A program made the translations under genes and the position numbers. A stretch of 64,000 nucleotides of DNA from Spirochaetota bacterium (GTDB lineage Bacteria; Spirochaetota; Brachyspiria; Brachyspirales; JACRPF01), in the NCBI GenBank assembly GCA_016214035.1, contig JACRPF010000014.1, positions 292,244-356,243 of the forward strand, in the 5' to 3' direction. Below are positions 1 through 64,000 of this stretch, piece by piece (the stretch's first letter is position 1; the number at the start of each line of letters is the position of its first letter). Below the pieces are notes generated by a model, which saw nothing but the letters and a program-made list of their open reading frames with translations, made no database searches and was not told the origin of the DNA.

Positions 1-526
1 TTGAAATCCCATTATGTTTGTTGAAATAATCGCTCGGTAGAACACCGCCGAATTTATGCACTATCCTGTCCTCCGGGCAGAAACCGTTCTTTCGTAGATA
101 ATTATATGTCGTATATTGTGTCGTAATCACAGCTCTAAATAAGGGTGATGCAAACACCTTCTGCAATTTATCATCGCTCACTTTTTCATTCAGCCAGAAC
201 CCTCCGCCGGGATACAGCGTAAAAACAAATGGTATTTTATCTCTTTCCAACAGCGGAAGATATTGATAAATATTGTTGATAAAAATCGTGTAACATAGCC
301 TTGCAGAGTACACATTGTCTTTTACATGTTTTTTAAAATATTTGGCATAGCCCGGATATTCTGCTTTATAATCAATATAGTACTTTTTGTAATCCTTCGC
401 AAACGAAAATACCTTCACGTCTTTCATCTTTGTAAAATAATAATTATATTCTGCTATCCTAAAACCGGACAACAGATAGGGGGCTATATCATCTAATATT
501 AATAGATTTGAACGTTTTGTATTCAT
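1..526 (-). CDS. Glycosyltransferase-like protein, C-terminally truncated by the window edge (absent from the supplied ORF track)
   Basis: Own translation of the minus strand from ATG at 526-524 stays open for 175 codons to nt 2 (MNTKRSNLLILDDIAPYLLSGFRIAEYNYYFTKMKDVKVF...IPFVFTLYPGGGFWLNEK...FGGVLPSDYF). It lies 44 nt downstream of wzt, same orientation, inside a glycan locus. Function rests on context plus weak family resemblance only. Confidence 0.45.
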   Translation of the reverse strand, partial: MNTKRSNLLILDDIAPYLLSGFRIAEYNYYFTKMKDVKVFSFAKDYKKYYIDYKAEYPGYAKYFKKHVKDNVYSARLCYTIFINNIYQYLPLLERDKIPFVFTLYPGGGFWLNEKVSDDKLQKVFASPLFRAVITTQYTTYNYLRKNGFCPEDRIVHKFGGVLPSDYFNKHNGIS

Positions 527-570
527 TGCGTCATACAGCATCTTTACGATAGCGGATGATACCACCGTAA

Positions 571-1872
571 TTACACAGCACTTTCCCGCGAAATTGAATA
601 CTCAATTGTCGCGGGTATTTGTACGATACTGAAGACCTGTGTCGGCTGTTTTATGCATACTTCAAATATATATGCATTCTCTATCCAGTCAAAAAAAACA
701 ACATCGGAAAAATTTTTCGTATCATCAAAATGTGATACAAGGATGTTTATGCTATATCGGCCATGAATCAGAGGTGTTTTGGTTGTAAATACTACCTGTA
801 AATGATCGCCTTCTGAAAAGTTGGTGTCATATACTCCGTTCCTGCTTGCAAATGTATCATACCCGAGAATCGGCTGCATCTTTGAATCCCTGATTTGATA
901 TGCAACCGAAACATGAGTATTTACACGTCTTGCAATAAGATCAAGGATAATGGTGATTTCCTGATCAAAATCAACAGTAGCACCAATCGGTTGCCCATTC
1001 TTGCCTAATATACTGATTTTGGAAAATTGCATCTCACCAGAACCTGTCCTAAAATGCTCAAGTCGGTTAAAATCACCAATACTTTGCATCGCAATTTTAT
1101 CAGCATCATTTTTCTGAGCATCTGTGTTTTTATTAATCTTTTCAATATATTTCCTTGCGTATTCTGCGGTCACGTATGCTGGTTCCCGATACAATACACA
1201 CGCACCATTGTCAATCCATAAACATATACCGGATAAAGCACGTATTGTTGACAGATCATGACTTACCAAAACCACACTGATACCACGCTGTTTGAGCAAA
1301 TGCAACTTTGTCATACATTTGGCTTGAAACACCATATCCCCCACCGCAAGCGCCTCATCCACAATAAGTATATCCGGATCCACATTTATCGCCGCGGCAA
1401 AAGCAAGCCGCACGTACATACCACTCGAATATGTCTTCACCGGCTGATCGATAAATTCTCCAATCTCGGCGAATTCCTCGATGAGCGGCATACGCGCTTC
1501 CATCTCTTTCTGTGTAAACCCCATGAGCGCACCGTTCATCAGAACGTTCGCACGCCCCGTGAAATCCGGATTGAAGCCGGTACCAAGTTCAAGCAAAGAC
1601 GAAATACGTCCATTTCGTATCACCGACCCGCTTGTAGGCTGCAAAACACCTGCAATGATCTGTAATAATGTCGATTTCCCGCTGCCGTTCTGGCCGATGA
1701 TGCCAACAGTTTCGCCTTTTTTTATTTCAAAGGAGACGTCTTTCAACGCCCAGAAATCATGATGATAACTGCGCTGCCCGAAAAACAGTATTTCCTTAAG
1801 CCGGTCCCGCGGGTGTTTATATATTTTATACCGTTTGGCGACGTTATCAACAACAATAGCTGCATCACTCAT
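571..1872 (-). CDS. wzt: Polysaccharide/O-antigen export ABC transporter ATP-binding protein (Wzt/TagH family) with C-terminal Wzt_C-like carbohydrate-binding domain
   Basis: Walker A GIIGQNGSGKST, ABC signature YSSGMYVRLAF, Walker B ILIVDEALAVGD, H-loop VSHD. A ~170-aa C-terminal extension (GSGEMQFSKISILGKNGQP...) is typical of Wzt glycan-recognition domains. Confidence 0.9.
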   Translation of the reverse strand: MSDAAIVVDNVAKRYKIYKHPRDRLKEILFFGQRSYHHDFWALKDVSFEIKKGETVGIIGQNGSGKSTLLQIIAGVLQPTSGSVIRNGRISSLLELGTGFNPDFTGRANVLMNGALMGFTQKEMEARMPLIEEFAEIGEFIDQPVKTYSSGMYVRLAFAAAINVDPDILIVDEALAVGDMVFQAKCMTKLHLLKQRGISVVLVSHDLSTIRALSGICLWIDNGACVLYREPAYVTAEYARKYIEKINKNTDAQKNDADKIAMQSIGDFNRLEHFRTGSGEMQFSKISILGKNGQPIGATVDFDQEITIILDLIARRVNTHVSVAYQIRDSKMQPILGYDTFASRNGVYDTNFSEGDHLQVVFTTKTPLIHGRYSINILVSHFDDTKNFSDVVFFDWIENAYIFEVCIKQPTQVFSIVQIPATIEYSISRESAV

Positions 1873-2076
1873 AATATTCTATTCTATAGCATCGGGACAA
1901 AAATTGATAGTATTTACACATACTAGCTCCATGTTATATCGGTTAATGTAACGCGATTTTACTGTATTTTGTCTGGCTTTCAGTAAGCCCCAAAGTACCC
2001 GTGGCTAATTCCGGAATTCTCCGAGATATATGGCTTTGACGGACAAGAGATCTCTAGGGAGAATTCTATGCGCAAC

Positions 2077-2111
2077 GACGAAACAACAAGTCAACGGCTT
2101 GTTGTTTCGTC
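2077..2111 (-). terminator. Perfect 14-bp stem / 7-nt loop hairpin between the last glycosyltransferase gene and wzt (no U-tract)
   Basis: GACGAAACAACAAG-tcaacgg-CTTGTTGTTTCGTC read directly, 42 nt downstream of the stop at 2153. No T-run follows on either strand, so it could be a terminator, attenuator or processing/stability element. Confidence 0.35.
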
Positions 2112-2152
2112 AATTCCATACAAATGGGTCTCCACCCTATATACTGATTGCA

Positions 2153-4081
2153 TTATTTTTCACGCACGGAAAAATCCTCATACCGTGCCGTGAGATTGAT
2201 ATTATAATACGGATCCCCGGCACGGAACACGCTTTCCCATTTATTCCCCAGAAGTACTATTTCCATCATCTTCCGACGCACCTGCTCATCGGTCTGGTCA
2301 TATCCCCTAGTAATCGACTCAAAGTGCAGTAACCTGGCGTATGGGGTTGTGATTATCAGATAACCTTTTTCACGCACCTTCAGACAAAGATCGACATCGT
2401 TCAAAGCAACTGGAAAACGCTCGTCAAAACCGCCCACCTCGTCAAAGACATTCCTGCGCATCATGAGACATGCGCCGGTAACCGCACTGACATTGTGTAT
2501 GGACTTCAAACGCCCGAAATACCCAGGTGAATCAGCGGGAAAATGCCGATGCTCATGTGCCGCCGTACCCTGTATTCCGATGAGCACTCCTGCGTGCTGA
2601 ATGGTATTATTTTTATACAGCAGGGTCGCGCCTACGATTCCATTTTCCTTGAATTGAAGATGCTCCACCATCCGTTCAAGCCAGTCTCCGGTGAGTACTT
2701 CCATATCGTTATTGAGGAACAATATGATATCACCGACAGCTTTGTGTACCGCATGATTGTTGAATGCGGCATAGTTGAACACTGCCCCTTTCGGTTCGGC
2801 TATAATCTTCACCCGGTATCTGCTGCGAAGCTCATCGTACACGGCAAAGGTGTCAGGCAATATGCTGTTATTCTCAACAATGATAACTTCATAGTTTTTA
2901 TATGTGGTCATTTTGAAAATCGATACGACACATGTTTTCAGTAATGCCGCATTATCTTTGTTGAGAATGATGATAGATACTTTCTGCGATGTCTTGATGC
3001 TATATTTTATCTGAAAAACATCGTCCATCTCGGATACGTTGACGGCGCCCGTTCTGCGTATCCTTCTGAGATGATCTGCAATCACCTGCTGTTCGTTTCG
3101 CGCAGTATGTGTGGCGTCTGCGGGTTTAACCTTGTGATGATTCCTGTGTTCATGAAAAAGGACTTTCGGTATATGTGTACACTGATACTTCTCGGTCAAT
3201 CGAAAAATAAGATCATACAATGCGGCAGAGCCGAAATCTCGTCTCAGCCATCCAAGAGCTTCACCGCAAGCACGCTTCACGATTATCTTGTCCTTGATAT
3301 AATTGCAGCTTCGAAGATAATCCGGGCTCAAACCAGGTTTAAAGTTTGGATTAGAACGAATGCCGCATATACCCATAACATCCTCATCGGTATAAAACAT
3401 ACCGGTATTAGGATATCTTTTTACCTCAGACGCGATAATTCTCAAAGCATTTCGGCTTAGGACCGTATGTTCCGGTAAAAATACCAGATACTCACCCGTT
3501 GATACGGATATGGCTTCACGTATCGAAGCCGCTGGCGAGAACACTGATTTGAACCTATTATCATTTCCCACATACTTTCTGATATTACCTTGCATCTCTT
3601 TTGAGATAACGACACACATCTCCCAATTTTGGAATGGCTGTTTCTTCAAACAGCGGAAAACATCAATGATTTCATGCAGTGATGCATGGTGCCCATCAAA
3701 GATCACCGACAGCAACAGCTCTTCGTCCGCCATGTTGCCGATATTTTTATCACCGAATATCTCATGAGAAATTATCCATCGCTGATAGGGAAACAGCTTT
3801 ATCTTCAAAAATTGGTCATACAACCATCTATACATTGGGCGGATAGTATACCGCAACAGACGATTAAGAACCGGCGTAAAAGGCAGTTTTCTTATCATGC
3901 TGATCATCCGGTATAACGGAGCTACTTGCATCATTTGAATCTCTGTCCTGAGATTAATCAATGCTTCATCCTGCTGTTTGATTACAGTGTGTAGTTTTTG
4001 CAGCTTCTGTTCTTTCCTAGGGGGCAACGCATGATGTTCTCCCGTTTTAATTTTTAATGACTTTTTATTTGATCTCATCAC
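2153..4081 (-). CDS. Two-domain family-2 glycosyltransferase
   Basis: C-terminal half has the GT2 signature VSIIILNKDN...YEVIIVENNS...ILFLNNDMEV...GACLMMRR. The N-terminal half has a second, more divergent GT2-like region (LLSVIFDGHH...WEMCVVIS...YLVFLPEH). ATGA overlap with the upstream gene at 4078-4081. Confidence 0.85.
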   Translation of the reverse strand: MMRSNKKSLKIKTGEHHALPPRKEQKLQKLHTVIKQQDEALINLRTEIQMMQVAPLYRMISMIRKLPFTPVLNRLLRYTIRPMYRWLYDQFLKIKLFPYQRWIISHEIFGDKNIGNMADEELLLSVIFDGHHASLHEIIDVFRCLKKQPFQNWEMCVVISKEMQGNIRKYVGNDNRFKSVFSPAASIREAISVSTGEYLVFLPEHTVLSRNALRIIASEVKRYPNTGMFYTDEDVMGICGIRSNPNFKPGLSPDYLRSCNYIKDKIIVKRACGEALGWLRRDFGSAALYDLIFRLTEKYQCTHIPKVLFHEHRNHHKVKPADATHTARNEQQVIADHLRRIRRTGAVNVSEMDDVFQIKYSIKTSQKVSIIILNKDNAALLKTCVVSIFKMTTYKNYEVIIVENNSILPDTFAVYDELRSRYRVKIIAEPKGAVFNYAAFNNHAVHKAVGDIILFLNNDMEVLTGDWLERMVEHLQFKENGIVGATLLYKNNTIQHAGVLIGIQGTAAHEHRHFPADSPGYFGRLKSIHNVSAVTGACLMMRRNVFDEVGGFDERFPVALNDVDLCLKVREKGYLIITTPYARLLHFESITRGYDQTDEQVRRKMMEIVLLGNKWESVFRAGDPYYNINLTARYEDFSVREK

Positions 4082-6090
4082 GGTCGCCTCTGCCTTGGTG
4101 AAGGCATACGTTTATGTATCCATTTTTTAAAAAACACATCACTTCCTGTATTTTTAATATTCATATCAGCATTCTTCGCAATGTGCTTTGTATTTTGTTC
4201 AGACGTGAACTCCTGAAATGCAGCGAATGGCGTTGTCAGTATTTTCTTCCCATTTGCCCGCAATGAAAAGCACAGATCCATTACCGCGTAGACACCTCCA
4301 AGTCCGGTGTCAAATCCCTTCACTGCAAGCAGATCACTTCGGCGCACACAAATACAGGCATCACTTATCGCGGTGACCTCACGGACAACAGCGAACTCCA
4401 TTAACGGCCCACCCGATCCGCGGGGAAGCCCTCGCCCGCAATATTGGATATCGCCGTTTTTATCAATTTCTATTCCGGCATCCTTTATCGCATTATCCTG
4501 ATAATATATAATTCCGCCGACAGCCCCGACATCGTGTGCCGAACAATGTGCCATAAATTCATCAGTCCAGTCCGGAGCCAATGGAATTGTCAAACCATCC
4601 ATGAATATGATGTATTCGTCAGTGATGCGCTTTGCGGCATCGCTATACGCTTCTGAAACCGATCGCGCATTCGTCTCAAGCACGGCAATATGATTATTTT
4701 CCCGCATAGCATGTAATGTCTCTAACACGTGAGGTTCTGTATTTTTGTCTGTTACAATATAAATAGTATAGTCATTATATGCAGTGCGTTCCATAAATGC
4801 CTGGATATATGATTCGAAAACAGCTTTATTCTGATTCAGCGGAATCACAATTGCTATCGAAGTCTTACTTTTCGTTGGCGCATGCAATCTAACACATCCG
4901 TTATCGAGCGCGACCGCATGATATTGCGATCGTTTTTCTGATAAATGTTCATTCACTATCTGAACAGGCTCACGGGCAACATCAATGAATGCCTCCTGTT
5001 GCGATTGCCTGATAACAGGACTGCCGCCCGTCGCCGACATCTGTCTGAGAATTCCGGATAATGCTTGCGCATTCTTTCCCCAAGTGAATTGTGATGTTAC
5101 GAAGTGCACCGCGGAAGTGCGCAAGGATGTCTGCAGTCGCGAATTCTGTATTACCGCAGCTGCAAAGCGGCATAGTTCATCCTCGTTCTGAAAATGCCAC
5201 GGCGTAACTTCTGGATGTGCTGCATATGAATAGCCCGCAGCAGGTGTTCCCAATGCCATAGCTTCAACCAGAGGCAGATTGAATCCTTCCCAGCGGCTCG
5301 CAGATATGAATAGATCGGATCGTGCAATGACTGCGTTTTTCAGCGCATCAGGCGCATTTTCAAGCATGAGAAATCCGTGATCACGCAGCATCGTTTCAGC
5401 GGCATTGTTCTTCGGGATAGATTTTCCGATCATAACCCAACATAAGGGACGCGGTTCGCAGACCTTTGTAAGTTTGTCCTTCAGCGATATCAGCTCTGGA
5501 AATCCTTTATAATAACTTTCAGCTTCACCGATCCGTGAAATAGTCGAGATCAGAACAGCGTTTTCAGGTAGTGATATCAATGTATTGATGTCGTCATGTG
5601 CTATCGGCTGGCGGGTAATGTGATCTGAGCCGTTATAAATCACCGTTGAATTGGTGATTCCCGAACAGCGTTTTACATATTCCGATATGCTGATATGAAA
5701 ATGATACCTATCGATAGCTCTGTACTTGCTGTCTATTGCATTCTGTATTCGTTTGGCCTGTATTGGAGGAAACAGGTCTGCACGAGGCTCGCCATGATCA
5801 TATGCAATCTTCAACAGCGGATGCAGCGAATATGAGCCGATCATCTCCCAGTACGGAGGCGTATGTACAATCACAATATCAGGCCGTATCTGCTGCAGTA
5901 TCGAATGTACGGAATCCTGATCGAAACCGATCTTGTGCACCGGAACATTGAAACTGCCTGCATCTTCAGTATCCGGGCTCGCAATCGCAAGTGAAATACC
6001 CTGCTGTGAAAGAAGTCTTGTCTGTTCACGTAGAACCAGCCCTACGCCGAACCCCTGCCGGAGTACCGATGAAAAACAAAGTATCTTCAT
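4078..6090 (-). CDS. Bifunctional glycosyltransferase, N-terminal GT4 (GT-B) domain + C-terminal GT2 domain
   Basis: N-terminal MKILCFSS...GFGVG and an E-x7-E motif (RWEGFNLPLVEAMALGTPA) indicate a group-1/GT4 fold. C-terminal SIAIVIPLNQN...YTIYIVTDKNT...IIFMDG...DACICVRR indicates GT2. ATGA overlaps at both ends. Confidence 0.85.
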   Translation of the reverse strand: MKILCFSSVLRQGFGVGLVLREQTRLLSQQGISLAIASPDTEDAGSFNVPVHKIGFDQDSVHSILQQIRPDIVIVHTPPYWEMIGSYSLHPLLKIAYDHGEPRADLFPPIQAKRIQNAIDSKYRAIDRYHFHISISEYVKRCSGITNSTVIYNGSDHITRQPIAHDDINTLISLPENAVLISTISRIGEAESYYKGFPELISLKDKLTKVCEPRPLCWVMIGKSIPKNNAAETMLRDHGFLMLENAPDALKNAVIARSDLFISASRWEGFNLPLVEAMALGTPAAGYSYAAHPEVTPWHFQNEDELCRFAAAVIQNSRLQTSLRTSAVHFVTSQFTWGKNAQALSGILRQMSATGGSPVIRQSQQEAFIDVAREPVQIVNEHLSEKRSQYHAVALDNGCVRLHAPTKSKTSIAIVIPLNQNKAVFESYIQAFMERTAYNDYTIYIVTDKNTEPHVLETLHAMRENNHIAVLETNARSVSEAYSDAAKRITDEYIIFMDGLTIPLAPDWTDEFMAHCSAHDVGAVGGIIYYQDNAIKDAGIEIDKNGDIQYCGRGLPRGSGGPLMEFAVVREVTAISDACICVRRSDLLAVKGFDTGLGGVYAVMDLCFSLRANGKKILTTPFAAFQEFTSEQNTKHIAKNADMNIKNTGSDVFFKKWIHKRMPSPRQRRP

Positions 6091-7868
6091 ACGACATTCC
6101 GGAATCGATCAGTGTTCACCGGCTGCGGCAGTATCATAGCCTGAATGTATGACCGCCACTTCCAGAGAAAATATGAACGATCATGATTGTTAACACTTCC
6201 TTTAGGACGTGTCCCATTCTCAACATGTATAACATCAGCTTGATCGATATACCCGATATCATGCCCCATCCGCCGGACCTTCATGCATAAGTCGATATCC
6301 TGAGATTCTTCTTCATAGTGTTCATCAAACCCATGAAGCGATATGAACAATTCCTTTTTTATAAACAGGAATGCGCCGGTAACTGCTGGAATAAACTCCA
6401 ACACGTTGCTTGCAGGATAACGTTTTGATTCCTGCCCATGGAGACGATGATACGGCTGGCATACGCGAGTCCTGTCATCATGAAAAAATACTCCGCCATG
6501 TTGAATGCGCCCTGATGGATAGAGCAGTCTCGTACCGACAATACCGGCATCATTATCGAGAAATACGCGCTGAATCTCAGTGAAAACAGAACTGTCCGTA
6601 AGTGCAATATCATTATTCATAATGCCAAGCACCGCACCATGCGCATGATCACGCACCAATTGGTTGTAATTTCTGCTGAAATGATAATTCATGTTGGTGA
6701 CTACGGTGATCAGATCCTCATGTTGCCGATAGAATTTCAGCACCTGCTCATCAGAAGACCCTGTATCACCGACTATTATCTCAAAGTCATGTTCCGTCCG
6801 GTACCGGATTAATGTTGTCAACAGCGGGATTATGTATTCCGGTGAATTTTTATTGAGGATTATGATTGAAAACGCCACTGACTTGCCGGTGACAGATTGA
6901 TCTGAAAGTAATGGCGCGGCGTTCAACTGCATATCCTGTTCATATCTATTTTCACTCATCGATTCTGAAACAGCTCTACGATGATACAATATGCTCTCAC
7001 AGTGCGTTGAACGGATATCAAGTCGTGACAAGCGTAGTAATAATTCAAGATGCTGTGTTCGACCGCCTCCCCGGGGAAAATGATTTCCATCCGGCAAAGC
7101 ATGTTTTTTGAAGCAATATGCATTGTTGATGTAATTCCAACCTGTCAGCATGGTGTAATCACATGCCGGCTTAAAAAGCGGATTACGTCGCCTTGATTCC
7201 ACATCCGTTATTTGATCCTCATTGAACGTTATCAACGCAAATCCTTTCTCCGCCTGTGCGGCAAGAGAATAGAGACAATGCGCCGCAATGGTATCGCCGG
7301 CCTGAATGATGAGAATATAATCACCCTTCGTATATGAATATGCCTCGGTAATATAACCGGCCCGAGTATTACTCATGAGTATGTGTACGCGCGACTGCTG
7401 TACCGGTAACTGCACTAAAAGCTTTTCCGCTTGAGCGATATCATCCGCTGTTCCGATAATTATCCAGGCCCAATTATCATAAGTCTGTTCATTAAGTGAC
7501 CGCGCCAAACCCATAAAGTGCGTATCAGATATTTTGTCAATCGGAGTGATAATTGAAAAAGATACACTGCGACTGTGGAATTGTTTTCGTTGCCTTTTCA
7601 ATTCTTTTTGAGAAGGTTCATATACTTGTATCCATTGCTCATACTCATTACATCCATGTAACTCTGCCCGCATACTTATCAGTGCTGCCCTTATATCACT
7701 AAGTAACTGAATAAATCCAGCTCTTTCTATTTTTTTTAAAAGTGCCGGTACTGCTCTGCGCATATAACGAATTTTCAGTTTTGAAAACACTCTTTTTTTT
7801 AATATTAACGCGACACGTCTTCGCCGTGAACCCATCGGCAACAGCATCAGCAAAATATTACGTACCAT
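6087..7868 (-). CDS. Two-domain family-2 glycosyltransferase (first gene of the glycan operon)
   Basis: Two GT2 signatures: FSIITPIDKIS...YDNWAWIIIG...YILIIQAGD and FSIIILNKNSPE...FEIIVGDTGSSDE...GIMNNDI...GAFLFIKK. An AT-rich 410-nt non-coding region lies upstream. Confidence 0.85.
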   Translation of the reverse strand: MVRNILLMLLPMGSRRRRVALILKKRVFSKLKIRYMRRAVPALLKKIERAGFIQLLSDIRAALISMRAELHGCNEYEQWIQVYEPSQKELKRQRKQFHSRSVSFSIITPIDKISDTHFMGLARSLNEQTYDNWAWIIIGTADDIAQAEKLLVQLPVQQSRVHILMSNTRAGYITEAYSYTKGDYILIIQAGDTIAAHCLYSLAAQAEKGFALITFNEDQITDVESRRRNPLFKPACDYTMLTGWNYINNAYCFKKHALPDGNHFPRGGGRTQHLELLLRLSRLDIRSTHCESILYHRRAVSESMSENRYEQDMQLNAAPLLSDQSVTGKSVAFSIIILNKNSPEYIIPLLTTLIRYRTEHDFEIIVGDTGSSDEQVLKFYRQHEDLITVVTNMNYHFSRNYNQLVRDHAHGAVLGIMNNDIALTDSSVFTEIQRVFLDNDAGIVGTRLLYPSGRIQHGGVFFHDDRTRVCQPYHRLHGQESKRYPASNVLEFIPAVTGAFLFIKKELFISLHGFDEHYEEESQDIDLCMKVRRMGHDIGYIDQADVIHVENGTRPKGSVNNHDRSYFLWKWRSYIQAMILPQPVNTDRFRNVV

Positions 7869-8278
7869 GTATTCCCGTCATTTATAATGTAAATAGAGCC
7901 TCTATGGCTCATTATTATATAAAACAGTATAGCAGAATAGTGTTAAAGGTAAATACCTGTAATAACACATTATAAATCTGCATGAATATATAAAAGTGCA
8001 ATTTTTTGACTTTTATTTTCAGATTCATCAAATTTTTATGAAATATTGAGCTCGCTTGAAATCGTCTTGAATCCAGAAAGAAGTCGTATTGAAGCCGTTC
8101 CGATACCGATTTGACCAAAGGTAGACTAAATTGACATCACCACTGGAATTTATCAAAAAAAGGCCTTATCTCAAGTTCGCTTCATTGGACTGAACCCCAT
8201 CGACTGTTCGCCTTCGGTTTGTATCACGTTCGTTTCCGGTTCGTTCCGCCTGCAGGGTTATTAGATTGACCTGAACTT

Positions 8279-9295
8279 TCACCGCATCGCCACATCAACC
8301 ATGGCCATATAGTTTTCTATTGGCACATAATGAGTGAAACTGTTGCCGGCGCCCACCGCATACCCGCCCGACGATGCCGAACGTGCCAGCATCAACTCGG
8401 TGCGCTGCTGTATCTCCTTTTTTGAGGCCCGGCAGAGGAAATCAACATCCATACCGCCCATGATGGCTATGCGGCCCTTATAGGTGTCGTATGCATCCTC
8501 TACCGGCTGTATGGCATCCTCGTATGAGTGCTTGCCGTCATACCCTATCGTATCGATAATGTCATCCATTACATGCTTAAGATTGCCGCATGAATGAAGC
8601 ACCGCAAGCCGGTTATGCTTATGAATAGTCTCCACAACCCGTTTATGCCACGGCACAACATATTTCTGCATGTCTTCGGTTGACAGCATGGTCTGGGTCT
8701 TGAAACCCCAGTCGTCGTTGAACATGCATGCACCCACGGTGTCATACTGCAGCACCTGTTCATAATACCGCACAAAGCGCGAGCCGACGGCGTCGAACAG
8801 GTCCTGCACCAGAGCAGGATCATCTGTCATCATATAACAGAGACCTTCATAACCCACCAGCGCCATCACGTTCTCAAGCAGTCCGCCCGGAGAGAACACG
8901 AACAGCTTCATGCCGTCGGGCAGATGCTGCTTCATTTTTCCCAGCGCGGAATAATCGAATGCATCGGGGTCCGGCCAGGGGTATTTTTCAAAGTCGGCAC
9001 GGTTCGATATCACCTTCTGCGATTCCAGCGTCATGGAAGCCTTGTGCTCAACCGCTTTCTTCGGGAATGCAAAGAGTGACCCATGCGTGCTCGTAAAATC
9101 ATAGCCCACGGCGTTGAATGCTTTTATCCTGAATTTCATCACCGCTTCCAGGTCGCCCCCGGCGGGATGTTTTTCTCCGGCAAAGTGTTCCAGCACCGGT
9201 CCGTTGAGGATGAATTCGAACAGTGTTGGCCGTGACGGGCGCTCCTTCTTCAGCACCTTCACCAGATTCGAAAAATCAGCCTGCCGCTTTTTCAT
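8279..9295 (-). CDS. Uroporphyrinogen-decarboxylase (URO-D) family protein (MtaA/CmuA-like fold), function unknown
   Basis: 338 aa. Overall resemblance to URO-D-family proteins (RPTLFEF...FNAVGYDF...FNDDWGFKTQTMLS...VLHSCGN...GGMDV). GGAG RBS 7 nt upstream of the ATG. Confidence 0.6.
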   Translation of the reverse strand: MKKRQADFSNLVKVLKKERPSRPTLFEFILNGPVLEHFAGEKHPAGGDLEAVMKFRIKAFNAVGYDFTSTHGSLFAFPKKAVEHKASMTLESQKVISNRADFEKYPWPDPDAFDYSALGKMKQHLPDGMKLFVFSPGGLLENVMALVGYEGLCYMMTDDPALVQDLFDAVGSRFVRYYEQVLQYDTVGACMFNDDWGFKTQTMLSTEDMQKYVVPWHKRVVETIHKHNRLAVLHSCGNLKHVMDDIIDTIGYDGKHSYEDAIQPVEDAYDTYKGRIAIMGGMDVDFLCRASKKEIQQRTELMLARSASSGGYAVGAGNSFTHYVPIENYMAMVDVAMR

Positions 9296-9396
9296 ATTCT
9301 TGCTCCGCCGTTTGATACGCAGAATATAGCTATGGCCTTATATTTAGAAAGCAGGCGGAGTTGCTAATGTTTTGTATAATCTTGCGTAACCTGTAC

Positions 9397-9424
9397 TTGA
9401 CAAAACATTCATAATGTATATATT
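9397..9424 (+). promoter_or_regulatory. Sigma70-type promoter candidate for the toxin-antitoxin pair
   Basis: TTGACA (9397-9402), 16-nt spacer, TATATT (9419-9424). Sits 26 nt upstream of the antitoxin ATG (9450). Confidence 0.4.
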
Positions 9425-9449
9425 TGAATAAAAATGAAGCAGGTAATAT

Positions 9450-9692
9450 ATGCCTAAAACGATAACGCTGCGTATTGACGATGATACCTATACCATTCTG
9501 AAAACTGCTGCCGACGCTGAAAGACGAACGATATCGAATTTCATCGAATATGCCGCAATTTCGCATATCAGCGAAGAAGCTTTCGTTGACGATGTTGAAA
9601 TGAACGAGATTATGAATAATAAAAAATTGACCGCATCGTTTAACCGGGCACGGGAAGACGTCAAGAAAGGTAAATATAAAATTGTTACATGA
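9450..9692 (+). CDS. Ribbon-helix-helix (CopG/ParD-like) type II antitoxin
   Basis: 80 aa. N-terminal RHH pattern KTITLRIDDDTYTILKTAADAERRTISNFIEYAAI. Overlaps the downstream RelE-family gene by 11 nt. Confidence 0.8.
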   Translation: MPKTITLRIDDDTYTILKTAADAERRTISNFIEYAAISHISEEAFVDDVEMNEIMNNKKLTASFNRAREDVKKGKYKIVT

Positions 9693-9963
9693 ATTCAGCA
9701 TTGCTGAAACCGAGACGTTTCAGAGCAGTATGCAGAAAAATGAATTCCGCAAGCTGTATAAAAAAATATACGACTACATTTATCCTCAATTGAGGCGTAA
9801 TCCGTATTTCGGGCATAACATAAAAAAATTAAAGGGCGATTATGCGGATATTTACAGATACAGAATCGGCAATCATAGATTATTTTACACTATTGAAGAA
9901 TCAAAAGTAACAGTGTTTATTTTGGATATTGCCGACCGTAAAGACGCATATAAAAAGAAATAA
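9682..9963 (+). CDS. RelE/ParE-family type II toxin (mRNA interferase-like)
   Basis: 93 aa. C-terminal pattern KKLKGDYADIYRYRIGNHRLFYTIEESKVTVFILDIADRKDAY is typical of RelE/StbE. Classic antitoxin-toxin overlap. Confidence 0.8.
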   Translation: MLHEFSIAETETFQSSMQKNEFRKLYKKIYDYIYPQLRRNPYFGHNIKKLKGDYADIYRYRIGNHRLFYTIEESKVTVFILDIADRKDAYKKK

Positions 9964-10032
9964 ACGTACCCGGCAGACACTTGCTGTACTACGCGAGCCG
10001 TCAGGTGCTCATATTTGGGTCTCAATAACCCG

Positions 10033-11535
10033 TCATAAACCCAGCCTTTCACACTGTTCTGCCGCAGCATCACCACGAAGTTTCAGTGACAGCATCATCT
10101 GTTTCATCGCCAGCTGCATCCGTTCTACTTGAGCCGTTTCCTTATCGGCAAGATTCACAAGCTCGTTCATATCAGTACGCTTGTCGGACAACCATGTGGG
10201 TGTATCCCACGACTGTTCATTTATAACCGGACGTTTACCGTCGTTAAAAGCGCCGAGGCCATAGTGCAGGAATTTGGCAAGCGCATACCCGTACCAGTTG
10301 AGCGGCTTATTTTCTGTCTTAGGACTTTGATGCAGTATCCAATTCCCGTCGGTTATCGAGACACTTTTACCGAACTGCCCCATAAGCGCATAGTCCCGCG
10401 TTTTGGCCGATGCATTTTTGAGCACCGGCATAAGATCTACGCCGTGAATCAGCTCCGGCACCGGTTTCCCTGTTGCGCCAAGCACTGTTGGGAATATATC
10501 CACCAGTTGTACAAGCTGCTGCCGTCGTTCATTCTGTGTAAAAGGATTCGCCACAATGAACGGGATATGCCCCACGGCGTCGAACTCATGTGTTTGCAGT
10601 TTGCCGGTACGGCCGTGATCACCGTTGAACGTACCATGATCGGTGGTGAGGATAACGATAGTATCTTTCCACATATCGTGCCGGTCCAGTGTATCCATGA
10701 GATGACCGAGCCAGCGGTCCACTTCAACCACTTTCGCCGCATAGCGCGCCCGTAGGTGTTTGAGCATGCGCTGCGTGAGTTTGCCTTCCCACCGGTCATA
10801 CGGCCATCCGCTTGACCAGCCTTCGACATCATAACCGTCTGCATCGAACATCCTGAGATATTCCTCCGGCGGATCGAGCGGTTCATGCGGGCTGAAGCAG
10901 TCTATATGCAGATAGAAGTCCTTGTGTTCGCGGTTCCGTGTAATCCAATCTGATGCCTTGATGAAATTCTGCGCGGTGAACGTGTCTTCCGGTTTTTTAC
11001 AGATGAAATGCTTATTTCGGAAATGGCGCTCAGTCTTTGCCATCCGGTCCTTTTCCGGGCAGAAGAAATCAACCGGATCGGTATAATAGGCATCAGCCTC
11101 GCAGCCGCGTATCAGATCAAAACCCGAATAACCCATATGATAATTGCCGGCGCCCTGCTCCCAGAGATGAAAATGGTCGCTAATGAGATAACTGACATTA
11201 TGGCCGTGCGCTTTCGACCACTGCATCGATTGATTCGGAGGGCCCGACACGAGCCGCGGCAGGTCGATGTCATCCTCCTCAAGCGGTCCCCAGCCGCGCT
11301 CGAGGAATTCGTAACGCCCGGTGTAGATATCACGACGTGCCGGCATACACGGCGTGCTTCCGCAGAAACAATTTTCAAAGGTAACCCCGCGCGCGGCGAG
11401 GCGGTCCATATTCGGCGTAGGCACAACCCAGTCCGGCGCTTCCCTGCTCCAGCACTGATTGAGCGGCTTACCATGATTATACGGTCCGCAGTGATCGCGT
11501 CGCAGTGTGTCGCAGAGGATGGTAATGACGTTCAT
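10033..11535 (-). CDS. Cys-type (formylglycine-dependent) sulfatase
   Basis: Sulfatase signature C-x-P-x-R in GSTPCMPARRDIYTGRY, an N-terminal metal-binding DTLRRD, and a later LTTDHG motif. GGAG RBS. No signal peptide is obvious. Confidence 0.85.
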   Translation of the reverse strand: MNVITILCDTLRRDHCGPYNHGKPLNQCWSREAPDWVVPTPNMDRLAARGVTFENCFCGSTPCMPARRDIYTGRYEFLERGWGPLEEDDIDLPRLVSGPPNQSMQWSKAHGHNVSYLISDHFHLWEQGAGNYHMGYSGFDLIRGCEADAYYTDPVDFFCPEKDRMAKTERHFRNKHFICKKPEDTFTAQNFIKASDWITRNREHKDFYLHIDCFSPHEPLDPPEEYLRMFDADGYDVEGWSSGWPYDRWEGKLTQRMLKHLRARYAAKVVEVDRWLGHLMDTLDRHDMWKDTIVILTTDHGTFNGDHGRTGKLQTHEFDAVGHIPFIVANPFTQNERRQQLVQLVDIFPTVLGATGKPVPELIHGVDLMPVLKNASAKTRDYALMGQFGKSVSITDGNWILHQSPKTENKPLNWYGYALAKFLHYGLGAFNDGKRPVINEQSWDTPTWLSDKRTDMNELVNLADKETAQVERMQLAMKQMMLSLKLRGDAAAEQCERLGL

Positions 11536-11919
11536 GTGAACTCCGGCAAAAATAAGTAGATTTAGTATACTATTGTTTTATTAAAACGAGAATAGACTGA
11601 AATGATCGCCATGGACAGAATTGAACCGCGGCACCACTCGCCTCGGGGCATCCAAACACCATGACTTGCGCTTGAAATACAACAACTTCATATTCAAAAT
11701 ACATCTACACGCGATGAGCGGAGAGAAGAAATGTCTTTCTGAGCATCGTGCATATAAGTCAACAATTTAGAATAATCACTATTTATTATAAACGATAAAG
11801 TATGAGAGCGGCTGGATGCGTGGCCATGGATGGCCAAGGGAGGCGGCGGCACGGATGCCGCTAAGCCGACCAGCGATCCAATTGTTGTCCATTATAGATT
11901 TTGCAATATCATTTTTAAC

Positions 11920-12054
11920 GTCGCTTTCGCGGTGCATCCAGCACCGCTTGCGCTCGGCGTTAGCGCGGAAAAAACCGTTTTCACGTTATTGTCGCGCATC
12001 CGACGCGCGGTGATTACGGACATTTAAGCCCGTTATCGTTTTGTTTCCTCCGCG
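11920..12054 (-). repeat. Copy B of a ~130-nt dispersed 3'-of-gene repeat (other copy at 58577-58704)
   Basis: Starts at the first base after the priA stop, in priA orientation. Shares a 22/22-nt core GATGCGCGACAATAACGTGAAA (11979-12000, reverse complement) and the GC hairpin GCGGTGC-N5-GCACCGC (11929-11947) with the copy after yajQ. Confidence 0.6.
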
Positions 12055-14034
12055 CTACAACATATTATACGGGTCCACATCTATCTCCACATAATCATCC
12101 TTCCTCGGGCGGAATTTCGTCCGCACATGCTCCACAAGGCTGGTCACCATTTTCGGCGACATTATCTTCAGGATGATATGCCAGCGGTAATATTTCTTGA
12201 GTTTCGCTATCGGACAGGGTGCCGGACCCAGTATCGCAAGCGACGACTTTCCCTCATGCGGCGATATCATGCCGTGTATGGAAGCGGCATCAGCCTTAAC
12301 CGCGGCTTCGTTCATGCCGCGAATAACAAAACGCACCAGACGCGAGAACGGCGGATACCGGAGCGATTCACGGAGCGCTATCTCATCCTTATAGAACGCA
12401 TTATAATCATGCTCCTGTGCATGACGTATCGTGTAATGGTCCGGATTATAGGTCTGCACATACACCACTCCCGGTGCATCGCCACGGCCGCAGCGGCCAG
12501 AAACCTGAGTGATAAGCGAGAATGTCCGTTCGGCTGCTCTGAAATCGGGAAAGCCGAGTCCCGTATCGGCAGACAAAACGCCCACCAGCGTAACGCCGGG
12601 AAAGTGAAGCCCCTTGGATATCATCTGCGTTCCCACAAGTATATCCGTCTTTCCGGCGGCGAACTCACCAAGTATCTTTTCATACGCTCCGGCCTCGCGC
12701 GTTGAATCATGGTCCATCCGCGCTATGCGGGCTTTCGGAAACAGCGTGGCTATCTCAGATTCAACCTTTTCCGTACCGGTGCCCATCAGCGAGACCTCGC
12801 CCGCCCCGCATTCCTTGCAGGTAGTCTCGTACTTTCTTGAATAGCCGCAATAGTGACAGAGCAGCGTATTTTTATTCTTGTGATAGGTCAGTGTAATGCT
12901 GCAGTGCGGACAATCCGCCGTTTTGCCGCATTGCGGACATACGACAACCGGCGAATGACCTTTACGGTTGAGAAACAATATCACCTGCTGCTTCTTGTCA
13001 AGCGCTTCATGTACCGCTTCTACGAGTACGCCGCTCATCGCGGGGAACACATCGGACTTTTTCGCCGTGCGCATATCGATGACGTTCACCTTCGGCAGTA
13101 CGGTCGCGCCGACACGCTGACTGAGCGTGAGCAGTGTGACACCGCCGCCGGAACGTGCGTGATAAAACGTCTCAAGCGCCGGCGTGGCGCTTCCAAGCAC
13201 GAGCACCGCGCGCTCCTGCTTCATCCGCCAGAACGCTATCTGCCGGGCATGATAGCGCGGCGTTTCGGATGATTTATAGCTTCCCTCATGTTCTTCGTCG
13301 ATGACAATAAGCCCGAGCTCCTGTGCCGGCGAAAATATCGCCGAGCGCGCTCCAACGACAATGCGTATCTCACCGCTCCGTATGCGCTGCCAGTAGCGGT
13401 ACTTCTCTGTTTTCGGAAGCCTGCTGTGAAGCACGGCGATGTGTCCCGCAAACCGCCGTTCGAAACGTTCGATGGTCTGCGGCGTGAGCGATATTTCGGG
13501 AATGGCGACGATGGATTGTTTCCCAAGCGTCAGTGCGCGGTCAATGGCCCGAAGATATATTTCTGTTTTACCGCTCCCGGTAACACCGTAGAGCAGAAAT
13601 GCTTTCGGTTCTTTTGTACCCAGTGCATCAGAAACTTCGGCGAATGCACTCACCTGCTCCGCATTCAATGTAAGCTGCGTCTCGGGAATATCAGTTCTGT
13701 CTTTGACGGTTTTTATCCGTTTCGGCGGATCACCTGCGGGAAGTGCCGCGAACAGCGCCTCACCGTACGAGCAGTGATAATAACCCGCCATCCATTGCGC
13801 CAGTTTGAAATGCATTTCATCGCATATCGGAGCGGCGTCGATGACCGACTCAACGGATTTCATGCCGGGAATACCGTCCGCGCGTTCCGTTTCACTCACG
13901 ACAATACCTTTTACGGTGCGTGAACGCAACGGCGCCAGTACACGGCAGCCGATAAGACTTTCCGTGACAGCTTCGGGTTTTCGATAGGTTAACGGTTCGT
14001 TGAGCGGTGTATTAAAGACTACCTGAACATACAT
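12055..14034 (-). CDS. priA: Primosomal protein N' (replication restart helicase PriA)
   Basis: Walker A GVTGSGKTE, DEEH box VIDEEHE, Cys-rich zinc module CPQCGKTADCPHCSITLTYHKNKNTLLCHYCGY...CKECG. Confidence 0.95.
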   Translation of the reverse strand: MYVQVVFNTPLNEPLTYRKPEAVTESLIGCRVLAPLRSRTVKGIVVSETERADGIPGMKSVESVIDAAPICDEMHFKLAQWMAGYYHCSYGEALFAALPAGDPPKRIKTVKDRTDIPETQLTLNAEQVSAFAEVSDALGTKEPKAFLLYGVTGSGKTEIYLRAIDRALTLGKQSIVAIPEISLTPQTIERFERRFAGHIAVLHSRLPKTEKYRYWQRIRSGEIRIVVGARSAIFSPAQELGLIVIDEEHEGSYKSSETPRYHARQIAFWRMKQERAVLVLGSATPALETFYHARSGGGVTLLTLSQRVGATVLPKVNVIDMRTAKKSDVFPAMSGVLVEAVHEALDKKQQVILFLNRKGHSPVVVCPQCGKTADCPHCSITLTYHKNKNTLLCHYCGYSRKYETTCKECGAGEVSLMGTGTEKVESEIATLFPKARIARMDHDSTREAGAYEKILGEFAAGKTDILVGTQMISKGLHFPGVTLVGVLSADTGLGFPDFRAAERTFSLITQVSGRCGRGDAPGVVYVQTYNPDHYTIRHAQEHDYNAFYKDEIALRESLRYPPFSRLVRFVIRGMNEAAVKADAASIHGMISPHEGKSSLAILGPAPCPIAKLKKYYRWHIILKIMSPKMVTSLVEHVRTKFRPRKDDYVEIDVDPYNML

Positions 14035-14048
14035 GCGGCCGCTTTTTC

Positions 14049-14423
14049 TTACTGCTCCGTCGTCTTAAGCTTCTTCTTTTCTTCTTCCTGCTTAGCGGAA
14101 CATTTCACACAGCGCAATGCATGAGGAATTGCATCAAGGCGGTTCTCTTCAATATCGCATCCGCAATCGGCGCATTGACCGTAGGTGCCTTCCTGAATGC
14201 GCTTCAGCGCAGCGTTGATGCGCTCCAGTCTGTTCTTTTCGTTCTGCGACAGCCCCACCAGAAGCTGTTTTTCATACGCTTGAAATGCAACATCGAGAAT
14301 ATCTACTTCTTCCTGTTCCTTCAGCGAATTGTAACTTTCATTTTCCTGCAGCAGTTCTTCCATGACCTCCTGCTTTTCTTTGACAAGGACGTCCTTGAAC
14401 TTCTTAAGACTCTTCTGATTCAT
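14049..14423 (-). CDS. DksA/TraR-family C4 zinc-finger protein
   Basis: C-terminal GTYGQCADCGCDIEENRLDAIPHALRCVKC (CxxC-N17-CxxC). I shortened the ORF to the ATG at 14423 because AGGAGG lies 5 nt upstream and this removes the overlap with the upstream gene. The track ORF extends to 14504. Confidence 0.8.
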   Translation of the reverse strand: MNQKSLKKFKDVLVKEKQEVMEELLQENESYNSLKEQEEVDILDVAFQAYEKQLLVGLSQNEKNRLERINAALKRIQEGTYGQCADCGCDIEENRLDAIPHALRCVKCSAKQEEEKKKLKTTEQ

Positions 14424-14454
14424 TGCTGCCTCCTGAAAAAGGTGTGCTATTCTA

Positions 14455-15798
14455 CTATGTTTGTTTGAGTTGTGCAAGCATTTTTTGGAGTTTTTCTCCG
14501 TCAATAAGGTCTACGGCATAGCGCTCCGAGGTCTTGATTGCTGCATCGGTAAAGAACGACGGGGTTATGATAATGCCCCTGTCGGCCCGGTGTTCCTGCA
14601 CTTTCGAGAGTAATTCACGAATATGGAGCTCGCCGATGGGGTTTATCCATTTTCCCGCCTCTACGATGGTCTCGAATATCGATGCCCCCTGTTTATATGC
14701 GGTGTATAACCGTATCTTCTCCGGCGTCACTTCCTCTTTATTGATGGTATGACCCATCTTTACCATTATTTTTTTTATCGATGCGAGAAATTCGTTCGCA
14801 GACATGCCGAGAAGACGGTCAAGCTCAGTTCCTTTGCCGCTTTTCAATCGGCCGAACGTGTTGATCTTGTCCTGCACATCACGGTACGCAGGCTGTATCG
14901 CATAGATGCGCTCCCAATACTGCAGCGCATTGCTTATCTTGCCTTCAGTAGCCCGTATCTGCGCGAGATAATACAGCGCTGAAAGCGAATCCTCATCAGT
15001 GCCGCCGCCCTTCACCGCTTCCTCGAGTATGCCGGATGCCGCGGCAAAATTACCTGTCTCAAAATAACAGATGCCGATCTTCACTCTGCTGCGCGATGCC
15101 CATAACGGGCTTTTCGCCGCCTGTTCAAAATAGCGGGTGGCGACACTCAACTTCTTTGTTTCCTGCGCGGCCATACCCATATGAAAATACATCTCCGCAT
15201 CGGCGGTTCCCATTTCCAGCGCCCGCACAAAAGCGGCAAATGCATCATCAAAATTCCCGCTGCGGTAATAGGTCATGCCGAGTGCCCGGGATACGGAGCC
15301 GTTCTGGGGTTCAAGCACAAGCGCCTTTCTGAGCGCAGCCACAGCCTTGGTGGAATCGCCTTTGCTAAGCGCAAGCTCCGCGAGCCGGATCTGCACCGCG
15401 GCGGAATCCGGTTTGAGCTTGGCCATGAGCTCAATCTCCTGCTCGGCGGAAGCGATATCCTCCCGTTTCAGATAAATATCAGCAAGCCGTGCGCGAAGAT
15501 CGAACTCCCGGAACAGTTCACTCGAGCCTTTTCGTCTGGCAAGATCGGAATACAGACGAAGCGCTTTATCGAATGATTTTTTGGCCTCATAACAGCGTGC
15601 GAGATACCATTTATAATCGACGTCAGCGGGACGTGATTTTGAAAGTTTGTCAAAAATAGCGAGTGCGGCATCGAAATTACCCTGCTCAAAATACCGTATT
15701 GCCTTCTGCGTCCCTGAGCCCGATCCGGTAAGCACAATGGCAATAACGATAAGCCCTATGCCGAATATAATACTGGCTATGATAATGGCAATCGTCAT
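14455..15798 (-). CDS. Membrane-anchored TPR-repeat protein with C-terminal Mrr-like (restriction-endonuclease-fold) domain
   Basis: N-terminal TM helix MTIAIIIASIIFGIGLIVIAIVL, followed by ~8 TPR-like repeats. The last ~110 aa (FLASIKKIMVKMGH...IVEAGKW...ELLSKVQEHRADRGIIITPSFFTDAA...DLIDGEKL) resemble Mrr_cat, but the canonical D...(E/Q)xK is not clear. Confidence 0.6.
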   Translation of the reverse strand: MTIAIIIASIIFGIGLIVIAIVLTGSGSGTQKAIRYFEQGNFDAALAIFDKLSKSRPADVDYKWYLARCYEAKKSFDKALRLYSDLARRKGSSELFREFDLRARLADIYLKREDIASAEQEIELMAKLKPDSAAVQIRLAELALSKGDSTKAVAALRKALVLEPQNGSVSRALGMTYYRSGNFDDAFAAFVRALEMGTADAEMYFHMGMAAQETKKLSVATRYFEQAAKSPLWASRSRVKIGICYFETGNFAAASGILEEAVKGGGTDEDSLSALYYLAQIRATEGKISNALQYWERIYAIQPAYRDVQDKINTFGRLKSGKGTELDRLLGMSANEFLASIKKIMVKMGHTINKEEVTPEKIRLYTAYKQGASIFETIVEAGKWINPIGELHIRELLSKVQEHRADRGIIITPSFFTDAAIKTSERYAVDLIDGEKLQKMLAQLKQT

Positions 15799-15906
15799 GA
15801 AAAACTACCCTCGATAGTACGCTCGAATGAACGGAACCGTATTCTACCCCATCGCCCCCCTTTGTCAAGGAGACGCGGGTGATAATGCGATACGGCAGGC
15901 CGTGTT

Positions 15907-17229
15907 TTATCGTTTCAGCGGTGAATATTCCCTGCGCATATCGCCTGTGCGGAGCACTTCGATAATCTTATAGGTGCCGCATTTGCGCGCCTTGAGGAAA
16001 CCGGCCCACGATGCTTCGGCGAGACGCCCCTGCGCAAGCAAATCAAACAGCCATTCGCTTGTATATCGCGGATCGTATTGATCAAGCCCCGCCTGTATCT
16101 CGAACAGCCAGCGGCGGTTATACTCTTCGTGCGAACCGATGGGTTCGGTAAGGAGCATCGGCAGACCGAGCGCGCTGTAGAATGAAAGCTCGGACGGTTT
16201 TGTCCAGAGTATATCAGTGGTGCGGAGCGCGGCGTTGAATGCCGTGAAGTATCCCTCATGTGTTTTTGAAAAAACGATGTGAAGATGCGGCGGATTACCG
16301 AGTTCTTTCATCACCTGCATGAAATACGCGTTCACGTCAACACGCACACCGGCAACAAGATTGAGCGCGATTTCGCCGGCATGCAGCCGTTTTGCAAGCG
16401 ACCGGGCGACCGCAGCCCCTGTTTCCGCCTGCGCCCCTGCGCCGCCAACCGCAAAAGTGACGGTCAGTACGCGTTTGGGTTTTTTATTTTCCGCATGGAC
16501 ACCGAGGAAGTGCGCCACGTTCTTTCCGTGCAGCGGCCAGAACCGGTGATACGGATCGAGCATGCGAAGTCTGAGCGACAGATCGTTTTTCAGTATCGAA
16601 AGATTTTCATCGCCGAGCAGTTCCGTCGGCAGCGGGAAACCGGTGAGATAGATGCGTTCATCGGGAACACCGTATTCCTTAAGTCTTCTGAGCGCCATGC
16701 CGCACGGAGCGAAATAGACTATCCTGCTCTGCTTCGGATCGGCGGCCACCCATGCGCGGTTCGCGTCGGCGTCGCAGATGATGCAGTAGGGACGAGAGAC
16801 GTTCTTCATATCGGCGGCGAGTGCGGGCGCATAGAACGGTGTCACCAGCGGAAGCGGTTTTGTGGCAATGTGTTCAAGCATGCCGCGGCAGAGCCCTCCG
16901 CGTATGAAACGCTGGATGATATGCACTTGCATCGACGGATGTGAAAGATCGCGCATCGGATAGAGCGGCGGTATATAGAGTATGGAATCGAGTATCTTGA
17001 AGAGAAACTTTCCGATCAGCGGAATCATCCGCAGGCGTGAAAGAAATTCATAGCCGCCCTGCAGCTGTTTCCACTGCTTGGCTTCTTTGGGAGACGTGGC
17101 CTTGTCGTAGCCGACGGTGATAATTCCTTCCTCGGCAATGTGCCGGAGAGCCCACGCCGCACGAAGATGGCCGAGTCCCATATTCGCGGTTACTACCCAT
17201 GCGGATACGCTTTTTTTCTTGCTGCCCAT
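15907..17229 (-). CDS. GT28/MGDG-synthase-like glycosyltransferase (UgtP/MurG superfamily)
   Basis: N-terminal VVTANMGLGHLRAA and C-terminal WTKPSELSFYSALGLPMLLTEPIGSHEEYN match the MGDG-synthase/GT28 pattern. The start is moved to the ATG at 17229 (MGSKKK, GAGGA upstream); the track ORF extends to 17322. Confidence 0.5.
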   Translation of the reverse strand: MGSKKKSVSAWVVTANMGLGHLRAAWALRHIAEEGIITVGYDKATSPKEAKQWKQLQGGYEFLSRLRMIPLIGKFLFKILDSILYIPPLYPMRDLSHPSMQVHIIQRFIRGGLCRGMLEHIATKPLPLVTPFYAPALAADMKNVSRPYCIICDADANRAWVAADPKQSRIVYFAPCGMALRRLKEYGVPDERIYLTGFPLPTELLGDENLSILKNDLSLRLRMLDPYHRFWPLHGKNVAHFLGVHAENKKPKRVLTVTFAVGGAGAQAETGAAVARSLAKRLHAGEIALNLVAGVRVDVNAYFMQVMKELGNPPHLHIVFSKTHEGYFTAFNAALRTTDILWTKPSELSFYSALGLPMLLTEPIGSHEEYNRRWLFEIQAGLDQYDPRYTSEWLFDLLAQGRLAEASWAGFLKARKCGTYKIIEVLRTGDMRREYSPLKR

Positions 17230-17470
17230 GACGTGCGTCCTCACTACGATGTGCCGATTCCGCAGATGCCTGCGGGAGCCGGCGTACACATTGGTCCGGC
17301 ATATAATAAGCTTGTAGCGCAAAAAAACAAGTACTTTCAGTTATTTTTTACGATGCCTGATGCTTGTACAACAGCTGTTACCGGCGTATACTGTTACAGC
17401 GCGGGAACATTGCCGCAAGCGATTAATGATGAAAACACACAGCCCGAATATGAGCACGTCGGAGAAAGGC

Positions 17471-18325
17471 ATGCATGAGCGTACAACCGGTGACGGCAGT
17501 ATCACATGTTTTTCCGATGAATACGGCGAACATTATCACTCGCTATCGGGTGCGGCAACCGAGGCGCGTGAAAAGTTCGCAGCCCCGGCGCTGAAGACTA
17601 CCGGAATTGTAACGCAGAAAAACATCACGATACTCGATATCGGTTTCGGACTCGGATACAACGCGGTGAGCGCACTTGAGCTGTTAAAGGCGGAAAACCC
17701 CTCATGCCGGATAACAATTCATTCACTTGAAAAACATGCATCGGTACTTCCCGCGGCACTGCGGGTCCATAACGGTTCATCGGACCATGAAATATGTTCG
17801 TATATGAACGGCGTCTGCACTGACGGCACATACAACACTGAAAAATTGAATGCGCGTCTTTTTATCAGTGATGCGCGGACATACATCAAAGAATGTACAA
17901 CCCGATATGACGCCATATTCCTTGATGCATTCTCGACAAAGAAGAACACCGAACTCTGGACGTATGACTTCTTTCTCGAGCTCAAACGTTGTCTGCAACC
18001 GCATGGTATTTTAGTAACATACAGTGCCGCGTACCCGGTAATCAGCGGCCTTCTGGCTGCCGGGCTCCATATCCGCGAAACACCGGCGGTGGGCCGCTCG
18101 GTCGGCGGCATCATCGCATCCTGCGTGGAATATCATTCATTTGCGGAGCTTAACGAAGAACGACAGCGCGAACGTCTTGCCACTACGGGAGTTCTCATGT
18201 ACCGCGATGAAACACTCAGCACAACGCCGGAAGATATTCTCGCGCGATATGAGCGTGAAAAAGCCGAACTCAAAGCCCGCGGCGTTCCATCGATAAAAAG
18301 ATACCGAAAAGACAATGACGCTTGA
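17471..18325 (+). CDS. MnmC-like SAM-dependent methyltransferase (DUF752 / tRNA mnm5s2U methyltransferase-domain family)
   Basis: GDGSITCFSDEYGEHYHS, ILDIGFGLGYN and YDAIFLDAFSTKKNTELWTYDFF match the MnmC methyltransferase-domain pattern. The start is chosen at 17471 (GGAG 6 nt upstream); in-frame upstream starts exist back to 17360. Confidence 0.65.
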   Translation: MHERTTGDGSITCFSDEYGEHYHSLSGAATEAREKFAAPALKTTGIVTQKNITILDIGFGLGYNAVSALELLKAENPSCRITIHSLEKHASVLPAALRVHNGSSDHEICSYMNGVCTDGTYNTEKLNARLFISDARTYIKECTTRYDAIFLDAFSTKKNTELWTYDFFLELKRCLQPHGILVTYSAAYPVISGLLAAGLHIRETPAVGRSVGGIIASCVEYHSFAELNEERQRERLATTGVLMYRDETLSTTPEDILARYEREKAELKARGVPSIKRYRKDNDA

Positions 18326-18382
18326 TAATCGCAAAATGAGCTGACTTTTATACCATATATCAAAAAAACGGACATAGGGGTA

Positions 18383-18410
18383 TTGACAAAATTGACAGAT
18401 AAAATATACT
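18383..18410 (+). promoter_or_regulatory. Sigma70-type promoter of the tRNA cluster
   Basis: TTGACA (18383-18388), 16-nt spacer, TATACT (18405-18410). Sits 17 nt upstream of tRNA-Pro. Confidence 0.55.
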
Positions 18411-18426
18411 CACGCCTCACTATCCA

Positions 18427-18500
18427 CGGGACGTAGCGCAATTGGCTAGCGTACCTGGTTTGGGACCAGGGGGTTGCCGGTTCGACCCCGGCCGTCCCGA
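18427..18500 (+). tRNA. tRNA-Pro (anticodon TGG)
   Basis: Hand-folded cloverleaf: acceptor CGGGACG/CGTCCCG, anticodon stem CCTGG/CCAGG with loop TTTGGGA, T-arm GCCGG-TTCGACC-CCGGC. No encoded CCA. Confidence 0.9.
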
Positions 18501-18508
18501 AACGTAGT

Positions 18509-18582
18509 GCGCCTGTAGCTCACTTGGATAGAGCATCTGCCTTCTAAGCAGAATGTAGCAAGTTCGACTCTTGCCAGGCGCG
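18509..18582 (+). tRNA. tRNA-Arg (anticodon TCT)
   Basis: Acceptor GCGCCTG/CAGGCGC, anticodon stem TCTGC/GCAGA with loop CTTCTAA, T-arm GCAAG-TTCGACT-CTTGC. Confidence 0.9.
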
Positions 18583-18593
18583 TGAGCGAATAT

Positions 18594-18668
18594 GGCGAAT
18601 GTAGTTCAATTGGTTAGAGCGCAAGATTGTGGATCTTGATGTTGCGGGTTCAAGTCCCGTCATTCGCC
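18594..18668 (+). tRNA. tRNA-His (anticodon GTG) with genome-encoded G-1
   Basis: Acceptor GCGAATG/CATTCGC preceded by an extra G that pairs with discriminator C. Anticodon stem CAAGA/TCTTG with loop TTGTGGA. T-arm GCGGG-TTCAAGT-CCCGT. Confidence 0.9.
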
Positions 18669-18695
18669 CAGATGGAGGCGCTGGCCTCCCAAAAT

Positions 18696-18769
<74 letters not shown>

Positions 18770-18924
18770 TAGCGCGGGTTTCCCGCAATACAATTCTGAA
18801 TAATCAAATAGCATCCATGCGCGCACCCGGATGCGCTGCGATAGCGGGAATTCAATTTGCATATTATTTTTGTTTTATTATATTAATAATCAGCACTAGA
18901 TATCAATGGAAAACGGATGTCACC

Positions 18925-19233
18925 ATGTATACAATGAATACCGCTTTTGAAAACGAGGCGATAGTACTGCGCATCGAAGGTGAACTTTCACTGGAGCATA
19001 TTGCCGAATTTAAAACACGCGTAAAAGAGGAGATCCAAAGATCCGCCGCCACTACCGTCATCTTTGATCTCGGCGAGCTCAGTTATGTAGACTCGGCAGG
19101 AATAGGCTCGCTATTCTTCATCAAGAATATGGTCGATAAAATGGACGGCGAAATGCAGGTGAAAGCGGTATCGCCTCGCGTGCGCGAAATCATGAAAAGC
19201 TGCGGTATGCTTTCGGTTTTTAATATCACCTGA
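18925..19233 (+). CDS. STAS-domain anti-sigma-factor antagonist (SpoIIAA/RsbV-like)
   Basis: IFDLGELSYVDSAGIGSLFFIKN carries the conserved D-S-x-G phospho-serine motif. The start is trimmed to MYTMNT (18925); the track ORF starts at 18817 inside the tRNA-flanking region. Confidence 0.8.
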   Translation: MYTMNTAFENEAIVLRIEGELSLEHIAEFKTRVKEEIQRSAATTVIFDLGELSYVDSAGIGSLFFIKNMVDKMDGEMQVKAVSPRVREIMKSCGMLSVFNIT

Positions 19234-19247
19234 CCAAGGCTAATTTT

Positions 19248-20330
19248 ATGGAAAAGACCGCACAATTACTGAATGTGCTGCACGACTTTTCTGAGAATCT
19301 GCTGAATACGAATTACGCCAAAATAGACAACCTCTACTCGCTTACGGTGCTTTATTGCGCCGAGTTCCTGAAATGCGACCGCGCCTCATTCCTGAGATAT
19401 AACCGGGAAGAGGATTTTCTGTATCACGGCAATACCGCGCAATTCACCGCGGCGCGGGAGATTGTCAGCGGCGTTGATGCGACATTAAAGCACATCACCA
19501 TACCGTTCACCGCGGACTTCAGACACGCCGTCCGCGATCACGGGGATCTGGTTGTGGTGAGCGATCCGGCACAGCATTATATGCTCTCCCCGGCGATTGA
19601 CGATATGCTCGGCATTCAGGCAAAACACATGCTTATCATACCGCTTATTCTGAATGATGAATTCGTGGGCGTCATCGAGGCGGTGCGGGGCGGCGCGGAA
19701 ACCGATGCGTTCGACGCCGTTGATCAGATATTCTTCGTAACACTCATCAACTTCATCGTCACGCTCCTGTCCGGCATCCGCAGTTCCGACTGGGCGATAC
19801 GCGACACGCTTACCGGCGCGTTCAACGTGGGCTATTTCAAACAGGCGTGCGAGCACCTTATCAACGACCAGAACCGCCGCCGTTCGCAGATTGTAAATAA
19901 CTTCTGCGTAGCCATGATCGACGTGGATGATTTCAAGAAGGTGAACGACCGGTACGGGCATCATGCGGGTGATGCGGTGCTGCTCCACTGCGTCAATGCC
20001 ATTACGTCGTGTTTGCGCAAAGATGATATTCTCGCGCGATACGGCGGCGACGAGTTTTCGGTTATCTTCCGGGCATGTCCGCTTTCGAACGTAAGCATAG
20101 CATGCGAGCGCATTCTTTCTCATATGCGGAATGAAAAGATAATCGTTGACGGCAATGAAATTATTCAGACTATGTCTATCGGTGTTGCCGAATTTTCAAC
20201 GCATGGCACGCAGCGCGATGACGTCATGCGTCATGCGGATATCGCCATGTATCAGTCAAAAAAGCGCGGCAAGAACTGCTTCACAATATATGCCCCCGGC
20301 ATGGAAGTGGACGCATCTGCGCCGCATTGA
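19248..20330 (+). CDS. GAF-domain diguanylate cyclase (GGDEF)
   Basis: The N-terminal ~170 aa are GAF-like. The C-terminal GGDEF domain has an intact active site RYGGDEFSVIF and upstream DVDDFKKVNDRYGHHAGD. Starts 15 nt after the STAS gene. Confidence 0.85.
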   Translation: MEKTAQLLNVLHDFSENLLNTNYAKIDNLYSLTVLYCAEFLKCDRASFLRYNREEDFLYHGNTAQFTAAREIVSGVDATLKHITIPFTADFRHAVRDHGDLVVVSDPAQHYMLSPAIDDMLGIQAKHMLIIPLILNDEFVGVIEAVRGGAETDAFDAVDQIFFVTLINFIVTLLSGIRSSDWAIRDTLTGAFNVGYFKQACEHLINDQNRRRSQIVNNFCVAMIDVDDFKKVNDRYGHHAGDAVLLHCVNAITSCLRKDDILARYGGDEFSVIFRACPLSNVSIACERILSHMRNEKIIVDGNEIIQTMSIGVAEFSTHGTQRDDVMRHADIAMYQSKKRGKNCFTIYAPGMEVDASAPH

Positions 20331-20531
20331 CTGCTGCTGGCAAGACCGCTTATTCACGCCGGTAGAATTATATACCTCACGACACACCTCTTTAGTGCAG
20401 ACGATAAATGCTCGATTTATTAACAGGGGTTTGCGGTTCGTTATTATGTAAACATCAGAATGCATAATTGTTTTGCCGATATTTCATTGTTTTTTATGCA
20501 ATTTCGCAGCATATCCGCGACACTCCTGTTT

Positions 20532-20547
20532 TGGCACGGAAATTGTA
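20532..20547 (+). promoter_or_regulatory. Sigma54 (-24/-12)-type promoter candidate upstream of the DUF1540 genes and the giant gene
   Basis: TGGCACggaaaTTGTa matches TGGCAC-N5-TTGC with one mismatch (GG-N10-GT). AGGAGG at 20561-20566 and the ATG at 20575 follow. Confidence 0.5.
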
Positions 20548-20574
20548 AATATATACATGAAGGAGGAACATCGT

Positions 20575-20880
20575 ATGTCAATGGGTATGCCAAATATCAG
20601 TTCGTGTGAAAATCTTGCCTGCGCATACAATTGTGATAACAAATGCAATGCGATGACGGTTATCGTGTCTGAGAACGAGGGCACGAAGTGCGATACGCAG
20701 TTCTCATCGGCGGGAAAAGCTGATCTCCTGCCGGCTGTCGGGTTCGTTGCCGCATGCTGCGTTACGGATTGCAGGTACAACAATACATTGAAGTGCAGGG
20801 CTAACGGCATACGAATAGTCCTGCGTTCCGACCACGCTGAATGCGGAACATATCTTAACGACAAGATCAAGATGGCCTGA
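20575..20880 (+). CDS. Cys-rich protein with two DUF1540-type repeats (paralog 1)
   Basis: SSCENLACAYNCDNKCNAMTVIVSENEGTKCDTQF and CCVTDCRYNNTLKCRANGIRIVLRSDHAECGTYL fit the DUF1540 pattern C-x3-4-C-x-Y-N-x4-C-x-A-x2-I-x-V...C-x-T-(F/Y). The start is chosen at 20575 (AGGAGG 8 nt upstream); the track ORF starts at 20473. Confidence 0.7.
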   Translation: MSMGMPNISSCENLACAYNCDNKCNAMTVIVSENEGTKCDTQFSSAGKADLLPAVGFVAACCVTDCRYNNTLKCRANGIRIVLRSDHAECGTYLNDKIKMA

Positions 20881-20938
20881 GTGTACCTATGCGGTTGCAG
20901 GGACCGTCGGGATGATGACCCACGTGAGGTAAGACCGT

Positions 20939-21274
20939 ATGACAATTCATATGCCAAAAATACAGAAATGCGATGACACTGCCTGCGAGTACAACCGCGA
21001 CAGAAAATGCACATCCCAAACGGTGATAATGCCTGAGGGGAACGGAGCGATATGCAAGTCGATAAATAAATCGGCGGGTAAAACGTTTTATTCTCTGCCG
21101 ATAGGGTCGATTGCCTTTTGCATTGTAAAACAATGCAGATATAACCGCGCGCTTGAGTGTACCACAAAAAACATACACATGTGTATGCATTCCGGGCATA
21201 CGGAATGCGGGACCTTTGCAGGCGAACAAACGCGGAGGCAAAGTCCGCCTGCACGAACAGAACAGGACGGATAG
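20939..21274 (+). CDS. Cys-rich protein with two DUF1540-type repeats (paralog 2)
   Basis: KCDDTACEYNRDRKCTSQTVIMPEGNGAICKSI and FCIVKQCRYNRALECTTKNIHMCMHSGHTECGTF. GAGG RBS upstream. Tandem paralog of 20575-20880. Confidence 0.7.
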   Translation: MTIHMPKIQKCDDTACEYNRDRKCTSQTVIMPEGNGAICKSINKSAGKTFYSLPIGSIAFCIVKQCRYNRALECTTKNIHMCMHSGHTECGTFAGEQTRRQSPPARTEQDG

Positions 21275-21295
21275 TACAACGAACGAGGCATAAAA

Positions 21296-24200
21296 ATGAT
21301 TCGTATCGGGGGAAATACCGGCGTAACAGCCTGCAACAGAGAAGCGGCACTACTGCCGCTCGTGATGTTTGTTGCCGCGGTGATGTCCCTGCACGGCGCT
21401 GTTGTATCATCGAACACGAACACGGGATTGACCTATACGAATATCCAATCAGCGGTGACGGCGGCGGCGGCCGGTCAGACAATCGTGGTCTTTGAAGGCT
21501 GCTACAAAGAGAATATCACGGTAAGCGCCAAAACGAATGTTACGCTCGTGTCATATGCCTATATGACGAACGGCTCACGCACCGGCGTGGTTCTTAACGG
21601 AGGATTGCTGAATGACACCATCAATCTGATACATGCCGTCTCTAACCGCGTGGCCGGGTTTACCGTAACCAACGGCAAGGATGCCGGCATACTTATCGAC
21701 GGGACATCGAAATGGAACGAAGTTGAGAATAATATCCTCTGTCTGAACAACAAGTGGGGGGCGGCGGTCAACAGCACCACCGCGGTATCGAACCGTATTG
21801 TGAGTAACGAGATATTCAGCAATAAAACGGCGAACGATGCGAATGGCGGCATTTACATCGCGGATGCCGATTATACGGTAATCGACCGTAACCTGATACA
21901 TCACAATTTCAACGCGGGGATAGTTTTTATCAACAGTGCCGTTGGTACGCTTGTGACAGGGAATATTATCGTATCGAACGCGTCATTCGGGATAATATGT
22001 AATAACGCGGCGGTGGGATATACGGAAGTCTCACAGAATACCATCGGGAACAACAGCCGGGGTTTCAATATACTGAACGGCGCGGCCGGATGGCTTATTC
22101 AGAGCAATAATATCGCGGGTAATACGACGGGTGTGTATCTCACCGAGAACGGGAATACGATACGCGGCAATAATATGATCTCAAACACTATCGGGGTAGA
22201 TATCGAAAGCGTTTCATCTACGACGAACGCCGGGAACCTTTTTCTTGCCAATGGAATTGCCATCTATATCAACGGCGGTTCCGCGAGCAGCATTGCCAAT
22301 AATATATTCACGAATAATACGAACTGCGGCGTGTATGTCCTCGGCACGGCGCTCAATCATGCAATCGAGAGCAATCTGTTCACCGCATCGGGGTCGAGTG
22401 CAATAGCGCTGACCGTCGACGGAGTCGGGTTCACGTCTATTAGAAGCAATATCATACGCGGCGGCATGTCGAACGGTATTTTCATCACATTGGCCGACGA
22501 TAATTTTATCGAATGCAACGTCATCTCAGACATGATCCAAAACGGAATTTACATCGGTTCGGGAGCGGTCAACACATCGATTTCCAACAATATAATCTGC
22601 AATACATCAAACGGGTTCAACCTTGGTGAAGGCAGCGGGGTAAAGATACTCAGAAACACGTTGAGCAACAATACAATAGGCATATATTATTTCGACAATC
22701 TGACGTTCCCGCTCACGTGGAATAACTTCACTAACAATGCACTGCATTTTACGAACACCACCGGGGCAGTTATCTGCGGGCAGACGAATTTCTGGGGAAG
22801 CATACGGCTGCCAACGGTGATGAACTCTATCGGCGGCATCATCGATACGAATCAATACGTGCCGTATCGTCTGGGTTTCGTAGGTACAGCGCAGCCGGAC
22901 ATCACGCCGCCGCCGGTTCCGTCGTTTACAGCTGGCGAGAACAGAACGAACAGTATCGTATTGCGCTGGACGAACAGCGCGGCAGATATCGGCGGCTATC
23001 GAATATACCGCGCGTTCTCGGATACATGGACGAACTTCACTACGTACTATGCAGACATTCCGACAGACTTGACCACGATGTGCTGGACGGACACAGCCGT
23101 TGATACGAATTTCACGAATTTTTATTTCGTTACCGCGTATGACACGAACACCAACGCCGGGCAGTTCATCAATGAAAGCTGGTTCAGTGAATCGTATTAC
23201 GTTTCAATGCCTGTCTGGAATACCAATACGGGCGTAAAATACCGGACGATACAGACTGCGGTGGACGCGGCTGGCAGCGGTCATACCATCGTAGTTTTTG
23301 ACGGTATTTTTAAGGAAAACGTGGTTCTCTCCAACATGAATGTAACGCTCGCCGCATATTCTTTTCTCACAAACGGCAATCGGGCAGGCGTTATAATCGA
23401 CGGCAGCCTGACCGCAGCGGGGATCAGAGTTAGAAACGGACTATCAAACCGCGTCATCGGTTTTTCCGTCACTAATGGAAAAGACGCAGGTATCATGGTC
23501 GACGGGGCGTCGGCATATAATTCAATAGAAAACAATGTGGTGTATTTAAATAATAAATGGGGAATAAACATAAACGGGAAAACAGCGTTCAGTAACCGCG
23601 TCGTCAGCAATGAAGCATACAGTAATATCACCGCGGCCGATGCCGACAGCGGCATTCAGATAAAGGACGCCGATTATACCGTTCTCTACCGGAACTATAT
23701 CCATCACAACCTGAATTCCGGTATTGTCCTCACCGGCGCAGCAACCAACAGTATCATCCTTGAAAACACTATTGCCTCGAACCTGTCATATGGATTTTAT
23801 TGCAATAACTCCGGCGCGGGGTACACGGAGATCATCAGCAACACCATCGTCGGCAACATCAACGGCATCTATATACTCGCGGGAACCGCCGGTAAGCTGA
23901 TTGTAAGCAATAGCATATATCTGAACACTGCCGGTATTTATCTCGGTGAAGATTTCAATACAATCCGGCACAATACCATATATTCAAACACATACGGAAT
24001 TCAGATAAACACGGCAACGTATAACACCAATGACGGCAACATTTTTTTCGCGAACGCCACGGGCATCATTTCAGCAAATGCCGTCACGGGAAATATATTC
24101 CGGAGCAATCTGTTTTCCAACAACTTGGACAACGGCATGTATCTGGCGGGCAGTGGCACCGGCATAAAGGCACTTAACAACAGCTTCATAACAACCGGAA

Positions 24201-27200
24201 CGAATGCATTCACGCTTGCGGTTGCAGCAGTCACGGTACAAAGCAATACATTTGAAGGTGTCGGCACGAACGGCATATTCATCACCGCAACGACGGCTGT
24301 CATCAACGACAATATCATCAAAGCCGCTGCGAGTAACGGAGTTTTTGTAGCCGCTAACGCAAATGTCCCGCTCATCTCCAATAATATCATCTGCAATGCG
24401 AGCAACGGAATTCAACTCAACGAAGGGACTACGGCGAAATTGATATGCAACACGATTAGCAATAATACGATAGGCGTCTACTATACGGACACATTGACGT
24501 TCATGCTGAACTGGAATAATTTTTCCAACAATTCGCTTCATTTCTCAAATGCGGCGGGGGCCACATTCACCGGCCAGACGAATTATTGGAGCAGCATCAC
24601 ATTGCCGATAGTGACAAGCAAAATCGGCGGCGTGACGAATACCAATGTCTATGTGCCCTACCGGCTTGGGTGGATGGGCACTTCACAGGCGGATATGCTA
24701 CCGCCCAACAGGCCGGTATTCACCAATGCAATAAGTACGAATTCCGGTGTGGCATTATGTTGGACGAATAACGGATCGGACATCGGTGGATACAGGATAT
24801 ACCGTTCATTCACCAACACCTGGACGAACTTCACAACATATTATGCTGATATTCCGACAACGGCAACCGCACTGTCATGGGTCGACACGAACGCAAGTTC
24901 GAACATGACGAATTACTATTTCGTGACCGCATATGACAGGAATACCAATACCGGACAGTGTATCAATGAAAGCTGGTTCAGCGCATCGTCCACAAACGGC
25001 ATTCGGCTCACACCGGCAATATGGGTGGAGGGCATTACGCCCACGGCGCTGTCGTGGATCAACAGTTCACCGATTACCTTCAGCGGAATGGCAAGCACAA
25101 CGAACGGCTATCTTGTCAGTGTCTATTTCAGCACCAACGCCACGAGCGGTTATGGTTTGGTAACAGGCACCACGAACTGGACGACGAATTTCGACGTGAG
25201 TGCATTCCCCGTAACAAATGTAATTTATCTCGTGGTGAGCAACAGCGCGGGCAAAGTATTGTCGAATTTCCAAACGAACTATATCGACCTGAGCGCACCG
25301 CTTACCGGGATAACAAATCTCATTGCCGGAACCATTGTCGGCGGGACAATCACCATACGCGGAACGAATATGGACGTGCAGTCGGGCATACAGGAAACGG
25401 TGATAACGATCACGAACACCAATGGGACCATGGTATTTATTGACGGGCTTCAGAACGGCAATGAGTTTTCGAACTATTGGGACACAACGGGTGTGGATGA
25501 TGGCGCATACTATGTCTATGCGGCTTCAATAAACGGAGCCGGCGGCGCCGCAAACTCCGCAAGCACAAGGCTTATCGTGAACAATATCGCGCCGCAGATC
25601 GCACAGACCAATATCGCTCAGTTCGCTACAAAAAGCGGCGTTTTGGCGTTCAAAGGTTATGCGATGAACTCGGCGGCAGTGCTTGATCCGCCGGCGGTAT
25701 ATTTCAAGACGAATGGCGGCACATTCGCGCTCGTGACGAACGGCACAATTTTCACAACGAATATAAACAGCACTACGCACCCTGACGGTACGAACGTATT
25801 CGAGTTTATTACGGTATCGTCGAATTTTAAGACGAATTATTTCTCTCAGACGAACATCATCGACAACAGTGTTCCTTATGCGGCGGTTACCAATATTATG
25901 AGCGGCAGCGTTATCAGCAACACCGTGACATATTATGGCACAAACTATGAAAATCTGTCCAGCATAATGGCTTTGATGCTGTATACCAACGGCGCGCTCT
26001 ATACCTGGACAAATACGACTCCCGCGTTCGAGTTGACATTGGACACACTTTTGATCCAAAATGGAATGCTCGCGCTCTCGTTAATCGTATCGAACGGCGT
26101 TGGGCTTACATATACTAATCATTTCACGAACTATATTACCAATGGCAGCGCTCCGTTCACGGGCATTACGAATCCGGCACCGCTTACGTGGATAACGAAT
26201 ACGCCGGTATCGGTTGAAGGGTATGCCAGCAACATTTTCGGTCAGATGTCGGCAATATTTTTCAGCACGAACGCGACAACGGCATATGCGCATACTGGCG
26301 GCACGACCACGAATTGGACAACGAACGTAGATGTAACCGGTTTTCCGGTTACAAACATATTCTATGTGGTTGCAAGCAACGAATTCTATTTCAATGCAAC
26401 GAACAGACAGACGAATTATGTGGACTTGAGCCCTCCGAATGCAAATATTACAAACCTCGAGATCGGCGCAATAATCGGGGGTTCCATGACGCTCCGGGGA
26501 ACGAACATCGATATACAGTCCGGCATTACGGCAACATGGATCATCATCTCAAATGAAATCGGGTTGACGACGAATCTCCCGGGGCTCCAGAACGGTATTG
26601 AATTCACTAATATATGGAATACCACAGGCACGGCTGACGGCGTGTATTATGCGAGTATACTATCGTCGAACGGGGCTGGTATTGAAACGGATACGGCAGG
26701 CAGAATGTTTATCGTCAATAATATCGCGCCAATAATAACGCAAACAGATATAGCGCAATTAACGACCAATACCGGGACGATAGCGTTTGCCGGATATGCA
26801 ACGAATATCGCATGGGCCTTAGACCCACCGGCAGTATATTTCAGGACAAACGGCGGCACGTTCGCGCTGGTGGCGAACAGTGTGTTTTTCACGACGAACA
26901 TAGACTCTTCGATACTTCCCGACGGTACGAATGCATTTGAATTCATGGCGGTATCGTCGAATTATAAAACGAATTACTTTTATCAAACCAACATCATCGA
27001 TAACAGCGCGCCATATGCGTGTATTACGAACATTACCGCCGGCCAGATAGTCGGCGGGATTATAACGATACGCGGAACGAATGCCGACCTGTTTTCGGGC
27101 ATATATAACACGAGGATTATCGTCACGAATGCCGGCGGGGCTGTAACGAATATCGCGGGGATGCAGAACGGCGTAGAGTTCACAAATAGCTTGAGCACGG

Positions 27201-30200
27201 CCGGCATCACCGACGGCAAATATTACGTTTATGTAACCGTTACAAACGGCGTCGGAATAGGAACAAACACCGCGAGCACGATGTTCGTTGTGAACAATCT
27301 CGCACCGATAATCGCGCAAACGAATATTGCGATGTTGACGACAAACCGGGGCGTACTATCATTTCAAGGTTACGCTACGAATATCGTATCGTTACTCGAT
27401 CCTCCGGCGATATACTTCAAAACGAACGGCGGCAATTTGGCACTGATGACAAACGGCACGGTATTCACGACGAACATCAATAGCGCTGTCCTTCCCGACG
27501 GCTCCAACTCGTTCGAATTCATCGCCGTGTCTTCAAACTACATGACCAATACGTTCTATCAGACAAATATTATCGATAATAGCGCGCCGTTTGCGGCGGT
27601 AACGAATTATGCCAACGGATGCACGATCAGCAATACCGTTGTCTATCGCGGCACGAATTACGAGAATGTATCCGGCGTTACCGCGACGATGCTGTACACG
27701 AACGGCGCGTTCTATGCATGGACGAATACAACACCGGCGTTTGAATTTTCAATCGACGCTTTGTTTTTCCGTAACGGCGTGCTTCCGATATCCATTATCG
27801 TATCGAACGAGGTAGGCCTTACGTATACAAATAATTTCACGAACTATGTGACCAACGGCAGCACACCGTTTGTGGGGATAACGAATCCATCGCCGGTAAC
27901 GTGGATAACGAACGATACAATTACCTTCGAGGGTTACGCAAGCAATACCATGGGCCAGATGACGGGGGTATTTTTCAGCACGAACGCGGTATCGGGATAT
28001 GCGCCTGCGGGAGGCACCACCACGAATTGGACGACGAACGTAACGGTTACCGGTTATCCGGTGACGAACGTTTTCTATGTCGTGGCAAGCAATGAATTTT
28101 ACTTCGCTACAACGAATAAACAGACAAACTATGTGGACCTCAGTGCGCCGGTTGCGGACATCACCAACATTACCGCCGGGCTGATTTTCGGCGGGACGCA
28201 TACGATACGCGGCACGAATGTTGATGCGCAATCGGATATTATGGTAACACGCATCATCGTCACAAATGCGGCGGGAGCGGTGACGAATATCACGGGGCTA
28301 CAAAACGGTGTTGAGTTTACAAATAACTGGGACACGACGGGTGTCGCTGACGGCAGGTTTTTTGCATACGTAACAGCAACTAACAACGCGGGTCTCGGCA
28401 CGAACACCACTAGCGTTCAGTTCATCGTGAACAATCTCGCACCGGTGATAGCTCAGACGAATATCGCGATGATGGCGACAAACCGCGGAATGATGTCGTT
28501 CATCGGTTATTCGACGAACATAGCAAACGTCATCGATCCGCCGGCGGTCTATATGGCGACGAACGGCGGCGCGTTTGCTCTCATTACCAACGGCACGGGA
28601 TTTACGACGAATGTCAACAGCACAACGCTTCCCGACGGGACGAACGCATTCGAGTTCATTGCGGTTTCATCGAACGGCAATACGAATCATTTCTATCAAA
28701 CGAATATCATCGACAACAGCCCCCCCTATGCGGCGGTGACGAACTATGTAAACGGCAGCGTGATAAGCAATTCGATAACATATCGCGGCACGAATTATGA
28801 AAACATCTCCGGCGTAACGGCGATGATGCTGTACACGAACGGTGCGTTCTTTGCATACACCAACACATCGCCTGGATTTGAGTTCACGATGAATACCAGC
28901 GTTTTCCTGAACGGCATGCTCCCGCTGACACTTGTCGCATCGAACGGCGTGGGGTTGACGTATACAAATTACATTACTAACTATATCACAAACGGCAGCG
29001 CTCCATTCGTCGCAATAACAAACCCGGCACCTATGACATGGATAACGAATAACACTATATCCATACAAGGGTATGCAAGCAATCTTTCCGGACAGATGAC
29101 TGGCATATTTTTCAGCACGAATGTGACGGGCGGTTACGCGACTGCGGGCGGGACCACTACGAACTGGACGACGAACGTGACCGTCACCGGATTCCCCATC
29201 ACGAACGTATGGTATGTCGTCGCGAGCAACGAATATTATTTTGTGACCACGAACTGCCGGACGAACTTTGTGGACCTCAGCGCACCTGCCGCCGGAATAA
29301 CCAATATCACTGCGGGACAGATCATCGGCGGGACATATGTCTTCCGCGGCACGAATATGGATGTACAGTCGGGCATTGCATCCACGAGAATGATAGTCAC
29401 CAATACCGGAGGCATTGTTACGAACATAACCGGGCTTCAGAACGGCGATGAGTTCACGAATAGCTGGAATACGACCGGTGTGGCGGACGGCACATACTTC
29501 ATATATCTGATATCCACAAATACTGCCGGCATTGGAACGAACACCGCAGGCATTGCATTCATCGTGAATAATCTCGCGCCGGTGATAACTCAGACAAACA
29601 TCGCGGAACTTACGACGAACACGGGCACTCTTGCCTTCATCGGTTATGCGACGAACATTTCAAGTATCGTCGATCCTCCGGCGGTGTACCTGGCGACGAA
29701 CGGCGGCGCGTTTGCGCTTGTGACCAACGGGACCGGCTTTACGACAAACTTCAACAGCACCTCCCTGCTTGACGGCACGAATGTATTTACATTTGCGGCG
29801 GTATCATCAAACAACAGGACGAACTTTTATTATCAGACGAACGTCATCGACAACAGTATCCCGTTCGGTGCGCCGACAAATAATTTCAACGGCGCCACGA
29901 TTGCATCAACCATTGTCATTACGGGCACGAATTACGAAAACATCTCGGCGATAACGGCAAACGTACTCTTCACCAACGGGGCATTTTTCGCGTGGACGAA
30001 TACGTCTCCGTGGGAATTTACATTCGATTCAAGGCTGTTTACGAACGGGTTGTTGAAACTTGCCCTTGTAGTTTCCAACGGCGTCAATCTCGTATATACC
30101 AACGTGTGGACGAATTATGTGTCGAATGTAATTGTGGCATCGAATACCAACACGGGGACTACCTATACAACGATTCAGAATGCGGTAACAGCCGCCGGCG

Positions 30201-33200
30201 ATGGTCATACCGTTGTCGTTTTTGCGGGCGCCTACACGGAGAATCTGCTGATATCCGGCAAAACGCGATTCTCGCTGATATCGCACGTGTTTCTCGCCAA
30301 TAGTAATCGTGACGGTGTCGTGCTTGACGGTAACAATAATGCCGAAACGATTAAAATAGATAGTTGTGTATCGAATCGGATTATCGGATTTACCTGTATA
30401 AACGGGAAGGAAACCGGCATTTATATAACGGGGACGTCTTCCTACAACAGAATTGATAATAACATCGTACGGAATAATGAAAGATGGGGGATAAATATCT
30501 TCAGCAAACTAGCGCGCTATAACCTAATAACAAGCAATGAGGTTTATAGCAATACCACCGCATCCGAAAATAATTGCGGCATTCTGATCAACGACGCCGA
30601 TTATTCCGAGCTTTACAAAAATAGTATTCATCATAATGGAAATTCCGGCATCCTTATTGCCGGCAATGCGACAAACAGCAGCATACACGAAAACATTATT
30701 AACTCGAATGTATCCTACGGTTTCCTGTGCAACACCGGCGCGGCAGGTTACACTGAAATTGTTACGAATACTATCGTCGGCAATATACAAGGCGTCGATA
30801 TACTTAATGCGGGTGTCGGAATGGTTGTCGCGAGCAATAATATTTGCCTTAACTCGACAGGCATCTTGATCAACACTCCTTTCAATGCAATTCGAAACAA
30901 CTTCATTTATTCAAACGGATGCGGCGTCGATATAGAAAGTACTTCGTCGGTAAGTAACGACGGTAATATGTTTTTTGCTAATGGGACCGGTATAAAACTG
31001 AATGGAGGCTCCGCGAATATCTTCCAGAACAATATTTTATCAAGCAATACGAATTGTGGCATCTATTGCCTTGGATCCGGAAATAACAATCTGATTCAAA
31101 GCAACCGGTTCGACACTACCGGATCGAACGCGATATCGATTATCGACAACGGCATGGACTTTACGTATGTGAGGAGTAATGTTATCTACGGCGCCATGTC
31201 CAACGGGATTTATGTCGTTATGGCCGATAACAGCCTCATTGAAAATAACATTATCTCGGCGACGGCACCCAATGGCGTTTTCATCGGCGCAACGGCGGAC
31301 AATACAACGATTTCCAACAACAGTATATACAGCGCCACAAGGGGCATCTCTTTGAGTGAAGGTAACGGAGCGAACGTTTCGTGTAACACGCTCAGCAACA
31401 ATACGATAGGCCTGTATTATGACGGTGCTTCGACGCTTTTGCTGAAGCTGAATAACCTGACCAATAATACGCTTCATTTTTCAAATGTCGCCGCGGCGAC
31501 AATAACTGCTCAAACGAATTACTGGGGGACCATAAGACTGCCTGTGATAATGAATTCAATCGGGGGTGTGACGGCTACCAATCAGTATGTTCCCTACCGC
31601 CTCGGGTGGGTCGGTACCGCACAGGCAGACATGACGCCCCCGAATCGTCCGGTATTCACCAATGCCTCGAATATTGGTGCCGGCGTGGTGCTTCATTGGA
31701 CAAATAATGGAACGGATATCGGAGGATATAGGATTTACCGCGCATATACGAATACTTGGACAAATATCACGACATTTCTGGCCGATATTCCGACAACCGC
31801 AACAGCCATGTGCTGGACGGATGCAAACGCAAGCACGAATATGACGAATTACTATTTCGTAACCGCCTATGATACAAACACCAATGCCGGGCAATACATC
31901 AATGAAAGCTGGTTCAGCGCGGGCTCAGCAAACGGCGTACGGCTTATTTCGACGGTAACAGTTTCGATAACGAATCCGGCAGCGATAACATGGATAACTA
32001 ACAATCCGGCGTATTTCGCAGGATTATCGAGCAATACGTTCGGCCAGATCACGGCGATATATTTCAGCACCAACGCTACGACGGGTTTTGCACTTGCCGG
32101 AGGAACGACGACGAACTGGACTACGAACGTGACGGTTACCGGTTTTCCGGTGACGAACGATTTCTATGTCGTTGCGAGCAATGAATATGGATTTGTTGCC
32201 ACGAACCATCAGACAAATTATGTGGATCTGAGCGCGCCGGATGTCGGTATTACAAACATAACGGCGGGACAAATTATAGGCGGAACATTCACCTTTCGCG
32301 GAACGAATATTGACACTCAATCGGACATATTGGCAACACGCATCATGGTGACAAACGTTGGCGGCAACGTCACCAACATCATTGGTTTGCAAAACAGCAT
32401 TGTGTTCACGAACAACTGGAATACGGCCGGTGTCTCTGACGGCATGTACTATGCGTATATTTCAGCCACGAACGGTGCGGGCATCGGGACGAATACCACG
32501 AGTGTTCAGTTTATCGTAAACAATGTGGCGCCGGTAGTCGCTCAGACAAACATTGTTCAATACGCTACCAATCGTGGCTTGATAGCGTTCATCGGATATG
32601 CCACGAATACCGCATCAGTACTCGATCCTCCGGCGGTATATTTTAAGACGAACGGAGGTGTGTTTGCGCTGGTTACAAACCATACCGTATTTACGACAAA
32701 TGTTGACACCACTACCCTGCCTGACGGAACCAATTCATTCGAAATAATAGCAGTATCGTCGAACTTCAAAACTAATGCATGCTATCAGACCAATATCATA
32801 GACAACAGCGCGCCGTTTGCGGCAGTTACCAATTACGTGAACGGCAGCATAATCAGCAATACGATAACATATCGCGGAACAAATCACGAGAATGTATCCG
32901 GCATAACGGCGATGATGCTGTACACGAACGGTGCGTTCTTTGCATACACCAACACATCGCCTGGATTTGAGTTCACGCTGAATACCGGAGTGTTCCTGAA
33001 CGGCATGCTCCCGCTGACACTTGTAGCGTCGAATGGCGTGGGGTTGGCGTATACAAATTACTTCACCAATTACATCACGAACGGCAGCGCTCCGTTCGTC
33101 GCAATAACTAATCCGGCACCTTTGACATGGATAACGAATAACACTATATCCATACAAGGGTATGCAAGCAATCTTTCCGGCCAGATCACGGCAATATATT

Positions 33201-35089
33201 TCAGCACCAACGCTACGATTGGCTTTGCTCCCGCCGGCGGCATAACGACGAACTGGACTACGAACGTGACGGTTACCGGCTTCCCGGTTACGAACGTCTT
33301 TTATGCTGCAGCAAGCAATGAATATTATTTTGTGACGACCAACTGCCAGACGAACTTTGTGGACCTCAGCGCGCCCGCTGTCAGCATCACAAACATTACC
33401 GCTGGGCAAATTATCGGCGGCATGTATACGATACGCGGCACGAATATGGATGCGCAAAGCGGAATAGCGGCAACAAGGATAATAATCACCAACGCCGGCG
33501 GTATAGTGACGAATATCGCAGCATTACAGATTGGCGATGAGTTCACGAATAACTGGAATACAACCGGTGTTTCTGACGGCAGATATTTCGCATATATGTC
33601 TTCCACGAACAGTGCGGGCATCTATACGAACACCGCAAGTACGACGTTCATCATCAATAACCTTGCGCCCATGATTGCACAGACGAATATCGCGCAGTAT
33701 GCCGCGAAAGCCGGCTCAATCATGTTCATCGGATATGCCACAAATGCCGCATCAGTACTCGACCCTCCGGCGGTATATTTCAAAACGAACGGTGGTACAT
33801 TTACACTGATAACGTACGGCACAATATTCACGACAAATGTCGACAGCACCACGCTGCCTGACGGCACTAATATATTCGAATTCATCGCGGTATCATCGAA
33901 CTACAGGACAAACCGCTTCTATCAGACAAACCTTATTGACAACAGCATCCCGTTCGTGTCTATAACCAATAGTGTAAACGGCGGCACGGTGAGCAACACC
34001 GTCACATACACCGGAACGAACTACGACAATGTCACCGGCATAACGGTAGTACTCTATACAAACGGCGCGTTCTATGCTGAAACAAACACATCGCCATCAT
34101 TTATATTTATGCTTGACACTACATTATTCACAAACGGCATGCTCGTGCTCAGCTTTGTTGCTACAAACTCCGCGGGACTTGTCTTCACGAATAACTTCAC
34201 GAACTATGTGTCGAATAATGTAACACCGTCGGCAGCGATTACCAATCTTGCGAACGGCTCATGGATAACCGCAACACCGGCAACTGTTTGCGGGACGGCA
34301 GCGGCGCCATTTGGAAGCATCACTGCCGTGTATATAAGCACCAATGCGTCAGCCGGATATGCGGCTGTTTCAGGTACGACAGCATGGACAACCAATCTCG
34401 ATGTGTCACTGTTCCCGGTAACAAACGCGGTATACACGGTTGCGGTAAGCAGCATGGGATATGCGGTGACGAATGTGCAGACGAATTATATCGATCTTAC
34501 ACCGCCCGCGGCGTGTATCACCAATATGATTTCAGGGATTCATGTATCCGATACGATATCCGTACGGGGAACTAATTATGATGCGGAATCATCCATTGCA
34601 TCCACACATTTCATTATCTCAAATACCGCGGGTCTCATCACCAATATATACACCGCTGTATCCGGAAATGACTGGAGTGTCTCGTGGAATACACGCTCAG
34701 TCTCCAACGGCGTATATGCGTTCATCGTCCGGTCAATAAATGGCGCCGGGGCCGTCTATTACGCTCCGGCGATAACGATAACGGTAACCAATCACACGTT
34801 CCATGACGACGGCCGGTTTGTTATCGCCCCGAACCCGTATCGTCCGAACTCAAAGAATCGTCGGCAGGGCGGCGGACTGCCCTATGTTATCGTAGCCGGG
34901 GTGCCGCCGTCGTTTACACTTGAGATCTATGCCGTGGACGGTCAGATGGTTGATAAAAAAACGGATGCGATGGGCGTTGAGGGAAGATATCAGTATGAAA
35001 TACCTTCGCGATTAGCCACCGGCATTTATCTTGTGCGGATAAAGAACGGTACTTCGGAAAAAACCACAAAGTTGACGGTGATACGATGA
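21296..35089 (+). CDS. Giant (4,597 aa) secreted beta-helix / FN3 / Ig-like repeat surface protein with T9SS-type (FlgD-Ig-like) C-terminal sorting domain
   Basis: Single uninterrupted ORF. Signal-peptide-like N-terminus (ALLPLVMFVAAVMSLHG/AVV). Three NosD/pectate-lyase-like parallel beta-helix modules, each followed by an FN3-like unit. 28 Ig-like ~95-aa domains. C-terminal IAPNPYRPN...GIYLVRIKNG...KLTVIR. Confidence 0.9.
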   Translation: MIRIGGNTGVTACNREAALLPLVMFVAAVMSLHGAVVSSNTNTGLTYTNIQSAVTAAAAGQTIVVFEGCYKENITVSAKTNVTLVSYAYMTNGSRTGVVLNGGLLNDTINLIHAVSNRVAGFTVTNGKDAGILIDGTSKWNEVENNILCLNNKWGAAVNSTTAVSNRIVSNEIFSNKTANDANGGIYIADADYTVIDRNLIHHNFNAGIVFINSAVGTLVTGNIIVSNASFGIICNNAAVGYTEVSQNTIGNNSRGFNILNGAAGWLIQSNNIAGNTTGVYLTENGNTIRGNNMISNTIGVDIESVSSTTNAGNLFLANGIAIYINGGSASSIANNIFTNNTNCGVYVLGTALNHAIESNLFTASGSSAIALTVDGVGFTSIRSNIIRGGMSNGIFITLADDNFIECNVISDMIQNGIYIGSGAVNTSISNNIICNTSNGFNLGEGSGVKILRNTLSNNTIGIYYFDNLTFPLTWNNFTNNALHFTNTTGAVICGQTNFWGSIRLPTVMNSIGGIIDTNQYVPYRLGFVGTAQPDITPPPVPSFTAGENRTNSIVLRWTNSAADIGGYRIYRAFSDTWTNFTTYYADIPTDLTTMCWTDTAVDTNFTNFYFVTAYDTNTNAGQFINESWFSESYYVSMPVWNTNTGVKYRTIQTAVDAAGSGHTIVVFDGIFKENVVLSNMNVTLAAYSFLTNGNRAGVIIDGSLTAAGIRVRNGLSNRVIGFSVTNGKDAGIMVDGASAYNSIENNVVYLNNKWGININGKTAFSNRVVSNEAYSNITAADADSGIQIKDADYTVLYRNYIHHNLNSGIVLTGAATNSIILENTIASNLSYGFYCNNSGAGYTEIISNTIVGNINGIYILAGTAGKLIVSNSIYLNTAGIYLGEDFNTIRHNTIYSNTYGIQINTATYNTNDGNIFFANATGIISANAVTGNIFRSNLFSNNLDNGMYLAGSGTGIKALNNSFITTGTNAFTLAVAAVTVQSNTFEGVGTNGIFITATTAVINDNIIKAAASNGVFVAANANVPLISNNIICNASNGIQLNEGTTAKLICNTISNNTIGVYYTDTLTFMLNWNNFSNNSLHFSNAAGATFTGQTNYWSSITLPIVTSKIGGVTNTNVYVPYRLGWMGTSQADMLPPNRPVFTNAISTNSGVALCWTNNGSDIGGYRIYRSFTNTWTNFTTYYADIPTTATALSWVDTNASSNMTNYYFVTAYDRNTNTGQCINESWFSASSTNGIRLTPAIWVEGITPTALSWINSSPITFSGMASTTNGYLVSVYFSTNATSGYGLVTGTTNWTTNFDVSAFPVTNVIYLVVSNSAGKVLSNFQTNYIDLSAPLTGITNLIAGTIVGGTITIRGTNMDVQSGIQETVITITNTNGTMVFIDGLQNGNEFSNYWDTTGVDDGAYYVYAASINGAGGAANSASTRLIVNNIAPQIAQTNIAQFATKSGVLAFKGYAMNSAAVLDPPAVYFKTNGGTFALVTNGTIFTTNINSTTHPDGTNVFEFITVSSNFKTNYFSQTNIIDNSVPYAAVTNIMSGSVISNTVTYYGTNYENLSSIMALMLYTNGALYTWTNTTPAFELTLDTLLIQNGMLALSLIVSNGVGLTYTNHFTNYITNGSAPFTGITNPAPLTWITNTPVSVEGYASNIFGQMSAIFFSTNATTAYAHTGGTTTNWTTNVDVTGFPVTNIFYVVASNEFYFNATNRQTNYVDLSPPNANITNLEIGAIIGGSMTLRGTNIDIQSGITATWIIISNEIGLTTNLPGLQNGIEFTNIWNTTGTADGVYYASILSSNGAGIETDTAGRMFIVNNIAPIITQTDIAQLTTNTGTIAFAGYATNIAWALDPPAVYFRTNGGTFALVANSVFFTTNIDSSILPDGTNAFEFMAVSSNYKTNYFYQTNIIDNSAPYACITNITAGQIVGGIITIRGTNADLFSGIYNTRIIVTNAGGAVTNIAGMQNGVEFTNSLSTAGITDGKYYVYVTVTNGVGIGTNTASTMFVVNNLAPIIAQTNIAMLTTNRGVLSFQGYATNIVSLLDPPAIYFKTNGGNLALMTNGTVFTTNINSAVLPDGSNSFEFIAVSSNYMTNTFYQTNIIDNSAPFAAVTNYANGCTISNTVVYRGTNYENVSGVTATMLYTNGAFYAWTNTTPAFEFSIDALFFRNGVLPISIIVSNEVGLTYTNNFTNYVTNGSTPFVGITNPSPVTWITNDTITFEGYASNTMGQMTGVFFSTNAVSGYAPAGGTTTNWTTNVTVTGYPVTNVFYVVASNEFYFATTNKQTNYVDLSAPVADITNITAGLIFGGTHTIRGTNVDAQSDIMVTRIIVTNAAGAVTNITGLQNGVEFTNNWDTTGVADGRFFAYVTATNNAGLGTNTTSVQFIVNNLAPVIAQTNIAMMATNRGMMSFIGYSTNIANVIDPPAVYMATNGGAFALITNGTGFTTNVNSTTLPDGTNAFEFIAVSSNGNTNHFYQTNIIDNSPPYAAVTNYVNGSVISNSITYRGTNYENISGVTAMMLYTNGAFFAYTNTSPGFEFTMNTSVFLNGMLPLTLVASNGVGLTYTNYITNYITNGSAPFVAITNPAPMTWITNNTISIQGYASNLSGQMTGIFFSTNVTGGYATAGGTTTNWTTNVTVTGFPITNVWYVVASNEYYFVTTNCRTNFVDLSAPAAGITNITAGQIIGGTYVFRGTNMDVQSGIASTRMIVTNTGGIVTNITGLQNGDEFTNSWNTTGVADGTYFIYLISTNTAGIGTNTAGIAFIVNNLAPVITQTNIAELTTNTGTLAFIGYATNISSIVDPPAVYLATNGGAFALVTNGTGFTTNFNSTSLLDGTNVFTFAAVSSNNRTNFYYQTNVIDNSIPFGAPTNNFNGATIASTIVITGTNYENISAITANVLFTNGAFFAWTNTSPWEFTFDSRLFTNGLLKLALVVSNGVNLVYTNVWTNYVSNVIVASNTNTGTTYTTIQNAVTAAGDGHTVVVFAGAYTENLLISGKTRFSLISHVFLANSNRDGVVLDGNNNAETIKIDSCVSNRIIGFTCINGKETGIYITGTSSYNRIDNNIVRNNERWGINIFSKLARYNLITSNEVYSNTTASENNCGILINDADYSELYKNSIHHNGNSGILIAGNATNSSIHENIINSNVSYGFLCNTGAAGYTEIVTNTIVGNIQGVDILNAGVGMVVASNNICLNSTGILINTPFNAIRNNFIYSNGCGVDIESTSSVSNDGNMFFANGTGIKLNGGSANIFQNNILSSNTNCGIYCLGSGNNNLIQSNRFDTTGSNAISIIDNGMDFTYVRSNVIYGAMSNGIYVVMADNSLIENNIISATAPNGVFIGATADNTTISNNSIYSATRGISLSEGNGANVSCNTLSNNTIGLYYDGASTLLLKLNNLTNNTLHFSNVAAATITAQTNYWGTIRLPVIMNSIGGVTATNQYVPYRLGWVGTAQADMTPPNRPVFTNASNIGAGVVLHWTNNGTDIGGYRIYRAYTNTWTNITTFLADIPTTATAMCWTDANASTNMTNYYFVTAYDTNTNAGQYINESWFSAGSANGVRLISTVTVSITNPAAITWITNNPAYFAGLSSNTFGQITAIYFSTNATTGFALAGGTTTNWTTNVTVTGFPVTNDFYVVASNEYGFVATNHQTNYVDLSAPDVGITNITAGQIIGGTFTFRGTNIDTQSDILATRIMVTNVGGNVTNIIGLQNSIVFTNNWNTAGVSDGMYYAYISATNGAGIGTNTTSVQFIVNNVAPVVAQTNIVQYATNRGLIAFIGYATNTASVLDPPAVYFKTNGGVFALVTNHTVFTTNVDTTTLPDGTNSFEIIAVSSNFKTNACYQTNIIDNSAPFAAVTNYVNGSIISNTITYRGTNHENVSGITAMMLYTNGAFFAYTNTSPGFEFTLNTGVFLNGMLPLTLVASNGVGLAYTNYFTNYITNGSAPFVAITNPAPLTWITNNTISIQGYASNLSGQITAIYFSTNATIGFAPAGGITTNWTTNVTVTGFPVTNVFYAAASNEYYFVTTNCQTNFVDLSAPAVSITNITAGQIIGGMYTIRGTNMDAQSGIAATRIIITNAGGIVTNIAALQIGDEFTNNWNTTGVSDGRYFAYMSSTNSAGIYTNTASTTFIINNLAPMIAQTNIAQYAAKAGSIMFIGYATNAASVLDPPAVYFKTNGGTFTLITYGTIFTTNVDSTTLPDGTNIFEFIAVSSNYRTNRFYQTNLIDNSIPFVSITNSVNGGTVSNTVTYTGTNYDNVTGITVVLYTNGAFYAETNTSPSFIFMLDTTLFTNGMLVLSFVATNSAGLVFTNNFTNYVSNNVTPSAAITNLANGSWITATPATVCGTAAAPFGSITAVYISTNASAGYAAVSGTTAWTTNLDVSLFPVTNAVYTVAVSSMGYAVTNVQTNYIDLTPPAACITNMISGIHVSDTISVRGTNYDAESSIASTHFIISNTAGLITNIYTAVSGNDWSVSWNTRSVSNGVYAFIVRSINGAGAVYYAPAITITVTNHTFHDDGRFVIAPNPYRPNSKNRRQGGGLPYVIVAGVPPSFTLEIYAVDGQMVDKKTDAMGVEGRYQYEIPSRLATGIYLVRIKNGTSEKTTKLTVIR
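21401..23212 (+). other. Beta-helix + FN3-like module 1 of the giant protein (approximate bounds)
   Basis: Opens with SSNTNTGLTYTNIQSAVTAAAAGQTIVVFEGCYKENITV, followed by ~22-aa beta-helix turns. The FN3-like part starts near 22895 (PDITPPPVPSFT...LRWTN...GGYRIYR...FYFVTAYDTNTN). Confidence 0.7.
23213..25020 (+). other. Beta-helix + FN3-like module 2 (approximate bounds)
   Basis: Opens with VWNTNTGVKYRTIQTAVDAAGSGHTIVVFDGIFKENVVL. The FN3-like part starts near 24689 (ADMLPPNRPVFT...LCWTN...GGYRIYR...YYFVTAYDRNTN). Paralogous to modules 1 and 3. Confidence 0.7.
25021..30127 (+). repeat. Ig-like domain array 1: 18 tandem ~284-nt (~95-aa) coding repeats of four subtypes (order ABCD-ABC-BCD-ABCD-ABCD)
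   Basis: Hand parsing of the translation. Subtype A: ITNPAP.TWITN...FFSTNAT...TNWTTNV.VTGFPVTN. B: ITNITAGQIIGG...RGTN.D.QSGI. C: IAQTNIA...GYATN...LDPPAVYFKTNGG. D: AAVTNY.NGS.ISN...YRGTNYEN. Domain linkers are (S/I)AP-x3-4-TN. Confidence 0.8.
30128..31950 (+). other. Beta-helix + FN3-like module 3, embedded in the middle of the Ig-like stalk (approximate bounds)
   Basis: Opens with VIVASNTNTGTTYTTIQNAVTAAGDGHTVVVFAGAYTENLLI. The FN3-like part starts near 31625 (ADMTPPNRPVFT...LHWTN...GGYRIYR...YYFVTAYDTNTN). Confidence 0.7.
31951..34790 (+). repeat. Ig-like domain array 2: 10 tandem ~95-aa coding repeats (ABCD-ABCD-AB)
   Basis: Same four subtypes as array 1. The first eight domains are a copy of 27878-30127 at a constant +4,089-nt offset. 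Confidence 0.8.
34810..35086 (+). other. C-terminal sorting domain (T9SS type-A / FlgD-Ig-like CTD)
   Basis: GRFVIAPNPYRPNSKN...FTLEIYAVDGQMVDKK...GRYQYEIPSRLATGIYLVRIKNGTSEKTTKLTVIR. Shows the PNP-x-x-P start, an alternating beta pattern, G-(I/V)-Y-(L/F)-V and a terminal K-x-x-V-I-R, as in Por_Secre_tail / FlgD_ig C-terminal domains. Confidence 0.6.
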
Positions 35090-35129
35090 AACAGATACGT
35101 ACCATATTTCACGAAAAGGAAGGTGCCGC

Positions 35130-35345
35130 ATGCAGATAAAACAGTGTGAATGCTGCAAACATTTCACCATGCGACTGTACAACGCGGATTCATATAACGA
35201 CAGGTACAGATATGTCTGCAGCTCATGTCTGCTTGAGCTGGTGAAAGCGTTCAGTTTCCCGATACACGCTGATGAGATAAAGCATAAAACCGCGGAAGAG
35301 TCGCACACGGACGGCAGCGACATTGCTCCGCATATTGCAAAGTGA
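35130..35345 (+). CDS. Small CxxC...CxxC zinc-ribbon protein (paralog of 52682-52981)
   Basis: 71 aa. QCECCKHFTMRLYNADSYNDRYRYVCSSCLLELV has Cys at 6, 9, 30 and 33. AGGAAGGTG RBS. Starts 40 nt after the giant gene's stop. Confidence 0.65.
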   Translation: MQIKQCECCKHFTMRLYNADSYNDRYRYVCSSCLLELVKAFSFPIHADEIKHKTAEESHTDGSDIAPHIAK

Positions 35346-35359
35346 AAAGGAGGCGGCGT

Positions 35360-35917
35360 ATGAATACAGCAGAACGGGTCTCACACGGACTATCGGCAGG
35401 ATTGAAACCGCATATCGCGATGGTCCTCATCGCAGGCATACTTATTACCGCGCACTCAAGCTCGGGCATATCATCCGACCTGGCGGGATATACCGAGCAG
35501 TATTTCCATACCGCCGTCATGTATCCGTTCAACAATGCCGATGTGCCGGCGCTCTTCGCGCGAAAATCGCTCGAGGGATGGGCGGAAATTGACGTGCTAA
35601 CGGCAATTGAAAAACGTTCGTTCTATATGCTCCCGAAACTAATCGAACCCTGTGATGCTGATGCCGCCGGCGCATTCAGGAAACGGGAATACCGGTCGCC
35701 GCGAAGGACGGTCATAGTAAATCGCGACAGCGGCATATGCATCGTCATCAGCTACAAACTGCATGACGGCGATGAAGTGCCGGCGGTAAAGCGCACGTAC
35801 CACTTCCGAAGTATCGTCGATACGGTTACCTATGAATACAAAAACGGGTCTGACGTATCAGCGGCATCATCCGTCTTCGGTACGCTTCATTTCCATGCGG
35901 ATGAGATGGTGCAATGA
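35360..35917 (+). CDS. Hypothetical exported/membrane-anchored protein
   Basis: The track ORF uses GTG at 35342. AGGAGG (35348-35353) 6 nt before the ATG at 35360 favours the shorter form. Has an N-terminal hydrophobic segment IAMVLIAGILITA and no recognisable domain. ATGA overlap with the next gene. Confidence 0.6.
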   Translation: MNTAERVSHGLSAGLKPHIAMVLIAGILITAHSSSGISSDLAGYTEQYFHTAVMYPFNNADVPALFARKSLEGWAEIDVLTAIEKRSFYMLPKLIEPCDADAAGAFRKREYRSPRRTVIVNRDSGICIVISYKLHDGDEVPAVKRTYHFRSIVDTVTYEYKNGSDVSAASSVFGTLHFHADEMVQ

Positions 35918-38028
35918 GACGTAACGCCAGCATAATCGCCGGCGTTTTCTGGATGGTAATGTGCATACCGTCAGTGTCGGGGATAGCGCAGGAGCCGCCC
36001 CGGGCCGGGACATTCGTGGCGGGCGTCTACGCTGATGCTGCAGCACCCGCCCGCAAATTCAGCCGGGAACTGGCGGCCGCTGCGACCCGTGAGCTCCCAT
36101 CCGCATTGTATATCACCAACATCACTGCAGACGATGACACCGGCGTTGACATTCGCGCCGACGTTCAGCGCCTCACCTATGAAAAGCTCGCTCAATGCGA
36201 CGGCATTACACTGTACGATGTCGCATTCGTCTGTGTTCATGCCTCAGAACACGCGCTCACTGTTCCGGCGGATTTGACAAACGGCCCGGTAATTATCTAC
36301 GGCGGCCCCGTAAGCATGAGCGCTATCCTTACGATTGAATCGCATATACAAGCGCCGCTCGCCGTTATAACCGCTTCATCGTATACCGACGCGCTCGCAT
36401 GTCTCGCATCGAATACCGGCGCATGCATCATTGCCGAAAGCATTGACGCATTCGCGTCTTCATTTTCCGGCGGCACGAGTATACATTTCAGCCTGCTCAA
36501 AGATGTGCTTCCGGCGGAACATGCCGGATGGTTGATGCCAAAACACTTCGGATACACTGTTCAGCTTGAGAACGCAATTGAAAAGCTGAAACGCTCGGGC
36601 GATTTCGACGCGATCTGGTACTCATCTTTCGGTATTGCGCGCGAGCAATATGCCGCGATGCTAGAAAAAAACGACCCGCGCACACACTATTTCCGGCGAT
36701 GCCTCGATATGGCTTTTGCAGGCGAGTTTGAAAATGCGCTCGCGGAACTCGCGAAAGCAGAGTCGGCTGATAACGGCGGCGGGCAGACAAAAGAACTGCG
36801 CATCCTTATAGACAGCTATCTGCAAAAAATTGCAACGAATACCGATGCCGCATCGGCGGTTATTGTTGAAGAAATGCCGAAGACATTTGAACGACCCTCC
36901 GAAGTGGAAAAACTCAAAACGAAAAGCCCCGACGAAGCGGCTCAGTATGAGGGGGAACGGTATTTCAAGGTGGGCGTCTATAAGTTCAACCGCAAGGAGT
37001 ACCCTGAGGCAGCCGATTGTTTCCGCAAGGCCAATGCGCTGTCATATAAGCCGGAACAATCACGCGAATACCTGGTGAAGGCGGAAAAAGCGTTCACCGA
37101 GAACAAACGCGCACAGGATGAAGATCGGATGAAACGGTTTAATGATATTTTTGAAAAGGCCATCAGATACTATACGAAATCGAGTCTGCAGGAAGCGCTC
37201 AATGCCATCACCGAATGCCTGAACCTGTTCCCCGATAACGAGATGGCGAAAAAATATTACATCCTGATATCCGACAACATCACGCTTGAGGGTGAACGCA
37301 CCATCGACATGTCTTCGCCGTATTACACCTATTTCAAAAACCGCATGGCTGCCGCCGACGACCATATGCTCCGGAATACATATGCTGAAGCGCGGGAAAT
37401 CTTTGAGGAAGTACTGGCCCTATTCCCGAACAATGAGCGTGCCCGCGAAAGTCTCATTACCTGCCTGCTTAAGCTCGATCCGGAAAAGTTGAAAACGTTT
37501 ACCCGTGACTATATCGACCGCGGAAATCGAGCGCTGGCGGCGGGCAACCTGCGTGACGCAAACATGCTGTTCTCATCGGTAAAACGAATAGCGCCGGATC
37601 ATCCGCAGATTGACGATCTCATCGCGCGCACCAAACCGAAACGCAGGGAGTTCACGGCGGAAACGCCACCCGAAGGGTTCTCCTGTGAAAAATATATGCA
37701 GGAGGCATCCGACTGCTATACGCGCGGAAATCTAGCCACGGCACTTGCGCTCTACCGAACCATTATCCGCTATCGGCCTGACGACTACAAGGCGCTTATG
37801 AATGCAACGAGAATTGAAAATATCATCGCCTCATCGAAAGGCGAACGCAGTGCCGACATCGCCGGTCCGTCCCGTCGGGCAGCAGACGCGCTTTATCTGA
37901 AAGGTCAGTTCTATTACCGGATACGGGAATATCGGTCAGCGATTGCGCTCTGGGAGGAGGCATATCGCGTTGATCCCACGTATACCAAAGCCTACATCAA
38001 CGCCGAACGTGCGAAGAAGATGCAATGA
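35914..38028 (+). CDS. Exported TPR-repeat protein with an N-terminal domain of unknown function
   Basis: Signal peptide IIAGVFWMVMCIPSVSGIAQ. The C-terminal ~380 aa form multiple TPR-like repeats (YFKVGVYKFNRKEYPEAADCFRKA..., AEAREIFEEVLALFPNNERA..., YLKGQFYYRIREYRSAIALWEEAYRVDP). Confidence 0.7.
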   Translation: MRRNASIIAGVFWMVMCIPSVSGIAQEPPRAGTFVAGVYADAAAPARKFSRELAAAATRELPSALYITNITADDDTGVDIRADVQRLTYEKLAQCDGITLYDVAFVCVHASEHALTVPADLTNGPVIIYGGPVSMSAILTIESHIQAPLAVITASSYTDALACLASNTGACIIAESIDAFASSFSGGTSIHFSLLKDVLPAEHAGWLMPKHFGYTVQLENAIEKLKRSGDFDAIWYSSFGIAREQYAAMLEKNDPRTHYFRRCLDMAFAGEFENALAELAKAESADNGGGQTKELRILIDSYLQKIATNTDAASAVIVEEMPKTFERPSEVEKLKTKSPDEAAQYEGERYFKVGVYKFNRKEYPEAADCFRKANALSYKPEQSREYLVKAEKAFTENKRAQDEDRMKRFNDIFEKAIRYYTKSSLQEALNAITECLNLFPDNEMAKKYYILISDNITLEGERTIDMSSPYYTYFKNRMAAADDHMLRNTYAEAREIFEEVLALFPNNERARESLITCLLKLDPEKLKTFTRDYIDRGNRALAAGNLRDANMLFSSVKRIAPDHPQIDDLIARTKPKRREFTAETPPEGFSCEKYMQEASDCYTRGNLATALALYRTIIRYRPDDYKALMNATRIENIIASSKGERSADIAGPSRRAADALYLKGQFYYRIREYRSAIALWEEAYRVDPTYTKAYINAERAKKMQ

Positions 38029-39365
38029 TGTTGAAAAGGATGATTATTATGATAGCCGTATGCGCCGCATGCAGAGCGATGGACCCGGCCGCAGGGTCTG
38101 CCGGAATGCGTTTCCTCAAGCTGCCGGCAGATGCCGCCGTCATCGGCATGGGAGATACGTCCGCGGCCCGGCACGGAAAAAGCATGGATTTTCTGTCAAA
38201 TCCCGCATCGCTCGGTTTTCAAAACGATATGGCCGCGGCCGTCACCTATTTCAGACTTGCCGGAATAGACACCGGCATCAATCATTGCGCGGCTGCGTTC
38301 ACCATGCCGCTCGGAATACTGGGCTCAATCGGCGTCGGCACCGTACTCCCGTTATACGGCACATCAGAAAGTCTTGAACTCGCTGATGACGGGTCTATTG
38401 TAACAACAGGTTCGACGTTCGACTTTGACGCTATGCTCACCGCTTCCTACGGAATTTCAATCGCTGATATCCTGAGCGCCGGCGGTGCGGTAAAAATGGC
38501 GGTTGAATCAATCGGCGGCGTCACCATGACGGGCTTATCGTTCGATATCGGCGTCATGGCATCGTTATTTTCAAATGCGCTTATCATCGGCGCTTCGGCA
38601 AAGAACCTCGGCCCGTCGGTATTCACGGAAAACGGCGCTGCGATGCCCTTCATTTCCCGGCTCGGGGTGCGCTGGCGCATATTCGATATCGGCGATAATG
38701 CAATCACCGTGGCGGCGGATATTACAAAATCACTTGATGGAGAATTCGGCTGCAACACCGGCATGGAATATTCACTCGCACATTTCATCTATCTCCGTGC
38801 GGGATATCAGTACCAGGAAACAGGCATCATGAGCGCGGGCGCGGGAATACATATAGCGAAAAACATCGATATTGATGTGGGCGGCATATTCCTCTCCGCA
38901 GCGTTCAACCGTCTCGGCGTGACCGTGCAGTACCGGTTCGCTGAAAGCAGCATCGCCACAGCACCACCGCCTCCGGCAGAAGTGACGGCTGCTGCTGCAT
39001 CGAATACCTTCCCGGCGGCTGACAACGCCGTTCCACCCGCAGCGCCGGCGGCTGAAACAAACGCAGTCACCATGATTGACACGCCACCGTCTGCACCCAC
39101 GAATACGCCCGCAGCGCCGGAAACCGCATCATCCATGAACACGAACGCCATGGATACGCCTTCGACGAATATGCTGCGTGCAATTGAGGCATGGAGTCTT
39201 GAGAAAATAATCACCGAAGCGCGTGAAGCGATACGGCTGAACGACAGCCGCTATGCGCGTGCGTTGATCACGGAAGGGCTGACACGGTCACCGGGCAACA
39301 GTGAACTTATCAGACTGTTAAAAATCATGCTCGATCAAAGGCGGGAAAGTAATGAAAAACAGTAA
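38025..39365 (+). CDS. PorV/PorQ-family-like outer-membrane beta-barrel protein with Pro/Ala/Thr-rich linker and helical C-terminal extension
   Basis: Signal peptide, then GSAGMRFLKLPADAAVIGMGDTSAA...FLSNPASLGF, the N-terminal hallmark I associate with PorV/PorQ (and Treponema UPF0164) proteins. Alternating beta-strand pattern ends in RLGVTVQYRF. An extra ~130-aa tail follows (PPPPAEVTAAAAS...TPAAPETASS, then a TPR-like helix pair). Confidence 0.6.
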   Translation: MMLKRMIIMIAVCAACRAMDPAAGSAGMRFLKLPADAAVIGMGDTSAARHGKSMDFLSNPASLGFQNDMAAAVTYFRLAGIDTGINHCAAAFTMPLGILGSIGVGTVLPLYGTSESLELADDGSIVTTGSTFDFDAMLTASYGISIADILSAGGAVKMAVESIGGVTMTGLSFDIGVMASLFSNALIIGASAKNLGPSVFTENGAAMPFISRLGVRWRIFDIGDNAITVAADITKSLDGEFGCNTGMEYSLAHFIYLRAGYQYQETGIMSAGAGIHIAKNIDIDVGGIFLSAAFNRLGVTVQYRFAESSIATAPPPPAEVTAAAASNTFPAADNAVPPAAPAAETNAVTMIDTPPSAPTNTPAAPETASSMNTNAMDTPSTNMLRAIEAWSLEKIITEAREAIRLNDSRYARALITEGLTRSPGNSELIRLLKIMLDQRRESNEKQ

Positions 39366-39392
39366 CACGCCTTATGCTGTGCGGAGGCATTT

Positions 39393-40916
39393 ATGAAGGG
39401 AGTACGTGTTTCACTCGGAGTGAAATTCAGCCTCATATCCGTCATACTCACGCTCCTGATACTCTTAAGCGTTTTCGTCTTCACCGGCATAACGGTCATC
39501 GGCAAAAGTCAATCGTTCATGTCCGAAGTGCTGCTCAAGGACACGGTACGCCTCCTCGATTTCTTTTCAGCCACCGTACGCGACGGACTCATCGCCGACG
39601 ACGACATGCTCATCATGAACACATTTGATAAAGTAAAGAAGATGGATAATGTTGACTATGCGATACTCTTCAACCGCTCACGAACGGTTCTGCAGCATTC
39701 GGAACCGTTCGCCGGCCAGGGGTTCAACACCAACGACAGAGTATTCACCACGCTCTTCTCGCAGAAAAAGCTCGTCATCCAGCCGCCGTTCGACCCCGCG
39801 GACATCCGCCCGTCGTACACGATAGCCAAACCGATGTTCGACGGCGCCGATGCATTCATCGGACTGCTCGCGGTGAAATATTCCACACGTACCCTCGCCG
39901 CTCTCATCTACCGCATACGTACCACGCTCTACACCAACATGATGCTCGCCGTGGGCGGCGGCACCTTACTCGCCGTCATTTTCGGCATCATACTCGCGTA
40001 TATCATCGTGCATCCGCTGCGGACGATGATACACGGCACGGAGATCATCGGCGGCGGGAACCTGCACCATGTCATCGAGGTCAAGCACAACGACGAAATG
40101 GGTGTGCTCGCCGACAGTTTCAACACCATGACATCGCGCATCCGGGCGTCACAGACCGCGCTTCTTGAGCAGAAAAAGCAGGAAGAGCAGATGCTCATTG
40201 CGCACGATATTCAGGAATCGCTGTATCCCGAGGCGCCCATCAGCCGCGACACATACGAGATTGCGTCATTCTCAAAACCGGCCAAGACTGTCGGCGGTGA
40301 CTATCACTATTATCGCGACATGGACAACGGCATGCTCTATTTCATACTTGCGGACGTGTCCGGCAAGGGCGTTCCCGCGGCACTCGTGACATTCATGCTC
40401 GCAACGGTGAGCAGCATGCTGATGGGACGGAAAAGCATCAGGGATTCAGGCACGCAGATCACCGCCATGAACAGGATAGTCACGAGCCAGATGGGCAAGT
40501 TCGGGCGTTTTGTCACCGCACTTTCCTGCATCTACGATCCGAAGACGAAAACAATCGATTTCTGTTCAGCCGGACACGGTGAGCTTGCGGTATACCGCGG
40601 GTCGGATAAACACTTCGAGATCTGCGGAAATTCGGATATACCGATTGGCCTCGATAAGGACAAGATGTATATCGGCAATAAATGCGTGCTCGCGCCCGGG
40701 GACCATGTGCTCATCAACAGTGACGGCATCACTGAAGCGCGTAATGCCGCGGGCGGAGAATACGGCATTGAACGGGCGTTCGCGGCATGCATAACCGCTG
40801 CCGATGAGGATGCAAAATCGATTGTGGAAAAACTGCGGTCGGATGTTGCCGGATTCTGCGGTGATGCTCCGCTGCACGATGACATGACAGCACTGATATT
40901 CAAGGTGAGGTCATAA
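39393..40916 (+). CDS. Membrane sensor phosphatase: TM-periplasmic domain-TM-HAMP-PP2C/SpoIIE (SiaA/RsbU-like)
   Basis: Two TM segments flank a ~150-aa loop. HAMP region: HPLRTMIHGTEIIGGGNLHHVIEVKHNDEMGVLADSFNTM. SpoIIE motifs: IAHDIQESLYP, GGDYHYY, ILADVSGKGVPAAL, LINSDGITEA, HDDMT. GGAGG RBS. Confidence 0.85.
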   Translation: MKGVRVSLGVKFSLISVILTLLILLSVFVFTGITVIGKSQSFMSEVLLKDTVRLLDFFSATVRDGLIADDDMLIMNTFDKVKKMDNVDYAILFNRSRTVLQHSEPFAGQGFNTNDRVFTTLFSQKKLVIQPPFDPADIRPSYTIAKPMFDGADAFIGLLAVKYSTRTLAALIYRIRTTLYTNMMLAVGGGTLLAVIFGIILAYIIVHPLRTMIHGTEIIGGGNLHHVIEVKHNDEMGVLADSFNTMTSRIRASQTALLEQKKQEEQMLIAHDIQESLYPEAPISRDTYEIASFSKPAKTVGGDYHYYRDMDNGMLYFILADVSGKGVPAALVTFMLATVSSMLMGRKSIRDSGTQITAMNRIVTSQMGKFGRFVTALSCIYDPKTKTIDFCSAGHGELAVYRGSDKHFEICGNSDIPIGLDKDKMYIGNKCVLAPGDHVLINSDGITEARNAAGGEYGIERAFAACITAADEDAKSIVEKLRSDVAGFCGDAPLHDDMTALIFKVRS

Positions 40917-42826
40917 TGTCACGGAATATCCTTATACGGTTCATTGTCGCGGCATGTACCGCCCTGAGTGTTTCCGGAGCCGGTTTTCATATGACGGGCT
41001 GGGAATACGACCGGCCGCTTGTCAGAAACGGACGCCCGTATATCGCGGACAACCGTGATTTTCTCGAAGCCGCGTCTATCGATGGAGCATTGCTGCTGTT
41101 CACACTCAGCGGGCCGCTGCTTATCATGCACACGGTTGAAAACGGCACCATTGTTGACAGCAAAAAACTGTTCCCGGTCGACCCTTTCACGCGCACGGTC
41201 ATTCATTCTTCGGGCGGCGGCGTATTTATACTGGCGTTTCAGGGCGGACAGGGAACGGTGTACCGGATTACCGGCAGAACGCCGCAGCGCCTGTATAAAT
41301 GCGAACACCGAACGGATGCCGGTGACGCCGATATCACCGTATCCGGGAATGAGATGTTCATCACATTCCCCGTGAAAGAGACGAACCGCATCGTCCCCGA
41401 ATTGGTGCACATAAAGATCGATGGGACGGACTCCCGCGCGACACCATTGAATCTTCCGCCGTTCGCGTCCGAGGACAAAGGAATATTTTTCCCGCGGATA
41501 TACCGGGATGGCGCCGCATACCGCGTATTCTACATTGCGCGCCGGTATGACTCGACAAAAAAATATTTACGGGACGTGCTTCAGACGGTTGCGCTGAACG
41601 ATATAGCATTATTGCCGCAAGCCGTGCCGGAACAGCTGTCGGAGATTGCCGTGAGCGATCATCCGCCGGAATATATCGTCAGTGGCGGAACCGCAGCCAT
41701 CATGTTTTCAAGTAAACGGCAGGCACTCTATTCACTGCGCTGGTTCTCTCTTCCGGATAAAAAAGAGTATGCGGTAAGCCCGCCGTTCGCCAACGCATTC
41801 CGCGAGCGTTTTTTCGCGGCGAACGGCATCATTACGCTTTTTTACATACTGCAGACATCGGGGAAATATACGGTCATGAGCCGCACAATCGATGCCGCCC
41901 GCGCCCGGTATGCCGAACATTGGGAACGCGAACAATCGAATCACACCGTTATCGCGGATGATGTACGCACGTTCGCACTTGCCGAAAAAGGAGGTATACG
42001 CTATTTCTTCTATATCGATGCGGCCGGGGCGATACGTTATTCCGCGACAGACCGGAGCGCACGCTCCCCCGTCCCCCGTCTTGTCTGCAGAAGTAATGTG
42101 TCACCTTCGGCCGCATATTATGACATTGTGTGGGACGAACCCGATGACCCGTCGGGTATCAGCGGATATGCGTTTGTCATCGACACCATTGAACGCACCG
42201 TGCCTGATGTAAAGAACCTGTATCCCGCGGATCTATCCGTGGGGACAAAAGATTATTCCAACGGACGGTATGTGTTTCATATCGTTTCGATAGACACACT
42301 CGGCAACCGCAGTCCCGCGGCGCACTGCCCCTTCACAATGCCGGCTATGCCGGTATTCATTCCGGAGCCGCCGATAGCTGCCGTCCAAACGGTAAAACGT
42401 ATTCCGGCACCGCGCAGCAAAGCCCCGCCGGCGTCAGCAACGATACCGAAGCGTACGGCGGAACTCCCGCCGGCACCCGCGGTGGATATCGAATCCCGGA
42501 GACTGGATGCGTTCATCGCGTATATCAGCGCCGCAAACGGTGCGATACGCGCAAAAGACTATTTTACCGCCGAGAAGAACATAGCACTGGCCGCGCTCAT
42601 CTACCCCGAACGTCCGGAGGTCTATGTGCTGCTGCAGTCGATAACGCTTGCCAGGCGTGGACTTTTCTATAACGGTGATTTTACCCTGATTGCATTCTCA
42701 TCATGCATCGGCGGACTTATACTTCTGCTCGCTAGTATATTCATTGTTCTGACCCGGATTCGTTCTACGCAGAGAAATAATCTTCCAATTGCACGTCAAG
42801 AAAAATCCCCAAGGAGTAACGTATGA
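40916..42826 (+). CDS. Hypothetical exported protein with C-terminal transmembrane anchor
   Basis: Signal-like N-terminus IRFIVAACTALSVSGAG. Internal FN3/Ig-like stretch (YDIVWDEPDDPSGISGYAFVID...GRYVFHIVSIDTLGNRS). A Pro/Ala-rich linker, one TPR-like pair and the TM helix IAFSSCIGGLILLLASIFIVL follow. TAATG junction with the phosphatase gene. Confidence 0.6.
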   Translation: MSRNILIRFIVAACTALSVSGAGFHMTGWEYDRPLVRNGRPYIADNRDFLEAASIDGALLLFTLSGPLLIMHTVENGTIVDSKKLFPVDPFTRTVIHSSGGGVFILAFQGGQGTVYRITGRTPQRLYKCEHRTDAGDADITVSGNEMFITFPVKETNRIVPELVHIKIDGTDSRATPLNLPPFASEDKGIFFPRIYRDGAAYRVFYIARRYDSTKKYLRDVLQTVALNDIALLPQAVPEQLSEIAVSDHPPEYIVSGGTAAIMFSSKRQALYSLRWFSLPDKKEYAVSPPFANAFRERFFAANGIITLFYILQTSGKYTVMSRTIDAARARYAEHWEREQSNHTVIADDVRTFALAEKGGIRYFFYIDAAGAIRYSATDRSARSPVPRLVCRSNVSPSAAYYDIVWDEPDDPSGISGYAFVIDTIERTVPDVKNLYPADLSVGTKDYSNGRYVFHIVSIDTLGNRSPAAHCPFTMPAMPVFIPEPPIAAVQTVKRIPAPRSKAPPASATIPKRTAELPPAPAVDIESRRLDAFIAYISAANGAIRAKDYFTAEKNIALAALIYPERPEVYVLLQSITLARRGLFYNGDFTLIAFSSCIGGLILLLASIFIVLTRIRSTQRNNLPIARQEKSPRSNV

Positions 42827-43206
42827 CATTCCACATCGAAGTGATCAAGATCAATTTCACGGCGGCAGACGCGCGCGTTGACCAGCGGCACACCATATTC
42901 CGTGTCTCGCCGCAGGGAGAGATGAACATGGCAAGCCTTGAGACCTATAAGGCGCTCATCTTCACGCTGCTCGACGGCGGCATGGAACGCCTCATGCTCG
43001 ATCTTTCGGGGCTTGACTACATCGACAGCGCCGGCATCGGCGTTCTTGTGGAGACCGCAAAACGCATCCGGGCGAACAAAGGTGAAGTTACCTTCATCAA
43101 CGTATCAGCGAAACTACAGAAAATATTTGACATGGTGCATCTGCAGACGTTCATCAAAGTTTCCCAGACCGAGGGCCATGCGACGAATTTACTCTCGTTC
43201 GCCTAG
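42823..43206 (+). CDS. STAS-domain anti-sigma-factor antagonist
   Basis: LMLDLSGLDYIDSAGIGVLVETAKRIRANKGEVTFINV carries the D-S-x-G motif. AAGGAG RBS. ATGA overlap with the upstream gene. Confidence 0.8.
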   Translation: MTFHIEVIKINFTAADARVDQRHTIFRVSPQGEMNMASLETYKALIFTLLDGGMERLMLDLSGLDYIDSAGIGVLVETAKRIRANKGEVTFINVSAKLQKIFDMVHLQTFIKVSQTEGHATNLLSFA

Positions 43207-43227
43207 GCTGACACAGCGGGCCTCTGT

Positions 43228-43665
43228 TCATCGACTGCGCTTGGTGATAGGCAGTCGGTATGACTGCGTCTCAGAAACGGATGATGGATGATTCAGGAAC
43301 CGGTCACGTACTTTTGCGGCCAGATCACGGTGCGTAAGCGGCTCCGGCGATTCGAACACAAGCGTATATTTTTTAAGCCCCACGTGCTCAAGCCGCTGTT
43401 CGAGTTCAACGCAGTCGGCGCCGGGCTCGAATATCTGCATCGAGTCCGCCTCACGTACCGCGGCAACCGCCTCGTCATTCGTGCTGTTTATCCGGCGCTC
43501 ACCCCGCCTGTCTTTTTTGAAATCCATCGCGAACGGCGATGGCGCATCATCGGTCATCCTGATGCAATTACCGCGCGCCGCGGCATTCAGTTTCCTGCTG
43601 TTTTCGGGTACGATTACCAGCACCGCCTTCTTGAAACCCACCCAGAGATCCACCTGCTTTTCCAT
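43228..43665 (-). CDS. Hypothetical protein
   Basis: The minus-strand ORF looks protein-like, while the overlapping plus-strand ORFs are R/H/F-rich junk. Start set at the ATG 43665 (GAGGTG RBS 6 nt upstream); the track uses TTG at 43683. No domain recognised. Confidence 0.5.
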   Translation of the reverse strand: MEKQVDLWVGFKKAVLVIVPENSRKLNAAARGNCIRMTDDAPSPFAMDFKKDRRGERRINSTNDEAVAAVREADSMQIFEPGADCVELEQRLEHVGLKKYTLVFESPEPLTHRDLAAKVRDRFLNHPSSVSETQSYRLPITKRSR

Positions 43666-43693
43666 GCTGCACCTCTTGTCCAATTTTGTACAC

Positions 43694-44017
43694 TTACATC
43701 GCTTCCAATGTATTCAGAAATGTGCCGTAATGTCCCAGCGACACTATGTCACCCGATTCATCAGGTTTCGCCAAGCCGAACATATCATCCTCTTCGTTGT
43801 AAAATATCTTTATTCCCGTTCTGTTGACCGGGTCCTCCTCGAACACAATCCAATACTCTGTTGTGGTGACGCCGTTGAAGGTGCATTTTATCGGTGCTTT
43901 TTCCGGTTCCACCAGATACATATCCAGCGAACAACCATCAACATTGGTGATATGCCAATCCTTAATTTCTACATATATTCTTTCTTTCACCTCATATGGA
44001 TTCATGATCACTTTCAT
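43694..44017 (-). CDS. Hypothetical small acidic protein
   Basis: 107 aa (MKVIMNPYEVKERIYVEIKDWHITNVDG...). ATGA overlap with the upstream RHH gene. No domain recognised. Confidence 0.5.
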   Translation of the reverse strand: MKVIMNPYEVKERIYVEIKDWHITNVDGCSLDMYLVEPEKAPIKCTFNGVTTTEYWIVFEEDPVNRTGIKIFYNEEDDMFGLAKPDESGDIVSLGHYGTFLNTLEAM

Positions 44018-44217
44018 CGTAACATCGGGTGGCGTTTTTTTCTGCGCCTGTCTTTCGGATTAAAATATTCACGCAGCGATTCAAGCACTACCCACTCAAA
44101 CGTTCGGCGACAGGCCACCGCTTCAAGCTCAATCCGTTCTTTCAATGCCTGGGGTATGGTTATTTTACAATCTACCATCTCGATTCCATCCGGAGCCAAT
44201 TGAACTTTTTGCGTCAT
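44014..44217 (-). CDS. Ribbon-helix-helix (CopG/Arc/MetJ-type) DNA-binding protein
   Basis: KITIPQALKERIELEAVACRRTFEWVVLESLREYF fits strand-helix-helix. Start set at the ATG 44217 (GGAGG 5 nt upstream); the track ORF extends to 44259. Confidence 0.6.
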   Translation of the reverse strand: MTQKVQLAPDGIEMVDCKITIPQALKERIELEAVACRRTFEWVVLESLREYFNPKDRRRKKRHPMLR

Positions 44218-44245
44218 GGCATCCTCCTTCCTCTGACGATAACCG

Positions 44246-45058
44246 TCAGCGTCTCTCACCGCGATATCCGTTTTTCTTTTTTACCTGCTGGTCATCGCCG
44301 GCCTTCTGCCCCTGGCCGAACGGCAGCGATGAGGACGAGTAATCAACACGATGATGCGCGGGCAGCACCCCTGCGACATCGCTCGATGACAGCCCGTGCT
44401 GACTGACGACAGCATCTCCTTCTACATAAATTTCATCAATCGGCAGCCAATCCTCGTCTATCAGATCCGATACCGTTGTTCGTGCGGTGTGTATGACGTG
44501 CGAACGGGCTATCGGCACAAAGACGCCGTTCACGTCGTAATAACCAAGTTCCCCGTAGAAATAGTTATCCGGCATACCGAGCATGATATACCAGCTGCCG
44601 TAATGGCTGTTCACTTCGATGTCCGCGTGTATGAATTTCAGATCGCTGTTCTCATGATCGAGCAGCCGGTACATGATGATATGCAGGTCCTGCTCGCCAA
44701 CCGTATGCTGTCTGCAGTCTTCATCGGATATATCCCAATAGGCGAAGCACCATTCAGGATCACGCGACATTATCGTCAGCCGCGTGTCATTGTAACGATT
44801 GGGCAGTTCACGGATACGGTCCGCGTAATCGCTCATGATCGGCTGCGCGCTGAGAACATCGGGAGCCGCCGATGACACTATGGTGATGACCGCCTCTTTC
44901 TTCGATGTAGTTTTGCGCGCTTTAGCGGAGGCTTTTACTTTCAATCGCGCAGATACCTTAGGCGCAGATACCTTAGGCGCAGATACCTTAGGCGCAGATA
45001 CCTTAGGCGCAGATACCTTAGGCGCAGATACCTTCCTCCCGTTTAATTTTGCGCGCAT
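44246..45058 (-). CDS. DUF4912-domain protein with N-terminal Lys-rich (KVSAP)n repeat
   Basis: LPNRYNDTRLTIMSRDPEWCFAYWDISDED matches the DUF4912 hallmark (LxxxxRDPxWxFAYWEI). The N-terminus carries KVSAP x5-6. Start at 45058 is preferred (GGAGG 5 nt upstream); the alternative ATG is at 45070. Confidence 0.75.
   Translation of the reverse strand: MRAKLNGRKVSAPKVSAPKVSAPKVSAPKVSAPKVSARLKVKASAKARKTTSKKEAVITIVSSAAPDVLSAQPIMSDYADRIRELPNRYNDTRLTIMSRDPEWCFAYWDISDEDCRQHTVGEQDLHIIMYRLLDHENSDLKFIHADIEVNSHYGSWYIMLGMPDNYFYGELGYYDVNGVFVPIARSHVIHTARTTVSDLIDEDWLPIDEIYVEGDAVVSQHGLSSSDVAGVLPAHHRVDYSSSSLPFGQGQKAGDDQQVKKKNGYRGERR
44949..45034 (-). repeat. Perfect 15-bp tandem repeat, 5.7 copies, in frame (encodes KVSAP repeats)
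   Basis: Plus strand reads GCAGATACCTTAGGC x5 (44949-45023) followed by a partial sixth unit GCAGATACCTT (45024-45034). No mismatches. Confidence 0.95.
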
Positions 45059-45081
45059 GACATCCTCCATATGAAAATATT

Positions 45082-46515
45082 TTATACGACCTCAAGGTTG
45101 ATCATACTGATATCATCATCGAACGTGTCGATACCGCGGAACGCAACCAAACGCGAGTAAATTTTCTCTATGAACGTGTGATTATGATATGATGATAATT
45201 GCAGGAGTTCATGCGGCAGTATATCTTCAAATGAGCCCTGTCGGTCACTCATATTTTTCGCCTCGGTAAGACCATCGGTGTACAAAAGCAGCTTGCCGCC
45301 CTTGGGCAGTTTTATCCGGACATTCTTGTAGCTCTGCTCCGACCCCACCAGCGAATCGTTGCCGACAACGGCTATCGGCATGCCCGTGTACTCTTTGCAT
45401 TCAATGGCCTTAATATGGTGGTCTACAAGAAGGAACGGCGGATTGTGCGCCGCATTCGAAAATACGATATCATTCGTGTCCGGATTATATACGCAGTAAA
45501 ACGCGGTCATATAATTGTCCGCCGTCTGTTTATTGAGAATCTCGTTCAGGTGCATAAGCATTGCTGCGGGATTTGCGCTGAACTGATGCGATTCCTTCAG
45601 TATGCATTTCACCATTGAGGTGATGAGCGCCGCGGGTACGCCGTGTCCGGATACATCGCCAAGGAATATCGACACCTTGCCGTCGGGCAGTTCCCAGAAA
45701 TCGAAAATATCCCCGCCAACTTCCTCCATGGGCTTATAAAACGTAGTTATATATTCAACGGGGCTGTTATCGGGAATCAATTCCTGCTGTATGAGCCGCG
45801 CCATTGCAAGCTCTTTTTGCATCTTACTATCGCGTATTTTTAATTCGTTCTTCTCACGTTCAAGTTCGCGCTCGTTTTCCTCAATCTCCCGCCGCTGCAG
45901 AAAATCGCTGCGTATATAGCGCTCCATATGGTAATTGACGAACATCCCGATGACATTCGCCGATATGAAAAAGAAATTATTGTTGATGAAACCGTTGATG
46001 AGCTCGGGTGACGAAAGCATGTTTTTAACCGACAATGCCACCACCTCATACGCCAGCACCATCACCCAGCTCACGGCAACCGCATAGACAAGACGCAGAC
46101 GTATCATCGCGTACACCCACATGATGACGAGCAGCAGTCCCGCATAATAATACAACGCGCTTTCCTTCTCAACGGCAACACCTATCATCGTGACGATGCC
46201 GAGTCCGGTGATAAGACTGATGCAGCCGAGTATGAACTGCATAAGTTTCTTGAATACCGGCGTAAATGTAAGCACGAATGCGGCGGCTAATGCGGGACAT
46301 ACTATCGCGAAACGTATCAGCCAGATATACTTTTTTGAAACGGGGACGATATAGATGTCGAGAATGCCGAACGAGCCGTACAGTATGATGCCCAGTATCA
46401 GTCCTATCCGGATAATATTGAGCGATTTGATATAGTAATCTTCGTAAAACGCCTTTTCCAGCGGCGCATCGAATAACAGATTATGTCTTTTTAGCAGATC
46501 ACTGAAATACGGCAT
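45082..46515 (-). CDS. Multi-pass membrane PP2C/SpoIIE-family phosphatase
   Basis: The N-terminal ~200 aa hold about 6-7 hydrophobic helices, followed by a coiled coil (EENERELEREKNELK). SpoIIE motifs: ARLIQQELIP, GGDIFDFW, FLGDVSGHGVPAALITSM, LLLYTDGLTEA, DDDIS. AGGAG RBS. Confidence 0.85.
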   Translation of the reverse strand: MPYFSDLLKRHNLLFDAPLEKAFYEDYYIKSLNIIRIGLILGIILYGSFGILDIYIVPVSKKYIWLIRFAIVCPALAAAFVLTFTPVFKKLMQFILGCISLITGLGIVTMIGVAVEKESALYYYAGLLLVIMWVYAMIRLRLVYAVAVSWVMVLAYEVVALSVKNMLSSPELINGFINNNFFFISANVIGMFVNYHMERYIRSDFLQRREIEENERELEREKNELKIRDSKMQKELAMARLIQQELIPDNSPVEYITTFYKPMEEVGGDIFDFWELPDGKVSIFLGDVSGHGVPAALITSMVKCILKESHQFSANPAAMLMHLNEILNKQTADNYMTAFYCVYNPDTNDIVFSNAAHNPPFLLVDHHIKAIECKEYTGMPIAVVGNDSLVGSEQSYKNVRIKLPKGGKLLLYTDGLTEAKNMSDRQGSFEDILPHELLQLSSYHNHTFIEKIYSRLVAFRGIDTFDDDISMINLEVV

Positions 46516-46546
46516 ACGGCATCTCCTGCATCATACCTGTTCTTTC

Positions 46547-46921
46547 TCACCAGAACCGTGACACATCGGGATGAACATCGGGATGTTCCAGATGAAAAGT
46601 CTTTATCAATTTCTGCAGTATCACCTGCTCCTGCGGGGATATATCCGTTATCGTGAATCCCATGCTGTAATACCCGCTGCCGTTCTCACGGCGGCACCAC
46701 TTGCATACCGCGTGAAATATTATATGTCCGCCGCCCATGACATTCTTGGGCAGGTCCATGCGCAGCGAATACGCGCGTCCCGTCTCGGCGCACAGATCGC
46801 TGATGAGCATCATGCCCTGCGGTGTTATATCCGCAAGCTGCCCCAGAGGAGTTCCCGCCTCGGTGTCGAAAACCCGCAGATAATAAATAAGATTCATGCG
46901 TTTCTTTCTTCTGATATTCAT
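46547..46921 (-). CDS. PilZ-domain (c-di-GMP receptor-type) protein
   Basis: N-terminal RRKKR (RxxxR-type motif), then LADITPQGMMLIS (a D-x-S/T-x-x-G-type motif) and a beta-barrel-like remainder. GGAGGTG RBS. Confidence 0.7.
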   Translation of the reverse strand: MNIRRKKRMNLIYYLRVFDTEAGTPLGQLADITPQGMMLISDLCAETGRAYSLRMDLPKNVMGGGHIIFHAVCKWCRRENGSGYYSMGFTITDISPQEQVILQKLIKTFHLEHPDVHPDVSRFW

Positions 46922-46926
46922 TTTCT

Positions 46927-48360
46927 TTACACCTCCGTGTTCGAACTGTTATTATTCCCGCGGGGCAATTTCCGGACAAGCACGAGTGATATATCATCCG
47001 CCTGCTCCGACTGAAACGCCTGTATGTCTTTCAGAATTCCGTTGAGCACATCCTGCGCAACGGTGCTGGCTGATGCATGACGCTCGAACGCCGCCTGCAG
47101 ACGCTCCTGGCCGAACAGCTCACCCGTGCTGTTCGCCCCTTCGGTTGCCCCGTCGGTGTAGAGCAGCACCATGTCATTGTCCGCTATGGTGATGGTGCGC
47201 GTCTCCATGCTTTCATCTATGTTGTCAGCAATTCCAAGCCATGTCCCTTTTGTGGCAACACTTGATACGGTGCGGTCGGCGGCTCGTGATATCATAACAT
47301 CCTGATGATGTCCGGTAAGCATCAGTTTATCGTCCTCAAGCTGCATAACCATCATCGTCATATAGTGATTCGAACCGAGCCGGGCTATATTCTCACGCAG
47401 CACCGCGTTCGTCGTGCTCAGGAGATTCACCGGATGGCAGGCATGGACGCTTTTTATCTTGGTCATGACGCTTGTCTGAGCCATCATCATGATGAGCCCC
47501 GAGTCTACGCCGTGTCCGGACACATCGCCGATGGTTATCCACCGGTCGCCGGATACCGTCTCAATGATATCGAAGTAATCCCCGCCAACATCCGCGGCGG
47601 GGAGCATGACGGTGGCTACATCATAACCGCGTATGGAATGCACCTTCGGCAGCAGCGCCGTCTGTATGCGCTTGGCAAGCTCCATCTCGCTCCACAACGC
47701 GTCGCGCGTCTTTTTTACCTCAAGGAGCAGGAGGAATTCGTTCTTGAGCAGCCGGTAACGGACGTAGGTGATGCAGGTGACGATAATCGATGTCGCACCG
47801 AGAAAGAACATATTGTTGATGAAAATTGACGGTTCGAATTGATGTCCTATGAACAGATTACTGCCCGCATAAAACAGCAGCGTCACCGCCGCGTTTATCG
47901 CCGTATGATACGCTTTCCACGGCATGAGAAGATTGACGCCGATGATTATCAGATTAAGGCCGGCATAATAGCTTGAATTGAATCCGCCGAGGTGCAGCGT
48001 CATGATTGAAATAATGACGCTTATCTGTGTGGACATGAGATATGCGTAAAGGAATGTCCAGCGGCTCGGTTTCTGTTTCCGTATGATGAGGAACTGAACG
48101 ATGGCGATGAATGCCGATATGGAACGGTAGATGGCAAACCGCGGAAGCAGCGCGGGGGGCATCATGAAAACGTCGAGCACGAAAAACAGCGGCACCAGTA
48201 CCGCGGCAAGCTTGCACAGGGCATGCATCCAGTCGTGCAGGATGACGATGCGATACTGTTCGAAATCTCCCGAATCTATGGCTCGCGCTATGGCCGCTTC
48301 AACCGTGTTGCCGTTCTTGGCGTGACGGTGTATGTCGGGTTTGCGCACTGCGCTCATCAA
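46927..48360 (-). CDS. Multi-pass membrane PP2C/SpoIIE-family phosphatase (second copy)
   Basis: Has a hydrophobic N-terminal half. SpoIIE motifs: AKRIQTALLP, GGDYFDII, TIGDVSGHGVDSGLIMMM, VLLYTDGATEG, ADDIS. ATGA overlap with the methyltransferase gene. Confidence 0.85.
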   Translation of the reverse strand: MMSAVRKPDIHRHAKNGNTVEAAIARAIDSGDFEQYRIVILHDWMHALCKLAAVLVPLFFVLDVFMMPPALLPRFAIYRSISAFIAIVQFLIIRKQKPSRWTFLYAYLMSTQISVIISIMTLHLGGFNSSYYAGLNLIIIGVNLLMPWKAYHTAINAAVTLLFYAGSNLFIGHQFEPSIFINNMFFLGATSIIVTCITYVRYRLLKNEFLLLLEVKKTRDALWSEMELAKRIQTALLPKVHSIRGYDVATVMLPAADVGGDYFDIIETVSGDRWITIGDVSGHGVDSGLIMMMAQTSVMTKIKSVHACHPVNLLSTTNAVLRENIARLGSNHYMTMMVMQLEDDKLMLTGHHQDVMISRAADRTVSSVATKGTWLGIADNIDESMETRTITIADNDMVLLYTDGATEGANSTGELFGQERLQAAFERHASASTVAQDVLNGILKDIQAFQSEQADDISLVLVRKLPRGNNNSSNTEV

Positions 48361-49760
48361 GCGTCTCCGTTAGCGGGCTTTTTTATATGAAGCATCATCT
48401 GAATATTCGTGGCGTCGAACTCAAGACGTGTTGCCGCACCCGAAAGCGTGTCAGCCAGGCCGATGAACTCGTTATCAGAACGAAGCAGTATCTTCCAGTC
48501 AAGCCAGTACTCCATGAACAGACGGTTGGGGTTCTGCACGCGGTAGTTGCCGATAACCGCCTCGCCTCCCGGTTTGAGCAGCTGATAAAGCTTTTTCAAT
48601 ACCGCCGTTGCAGTCGGCGCGGTAAGATAATCGAACAGCCCCATCGAGTATATGAAATTGAACTGTCCCCATTGCTGTTTCAGCTTGTCGGTTGCCAGCA
48701 TCGTCCGCACCGATTCCCTGATAAAGTCAACCGACACGGGGGCTTCGAGCACCGTTTCCCTGTCCTTCACCACCTTTGCGGCTTCAAGAAGCGCGTGCTG
48801 GTCCTGGTCGAGCAGAGAAAAGTGCAGTCTCGCCGCATCTTCTTTGGTCTTTAAAATATCATAGAGCTCATACACGGGTCCGCAGGCAACGGAGAGTACG
48901 CGCACTCTTTCATGTGCGGGAATTCCCGAAGTGACAACGTATTCATCGAGTGCGTGCGCGAGCACCGACCGGCGGTTGCGCACGGCCTGAGCGGCCGGAA
49001 GTTCTATCGCGTATTTGTGGAGAATGCGTCCGAAAAGAGAATCGCCCATTATCTCTTTCTGATAGATCATCCGCATCATCTCCGAGTCTCCGGCATATCC
49101 GCGCGGCTTCAGATTGGTGCGCGCCATGATCGGCACCGAAATCAGGATATTCCACATCTGCCGGCGGAAATAGAATCCGTGATGCTCGTGTTCCGATGAA
49201 CTGAAATTCGTCGTGATATACTTGAGTTCGAGCATACGGTCATCAAGGTACTCCATGAGCTTTTTACCCATGCCTTCGAACACATGCTTGTCGATTACCG
49301 CGCGCACCTCCGGCGGTTCATGCTCGCCCTCGGCCTCAAGCCGGTCAAGGCGGTTCTTGTAGGTATTGAGGTCGTAGGTTATGTCGGTAACATAGTTCTT
49401 GAACGACGGCTCAATGCTGTCCTTATAGCGGAGCATGAGCGCCATGCTCATCGAATCGGTCTCAAGCTGTTCCACACGCGAGCGAAAGAACAGTGCGTTG
49501 AAATCGAGCATGGTGCTGTCGGGAACCGCACGCCGCATATGCTGCCCGGCAAGCTCGGGTTCTCGCATAAGGCGGCATGGACCGAGATCAACGTCCCTGC
49601 CGTCCATACGCAGTGATACATCCTCTACCGAATCGCCGATATCCTCATCGCTTATCTCCACCAGTATTGAATGTGTGGACATGAACCGCGCCTTGGTGTC
49701 GATACGGCGTGCGCCCGCGGTGAGTATCGCGTCGAGTACCGGTGGTGTTTGCGTTGTCAT
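48357..49760 (-). CDS. Class I SAM-dependent methyltransferase with a long N-terminal regulatory region (PhcB-like family)
   Basis: C-terminal Rossmann motifs VRVLSVACGPVYEL, FNFIYSMGLFDYL, LKPGGEAVIGN. The upstream motif KPRGYAGDSEMMRMIY is one I associate with PhcB-type methyl-ester-synthase-like methyltransferases. ATGA overlaps on both sides. Confidence 0.65.
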   Translation of the reverse strand: MTTQTPPVLDAILTAGARRIDTKARFMSTHSILVEISDEDIGDSVEDVSLRMDGRDVDLGPCRLMREPELAGQHMRRAVPDSTMLDFNALFFRSRVEQLETDSMSMALMLRYKDSIEPSFKNYVTDITYDLNTYKNRLDRLEAEGEHEPPEVRAVIDKHVFEGMGKKLMEYLDDRMLELKYITTNFSSSEHEHHGFYFRRQMWNILISVPIMARTNLKPRGYAGDSEMMRMIYQKEIMGDSLFGRILHKYAIELPAAQAVRNRRSVLAHALDEYVVTSGIPAHERVRVLSVACGPVYELYDILKTKEDAARLHFSLLDQDQHALLEAAKVVKDRETVLEAPVSVDFIRESVRTMLATDKLKQQWGQFNFIYSMGLFDYLTAPTATAVLKKLYQLLKPGGEAVIGNYRVQNPNRLFMEYWLDWKILLRSDNEFIGLADTLSGAATRLEFDATNIQMMLHIKKPANGDA

Positions 49761-50131
49761 TTTTCAATTCCTTCGATGAGTATCCGGTGGTCATTGGTCT
49801 GAAAAATGCCGAGTGCCGAGAACGATATGTCCTGCCACTTCATCGCCTTGTTATAGAGCACGGTCACTTCGCCGTCGCTCACGCGCGCCTTCTCGAGAAT
49901 CTTGATTACCGGCGTGAGCGTTGACGAGTTCATGTAGAGCAGATCGCGGAAATCCAGAACGAGCCGCTGTCCGCGGTTCTTCGCTTCGGTGAGCGCATTG
50001 AGCACGATGGGCATGACGAACTCCGCGGGATTGCGCAATATGCTTTTCCCCGTAAAGTGCATGGTCAGCGAGCGTTCGTCCTTGAATATCTCGATATGCA
50101 GCATGTCGTTGTCATAGCGTTCTGTTTCCAT
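49757..50131 (-). CDS. SiaC-like (DUF1987) STAS-fold partner-switching protein
   Basis: 124 aa. LTMHFTGKSILRNPAEF...LVLDFRDLLYMNSSTLTPVIKILEKA...EVTVLYN parallels the SiaC pattern (G-x-S-x-P-E-N...L-x-L-x-x-L-Y-L-N-T-S-S...W-x-Y) that I recall for P. aeruginosa SiaC. Confidence 0.6.
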   Translation of the reverse strand: METERYDNDMLHIEIFKDERSLTMHFTGKSILRNPAEFVMPIVLNALTEAKNRGQRLVLDFRDLLYMNSSTLTPVIKILEKARVSDGEVTVLYNKAMKWQDISFSALGIFQTNDHRILIEGIEK

Positions 50132-50145
50132 ACCTGCCTCCGCCG

Positions 50146-50634
50146 TCAGTCAATGATCGCAACAGCCGACACATTGATCATGCTGTTGTCTTTTATGAAA
50201 AAATCTATTGACGCCCTTCCTTCATGCGCTATTCTCGCAATACCCAAACCGCTCTTATTTTTCTCCAATGGCTCCTGTGAGATTGCCTTCATGCGTTCCA
50301 GATATGCCTCGAACGGATCCTGAAATCCCCGTATCCACTGTATGGTCCTGTCAAGTTCATGAATATACGGCAGCGAACTCTTATCGAGCGGATTGGTTAC
50401 CTGCGCGGTGAAGGTTATGTCATTGAGACTTGCGTTTACGTTAATGAATTCCCCCGATGCTCCGCAGCTTCCGTATTTTATGGCATTCTCTACAAGCTCG
50501 CAGATTACCATGGTGTAGCGTATCACCGACTCCTCCGACAGATTCTGCTCCCGAAGGAAATCGCCGGCGGATTTATTCACGCGTTCGATTTCTTGCCAGT
50601 CAAACGACACCTGTAATTCAAGTTCACCTGACAT
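50146..50634 (-). CDS. SiaB/RsbW-like small HATPase-fold Ser/Thr kinase (anti-sigma regulatory factor type)
   Basis: 162 aa. N-box-like MVICELVENAIKYG and G-box-like KSGLGIARIA. Lies 14 nt upstream of the SiaC-like gene and 5 nt downstream of the GGDEF-EAL gene. Confidence 0.6.
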   Translation of the reverse strand: MSGELELQVSFDWQEIERVNKSAGDFLREQNLSEESVIRYTMVICELVENAIKYGSCGASGEFINVNASLNDITFTAQVTNPLDKSSLPYIHELDRTIQWIRGFQDPFEAYLERMKAISQEPLEKNKSGLGIARIAHEGRASIDFFIKDNSMINVSAVAIID

Positions 50635-50639
50635 ACGTT

Positions 50640-52685
50640 TTATTCCCCCAGCCGGTAAATATTATCACATCGTCCGTCGACAAGGATTGACTGCATCTGA
50701 TCCGCAGCGGCGGCAACACTGCAGAAATGTCCCTGGATATAACGGCACCCGCACGCTCTGAGCAGCCGGACTTGCGCTTCCGTTTCCACACCCTCGGCTA
50801 TCACCTCGAATTTGAGACTTTTACCCATGGCCACTATCGCCGTTGCTATTGCGAGACAGCGCTCATCCGAGGCCAGCTCCCTGATGAATGACTGGTCTAT
50901 CTTGATGCGGTCGATGGGCAGTTTTGCAAGATACGACAGTGATGAGTACTTGGTCCCGAAGTCGTCTATCGTTATGCTTGCCTTTGCCGATTTTAACCAT
51001 TCAAGCTTATGCAGTGTATCCCGGGACGCATCCACCAGCATGCTTTCGGTGAGTTCCAGCTCAATGTATTCCATCAGAAAACCGGTCTCATGAACAATCG
51101 CAGTGATAGTATCCAAAAAATCCGGCTGCCTGAGCTGCAGCGCGGAAATATTAATCGCAATGCGAAGCGGCGGCAACCCCGAATCCAACCATGACTTCCC
51201 CTGCCGGCACGCTTCGCGGATGATTTGTCTGCCGATATCAACGATGAGACCGGTATCCTCAGCTATCTCGATGAATTCCGCCGCACATACCACCGGACCT
51301 TCCGGGTCCTGCCAGCGTGCAAGCGCCTCCAATCCGGTGAGCTTTCCGCTGATGATATCGATCTGCGGCTGATAATAGACGAGAAATTCCTTCATCTGAA
51401 TCGCCTGGCGCAGCTTCGACTGCATGGCAAGCCGTTTCATCGCCTGCGTATTCATCTCACGCGAGAAAAACTGATGACTGTTCTTGCCAAGCTCCTTTGA
51501 ACGATAGAGCGCGACATCCGCGTTCTGCAGAAGCGTATCGGCGTTGTCGGCATCATCCGGATATACCGCTATGCCGATGCTTGCCGTGATGTTGAGTTCC
51601 CGGTGGGCAACCATCAGCGGTTCGGAAATGCGGCTGAGTATCTTCTGCGCCACCTGGAGTGCGTTGCGTGAATCGTCGATACCCGGAAGGATCGCGGTGA
51701 ATTCATCGCCGCCCATTCGCGCCACGGTATCAGTCTCACGAACGCTCTGACGAAGACGGTCCGCCACCTCCCTCAGGAGCGCATCGCCTGCGCCGTGACC
51801 GAGATGATCGTTGATGATTTTGAAATCGTCAAGATCCATGAACATTACGGCAACCGTCTCTCCGCTCCGGTGTGCGTGTTCGAGCGTAAGCTCCAGTCTG
51901 TCCTGGAAATTACGCCTGTTCGGCAGCCCCGTCAGGCTGTCGTAATGCGCCATATTGTACAACTGTTCCTGCGTCTGTTTCAGCGTGGAAATGTCGGAAA
52001 AAAGACACACATACCGTGTGGGGCTGTTGCCGCCGTTGGGTACCGCACTGATTGACATCCACTTCGGATATATTTCTCCGTTTTTACGTCTATCCCAGAG
52101 CTCACCCTGCCAATTACCGTGTTTCGTCACCGCGTCCCACATCTGCCGGTAGAATTCAGTGTCATGACGTCCCGAATTCAGAATGGTGAAATTCTCGCCG
52201 AGTATTTCCTCGCGTGAATAGCCGGTGATGTTGCAGAATGCGCTGTTCACATCAACTATACGTCCGTCCGAATCAATTATCATCACCGCCTCAACCACAT
52301 TGTCAAACACCTGAGAGCTCAAGAGGAGCTTCTGATCCGCCATCTTTCGGCTGGTAATATCCATGCCGTAGAGATACACGGTATGTGCGTCATTTGAAGG
52401 AACGATGTATATCTGAATCGACTTGATGCCGATATGCTCTTCCACCTCAAACAGCTCACGGTGTTCAAGCGCTTCATTCACATGGTCAATCCATTCCCGG
52501 GGAACGAATTCGCCGACCTGACATTTCCAATGCGCAAGCAGGAGCCAGCTGTTCTGATTGGCGTAGATGATCATCCCGTCCCTGTTCAGATAAAGAACGG
52601 CAAACGGTGCGACACCGACGAGATTCGAGAAGCCGCCTGCCTCCCGCACTTCATCAATGAGTTCGTTTTTAACCGCGGGGCTCAT
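50640..52685 (-). CDS. PAS-PAS-GGDEF-EAL c-di-GMP turnover protein
   Basis: Two PAS-like regions (...FAVLYLNRDGMIIYANQ..., ...EAVMIIDSDGRIVDVNSAFCNITGY...). GGDEF site RMGGDEFTAIL. EAL signature GLEALARWQ, with DDFGTKYSSL and later conserved blocks. Start set at the ATG 52685, which forms an ATGA overlap with the zinc-ribbon gene stop; the track ORF extends to 52727. Confidence 0.85.
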   Translation of the reverse strand: MSPAVKNELIDEVREAGGFSNLVGVAPFAVLYLNRDGMIIYANQNSWLLLAHWKCQVGEFVPREWIDHVNEALEHRELFEVEEHIGIKSIQIYIVPSNDAHTVYLYGMDITSRKMADQKLLLSSQVFDNVVEAVMIIDSDGRIVDVNSAFCNITGYSREEILGENFTILNSGRHDTEFYRQMWDAVTKHGNWQGELWDRRKNGEIYPKWMSISAVPNGGNSPTRYVCLFSDISTLKQTQEQLYNMAHYDSLTGLPNRRNFQDRLELTLEHAHRSGETVAVMFMDLDDFKIINDHLGHGAGDALLREVADRLRQSVRETDTVARMGGDEFTAILPGIDDSRNALQVAQKILSRISEPLMVAHRELNITASIGIAVYPDDADNADTLLQNADVALYRSKELGKNSHQFFSREMNTQAMKRLAMQSKLRQAIQMKEFLVYYQPQIDIISGKLTGLEALARWQDPEGPVVCAAEFIEIAEDTGLIVDIGRQIIREACRQGKSWLDSGLPPLRIAINISALQLRQPDFLDTITAIVHETGFLMEYIELELTESMLVDASRDTLHKLEWLKSAKASITIDDFGTKYSSLSYLAKLPIDRIKIDQSFIRELASDERCLAIATAIVAMGKSLKFEVIAEGVETEAQVRLLRACGCRYIQGHFCSVAAAADQMQSILVDGRCDNIYRLGE

Positions 52686-52981
52686 TTGCCGTCCTGTCGC
52701 ATATTTCCGGCATGATGAGCGTCGCATGATCCCGGTGAAATGTGTTTATCATGTTCCTCCGGGACCATACGACATTCCTGCGGTATATCCAGCTCCTTTT
52801 CACACTGCCTGCATATGGTCTTCGTCAGAATATCATCATTGCCGTCGTTACGCATGGAAATACTGAACAGCATATGCAGCATGCACCGGGCGCATACGTG
52901 CTGATATGTCGTACTTAAACAGCTTGCATCAAAAAGCCTGAGCGTCTGTTCATTGCATCGATCACATTGACATACCGGCAT
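52682..52981 (-). CDS. Small CxxC...CxxC zinc-ribbon protein (paralog of 35130-35345) with an extra C-terminal Cys cluster
   Basis: QCDRCNEQTLRLFDASCLSTTYQHVCARCMLHML aligns Cys-for-Cys with QCECCKHFTMRLYNADSYNDRYRYVCSSCLLELV. GGAG RBS 8 nt upstream. Confidence 0.6.
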   Translation of the reverse strand: MPVCQCDRCNEQTLRLFDASCLSTTYQHVCARCMLHMLFSISMRNDGNDDILTKTICRQCEKELDIPQECRMVPEEHDKHISPGSCDAHHAGNMRQDGK

Positions 52982-53019
52982 GATGAAACTCCATGACGAG
53001 ATGTAATCTTATTTATAAT

Positions 53020-53035
53020 TGCAACAAATAGACCA
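53020..53035 (-). promoter_or_regulatory. Sigma54 (-24/-12)-type promoter candidate for the Sia-like operon
   Basis: Minus strand reads TGGTCTatttgTTGCA (GG-N10-GC with a perfect TTGCA -12 element and a degenerate -24 flank). Sits 38 nt upstream of the ATG at 52981 and directly downstream of a sigma54-activator gene. Confidence 0.45.
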
Positions 53036-53155
53036 ATCATGGTGACAGTATGCAAAAAATATTCAATTGATTTCATCGGTGAATTCGAGACATTTCAGGG
53101 ATATCAGTGCGCACTCGTTTACTGCACCATGAACCCCTGTTAAATATTCCGACAA

Positions 53156-54607
53156 TTAGAGCGATATTTTTTTCGGTGCGTCCGTATTATCCGGCGGTGT
53201 TCTCAGGGACTTAAGCTTGCTGTTAAGTGTTGTTCTCGTAATACCGAGCAGCCGCGCTGCTACACCCTGATTATTCGACGAACGTTCCATTGCCTTGGCT
53301 ATCATTATTTTTTCCATTTCGTTCAACGATGGGAAATGGTCGCCGCTAATCTCCACGGCAGCCGCGGCTGCGGCAGGTTCATGCGTTACATCAGAATCCG
53401 TTGTATCGGGAATGATGCGCTGTTTAAAATATTCAAGCGAAATCACATGCGACTCATGCCTGCTTACCGCATCATGTATCATCATCTCAAGCTCGCGGAC
53501 ATTGCCGGGAAAATGATATACCTTCAGGAGCGGGATAAGTTCCGCCGGATACGTCGGCTTTTTCTTACCGAGCTCGTCGGCAGCTTTTTTCATGAAATGA
53601 TCGACAAGCGCGGGTATGTCTTCATGCCGTTCGCGAAGCGGCGGCACATGTATGCGGTGCGCTGCGAAACGGTAATAGAGGTCTTTTCTGAACTCGCCGG
53701 ATTCCTGCGCCTTTTCGATATTCTTGTTGGTGGCGGCTATGATGCGCGCGTCCGAACGCAGCGGCATATCGGAGCCCAATGGATAATACTCGCGTTCCTG
53801 CAATAGTCTGAGCAGTTTTACCTGGGACTGCTGCGTAATATCTCCTATCTCGTCAAGAAAGAGCGTTCCGCCGGCGGCTTCTTTTATCAGCCCCGTACGT
53901 GCCGTATCAGCGCCGGTATATGCCCCCTTGCGATGCCCGAAGAGCGTGTCGGAAAACATCATATCGTCAAGGCCGGCCACATTCACGGCGATGAGCTGTC
54001 CGGTGCGTCCGCTCGCCGTATGCACCGCGCGCGCGACAAGTTCCTTTCCCACGCCGGTCTCCCCGGTTATCAATACCGGCTGTCCGGAAGGGCCTATCGA
54101 TTCAATGTATTTAAAGAGCGCACGCATGCGTTCACTTTCTGTGATAATCGTGTTGAAGAATTCAGGACGCTGCAGTCCGCCCACCACGCGTTCCGAGAGC
54201 AGCCGGTTCTCACGTTCAAGCTCTTTCATCCGGATGCAGTTCTTCACCGTGGCGATCAGCAGACTTTTTTCAACCGGCTTGAGGAGATAATCAGATGCGC
54301 CCATCTTCATGCAGCGGACGACGGTATCAAGTTCACCCGTGCTCGTAACGATGATCACCGGTATGTGCGGATAGTTCTTGACGGATGACTCGAGTATCTC
54401 AGTACCGGTAAGGTACGGCATGGTAAGATCAAGTATCATAAGTTCGACAGGCTTCTCCGCGAGTATCGATGCAACCGTGCGCGGATCGGGACAGCCTATC
54501 GTATTCGTTATGCCCGCCGTCGCAAGCGCGATGGTAATACTGTCAACGACAAACGACTCATCGTCGACGATCAGTATCGGATTCTGCGGATAATGCATCG
54601 GTTCCAT
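53156..54607 (-). CDS. Sigma54-dependent response regulator (NtrC family: REC + AAA+ + Fis-type HTH)
   Basis: REC domain (ILIVDDE...LMILDLTMP...KP). Walker A GETGVGKE, GAFTGA-type loop GAYTGA, Walker B LFLDEIGD. C-terminal HTH GVAARLLGITRTTLNSKLKSL. Confidence 0.9.
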   Translation of the reverse strand: MEPMHYPQNPILIVDDESFVVDSITIALATAGITNTIGCPDPRTVASILAEKPVELMILDLTMPYLTGTEILESSVKNYPHIPVIIVTSTGELDTVVRCMKMGASDYLLKPVEKSLLIATVKNCIRMKELERENRLLSERVVGGLQRPEFFNTIITESERMRALFKYIESIGPSGQPVLITGETGVGKELVARAVHTASGRTGQLIAVNVAGLDDMMFSDTLFGHRKGAYTGADTARTGLIKEAAGGTLFLDEIGDITQQSQVKLLRLLQEREYYPLGSDMPLRSDARIIAATNKNIEKAQESGEFRKDLYYRFAAHRIHVPPLRERHEDIPALVDHFMKKAADELGKKKPTYPAELIPLLKVYHFPGNVRELEMMIHDAVSRHESHVISLEYFKQRIIPDTTDSDVTHEPAAAAAAVEISGDHFPSLNEMEKIMIAKAMERSSNNQGVAARLLGITRTTLNSKLKSLRTPPDNTDAPKKISL

Positions 54608-54618
54608 AATGAACTCCT

Positions 54619-57600
54619 TCAGGTGACCGCGGGCAGCATTATCTGAACCTGGGTGCCTTTCCCGAGCTCGGATGAAAATGCTATCGTGCCGCGGTGATCT
54701 TTAATAATGGCGAAACAGATGAACAGTCCCAACCCCATGCCGCCGCTCTCCCGTTTTGTTGTAAAGAACGGCGTCATCACGTTCTTCATCTCGTCGTCGG
54801 TGAAGCCTCTGCCTTCATCACGCACAATTATCTGGACATTGCCGGCATGATCATTCTTTGTGGCAAGGAATATCCGCTGTTCCGGACTCGACAAAGCCTG
54901 ATATGCGTTCGAAAGTATGTTCACCATCACCTGCTCAATCTGCTGACGGTTGCCGCGCACCATCGGCAGATGCTCGTCGCGTTCCATAATGATGCCTGTC
55001 GCCGCTTTCTTGAGCGTCCCGCCGATGAGCATGAGCGCGGTGTCGATGACGAGATTGATGTTCACCAGTTCGGTATGCAGGGGCGGTTCTTTCCGTGAAT
55101 ATTCCTTAAGGCTTTCAACGATCGATTTTATTTTCCAGCTGCTCTGTACTGTTTTTTCGAACAGCTCCTTGATTTTCGCCGCCTTCACGCTGTACGGGAG
55201 TCCCGCCACCAGAAAATCGCCGTTCTGCTCATGATACTCGTTCAGAATCGGCTCAATGCTCGCCCATGCGTCTCGGAGACATGAAAGACTCGTGATGATG
55301 AACTGATTGGGATTATTGATCTCATGCGCTATCCCCGCCACCATGATGCCAAGTGACCGCATCTTCTCCGCATGCTGCAGACCACGCTCCAGCAGACTCG
55401 CTTTTTCCTCGGCAATTTTACGCTCATTGAGCTCGTTGACAAGTTTCTCATTCGCTATCTGCAGCTCCGCGGTACGCTCGGAAACCCGCGCCTCCAGTTC
55501 GTCTTTCGCCCTGCGCAGATATTCCTCGTTTTTCAGGCGCAGCATCGCCGCCGCGGCCTGATCGGCTATGGCCTTCATGAGGGCCAGTTCATCTTCGGTA
55601 AACACCTCACGGTTTTTTGTGCCGAACGAAAGCGTGCCGATGACCTTCCCTCCGACACCGAACAGCGGGTGACAGGCATATGCGGTTATCCCGAATGATT
55701 TGATGACAGCGGCATCTTGATCAGAAGATTCCGGTATATGCTCGGCAAGGAATCTGTTCCCGTCCCGCCCTGCAAAGACTGCGCCGGCGGTATCCAAAGG
55801 CATATGTGCAATTCGTTGTGCCTCGTCGTCGCGGATACCGGCATATGCATTCAGATGCAGCGTGTTCGCATCATCATCGACAAGAAAATTGAAAAACACC
55901 TGACAGTCAAGTTTCTGCATCACCTCGCGGCAGAACGATTCAACTGTTTTCTGCGAGTCCTGTGCGAGCAGGAGTTCCCCCGCTGTTTTCGAGAGCAGTT
56001 CAAAATGGCTTACACTCTGTGTGAGCGCGCGTTCAATGCGTTTGCGGAGTATCACCTGCATTATCGCCGGCACCAGCGCCTCGAGGTTTTCCTTATCCTC
56101 ATCACTGTATCCGCCGTCCCGGTTTGCAACAGCCAGCATGCCGAAGACACGCTCGCCGTATATCAGCGGCACACCGAGTATGGTATGCAGGAGCGGATGT
56201 CCTTCAGGCATGCTGAGATTATACATATGCGCGGTAAGATTATTGGAATACAGGCTTATCCCCTCAGTCAGGATGCGGCCGAATATTCCATGTGCGGAAA
56301 AATTGGACGGCGGCTTCCGGTGCCCCGTTTTGTCCGTCATCATACAGAGATCCCATCCCGTCTCGCTCACCGCGATATCGCGGAAAACACCGTCAGGATC
56401 GATTTCGCCGATAAACCCGTATTTGCTGCCGGTGACGAACTGAGCCGTCTTGAGACATGTCCTGCCAAGCTCATCCTCTTCCTCAATCCGCATGGCATCT
56501 TCAAATATCCTGTTGATGCCCTGCTGCACCCTGTTCTGCCGCGATACTTTTTCCTCCATGTTCTTATGCTCGGTGATATCCTGAACGAATCCCATCGACC
56601 GTACAACACGTCCTTCCGCATCGCGCAGATACCGCCATTTATTGCGGACGATGAGCGCAGTTCCATTGCGTACTATCCGGTGCTCGAGCTCATATTCGTC
56701 GCGGCATCCGTTATTCGAACTGTCATATGCCGCACGCACTTTTGCGCGGTCATCCGGATGAACCGTCTCGAGAAATGCGTCAAAGGAGGCTTTGCATTCA
56801 CGCGGCTGAAATCCCAGCAGCCGATAGAAGGCGTCTGACCAGTAGTATGTGCCTGTTGCAGCGTCAAGCTCCCAGCTTCCCAAACGCGCGATCTCCTGCA
56901 CCCGTGTGAAATGCTCAGCGTCTACCGACACGGCTTTGGCCTCAAAGGTGCGGTCTTCCTGTATATTCATACCGGAAATATCTATCCCGATTTCGAGTAT
57001 GAGCGATTCGCCGTTCAGGTCGGTGAAGGGATAATCATAGATATCATAGTGCCGGCCGTCACGCTTCGTCCTGCTCCAGTGATATGGCTTCCCGGTCGTC
57101 TGTACCCTGAATGACTCGCACGGCTCGCAGGGTTTTGTTCTGTCGAACAGATATTCATAACAGTGTTTATTTTTAAGCTCCCCGAAACGCTCACGGAACA
57201 GACGATTGGCGAATACGATGCGGTAATCAGATGCGATAAGGATCACATATACCGGTAAAAGCTCGAGTACCTGATAGAACCGTTCGCGCTCGGCTTTAAT
57301 CTCAGACTCGGCCTTGTTCCTGACGATTATTTCCGTATCAAGCGCACGATTGATATCCAGAAGCTTCGCCGTTCTGTTCTGAACAATCTCCTCCAGCTCG
57401 GCGTATGCATCCTTGAGCTTGTCCTCCATCGTCTTTCTTTCTATGGCATAACGCAATGCACGCAGCAGCGTCGGTCCGTCAACGGACCCCTTGACGATAT
57501 AGTCCTGAACTCCGTGACGTATCGCCTCAATCCCGGCAACTTCATCGGACAATCCCGTCAGAACGACAATAGGCATCTGCGGAGCGGCTTCACGTATCCG

Positions 57601-57807
57601 CGCATACGTGCCTACACCGGAGCTGTCGTGAAGCGTCAGATCAAGAAGCACTACATCAAAGGCGAGTTCCCGCAATTTGACAATGGCGTCCCCCATACAA
57701 TCCACCCAGGTCACATCATAGAACGATTCTTTTACATCAGCCAGGCTGAGCTGTAAAAGCTCCGCGTCCGATGCGTTGTCTTCAACAAGAAGAATGTGGA
57801 TATTCAT
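54619..57807 (-). CDS. Hybrid sensor histidine kinase: N-terminal REC, PAS x2, GAF x2, HisKA, HATPase
   Basis: REC (ILLVEDNASD...VVLLDLTL...VKG), PAS regions (e.g. WELDAATGTYYWSDAFYRLLGF), GAF-like blocks, H-box AGIAHEINNPNQF, and the ATPase G-boxes RDEGRGF and GGMGLGLFIC. Sits 11 nt upstream of the NtrC-like gene. Confidence 0.9.
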   Translation of the reverse strand: MNIHILLVEDNASDAELLQLSLADVKESFYDVTWVDCMGDAIVKLRELAFDVVLLDLTLHDSSGVGTYARIREAAPQMPIVVLTGLSDEVAGIEAIRHGVQDYIVKGSVDGPTLLRALRYAIERKTMEDKLKDAYAELEEIVQNRTAKLLDINRALDTEIIVRNKAESEIKAERERFYQVLELLPVYVILIASDYRIVFANRLFRERFGELKNKHCYEYLFDRTKPCEPCESFRVQTTGKPYHWSRTKRDGRHYDIYDYPFTDLNGESLILEIGIDISGMNIQEDRTFEAKAVSVDAEHFTRVQEIARLGSWELDAATGTYYWSDAFYRLLGFQPRECKASFDAFLETVHPDDRAKVRAAYDSSNNGCRDEYELEHRIVRNGTALIVRNKWRYLRDAEGRVVRSMGFVQDITEHKNMEEKVSRQNRVQQGINRIFEDAMRIEEEDELGRTCLKTAQFVTGSKYGFIGEIDPDGVFRDIAVSETGWDLCMMTDKTGHRKPPSNFSAHGIFGRILTEGISLYSNNLTAHMYNLSMPEGHPLLHTILGVPLIYGERVFGMLAVANRDGGYSDEDKENLEALVPAIMQVILRKRIERALTQSVSHFELLSKTAGELLLAQDSQKTVESFCREVMQKLDCQVFFNFLVDDDANTLHLNAYAGIRDDEAQRIAHMPLDTAGAVFAGRDGNRFLAEHIPESSDQDAAVIKSFGITAYACHPLFGVGGKVIGTLSFGTKNREVFTEDELALMKAIADQAAAAMLRLKNEEYLRRAKDELEARVSERTAELQIANEKLVNELNERKIAEEKASLLERGLQHAEKMRSLGIMVAGIAHEINNPNQFIITSLSCLRDAWASIEPILNEYHEQNGDFLVAGLPYSVKAAKIKELFEKTVQSSWKIKSIVESLKEYSRKEPPLHTELVNINLVIDTALMLIGGTLKKAATGIIMERDEHLPMVRGNRQQIEQVMVNILSNAYQALSSPEQRIFLATKNDHAGNVQIIVRDEGRGFTDDEMKNVMTPFFTTKRESGGMGLGLFICFAIIKDHRGTIAFSSELGKGTQVQIMLPAVT

Positions 57808-58078
57808 ACCGCTCCTGAATCTGCAGAAACTATCTAAAAAAAAGCAGCACTATCTTTTTGATTTTCTGAACACGCACATGATTATCATTACACAACTCCT
57901 AAGGAAAATACACATCCAAGGGCCTTTCTATATATTTTAATGTAGTAAAAAAGGAAGTCAAGTTTTATATTCTGTATCAGAAAACATCCCGCGCCAACAC
58001 CGCTTGTTTTTTACTTGATTCAAAGTTATATTCCACTAAAGTATTACGTGCAATTATAATTGATTCGGCGAGGACAGT

Positions 58079-58576
58079 ATGGCAAAAGACGCAAGTTTCG
58101 ACATCGTTTCCCAGGCAGATCTTCAGATGGTCGACGATGCGGTGAATACCGCTATGCGCGAAATTGATAACCGATTCGATCTCAAAGGGCTCGGTATTTC
58201 CATTACGCTTGAACGCACCGCGAAAACCATTACGCTGTTCGCGCCGTCTGATTTTCAGATCGATATGATCAAGCAGATACTTGTACAGAAAATGACCAAG
58301 CGCGGCTTGAGCGCGAAAGTGATGAAAGTAAAAACCACTGAAGCCGCCACCGGCGGTGCGGTACGCGAGGTCAACGATATTATCACCGGCGTCGACAAGG
58401 AAGTCGCAAAAACGATCATAAAAGATATAAAAGACATGAAATACAAGGTGCAGACTTCAATTCAGGATGAGCAGATTCGTGTTGTCAGCCCCAGCAAGGA
58501 CGAGCTGCAGAAGGTGATTGCGCTCATACGCGGTAAGGATTACCCCATCGCATTGCAGTTCACGAATTTCAGATAA
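58079..58576 (+). CDS. yajQ: YajQ-family (UPF0234) nucleotide / c-di-GMP-binding protein
   Basis: [37 protein letters not shown] is the canonical YajQ N-terminus. 165 aa. GAGGA RBS. Confidence 0.9.
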
Positions 58577-58704
58577 GCGGGCTACACCGGCAACAACGGG
58601 AGAAGATACATACATACCACGCGCACGATGCGCGACAATAACGTGAAATAAACCTTGCCCGCTTACGCTAGCGCCAGCGGTGCCGGAAGCACCGCGAGAG
58701 CGAC
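58577..58704 (+). repeat. Copy A of the ~130-nt dispersed 3'-of-gene repeat (other copy at 11920-12054)
   Basis: Begins at the first base after the yajQ stop. Contains the core GATGCGCGACAATAACGTGAAA (58627-58648) and the hairpin GCGGTGC-cggaa-GCACCGC (58677-58695). Confidence 0.6.
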
Positions 58705-58767
58705 AATATCCCGTATCAAGCAGTAACGTGTAGAAGTAGAATGTTCGGCGGAATTCTCGAAGCGCGC

Positions 58768-59523
58768 TTAGCGCACATTGATTCCCGCATTTTTCAACGC
58801 GGTTCTCACGTCCCCTATCGAAAGTTCCCGGTAATGGAATATACTGGCGGCGAGTACCGCATCCGCCTTGCCGATGGTGAATGCGTCCACCATGTGCTGT
58901 ACATTTCCGGCGCCGCCTGAAGCGATGACGGGAATTTTCACCATGGTTGCAACGGCGGCATTCAGCTCATTGTCGAATCCGTTCTTTGTGCCGTCGCAGT
59001 CCATGCTGGTCAGAAGCACCTCTCCGGCGCCCCGGCTCTCCGCATCCTTTATCCACGTGAGCACATCAATACCGGTGGGCGTTCTCCCCCCGGCGACATA
59101 TACTTCCCAGCCGCCGCCCGCGCGTCGTTTCGCGTCACAGGCAAGCACAATGCACTGAGAGCCGAACATCTTTGCGCCGTCGCTGATGAGCGCCGGATTT
59201 TTCACCGCAGCGGAATTTATCGCTATCTTGTCGGCACCCGCGACGAGAAGATTTCGCATATCCTCTACGGTGCGTATGCCCCCGCCGATGGTAAACGGTA
59301 TGAACAGTGATTCCGCCACGCGGCGTGCAAGATCGATGAGCGTTGCCCGTTTCTCATAGGTGGCGGTTATATCGAGAAATACTACCTCGTCGGCCTTTTC
59401 TTTATCGTAAAAAACGGCGTTATCAACCGGATCGCCCGCATCTTTAATATTGACAAAGTTCACCCCTTTGACAACACGTCCGTCCTTGATATCGAGGCAG
59501 GGAATGATGCGTTTAGCGAGCAT
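58768..59523 (-). CDS. hisF: Imidazole glycerol phosphate synthase cyclase subunit HisF
   Basis: [23 protein letters not shown]...TIGGGIR...[12 protein letters not shown]...IASGGAG is the canonical HisF sequence. Confidence 0.95.
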
Positions 59524-59618
59524 ATGAAATCCTTATTCGATATGGCAATAATACAGCATATTTTGAAAAAATAAAATGCCGGTTGCCAAATCGCGACCTC
59601 CTGATATAATCATTTTCA

Positions 59619-60275
59619 ATGAAAAATATCGGCATTATCATCTGCCTTATGTATTCTATCGCCGCGTGCATGGCCGCTGAATACGATTTCCGTTTTGCGG
59701 TGCTTAAATATGACGGCGGCGGAGACTGGTACGAAGCGAAAGTGGGCGTCATCAATCTCATGAAGGCGCTCAGGGAAGCATCACCCATGAACCCCGCGCC
59801 GGAGCCGTCGGTAGTCTCCGCACGCGACCGCGAGCTCTTCCTCTACCCGATTATCTTCATCAACGGTCACGGCAACATCAGCTTTGATGATGCGGAAGTG
59901 CGCGCGCTCCGGTCATATATCGAGCATGGCGGTTTTATATTCGCCAACGATGATTTCGGCATGAATGAATCATTCCGCCGCGAGATGAAAAAAGTGTTTC
60001 CCGAGAGCGGTTTCGTGGAGCTGCCGGTGACACACGAGCTCTACCGATCCCCATATCAATTTCCCGCGGGACTGCCGAAAATACACGAACATGACGGCGG
60101 ACCTCCGAAAGGCTATGGCATATTCCACCGCGGACGGCTCGCGGTATTCTATGCCTTTGACGCGGACATTGCCGACGGCTGGGCCGATCCCGAAGTACAT
60201 AAAACACCGGAAGCAAAACGCCGTGAAGCGCTGCACATGGGCGTGAATATTATCCTGTACGGACTTACGCATTAA
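59619..60275 (+). CDS. DUF4159-domain exported protein
   Basis: Signal peptide, then FAVLKYDGGGDWY...LFLYPIIFINGHGNISFDDAEVRALRSYIEHGGFIFANDDFG...HELYRSPY, typical of DUF4159. Confidence 0.75.
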   Translation: MKNIGIIICLMYSIAACMAAEYDFRFAVLKYDGGGDWYEAKVGVINLMKALREASPMNPAPEPSVVSARDRELFLYPIIFINGHGNISFDDAEVRALRSYIEHGGFIFANDDFGMNESFRREMKKVFPESGFVELPVTHELYRSPYQFPAGLPKIHEHDGGPPKGYGIFHRGRLAVFYAFDADIADGWADPEVHKTPEAKRREALHMGVNIILYGLTH

Positions 60276-60298
60276 GAAATTGAGAAACTGAGGAACCT

Positions 60299-60982
60299 AT
60301 GATAGAAGCAACACAGACACCGAACATGTATATCCGTAAACCCCAGCGCAGCGTCTTTATCATTTTACGGAAAATCATTGTCGGCATAGCCTCTGCCATG
60401 CTTGCGTGGGGATTCGTCAGCGAATGTTTTGTAACCGTGAGCCGCACACCTTCTGACACGATGGCGCCTACGATAAAAAAGAGCGAACTTATATTTATAA
60501 ATAAATTATCGTACGGCTTACGCCTTCCATTCTTTGTCGGTAAGGATTCCGGACGCACCTTCGTTTACCGCACACCCCGGCTTGGCGATATAGTGCTCGT
60601 CAGCGACCCTTCAAAACGTGATGCGCCGCTGCCGCTCCGCATGCTCGTGTTTCCAATATATGCAGTGACGCTCGGCCGGGTGGATCTCGCCCCCAAACAT
60701 TATCTTGTAAAAAGGGTTGTCGGGCTTCCGAACGACAAGATATCAATACGATTCAAGCGGATCTACGTGAACGACCGGCTGCTCGAGGAGCGATGGACCA
60801 CCGAACACCGCGACTCCCGCATCCTCCCCGAATCCGTTTCACGCCGCGACGAGGTGCCGCCGACAGTACTTCCGGCGAATCATTATTATGTGCTCGGCGA
60901 CAATCGGGATTACAATTATGACAGCAGAGAATTCGGGTTCGTATCGTTTTCACGCATCGCGGGACAGGTTATCGGAAAGTAA
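60299..60982 (+). CDS. lepB: Signal peptidase I (S26) homolog with Thr at the nucleophile position
   Basis: TM anchor, box B SDTMAPTI (canonical S-x-S-M-x-P-T), box D KRVVGLPNDKI (general-base Lys retained), box E GDNRDYNYDSREFGFV. Confidence 0.8.
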   Translation: MIEATQTPNMYIRKPQRSVFIILRKIIVGIASAMLAWGFVSECFVTVSRTPSDTMAPTIKKSELIFINKLSYGLRLPFFVGKDSGRTFVYRTPRLGDIVLVSDPSKRDAPLPLRMLVFPIYAVTLGRVDLAPKHYLVKRVVGLPNDKISIRFKRIYVNDRLLEERWTTEHRDSRILPESVSRRDEVPPTVLPANHYYVLGDNRDYNYDSREFGFVSFSRIAGQVIGK

Positions 60983-61001
60983 CCGGCAGCGTTTCACGAC
61001 A

Positions 61002-62042
61002 CTATTCACTCAGCCCTAATTCACCCTGTGAAATATCCGAATACGCCGCGGTTACTTTACGGTGCAGCACCGCTATGTCACTGTCAGTTTGAAAAGCGAT
61101 AAAGTCGATGATATGCTGACCGACATCCTCCGGCCTTTGGGCCTTGAACCGTGCCGGCAGCAGATCCGGATGGCGGTGAAAATAGTTGTAGACATCTTCA
61201 ATGACATGAAACACATCCTCAATCTCGCGTAACAGCGGAGGACTTTCATACACGCGTTCAAACATGAACGCGCGGAGCGTTTCTGTGGTATCAAGCACAC
61301 GTGCGTGCATGCTGATGTGCGGCTTGTCGATGCTCGCCTCGATGACGGCAAGCACCATCGTATTGATGCGCTCCGAGTATGAATCACCGAGCACACGGCG
61401 GCATTCGGCGGGTATCTCTTCAGGCGGCAGGATACCGAATCGTATCGCGTCATCGATATCGTGATTGATATAGGCGATTGAATCGCAGATGCGGACGATG
61501 GACGACTCAAGCGTCATCGGCTTTACCCGATCGTCTATCATGCGCCCTTTACCCTTGGTGTGATGCAGTATGCCGTCACGCACCTCGAGCGTGAGATTGA
61601 GCCCCTTCCCTTTTTCAAGCACATCGACAACGCGCAGACTGTGCGTGCTGTGATGGAATCCGCCGCCGACAAGCCGGTTGATCGCCTTTTCGCCCGCGTG
61701 ACCGAACGGCGTGTGCCCGAGATCATGCGCAAGCGCTATGGCTTCGGTAAGGTCTTCGTTGAGCCGGAGTGCACGCGCTATCGTCCGCGCAAGCTGGGTA
61801 ACCTCGAGCGTGTGCGTGAGCCGGGTGCGATATGCCCCCGACGTGGATATGATAACCTGAGTCTTATCCTTCAACCGCCGGAAATATTCACTGTGGATGA
61901 TGCGGTCGCGGTCGTGCATATAGACGGTGCGAAGTTCATCCTCGGTACGCGGCGTGAGCGTGCCCCGCGATTCAACGGCACGAGCCGCATACGGGGAAAG
62001 CGTTTCCCGTTCTCTGGATTCAAGCATTTCACGTATATTCAT
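61002..62042 (-). CDS. dgt: dGTP triphosphohydrolase-like HD-domain protein
   Basis: RTRLTHTLEVTQLARTIARAL...AHDLGHTPFGHAGE (HD motif) plus the conserved FRRLKDKTQV and DIDD blocks of the dGTPase family. Confidence 0.85.
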   Translation of the reverse strand: MNIREMLESRERETLSPYAARAVESRGTLTPRTEDELRTVYMHDRDRIIHSEYFRRLKDKTQVIISTSGAYRTRLTHTLEVTQLARTIARALRLNEDLTEAIALAHDLGHTPFGHAGEKAINRLVGGGFHHSTHSLRVVDVLEKGKGLNLTLEVRDGILHHTKGKGRMIDDRVKPMTLESSIVRICDSIAYINHDIDDAIRFGILPPEEIPAECRRVLGDSYSERINTMVLAVIEASIDKPHISMHARVLDTTETLRAFMFERVYESPPLLREIEDVFHVIEDVYNYFHRHPDLLPARFKAQRPEDVGQHIIDFIAFQTDSDIAVLHRKVTAAYSDISQGELGLSE

Positions 62043-62045
62043 ATT

Positions 62046-62795
62046 TCACCGGAGATGCGACGCGAGTTTTTTCCCGTCATCGATCCACGACCAGTACCGC
62101 TTCGGGATGAAATGTGTGAGGAGCCGCATATTCTTACGCTCAGGAATGTACTGCGTATCATAATACCGGTCAAAGAGCTCGGCAAGGCTGTCGCGTCCGC
62201 GCGCTTTTATCTCAACGCTGTCTATCTTCTCGGCATCGCCGGAAAAATAGATATGACCATTATTCTCTATCGCGATGTTCTTTCCGGGATGTCTGCGCTT
62301 AAAAAAAGAGATGAGTGCATCGGTGATATCGAATGACGTTTGAATGCGGCCGTACAGCACATTCGCGTTCGCCGGCGCAAGCCTGATAAAACCGAGCATG
62401 CGATGCCATTCCCGCATCGACTGATTGGAAAGCTCAAGGAACCGGGCGTCCGCGGCATCGGCCTTCTGAAGAACGGCGTCGATGCCCTGCGAGAAGCTTC
62501 TGATAACCACATCGTTGATGATCGAAACACGCTCGTTTTTCTGATGACGCGATGCCCAAAACAGGTGCCGCCGCATCATGTTTTTCTTCTTCGCGTTGCG
62601 ATAGGAATCATGAAAATCGCCGAAACGGTCTTTATACCGGCATGCCGTTTCACGTATGGCAAAATCGGCGATATGTACCGGTGCGGCGAGCGAAAGACTT
62701 GAAATGGAATCCCAGAGCTCGATGCCGTCAAGGCGCGCAAGCATGACCGCATGCAGGCAGTCGTCAGGGTCTTTCGGCAGTGCGATGATGTTCAT
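62046..62795 (-). CDS. DUF4130 / TIGR03915-like putative DNA-metabolism protein
   Basis: REWHRMLGFIRL...VLYGRI...FFKRRHP...IENNGHIYF...LFDRYYDTQYIPERKNMRLLTHFIPKRYWSWI resembles the conserved C-terminal blocks of this family. No partner radical-SAM gene is adjacent. Confidence 0.55.
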   Translation of the reverse strand: MNIIALPKDPDDCLHAVMLARLDGIELWDSISSLSLAAPVHIADFAIRETACRYKDRFGDFHDSYRNAKKKNMMRRHLFWASRHQKNERVSIINDVVIRSFSQGIDAVLQKADAADARFLELSNQSMREWHRMLGFIRLAPANANVLYGRIQTSFDITDALISFFKRRHPGKNIAIENNGHIYFSGDAEKIDSVEIKARGRDSLAELFDRYYDTQYIPERKNMRLLTHFIPKRYWSWIDDGKKLASHLR

Positions 62796-63038
62796 ACCAC
62801 GGCATTGTATAACCGCTGCACGTTTTTATCAACGTATCTAAACGCGTATATGGCCCAATTCGTATCGAATGCGATATTTCTCCCGCCATACTTGACTTTT
62901 ATGGTCCTCTTCATATAATTAAGAAAGCTGGGAATTGTGTGATCATGAAGCCGACCTGCTCCTTTCACCTCTTTGCAGCAGCGTTTTGTTATTGAACAGT
63001 GTTTAATCCGGGCCGACTTGTTATGGAGGAATGTATTT

Positions 63039-63482
63039 ATGGAAGACCTTGTTGTAAAAACTGAATATCTCGGCGGCAATCAGGAGATTGCTCTCATTAC
63101 CGCAAAAGGATATATCGATACGGTAACGGTACCGGAAGTGGAGAAAGCACTTCAGGGTATCATTCAGGGTAAAAAGTATAAGATAATTGTCGATCTGAAA
63201 AACATCGACTATGTGTCCAGCGCCGGCTGGGGCGCGTTTGTCAGCGAAATAAAGGACCTTCGTGACAACAAGGGAGACCTGGTGCTCATCAACATGTCGC
63301 CGGACGTCTATGACGTGTATGAACTTATGGAATTCTCAAGCATATTGAAGGCATATTCCGACATAAAGGAAGCGGTCACGCATTTCGGCGGAGAAAAGAT
63401 TATCAAAGAATCTTTTGTGGATCCTTCGAAAGGCATGGTTAAAGGCCAGTCTGTCTTCGATAAGAACAAAAAGAATAAATAA
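63039..63482 (+). CDS. STAS-domain anti-sigma-factor antagonist (third copy in window)
   Basis: IIVDLKNIDYVSSAGWGAFVSEIKDLRDNKGDLVLINM. Start set at the ATG 63039 (GGAGGA 9 nt upstream); the track ORF starts at 62973. Confidence 0.8.
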   Translation: MEDLVVKTEYLGGNQEIALITAKGYIDTVTVPEVEKALQGIIQGKKYKIIVDLKNIDYVSSAGWGAFVSEIKDLRDNKGDLVLINMSPDVYDVYELMEFSSILKAYSDIKEAVTHFGGEKIIKESFVDPSKGMVKGQSVFDKNKKNK

Positions 63483-63581
63483 TCCCCGCTTTATTTGACC
63501 TACAGCACGGCTATAAAAATGTCGATAATATAGAGGCAGGTTGTCGCCTATTTGCCTGCATGATACTCGACGGAGACACCT

Positions 63582-64000
63582 TTGCCCGATACTGAAACAA
63601 ATAACGACACCGTTGCTGAACCGAAAGAAACGCCCGCATCGGAGACGCCGCCGGCAGACAGCCCGCCTGCTTCCGATACTCCCGCGACTGACACCGATGC
63701 TGCACCGGTTGTGAACGACAGTGCGCCGAAAGCCGAGACGGCGGGCGCGTCGGAGAACACAGGACCTGCAGTATCCGATTCCGCAACGGAACCGGCAACG
63801 CCCGAACAGCCGCCTGCTGTAATAAAAAAAACACCGGCAATACTGCGGTTCTTTATAGGAATCAAAAACAGCGAAATCGTAACGCTCTCAGGCAAACTGT
63901 TCATCAATATACTGCAGGGCCTTCGTGACATCGTTTTCGGCATCCGTGACAGCATCGTCCGTGTGTATGAATTTCAGAAGCTCGGCGTTCTGGTCATGTG
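63582..64000 (+). CDS. Hypothetical protein with acidic Pro/Thr/Ala-rich N-terminus, truncated by the window edge (absent from the ORF track)
   Basis: Own translation: the frame is open from 63564 to the window end (LPDTETNNDTVAEPKETPASETPPADSPPASDTPATDTDAAPVV...AILRFFIGIKNSEIVTLSGKLFINILQGLRDIVFGIRDSIVRVYEFQKLGVLVM). The only plausible start is TTG at 63582 with GGAG 5 nt upstream. The competing minus-strand ORF 63548-63955 is low-complexity. Confidence 0.4.
   Translation, partial: MPDTETNNDTVAEPKETPASETPPADSPPASDTPATDTDAAPVVNDSAPKAETAGASENTGPAVSDSATEPATPEQPPAVIKKTPAILRFFIGIKNSEIVTLSGKLFINILQGLRDIVFGIRDSIVRVYEFQKLGVLVM

What the first reader, a model, noticed from the sequence alone, without database searches (positions are those of the whole stretch)
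20461..21295. Sigma54-type promoter and two tandem double-DUF1540 Cys-rich genes directly upstream of the giant gene
Positions 20532-20547 read TGGCACggaaaTTGTa. That is the sigma54 pattern TGGCAC-N5-TTGC with one mismatch. AGGAGG (20561-20566) and the ATG (20575) of the first of two tandem paralogs follow closely. Each paralog (101 and 111 aa, about ten Cys, no signal peptide) carries two DUF1540-type units. Examples are SSCENLACAYNCDNKCNAMTVIV...KCDTQF, CCVTDCRYNNTLKCRANGIRIV...ECGTYL, KCDDTACEYNRDRKCTSQTVIM and CIVKQCRYNRALECTTKNIHM...ECGTF. The giant gene starts 21 nt after the second paralog. I see no hairpin or U-tract in the 58-nt and 21-nt gaps, so a single sigma54-driven transcript is the simplest reading. 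Upstream, TGCATAA (20461-20467) and TTATGCA (20494-20500) form a 7-bp inverted repeat. It encloses two ATTGTTTT direct repeats (20467-20474 and 20486-20493), a candidate activator or IHF region. DUF1540 has no assigned function. I am not aware of a described link to giant surface proteins.
Basis: partly seen in the sequence, partly recalled or inferred. Interest (0 to 1): 0.6.

Follow-up and report, generated by a model that had tools for sequence, protein, structure and literature searches.

The report
Two DUF1540 genes before giant gene
Two small cysteine-rich genes of a widespread but uncharacterised family (DUF1540) sit just upstream of a 4,597-residue secreted-protein gene, but the proposed sigma-54 promoter is only a candidate and the pairing with the giant gene is not seen anywhere else, so this is a mostly ordinary locus.

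Summary
Both small ORFs (101 and 111 aa) hit Pfam DUF1540 twice each, above the gathering score. NCBI already names one of them "DUF1540 domain-containing protein".

They are divergent sister copies, a lineage-specific tandem duplication. They belong to a large family of about 97-aa double-DUF1540 proteins: 280 cluster representatives, more than 1,500 proteins, mostly from anaerobes.

In ten independent family loci the gene is single-copy and never lies next to a giant or T9SS cargo gene. Its neighbours recur around two-component regulators and oxidative-stress, redox and metal genes.

The sigma-54 motif matches 10 of 11 consensus bases, but the mismatch is the C of the -12 GC. Matches this good are expected by chance in the window (4.75 at one mismatch or fewer; 1 observed). 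Only its placement, 28 nt before the ATG, makes it credible. A sigma-54 activator gene lies 32 kb away. A sigma-70-like site and read-through are rival sources of transcription. The upstream repeats are not significant.

Co-transcription with the giant gene is plausible: gaps of 58 and 21 nt and no terminator. The giant gene is a T9SS type-A cargo, with a PorV/PorQ-family gene downstream.

Verdict: new members of a known uncharacterised family. Interest is low to moderate.

The parts
20420..20447 (+). Sigma-70-like candidate promoter, TTAACA-16-TATTAT (10 of 12). It is a rival to the sigma-54 reading.
   Evidence: One such site was found in 20200-21500 against 2.2 expected in shuffles, so it is not significant on its own.
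20461..20500 (.). A 7-bp inverted repeat, TGCATAA / TTATGCA, enclosing two ATTGTTTT direct repeats. It lies about -97 to -58 from the start site that the sigma-54 motif would imply.
   Evidence: Searches give the coordinates. One search shows that shuffles give the inverted repeat in 43% of trials, the direct repeat in 14% and both in 6%.
20532..20547 (+). Sigma-54-type -24/-12 candidate, TGGCACGgaaaTTGTa. GG is present at -24. GT replaces GC at -12.
   Evidence: The consensus TGGCACG-N4-TTGC is taken from PMC3224663.
20561..20566 (+). Shine-Dalgarno AGGAGG, 8 nt before the ATG at 20575.
   Evidence: NCBI's shorter model (97 aa, start at 20587) would put it 20 nt away. The family consensus also begins about 4 residues before the 'MP'.
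20575..20880 (+). DUF1540 paralog 1, 101 aa. It has two Cys4 units (C11, C16, C24, C39 and C61, C66, C74, C90) plus extra C20 and C62.
   Evidence: The AlphaFold2 model is all-beta, with pLDDT 88.7.
20939..21274 (+). DUF1540 paralog 2, 111 aa. It has the same eight Cys plus C82, and a 17-residue C-terminal extension.
   Evidence: 39% identity to paralog 1, E = 3e-27; sister to paralog 1 in a neighbour-joining tree of 150 family members.
21296..35089 (+). Giant gene, 4,597 aa. It has an N-terminal hydrophobic signal-like segment, nine right-handed beta-helix/NosD stretches, long internal repeats and a C-terminal T9SS type A sorting domain.
   Evidence: Beta_helix 1.2e-48, NosD 2.4e-35; TIGR04183, 31.2 bits against a cut-off of 23.
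21280..21308 (+). Small RNA hairpin covering the GAGG and AUG of the giant gene.
   Evidence: -8.0 kcal/mol, z = -2.4, with 6 of 200 shuffles folding as well. This is weak.
38025..39365 (+). PorV/PorQ-family outer-membrane protein gene, downstream of the giant cargo gene.
   Evidence: NF033709, 101.9 bits against a cut-off of 90.
53156..54607 (-). Response-regulator-type sigma-54 activator (Response_reg + Sigma54_activat + HTH_8), with GAYTGA in place of GAFTGA. It shows that the genome uses sigma-54, but it lies 32 kb from the site.
   Evidence: Sigma54_activat 1.8e-56. The translation shows GAYTGA.

Best explanation
The locus holds two diverged tandem copies of an ordinary, widespread and uncharacterised small protein. 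This protein is about 97 aa, has no signal peptide, and is built from two DUF1540 units. Each unit carries four invariant cysteines spaced C-x4-C-x7-C-x14/15-C.

I infer that each unit holds a metal centre (zinc or iron) through its four thiolates, and that the proteins act as small metal- or redox-linked stress proteins in an anaerobe.

The two genes lie on the same strand as a 4,597-aa T9SS cargo gene, 58 and 21 nt apart with no terminator. They are therefore probably transcribed together with it. This adjacency is a lineage-specific arrangement, not a conserved functional module.

Transcription may start at the sigma-54-type site 20532-20547. I rate that at about 0.4. It may equally start at a sigma-70-type site further upstream, or come from read-through.

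Shown: gene identities, family membership, the duplication, the lack of synteny elsewhere, and the T9SS nature of the giant gene. Inferred: metal binding, the stress role, co-transcription and the choice of promoter.
For: Family membership:
- DUF1540 hits lie above the gathering score, with two stretches per protein.
- Full-length matches to 280 cluster representatives and 1,572 proteins. These come from Omnitrophica, Nitrospirota, Desulfuromonadales and Desulfocurvibacter.
- Six Cys are invariant and two more are 90% or more conserved across 150 members. 233 of 238 members of 88-112 aa carry two Cys4 units.

Fold:
- With the 150-sequence alignment the AlphaFold2 model is confident and all-beta (pLDDT 88.7, pTM 0.79). 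This is a folded protein, not a peptide precursor.

Duplication:
- The two copies are sisters in a neighbour-joining tree.
- Both lack the near-invariant G32 and G59 of the family.

Stress, redox and metal theme in neighbours:
- Ferredoxin plus rubrerythrin directly upstream (L004/L005).
- A ferritin / desulfoferrodoxin / rubredoxin-type / HSP20 / YHS island (L017).
- Universal stress protein upstream (L015).
- ArsP_1/NicO transporters (L013).
- The order RR(AraC)-HK(GAF)-RR-DUF1540 occurs twice (L002, L017).
- A Deinococcus DUF1540 gene is radiation-induced, and its authors suggested metal binding (PMC4007540).

Operon:
- Same strand, gaps of 58 and 21 nt, each gene with its own GAGG-type ribosome-binding site, and no terminator.

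Sigma-54 candidate:
- 10 of 11 consensus bases with correct spacing, and the -12 element lies 28 nt from the ATG.
- It is the best PWM score in the window.
- Only about 0.04 chance sites of that score are expected in promoter-competent DNA.
- An activator gene is present in the window.
Against: - No metal, redox or expression data exist for any member of this subfamily.
- The neighbourhoods are heterogeneous. The remaining contexts are contractile-tail or prophage clusters (L001, L018), an rRNA methylase (L010), a lone gene (L011) and contigs too short to read (L006-L008).
- In Firmicutes, DUF1540 is tied to spores: the CdeA exosporium protein (PMC7677010) and an endospore-correlated domain (PMC2955703). 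That would point to a structural, disulfide-linked role instead.
- The sigma-54 mismatch is at the C of the -12 GC.
- The motif is not enriched over chance in the window.
- No activator gene is adjacent, and the upstream repeats are not significant.
- Only one other family locus (L015, TGGTGTGCGGTTTGCA at -39, 11.6 bits) has anything similar upstream.
Confidence: 0.6

Rival explanations
1. A sigma-54 promoter at 20532-20547, driven by an enhancer-binding protein bound at the 20461-20500 repeats, makes one transcript. That transcript covers both DUF1540 genes and the giant gene, and the DUF1540 proteins are functional partners of the giant surface protein.
For: - The motif and its spacing are as described.
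- It has the best PWM score in the window and a promoter-competent position.
- The window encodes a sigma-54 activator.
- The gaps are short and terminator-free.
- The repeats lie at about -97 to -58, a plausible enhancer distance.
Against: - The -12 element reads GT, not GC.
- Matches are not above chance window-wide.
- The repeats are not significant.
- The activator gene is 32 kb away, paired with its own kinase.
- None of ten family loci pairs DUF1540 with a giant or T9SS cargo gene, and none is duplicated.
- The DUF1540 proteins lack a signal peptide, so they would not meet a secreted cargo outside the cell.
Confidence: 0.15
2. The three genes are transcribed from a housekeeping-type promoter (TTAACA-16-TATTAT at 20420-20447), or by read-through from the GGDEF gene that ends at 20330. 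The TGGCAC...TTGT string is a chance match.
For: - A 10-of-12 sigma-70-like site exists.
- No terminator-like site follows the GGDEF gene on the + strand.
- Chance sigma-54-like matches are expected in the window.
- Several family loci show clear TTGACA-type promoters upstream of their DUF1540 gene: L011, L018 and L010.
Against: - The sigma-70-like site is itself no better than chance (1 found against 2.2 expected).
- It would give a leader of about 120 nt with no recognised RNA element.
- The placement of the sigma-54-like site just ahead of the ribosome-binding site would be a roughly 4% coincidence at that score.
Confidence: 0.45
3. The DUF1540 proteins are structural, disulfide-cross-linked surface-layer components like the Clostridioides difficile exosporium protein CdeA. 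On this view they would be assembled together with the giant surface protein.
For: - CdeA carries a DUF1540 domain and sits in the exosporium (PMC7677010).
- The domain correlates with endospore formers (PMC2955703).
- The neighbour here is a surface or secreted giant.
Against: - Neither paralog has a signal peptide or a T9SS sorting domain.
- The organism is not a spore-former by any sign in the window. The SpoIIE-domain genes here are HAMP-linked or stand-alone PP2C-type phosphatases.
- The family's other contexts are cytoplasmic stress and redox genes.
Confidence: 0.07

Closest known systems
Pfam PF07561 (DUF1540), specifically the roughly 97-aa double-DUF1540 proteins of anaerobic bacteria, e.g. 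the Desulfocurvibacter africanus protein P0235 and the Omnitrophica protein P0153
   Same: - Same length class.
- Two units per protein, with the same eight cysteines and the same spacing.
- Conserved Y-N after the second Cys and T after the fourth.
- No signal peptide.
- Full-length alignment.
   Different: - Here there are two tandem copies. Every other locus examined has one.
- Both copies have lost the near-invariant G32 and G59, and they carry extra cysteines.
- They are about 30-43% identical to other members.
- The downstream neighbour is a giant T9SS cargo gene, which is seen nowhere else.
CdeA (CD2375), the cysteine-rich exosporium protein of Clostridioides difficile
   Same: It carries a DUF1540 domain and is small and cysteine-rich (PMC7677010).
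   Different: CdeA belongs to a spore layer of a Firmicute. The window shows no sporulation machinery. I did not align CdeA with these proteins, so the comparison rests on the shared Pfam domain only.
Deide_05260, the radiation-induced DUF1540 protein of Deinococcus deserti
   Same: It is a small DUF1540 protein with four conserved cysteines. It is stress-induced, and its authors suggested metal binding (PMC4007540). This fits the stress and redox neighbourhoods found here.
   Different: The organism is an aerobe. I did not check its domain count or its sequence relation to the window proteins.
Canonical sigma-54 (-24/-12) promoters, consensus TGGCACG-N4-TTGC
   Same: TGGCACG is matched exactly, the spacing is right and TTG is present. 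The site sits just upstream of a ribosome-binding site.
   Different: - T replaces the C of the -12 GC.
- No adjacent enhancer-binding-protein gene.
- No significant upstream activator site.
- No experimental start site.
T9SS type A cargo proteins with a neighbouring PorV/PorQ-family gene (this applies to the giant gene, not to the DUF1540 genes)
   Same: The C-terminal TIGR04183 domain and a PorV/PorQ-family neighbour both score above their cut-offs.
   Different: - The size is exceptional (4,597 aa), with beta-helix modules and long internal repeats.
- NCBI labels the source a Spirochaetes MAG, outside the phyla where T9SS is best known. That last point is my own knowledge, not a test.

Membership tests
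Pfam PF07561 DUF1540 | HMM score at or above the gathering score (22.1 bits) | tested here: met
   34.1 bits for ORF1 and 28.3 bits for ORF2, with two matched stretches each.
Pfam PF07561 DUF1540 | Four conserved cysteines per unit | tested here: met
   C11, C16, C24, C39 and C61, C66, C74, C90 are present in both paralogs. They are invariant or 90% or more conserved in 150 family members.
Double-DUF1540 proteins of about 97 aa | Full-length collinear match to other members | tested here: met
   The profile of the two paralogs matches representatives over positions 1-94, with E down to 7e-19. There are 1,572 hits with the 40-sequence profile.
Double-DUF1540 proteins of about 97 aa | Near-invariant non-Cys residues (N19, G32, T41, V58, G59, N69, A76, T92) | tested here: inconclusive
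   N19, N69 and T92 are kept in both. G32 and G59 are replaced in both copies. T41, V58 and A76 are kept only in paralog 1. These are divergent members.
Sigma-54-dependent promoter | GG at -24 and GC at -12, separated by the canonical spacing | tested here: not met
   GG and the spacing are present, but the -12 element reads GT (TTGT) instead of GC (consensus from PMC3224663).
Sigma-54-dependent promoter | Match stronger than chance | tested here: inconclusive
   Window-wide it is not: 1 observed against 4.75 expected, and 72% of random sequences reach the PWM score. By position it is suggestive: 0.04 to 0.16 chance sites are expected in upstream intergenic DNA. The PWM was built by me from memory of the consensus and is only approximate.
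Sigma-54-dependent promoter | The genome encodes sigma-54 (rpoN) and an enhancer-binding protein | tested here: inconclusive
   An enhancer-binding-protein gene is present at 53156-54607 (Sigma54_activat 1.8e-56), with GAYTGA instead of GAFTGA. rpoN itself is not in the window, and the rest of the genome could not be fetched.
Sigma-54-dependent promoter | rpoN- and activator-dependent transcription start about 12 nt downstream of the -12 element | not testable with these tools
   This needs 5'-RACE or dRNA-seq, and mutants.
Operon of DUF1540 x2 plus the giant gene | Same strand, short gaps, no intrinsic terminator | tested here: met
   Gaps of 58 and 21 nt. There is no + strand terminator-like site in them, and the gap folds are unremarkable.
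Operon of DUF1540 x2 plus the giant gene | Gene order conserved in other genomes | tested here: not met
   Ten independent family loci have no giant or T9SS cargo neighbour and no tandem copy. Orthologs of the giant gene were not retrievable, so close relatives remain untested.
T9SS type A cargo (giant gene) | C-terminal type A sorting domain above the curated cut-off | tested here: met
   TIGR04183 scores 31.2 bits against a cut-off of 23 on the last 150 aa. Pfam Por_Secre_tail on the whole protein scores only 19 bits, below its cut-off of 27.
CdeA-like exosporium protein | Spore-former context and export to a spore layer | not tested
   No sporulation-specific gene was recognised among the window ORFs scanned. 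CdeA itself was not aligned.

The most novel reading that the evidence does not exclude
In this lineage a duplicated and diverged pair of cytoplasmic Cys4 (metal or redox) DUF1540 proteins has been recruited into a sigma-54-controlled operon with a 4,597-aa T9SS cargo gene. The pair would couple a redox or metal signal to production or export of the giant surface protein. This would be the first functional context for DUF1540 outside spores.
Probability: 0.08. Interest if true: 0.5.

Novelty: new member of a known kind. Interest (0 to 1): 0.25.

Why it matters
For this locus the stakes are small. The two genes are already recognisable and annotated as DUF1540 proteins. The promoter call is an untested candidate, and the link to the giant gene is not conserved.

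The wider by-product is more useful:
- The double-DUF1540 protein of about 97 aa is a large, well-conserved family of anaerobes.
- Its predicted all-beta fold is confident and has no match among solved structures.
- It has eight invariant cysteines.
- Its neighbours recur among oxidative-stress, metal and two-component genes.

That gives a concrete, testable hypothesis, a metal- or redox-linked stress protein, for a domain that has carried no function since it was defined.

Tried and rejected
**Searches for related loci**
- Back-translated scans of the species-representative genomes found nothing, either with the paralog alignment or with the giant N-terminus.
- The metagenome scan with the giant N-terminus returned one remote 834-aa beta-helix protein (32% identity over 188 residues). 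It has no DUF1540 gene nearby.
- The word-indexed protein search with paralog 1 found only itself.
- With the whole giant protein that search timed out. With the giant's first 640 aa nothing scored.
- Looking up the window's own contig failed. So rpoN and the rest of the genome could not be examined.

**Structure**
- The first AlphaFold2 run, with 40 sequences, was unusable (pLDDT 42). The 150-sequence run was good.
- The AlphaFold-database library was unavailable.
- The family profile matches no PDB sequence.

**Spurious or empty results**
- The weak Pfam SEHBP hit on paralog 2 (E = 0.035) is to a human microprotein family. I dismissed it.
- Rfam finds no RNA element in 20250-21400.
- The antisense ORFs over the DUF1540 genes (20484-21482 and 20867-21241, both on the - strand) have no family support.

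**Alternative promoter reading**
- I considered TTGGCA (20531-20536) as a sigma-70 -35 box paired with TATACA (20552-20557). The spacer is 15 nt, outside the usual 16-18, so I rejected it as weak. This was read by eye.

**RiPP-precursor reading**
- I rejected a peptide-precursor reading of the Cys-rich ORFs. The family folds confidently, and no maturation enzyme is adjacent in the window.
Full report
**1. Observation**

- TGGCACGGAAATTGTA lies at 20532-20547.
- AGGAGG lies at 20561-20566 and the ATG at 20575.
- ORF1 is 20575-20880 (101 aa) and ORF2 is 20939-21274 (111 aa).
- A 4,597-aa ORF runs from 21296 to 35089.
- The gaps between the genes are 58 and 21 nt.
- The inverted repeat TGCATAA/TTATGCA and the two ATTGTTTT copies are where stated.
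- The paralogs have 10 and 9 cysteines.

**2. The small genes**

Both proteins hit Pfam DUF1540 with two stretches each, above the gathering score: 34.1 and 28.3 bits against 22.1. NCBIfam has no model for them. They are 39% identical to each other over 99 residues, E = 3e-27.

NCBI already calls ORF1 [quoted passage not shown], on a 399,539-bp contig. NCBI's start is four codons later.

An exhaustive HMMER search with the two-paralog profile found 280 cluster representatives with E of 0.001 or less. Nearly all are 90-105 aa and match end to end. A profile of 40 of them found 1,572 proteins in the larger database, named from Omnitrophica, Nitrospirota, Desulfuromonadales and Desulfocurvibacter africanus.

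Across 150 members six cysteines are invariant and two more are at least 90% conserved. So are N19, G32, T41, V58, G59, N69, A76 and T92. Of 238 members of 88-112 aa, 233 carry two C-x4-C-x6-8-C-x10-20-C units.

The window's two proteins are each other's sisters in a neighbour-joining tree of the 150 sequences. Both have lost G32 and G59. They are therefore a lineage-specific tandem duplication that has since diverged.

**3. Fold**

AlphaFold2 with 40 sequences failed (pLDDT 42). With 150 sequences it gave a confident all-beta model, pLDDT 88.7 and pTM 0.79.

**4. Neighbourhoods elsewhere**

I read ten independent loci of the family. The gene is always single-copy and never lies next to a giant or T9SS cargo gene.

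| Locus | Context of the DUF1540 gene |
|---|---|
| L001 | Past the edge of a phage-tail-like cluster and an S24 peptidase gene |
| L002/L003 | After RR(AraC)-HK(GAF)-RR |
| L004/L005 | After ferredoxin and rubrerythrin |
| L006-L008 | Contigs too short to read |
| L010 | After an rRNA methylase |
| L011/L012 | Alone |
| L013/L014 | Before ArsP_1 and DUF1980 permease genes, with NicO nearby |
| L015/L016 | After a universal stress protein |
| L017 | The member nearest or second nearest to paralog 1 by distance or identity. It follows RR(AraC)-HK(GAF)-RR, a YHS-domain gene and a 158-aa ORF. It is followed by RR, HSP20, CBS, ferritin/rubrerythrin, desulfoferrodoxin, ferredoxin, a rubredoxin-type protein, ferritin and DJ-1 |
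| L018/L019 | After an extracellular contractile-injection-system cluster |

The recurrent themes are two-component regulation and oxidative-stress, redox and metal genes. This agrees with the radiation-induced DUF1540 gene of Deinococcus deserti, for which metal binding was suggested (PMC4007540).

In Firmicutes the domain is instead linked to spores. It occurs in CdeA of the C. difficile exosporium (PMC7677010). It is an endospore-correlated domain (PMC2955703). It also occupies the cydX position in the ythABC cluster of Bacilli (PMC5322542). No paper in the library assigns it a function.

**5. The promoter**

The consensus is TGGCACG-N4-TTGC, with GG and GC the most conserved dinucleotides (PMC3224663). 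The site matches TGGCACG exactly, has the right spacing and has TTG. It then has T where the C of GC should be.

Statistical checks:
- TGGCAC-N5-TTGC with one mismatch or fewer occurs once in the window, where 4.75 are expected.
- With a position weight matrix that I wrote from memory of the consensus (approximate), the site is the best in the window: 14.2 bits against 12.7 for the runner-up.
- However, 72% of first-order Markov random sequences of the same size reach 14.2 bits, with a mean of 1.19 sites.
- The window has about 4.3 kb of promoter-competent upstream intergenic DNA. There, 0.04 chance sites are expected at that score, or 0.16 by the one-mismatch pattern.

The placement is the real argument for the site. 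The implied start is near 20558, which gives a 17-nt leader carrying the Shine-Dalgarno sequence.

The window encodes one response-regulator-type sigma-54 activator at 53156-54607 on the - strand, with GAYTGA in place of GAFTGA. The organism therefore almost certainly has sigma-54. That gene is 32 kb away, next to its own hybrid kinase. Nothing ties it to this site.

The upstream repeats are not significant. The 7-bp inverted repeat arises in 43% of dinucleotide shuffles, the 8-bp direct repeat in 14%, and both together in 6%.

There are two rivals. One is a sigma-70-like TTAACA-16-TATTAT at 20420-20447, 10 of 12 but itself no better than chance. The other is read-through from the GGDEF gene ending at 20330, after which no terminator is seen.

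Among the other family loci only L015 has a comparable sigma-54-like string: TGGTGTGCGGTTTGCA at -39, 11.6 bits. Several others show TTGACA-type promoters. No Rfam element lies in 20250-21400.

Weighing the placement against the -12 defect, I put the sigma-54 reading at about 0.4.

**6. Operon and the giant gene**

The three genes share a strand. The gaps have no terminator-like site, and their folds are no better than shuffles. Each gene has its own GAGG-type ribosome-binding site. Co-transcription is the default expectation for such distances. That is an inference, not a result.

A small hairpin (21280-21308, -8 kcal/mol, z = -2.4) covers the giant gene's ribosome-binding site and AUG.

The giant protein has:
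- a signal-like N-terminus (by eye);
- nine Beta_helix/NosD stretches;
- a C-terminal T9SS type A sorting domain above the NCBIfam cut-off (TIGR04183, 31.2 against 23).

Three genes downstream, 38025-39365 encodes a PorV/PorQ-family protein (NF033709, 101.9 against 90). So the giant is a T9SS cargo.

No ortholog of it could be retrieved. Synteny in close relatives therefore stays untested.

**7. Verdict**

The DUF1540 assignment and the tandem arrangement are right. The single-transcript reading is plausible. The sigma-54 promoter is a candidate with a flaw at a key position and no support beyond its placement. The suggested activator region is not distinguishable from chance. The proposed association of DUF1540 with giant surface proteins is not seen in any other locus of the family.

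The genes are new, divergent, duplicated members of a known uncharacterised family. My committed mechanism is that they are small cytoplasmic proteins whose two Cys4 units bind metal, belonging to a stress- and redox-linked family, and sitting here by lineage-specific gene order in front of a T9SS cargo gene. I hold this with moderate confidence overall. The biochemical part is inferred only from conservation and neighbourhoods.

Noticed in passing
window 21296-35089 and 38025-39365: The 4,597-aa beta-helix protein ends in a T9SS type A sorting domain (TIGR04183, 31.2 bits against a cut-off of 23). A PorV/PorQ-family gene (NF033709, 101.9 against 90) lies three genes downstream. NCBI labels the source a Spirochaetes MAG. 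That is an unusual place for T9SS parts, or else the taxonomic label is doubtful.
   Followed up: partly
window 18817-19233, 39393-40916, 45082-46515, 46927-48360: The window holds a STAS anti-sigma-factor antagonist and three SpoIIE/PP2C-domain phosphatase genes, one of them with a HAMP domain. This is an unusually dense set of partner-switching signalling parts around the giant gene. GGDEF and GGDEF-EAL genes lie at 19248-20330 and 50640-52727.
   Followed up: no
window 18427-18769: Four tRNA genes in tandem on the + strand, each 74 nt, lie about 1.8 kb upstream of the DUF1540 genes.
   Followed up: no
window 53020-53035 (- strand) and 42983-42998 (+ strand): Two other sigma-54-like strings turned up. 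TGGTCTATTTGTTGCA (10.4 bits with my rough matrix) lies between the sigma-54 activator gene and the downstream GGDEF-EAL gene. TGGAACGCCTCATGCT (12.7 bits) lies in the intergenic DNA after 42826. Both keep the -12 GC.
   Followed up: no
L002 4959-8291 and L017 3234-8327: Two unrelated metagenome contigs share the gene order response regulator (AraC-type) - GAF histidine kinase - response regulator - DUF1540. In L002 the four genes are contiguous. In L017 a YHS-domain gene and a 158-aa ORF lie between the second regulator and the DUF1540 gene, and a large island follows (ferritin, rubrerythrin, desulfoferrodoxin, rubredoxin-type protein). This may be a conserved regulatory module for the family.
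   Followed up: partly
L018 1-8291 and L001 1151-3466: In two loci the DUF1540 gene lies just beyond a contractile-tail cluster: eCIS_core, CIS_TMP and an AAA ATPase in L018; Phage_tube and Phage_TAC_7 in L001. This may be coincidence.
   Followed up: no
L015 5962-5977: TGGTGTGCGGTTTGCA lies 39 nt upstream of the DUF1540 gene of GCA_007133195.1. It has the GG-N10-GC spacing, scores 11.6 bits, and is the only other sigma-54-like site found upstream of a family member.
   Followed up: no
window 14455-15798 (- strand): A protein combines TPR repeats with a C-terminal Mrr_cat restriction-endonuclease-fold domain.
   Followed up: no
window 21296-35089: The giant protein is built of very long internal repeats. 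The beta-helix module of about 620 aa recurs at least three times, and Ig-like modules of about 400 aa recur many times with high identity (by eye). Such repeats are prone to assembly collapse or expansion in a MAG.
   Followed up: no

Follow-up and report, generated by a model that had tools for sequence, protein, structure and literature searches.

The window analysed here, a stretch of 64,000 nucleotides from the genome of an uncultured Spirochaetota bacterium, raises the question of whether a 2.25-kb repeat found at an offset of 4,089 nt inside one giant surface-protein gene is a discrete and recent duplication, and whether it could work as a size switch, as had been proposed from a reading of the sequence alone. 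Our analysis indicates that this apparent duplication is probably explained by old paralogues of a four-domain (ABCD) super-repeat, aligned in register, together with one short patch of gene conversion. In the collections searched the gene is carried by one genome and one sample. The main features of the gene are the following.

21296 to 35089, forward strand: giant surface-protein ORF of 4,597 aa, which contains both copies and the patch.
27872 to 30127, forward strand: copy 1, units U4 (A3 B4 C4 D3) and U5 (A4 B5 C5 D4), which close array 1 with eight domains.
30128 to 31957, forward strand: head module 3, a predicted right-handed parallel beta-helix (Pfam Beta_helix/NosD) and an FN3-like domain.
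31958 to 34231, forward strand: copy 2, units U6 (A5 B6 C6 D5) and U7 (A6 B7 C7 D6), which open array 2 with eight domains.
34889 to 35080, forward strand: predicted type A sorting domain of the T9SS (TIGR04183, 31.0 bits; cutoff 23).

The product of this ORF is identical to the NCBI protein MBI4978344.1, whose record is titled 'MAG: right-handed parallel beta-helix repeat-containing protein [Spirochaetes bacterium]'. With H for a beta-helix head, F for an FN3-like domain and A to D for four types of Ig-like domain, the protein reads: signal-like N-terminus, HF HF ABCD ABC BCD ABCD ABCD HF ABCD ABCD AB, CTD. It has three beta-helix and FN3 heads and 28 Ig-like domains, the latter arranged as a 379-aa ABCD super-repeat. 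The heads score above the Pfam cutoff (Beta_helix 165 bits, NosD 122 bits) and are predicted to adopt the right-handed parallel beta-helix of the pectate-lyase-like fold; in the AF2 model of head 3 the pLDDT is > 90 across ~320 beta-helix residues. The FN3-like domain of head 3 scored 23.4 bits with fn3_4, under the cutoff of 27.1, and its model confidence is low. Foldseek matched the head to glycan-active beta-helices and tailspikes with low TM-scores, only 0.2-0.34, so that no enzyme family can be assigned. A single ABCD unit was modelled by AF2 as four all-beta Ig-like domains, and the A to D domains had no Pfam match at E <= 0.1.

The C-terminal TIGR04183 domain suggests a cargo of the type A sorting class of the T9SS. 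The Pfam Por_Secre_tail match at the same end is weak (19 bits against 27), and in the relative P0004 TIGR04183 scores 24.7 bits. At the N-terminus a hydrophobic stretch, LLPLVMFVAAVMSLHGA, is seen at residues 19-35 and may be signal-like. Among the scanned neighbours within the window no T9SS machinery genes (SprA, PorV and others) were recognised, and the genes downstream of the giant ORF encode TPR, unknown, SpoIIE/HAMP and STAS proteins. An identity as RTX/T1SS giant adhesin of the LapA, MpIBP or SiiE type had been weighed because the Foldseek matches are extender repeats of such adhesins, and was dropped, there being no Pfam RTX domain and no T1SS neighbours. The protein is of a poorly known but recognisable kind, and the 4,089-nt repeat is an ordinary feature of it.

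The block at 27878-30127 is indeed repeated at 31967-34216, as first described, with 1629 of 2250 positions identical (72.4%, ungapped) at the offset of 4,089 nt; in the 150-nt windows flanking the block the identity at this offset falls to 0.19-0.39. The original start at 27878 lies two codons inside A3. Self-comparison by blastn recovered the pair as one HSP, 27877-29985 against 31966-34071, with 75.0% identity over 2,119 columns. The eight domains A3 B4 C4 D3 A4 B5 C5 D4 face A5 B6 C6 D5 A6 B7 C7 D6, and the third beta-helix/FN3 module sits between the two copies. The offset had been called constant, which is true over most of the block but not for ~50 nt in D4/D6, shifted by 3; here two compensating 3-nt indels occur, and 4,089 is restored at 30106-30127. 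The two perfect tracts were exact to the nucleotide (28815-28888 equal to 32904-32977, 74 nt; 29034-29091 equal to 33123-33180, 58 nt). No other exact repeat in the gene is as long, and those next in length have 35, 32, 25 and 25 nt; the first of them is:

33245 to 33279, forward strand: 35-nt exact repeat, equal to 32108-32142 (A5/A6, offset 1,137).

The pair belongs to a hierarchy of repeats. Comparison of the gene with itself gave 18 in-frame HSPs, the best being the offset-4,089 pair (75.0% over 2.1 kb). At offset 1,137 there were matches of 1.9 kb (70.8% identity) and 1.0 kb (72.4%), at offset 5,226 identity was 69.8%, and at offset 6,936, which aligns head 2 and array 1 with head 3 and array 2, it was 67% over 2.6 kb. 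TRF is blind to the 1,137-nt period, as the longest period that it handles is 500.

The top rank of this pair among the self-matches is what one would expect if eight domains had been duplicated round head 3 in a discrete and fairly recent event, conversion then keeping the copies alike and crossover between them acting as an in-frame head switch. We consider this unlikely, and the claim of a discrete or recent 2.25-kb duplication was not sustained. In six of the eight in-register pairs, the marginal B5-B7 included, the two domains lie no nearer to each other than to partners out of register: reciprocal nearest neighbours are clear for D3-D5 and A4-A6, marginal for B5-B7, and not found for the other five pairs. 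When nucleotide identity is compared domain by domain, D3-D5 (88%) and A4-A6 (83%) are the only pairs that stand out. A3-A5, at 75%, equals A2-A3 and A5-A6; B4-B6, at 70%, equals B4-B7; C4-C6 (70%) is lower than C4-C5 (73%), and D4-D6 (58%) is lower than D4-D2 (61%). By protein identity B5-B7 is the closest B pair (74% against 64-69%), perhaps the worn margin of an earlier in-register exchange that covered more sequence.

The silent sites point the same way. Outside the patch they are saturated (pS 0.65-0.67, dS about 1.5-1.6), with pS of 0.65-0.74 in the individual domains from A3/A5 to C5/C7, so the low synonymous divergence across the whole block that a recent duplication would leave was not seen. 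An old duplication of the eight domains would simply not be detectable, since saturated silent sites would hide it. The ratio dN/dS is about 0.11-0.13 in patch and flanks alike. When codons were redrawn from the protein alignment and the codon usage, a nucleotide identity of 0.647 was expected in the flanks against 0.702 observed, and out-of-register pairs exceed their expectation by the same small amount as the in-register flanks. Protein conservation therefore accounts for ~65 of the 70% identity of the flanks, that is for almost all of it. Quartet sites outside the patch hardly favour the in-register pairing over the tandem one at first and second codon positions (18 in-register, 15 tandem, 2 cross), and the counts are 4/7/2 for amino acids and 14/14/10 for third positions in the same order; the 18 and 15 against 2 cross show a history that is reticulate and not star-like.

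Between these flanks lies the one segment of the block where the copies are much closer.

28815 to 29091, forward strand: putatively converted patch, copy-1 side, spanning the D3|A4 unit junction (29008/29009).
32904 to 33180, forward strand: putatively converted patch, copy-2 side, at the D5|A6 junction.

The two sides are identical at 259 of 277 positions (93.5%), and the identity is graded (100%, 97%, 86%): a 98-nt stretch at 86% lies amid exact tracts of 74 nt (28815-28888 and 32904-32977), 32 nt (28904-28935 and 32993-33024) and 58 nt (29034-29091 and 33123-33180). Third-position identity is 0.859 within 28815-29091 and 0.481 outside, and in the codon window 28775-29098 pS falls to 0.25 and dS to 0.31. 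The longest exact run is of 74 nt, whereas the longest runs in 20,000 shuffles averaged 21.8 and never went beyond 48; for identical third positions the longest run is 30, and 100,000 shuffles gave at most 27 (p < 1e-5). Across all same-type domain pairs of the gene the median third-position identity is 0.43, and only D3/D5 (0.73) and A4/A6 (0.63) are far above it. The tree signal changes as well, quartet sites inside the patch being 15 in-register, 1 tandem and 0 cross. Such a bounded drop in dS, with over-long runs of identity and a tree signal unlike that of the flanks, is what is expected of gene conversion, and at the level of sequence the patch appears to be the sole clear converted segment in the gene. 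The patchy identity of the block had been attributed to recent gene conversion; this reading fits the ~280-320 nt round D3|A4 and D5|A6 and fails elsewhere.

Two other explanations of the patch were weighed. Nucleotide-level selection, acting on RNA structure, on a promoter inside the gene or on an overlapping antisense gene, could have kept it identical, and a 240-aa antisense ORF at 32735-33457 on the minus strand does overlap the copy-2 side. Nevertheless the junctions D1|A2 and D2|A3 are just 70-75% identical to the patch junction, which means that junction sequence is not generally constrained. None of the antisense ORFs matched Pfam, and copy 1 lacks a counterpart of the ORF; RNA folding gave a z-score of -0.40, no Rfam family was matched in the gene, and 10 promoter-like sites were counted where 12.2 are expected, with 11 terminator-like sites where the expectation is 7.6 +/- 2.8. 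On these grounds the RNA structure, promoter, terminator and antisense-gene readings were rejected, and selection on the nucleotides is largely refuted and extremely improbable.

The perfect tracts, or the whole patch, could also have been made by assembly or polishing that mixed the reads of two similar units, the true copies being as diverged there as elsewhere. The source record is a MAG contig, and in each of the relatives P0004 and P0127 a contig end interrupts the array. The independent Logan assembly (k=31) of run SRR12113407 reproduces 18734-28844 and 33250-44587 with 100% identity, which shows the sequence there to be real, and leaves 28845-33249 uncovered. The first of its contigs stops inside the 74-nt tract and contig L001 begins at 33250, where 30 nt of the 35-nt exact repeat are left, which bears out the predicted hazard for short-read assembly. 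The first stop, however, comes after exactly 30 nt (k-1) of the 74-nt tract, implying that in the raw reads one 30-mer was met from two upstream contexts and that the start of the tract is duplicated whatever the MAG assembler did. An ordinary read is longer than any of the tracts, neither the reading frame nor the order of the domains is broken, the graded identity forms no clean block, and similar tracts occur in P0127, a different assembly of a different genome. We regard an artefact as very unlikely.

Old paralogues with one converted patch thus remain our explanation, and it may be put as follows. The offset-4,089 pair would be two (ABCD)x2 stretches of the 379-aa super-repeat in register, this super-repeat forming the stalk of a three-headed surface protein. 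Its units would be old paralogues in which purifying selection (dN/dS about 0.1) holds ~70% identity while silent sites have been randomised; hence the pair is neither special nor recent, and in-phase shifts by multiples of a unit come out nearly equal. Across the D|A junction ~280-320 nt would later have been copied non-reciprocally between U4/U5 and U6/U7. The hierarchy of repeats, the saturated flanks, the local fall of dS and the altered tree signal are shown by the data. Gene conversion as the mechanism is our inference, and the mosaic of exact tracts with an 86% stretch suggests more than one short event.

There remains the switch. The offset is divisible by 3 within a single ORF, so that a crossover would indeed be in frame, as had been argued, and the minimum for RecA-type recombination is roughly 25-30 nt in E. 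coli, less than either perfect tract (74 and 58 nt). In principle these would be long enough for rare RecA-type crossovers, and the resulting alleles would stay in frame and lose or gain 1,363 aa. How many heads and array units are present also varies among relatives, indicating that modules are gained and lost over evolutionary time. Sequence divergence, however, suppresses crossovers through mismatch-repair anti-recombination, and with ~30% divergence in the flanks a strong suppression is expected; the saturation of the flanks shows that exchange between the copies has been negligible. No allele of another length was found, the organism being present in only one sample of the collections searched. 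The long near-identical DNA repeats that define a contingency locus are not seen here, given 72.4% identity overall and exact repeats of at least 31 nt limited in this gene to those of 74, 58, 35 and 32 nt. Nothing in the one sample and one genome points to a recombinational switch of size or function. It is highly improbable that natural populations of this groundwater-type spirochaete are polymorphic for the number of heads in their giant T9SS-type surface protein; were they so, conversion would keep the ~280-nt D|A junction similar and rare crossovers in the 74- or 58-nt tracts would yield alleles of 3,234 aa, having lost head 3 and eight domains, or of 5,960 aa, having gained a fourth head.

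The named relatives of the protein are all from Spirochaetota MAGs. For the lineage itself, PriA is only 64% identical to that of the nearest known relative. An exhaustive profile search for homologues gave 938 matches, and word-index searches, limited in sensitivity, found only 3 proteins with head 3 and 2 with one ABCD unit. No match was obtained with an ABCD alignment, with the downstream TPR gene as synteny anchor in the genome contigs searched, or by plasmid megablast; a metagenome scan recovered only the C-terminus of the Hainich relative, and these searches yielded no orthologous full-length locus. A literature search on SRR12113407 returned nothing. In P0127 (L010, GCA_038043445.1) the ABCD units are about 1,134 nt long and 79-80% identical, and different pairs of units share exact tracts of 77, 73, 61 and 59 nt. 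In the three stretches tested by shuffling, the longest exact runs, of 77, 73 and 59 nt, beat every shuffle.

Some cautions follow for giant repeat proteins. A 'duplication' at ~70% DNA identity can be mere protein-level conservation of old paralogues, and silent-site divergence and out-of-register controls are needed before such repeats are termed recent or recombinogenic. Exact tracts of 35-74 nt suffice to fragment k=31 assemblies and, as related genes in other MAGs are also cut inside the array, this Spirochaetota family is systematically truncated in public data. The three beta-helix heads and the Ig-like domains unknown to Pfam may interest those who work on spirochaete surfaces, and the T9SS-type sorting domain lies here outside its usual phyla.

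The best Foldseek matches of an ABCD unit are extender repeats of giant adhesins (6xi1, 4p99, 6xi3, 2yn5 and GhpA, 9flw). Those of MpIBP region II (4p99), of the Aeromonas and Marinobacter RTX adhesin tetra-repeats (6xi1, 6xi3) and of SiiE (2yn5) have E values of 1e-13 to 1e-9 with a sequence identity of only 15-18%. As in these adhesins, arrays of ~95-aa beta-sandwiches would, on the models, form a stalk for terminal or internal ligand-binding modules. The adhesins are, however, T1SS substrates with RTX, whereas the spirochaete protein has a predicted T9SS type A CTD and no RTX. MpIBP moreover is built from a near-identical single-domain repeat, unlike the four-domain super-repeat with saturated silent sites described here.

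In alpha C/Rib of group B streptococci, Bap/Esp and the fungal Als/Flo proteins, recombination of in-frame repeats alters protein length, in the FLO genes reportedly by ectopic recombination. Their repeats are near-identical over hundreds of nucleotides and length polymorphism is observed, in contrast to the 72% identity, the longest exact tract of 74 nt and the lack of any known polymorphism here. As for organisation, an analogy may be drawn with the super-repeats of titin and nebulin, where a domain resembles the same-position domain elsewhere more than its neighbours; the likeness would lie in the higher-order periodicity and in blocks alignable at many in-phase offsets, these eukaryotic muscle proteins being evolutionarily unrelated to ours.

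SprB of Flavobacterium johnsoniae and GhpA of Aureispira (9flw) likewise have several thousand residues, Ig-like repeats and a T9SS CTD, and the GhpA fragment gave the highest query TM-score among the structural matches (TMq 0.49). SprB has a type B CTD and SprB repeats, neither of which was detected in the 4,597-aa protein. Both of these proteins come from Bacteroidota, whereas the giant protein described here comes from Spirochaetota and carries three beta-helix heads.

The repeat lies inside a single giant gene, with these features:

21296-35089, + strand: giant open reading frame (4,597 aa), containing both repeat copies and both perfect tracts
25016-30127 and 31958-34804, + strand: arrays of A-D domains, from segmentation and HMMs
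34889-35080, + strand: T9SS type A sorting domain TIGR04183 (NCBIfam)

The product is NCBI record MBI4978344.1, annotated as 'MAG: right-handed parallel beta-helix repeat-containing protein [Spirochaetes bacterium]' and located on a 399,539-nt contig. The PriA of the window is 100% identical to that of the same MAG, the next closest being from a Hainich groundwater MAG (64% identity), while Brachyspira PriA reaches about 54%. Pfam identified Beta_helix (165 bits) and NosD (122 bits) at three places in the protein, with an fn3_4 match below threshold and a weak Por_Secre_tail match. Motif-guided segmentation, checked with HMMs made from the segments, gave the architecture HF HF / ABCD ABC BCD ABCD ABCD / HF / ABCD ABCD AB / CTD. 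H stands for a beta-helix head (about 500 aa), F for an FN3-like domain (about 100 aa), and A-D for four domain types that differ from one another and span about 94 aa each. Pfam gave no match to any of A-D, even with hits up to E <= 0.1 allowed. Two ABCD units (U4 and U5) close array 1 before head 3 and two (U6 and U7) open array 2 after it; the block of eight domains noticed by the sequence-only reading is therefore two super-repeat units on either side of head 3.

The match itself is genuine. Positions 27878-30127 and 31967-34216 share 1629 of 2250 bases (72.4%, ungapped) at an offset of 4,089 nt, and in every flanking 150-nt window identity at that offset falls to 0.19-0.39. The two tracts reported as perfect are indeed free of mismatches (28815-28888 and 32904-32977, 74 nt; 29034-29091 and 33123-33180, 58 nt), and they head the ranking of exact repeats in the gene (74, 58, 35, 32, 25 and 25 nt). 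When the match/mismatch string was shuffled, the longest run averaged 21.8 nt and never exceeded 48, against the observed 74. The offset, claimed to be constant, holds across the block except for about 50 nt in D4/D6, which two compensating 3-nt indels put off register before it is restored at the common ...TATGTGTCGAAT end.

Whether this pair represents a discrete, recent 2.25-kb duplication is another matter. In a self-blastn of the gene, which gave 18 HSPs, all in frame, the copies form a single HSP that ranks best (75.0% over 2,119 columns, 2.1 kb), with others close behind: offset 1,137 nt (70.8%, 1.9 kb, and a second HSP of 72.4%, 1.0 kb), offset 5,226 nt (69.8%, 1.9 kb) and offset 6,936 nt, which pairs head 2 plus array 1 with head 3 plus array 2 (67%, 2.6 kb). 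In codon-aligned identity matrices, one per domain type, just two in-register pairs rise above the rest, D3-D5 (88% nt) and A4-A6 (83%). The remaining six of eight are not closer than out-of-register pairs: A3-A5 (75%) equals A2-A3 and A5-A6, B4-B6 (70%) equals B4-B7, C4-C6 (70%) is below C4-C5 (73%) and D4-D6 (58%) below D4-D2 (61%), with B5-B7 at 71% and C5-C7 at 68%.

On either side of the high-identity patch at the D3|A4 junction (27872-28774 and 29099-29863), Nei-Gojobori estimates gave pS of 0.65-0.67, an effectively saturated dS of about 1.5-1.6 and dN/dS of about 0.11. Drawing the codons anew and independently according to codon usage in this gene, with both protein sequences fixed, predicted a flank identity of 0.647 versus 0.702 observed, and out-of-register pairs show an equally small excess. 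Quartet sites of U4-U7 outside the patch split between in-register, tandem and cross groupings as 18, 15 and 2 at codon positions 1+2, 4, 7 and 2 for amino acids, and 14, 14 and 10 at third positions, a signal that reads as reticulate and does not prefer a block duplication. The domain pairs, saturated dS, redraw control and quartet split speak against a discrete, recent duplication.

The gene conversion proposed from the patchy identity holds locally, in the patch, but not in the saturated flanks. Across 28815-29091 (277 nt) there are 18 differences between the copies, or 93.5% identity; at third positions identity reaches 0.859 versus 0.481 elsewhere, and over a codon window extended somewhat to 28775-29098 dS is 0.31. 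None of 100,000 permutations produced a stretch of 30 matching third positions, the longest observed, and quartet sites in the patch columns favour the in-register grouping (15/1/0). When domains of one type were compared pairwise throughout the gene, the three heads included, third-position identity had a median of 0.43, and only D3/D5 (0.73) and A4/A6 (0.63) lay clearly outside the range of the others. The patch is a mosaic:

28815-28935: 4 mismatches
28936-29033: 14 mismatches
29034-29091: 0 mismatches
near 29231-29283: small additional island beyond the patch

From this mosaic we infer that more than one short conversion event would have produced it. Other sources of the identity were rejected: RNA structure gave no signal (z = -0.40), promoter-like and terminator-like sites occur at chance level, and antisense ORFs lack Pfam matches and are not kept between copies. 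Rfam had no match within the gene.

The warning that the region is an assembly hazard is borne out. Logan k=31 contigs of run SRR12113407, an independent assembly covering 18734-28844 and 33250-44587 at 100% identity and not the interior 28845-33249, end inside exact repeats: the first stops exactly 30 nt (k-1) inside the 74-nt tract and the second starts exactly 30 nt ahead of the end of the 35-nt repeat (33245-33279). De Bruijn graph contigs break in this way at true repeats; in the raw reads, two different upstream contexts must therefore lead into the tract, which argues against polishing as the source of the tracts.

A crossover in either tract would, from the coordinates, stay in frame and give a product of 3,234 or 5,960 aa, as the suggested size and function switch demands. 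The minimal processing segment for recombination in E. coli is about 25-30 nt, shorter than 74 nt, and flank divergence of about 30% strongly suppresses exchange. The saturated flanks indicate that the copies are not homogenised, and the sole sample carrying the organism yielded no variant. The switch is thus possible in principle but unsupported.

Array 1 hints at an older rearrangement. It is irregular at 26732-27589 (C2 B3 C3, junction near 27014-27040), through loss of a D-A pair or else duplication of a B-C pair (67.6% in blastn at offset 576). B3 starts with YACITNITAG, resembling a D-type start joined to a B-type body, which suggests old in-frame recombination at a common domain-boundary motif.

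An exhaustive profile search found 938 proteins at E < 1e-3, 35 of them even at E < 1e-30, the named members all coming from Spirochaetota MAGs. They carry A-D domains in many different orders, with beta-helix, DUF2341 or PKD modules, and the domains look like an undescribed family of spirochaete surface proteins. Relative P0127 reads D (ABCD)x4, PKD region, CTD; in P0128 (4,726 aa) a short array comes after each of the three heads; P0136 reads HF HF BCDAD. These varied architectures point to gain and loss of heads and stalk units over evolutionary time. The P0127 units (about 1,134 nt, 79-80% identical, third-position identity 0.57-0.68) are closer to one another than those of the giant gene, and different pairs of them have exact tracts of 77, 73, 61 and 59 nt in common. 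In three shuffle-tested stretches the longest runs (77, 73 and 59 nt) exceeded all shuffles, so that short-tract exchange seems a general habit of the family. The P0127 and P0004 genes both end at contig ends inside the ABCD array (12-6329 of L010, GCA_038043445.1, JBBTBY010000021.1; 2-1222 of L003; both from other Spirochaetota MAGs), and public copies of the family are probably truncated systematically. No orthologous full-length locus was recovered among contigs and metagenomes. The predicted T9SS type A sorting domain (34889-35080) was noted alongside P0004, P0127, P0128, P0130, P0132 and P0133, TIGR04183 scoring above cutoff in the giant protein (31 bits versus 23) and one relative; both carry it though the named family is entirely from Spirochaetota MAGs.

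Around the gene we identified:

571-7868: ABC ATPase for polysaccharide export (TagH-like), with three large proteins that contain glycosyltransferase domains (642, 670 and 593 aa)
18427-18770: four tRNA genes (Pro-TGG, Arg-TCT, His-GTG, Arg-TCG), about 2.5 kb upstream
about 18934-20330, upstream: STAS protein and GAF-GGDEF diguanylate cyclase
39393-43206, downstream: TPR protein, two family-less proteins (446 and 636 aa), HAMP-SpoIIE phosphatase and second STAS protein

The signalling genes on both sides jointly look like a partner-switching module. The first region, with GC of 0.40-0.46 against about 0.50-0.54 in the remaining window, may be a surface-glycan island. Logan contig L002 starts at 18734, within the last tRNA gene.

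In the AlphaFold model of one ABCD unit (mean pLDDT 73) four Ig-like domains are predicted, each of them all-beta, and the best PDB matches of this model (6xi1, 4p99, 6xi3, SiiE 2yn5 and GhpA 9flw) are extender repeats of giant adhesins. Head 3 is confidently predicted as a right-handed beta-helix, its FN3 part with low confidence; the modelled likeness to glycan-active beta-helices and phage tailspikes is at fold level only (TM-scores 0.2-0.34). The protein belongs to a known kind, that of giant, repetitive surface proteins built on a domain super-repeat and showing concerted evolution locally.
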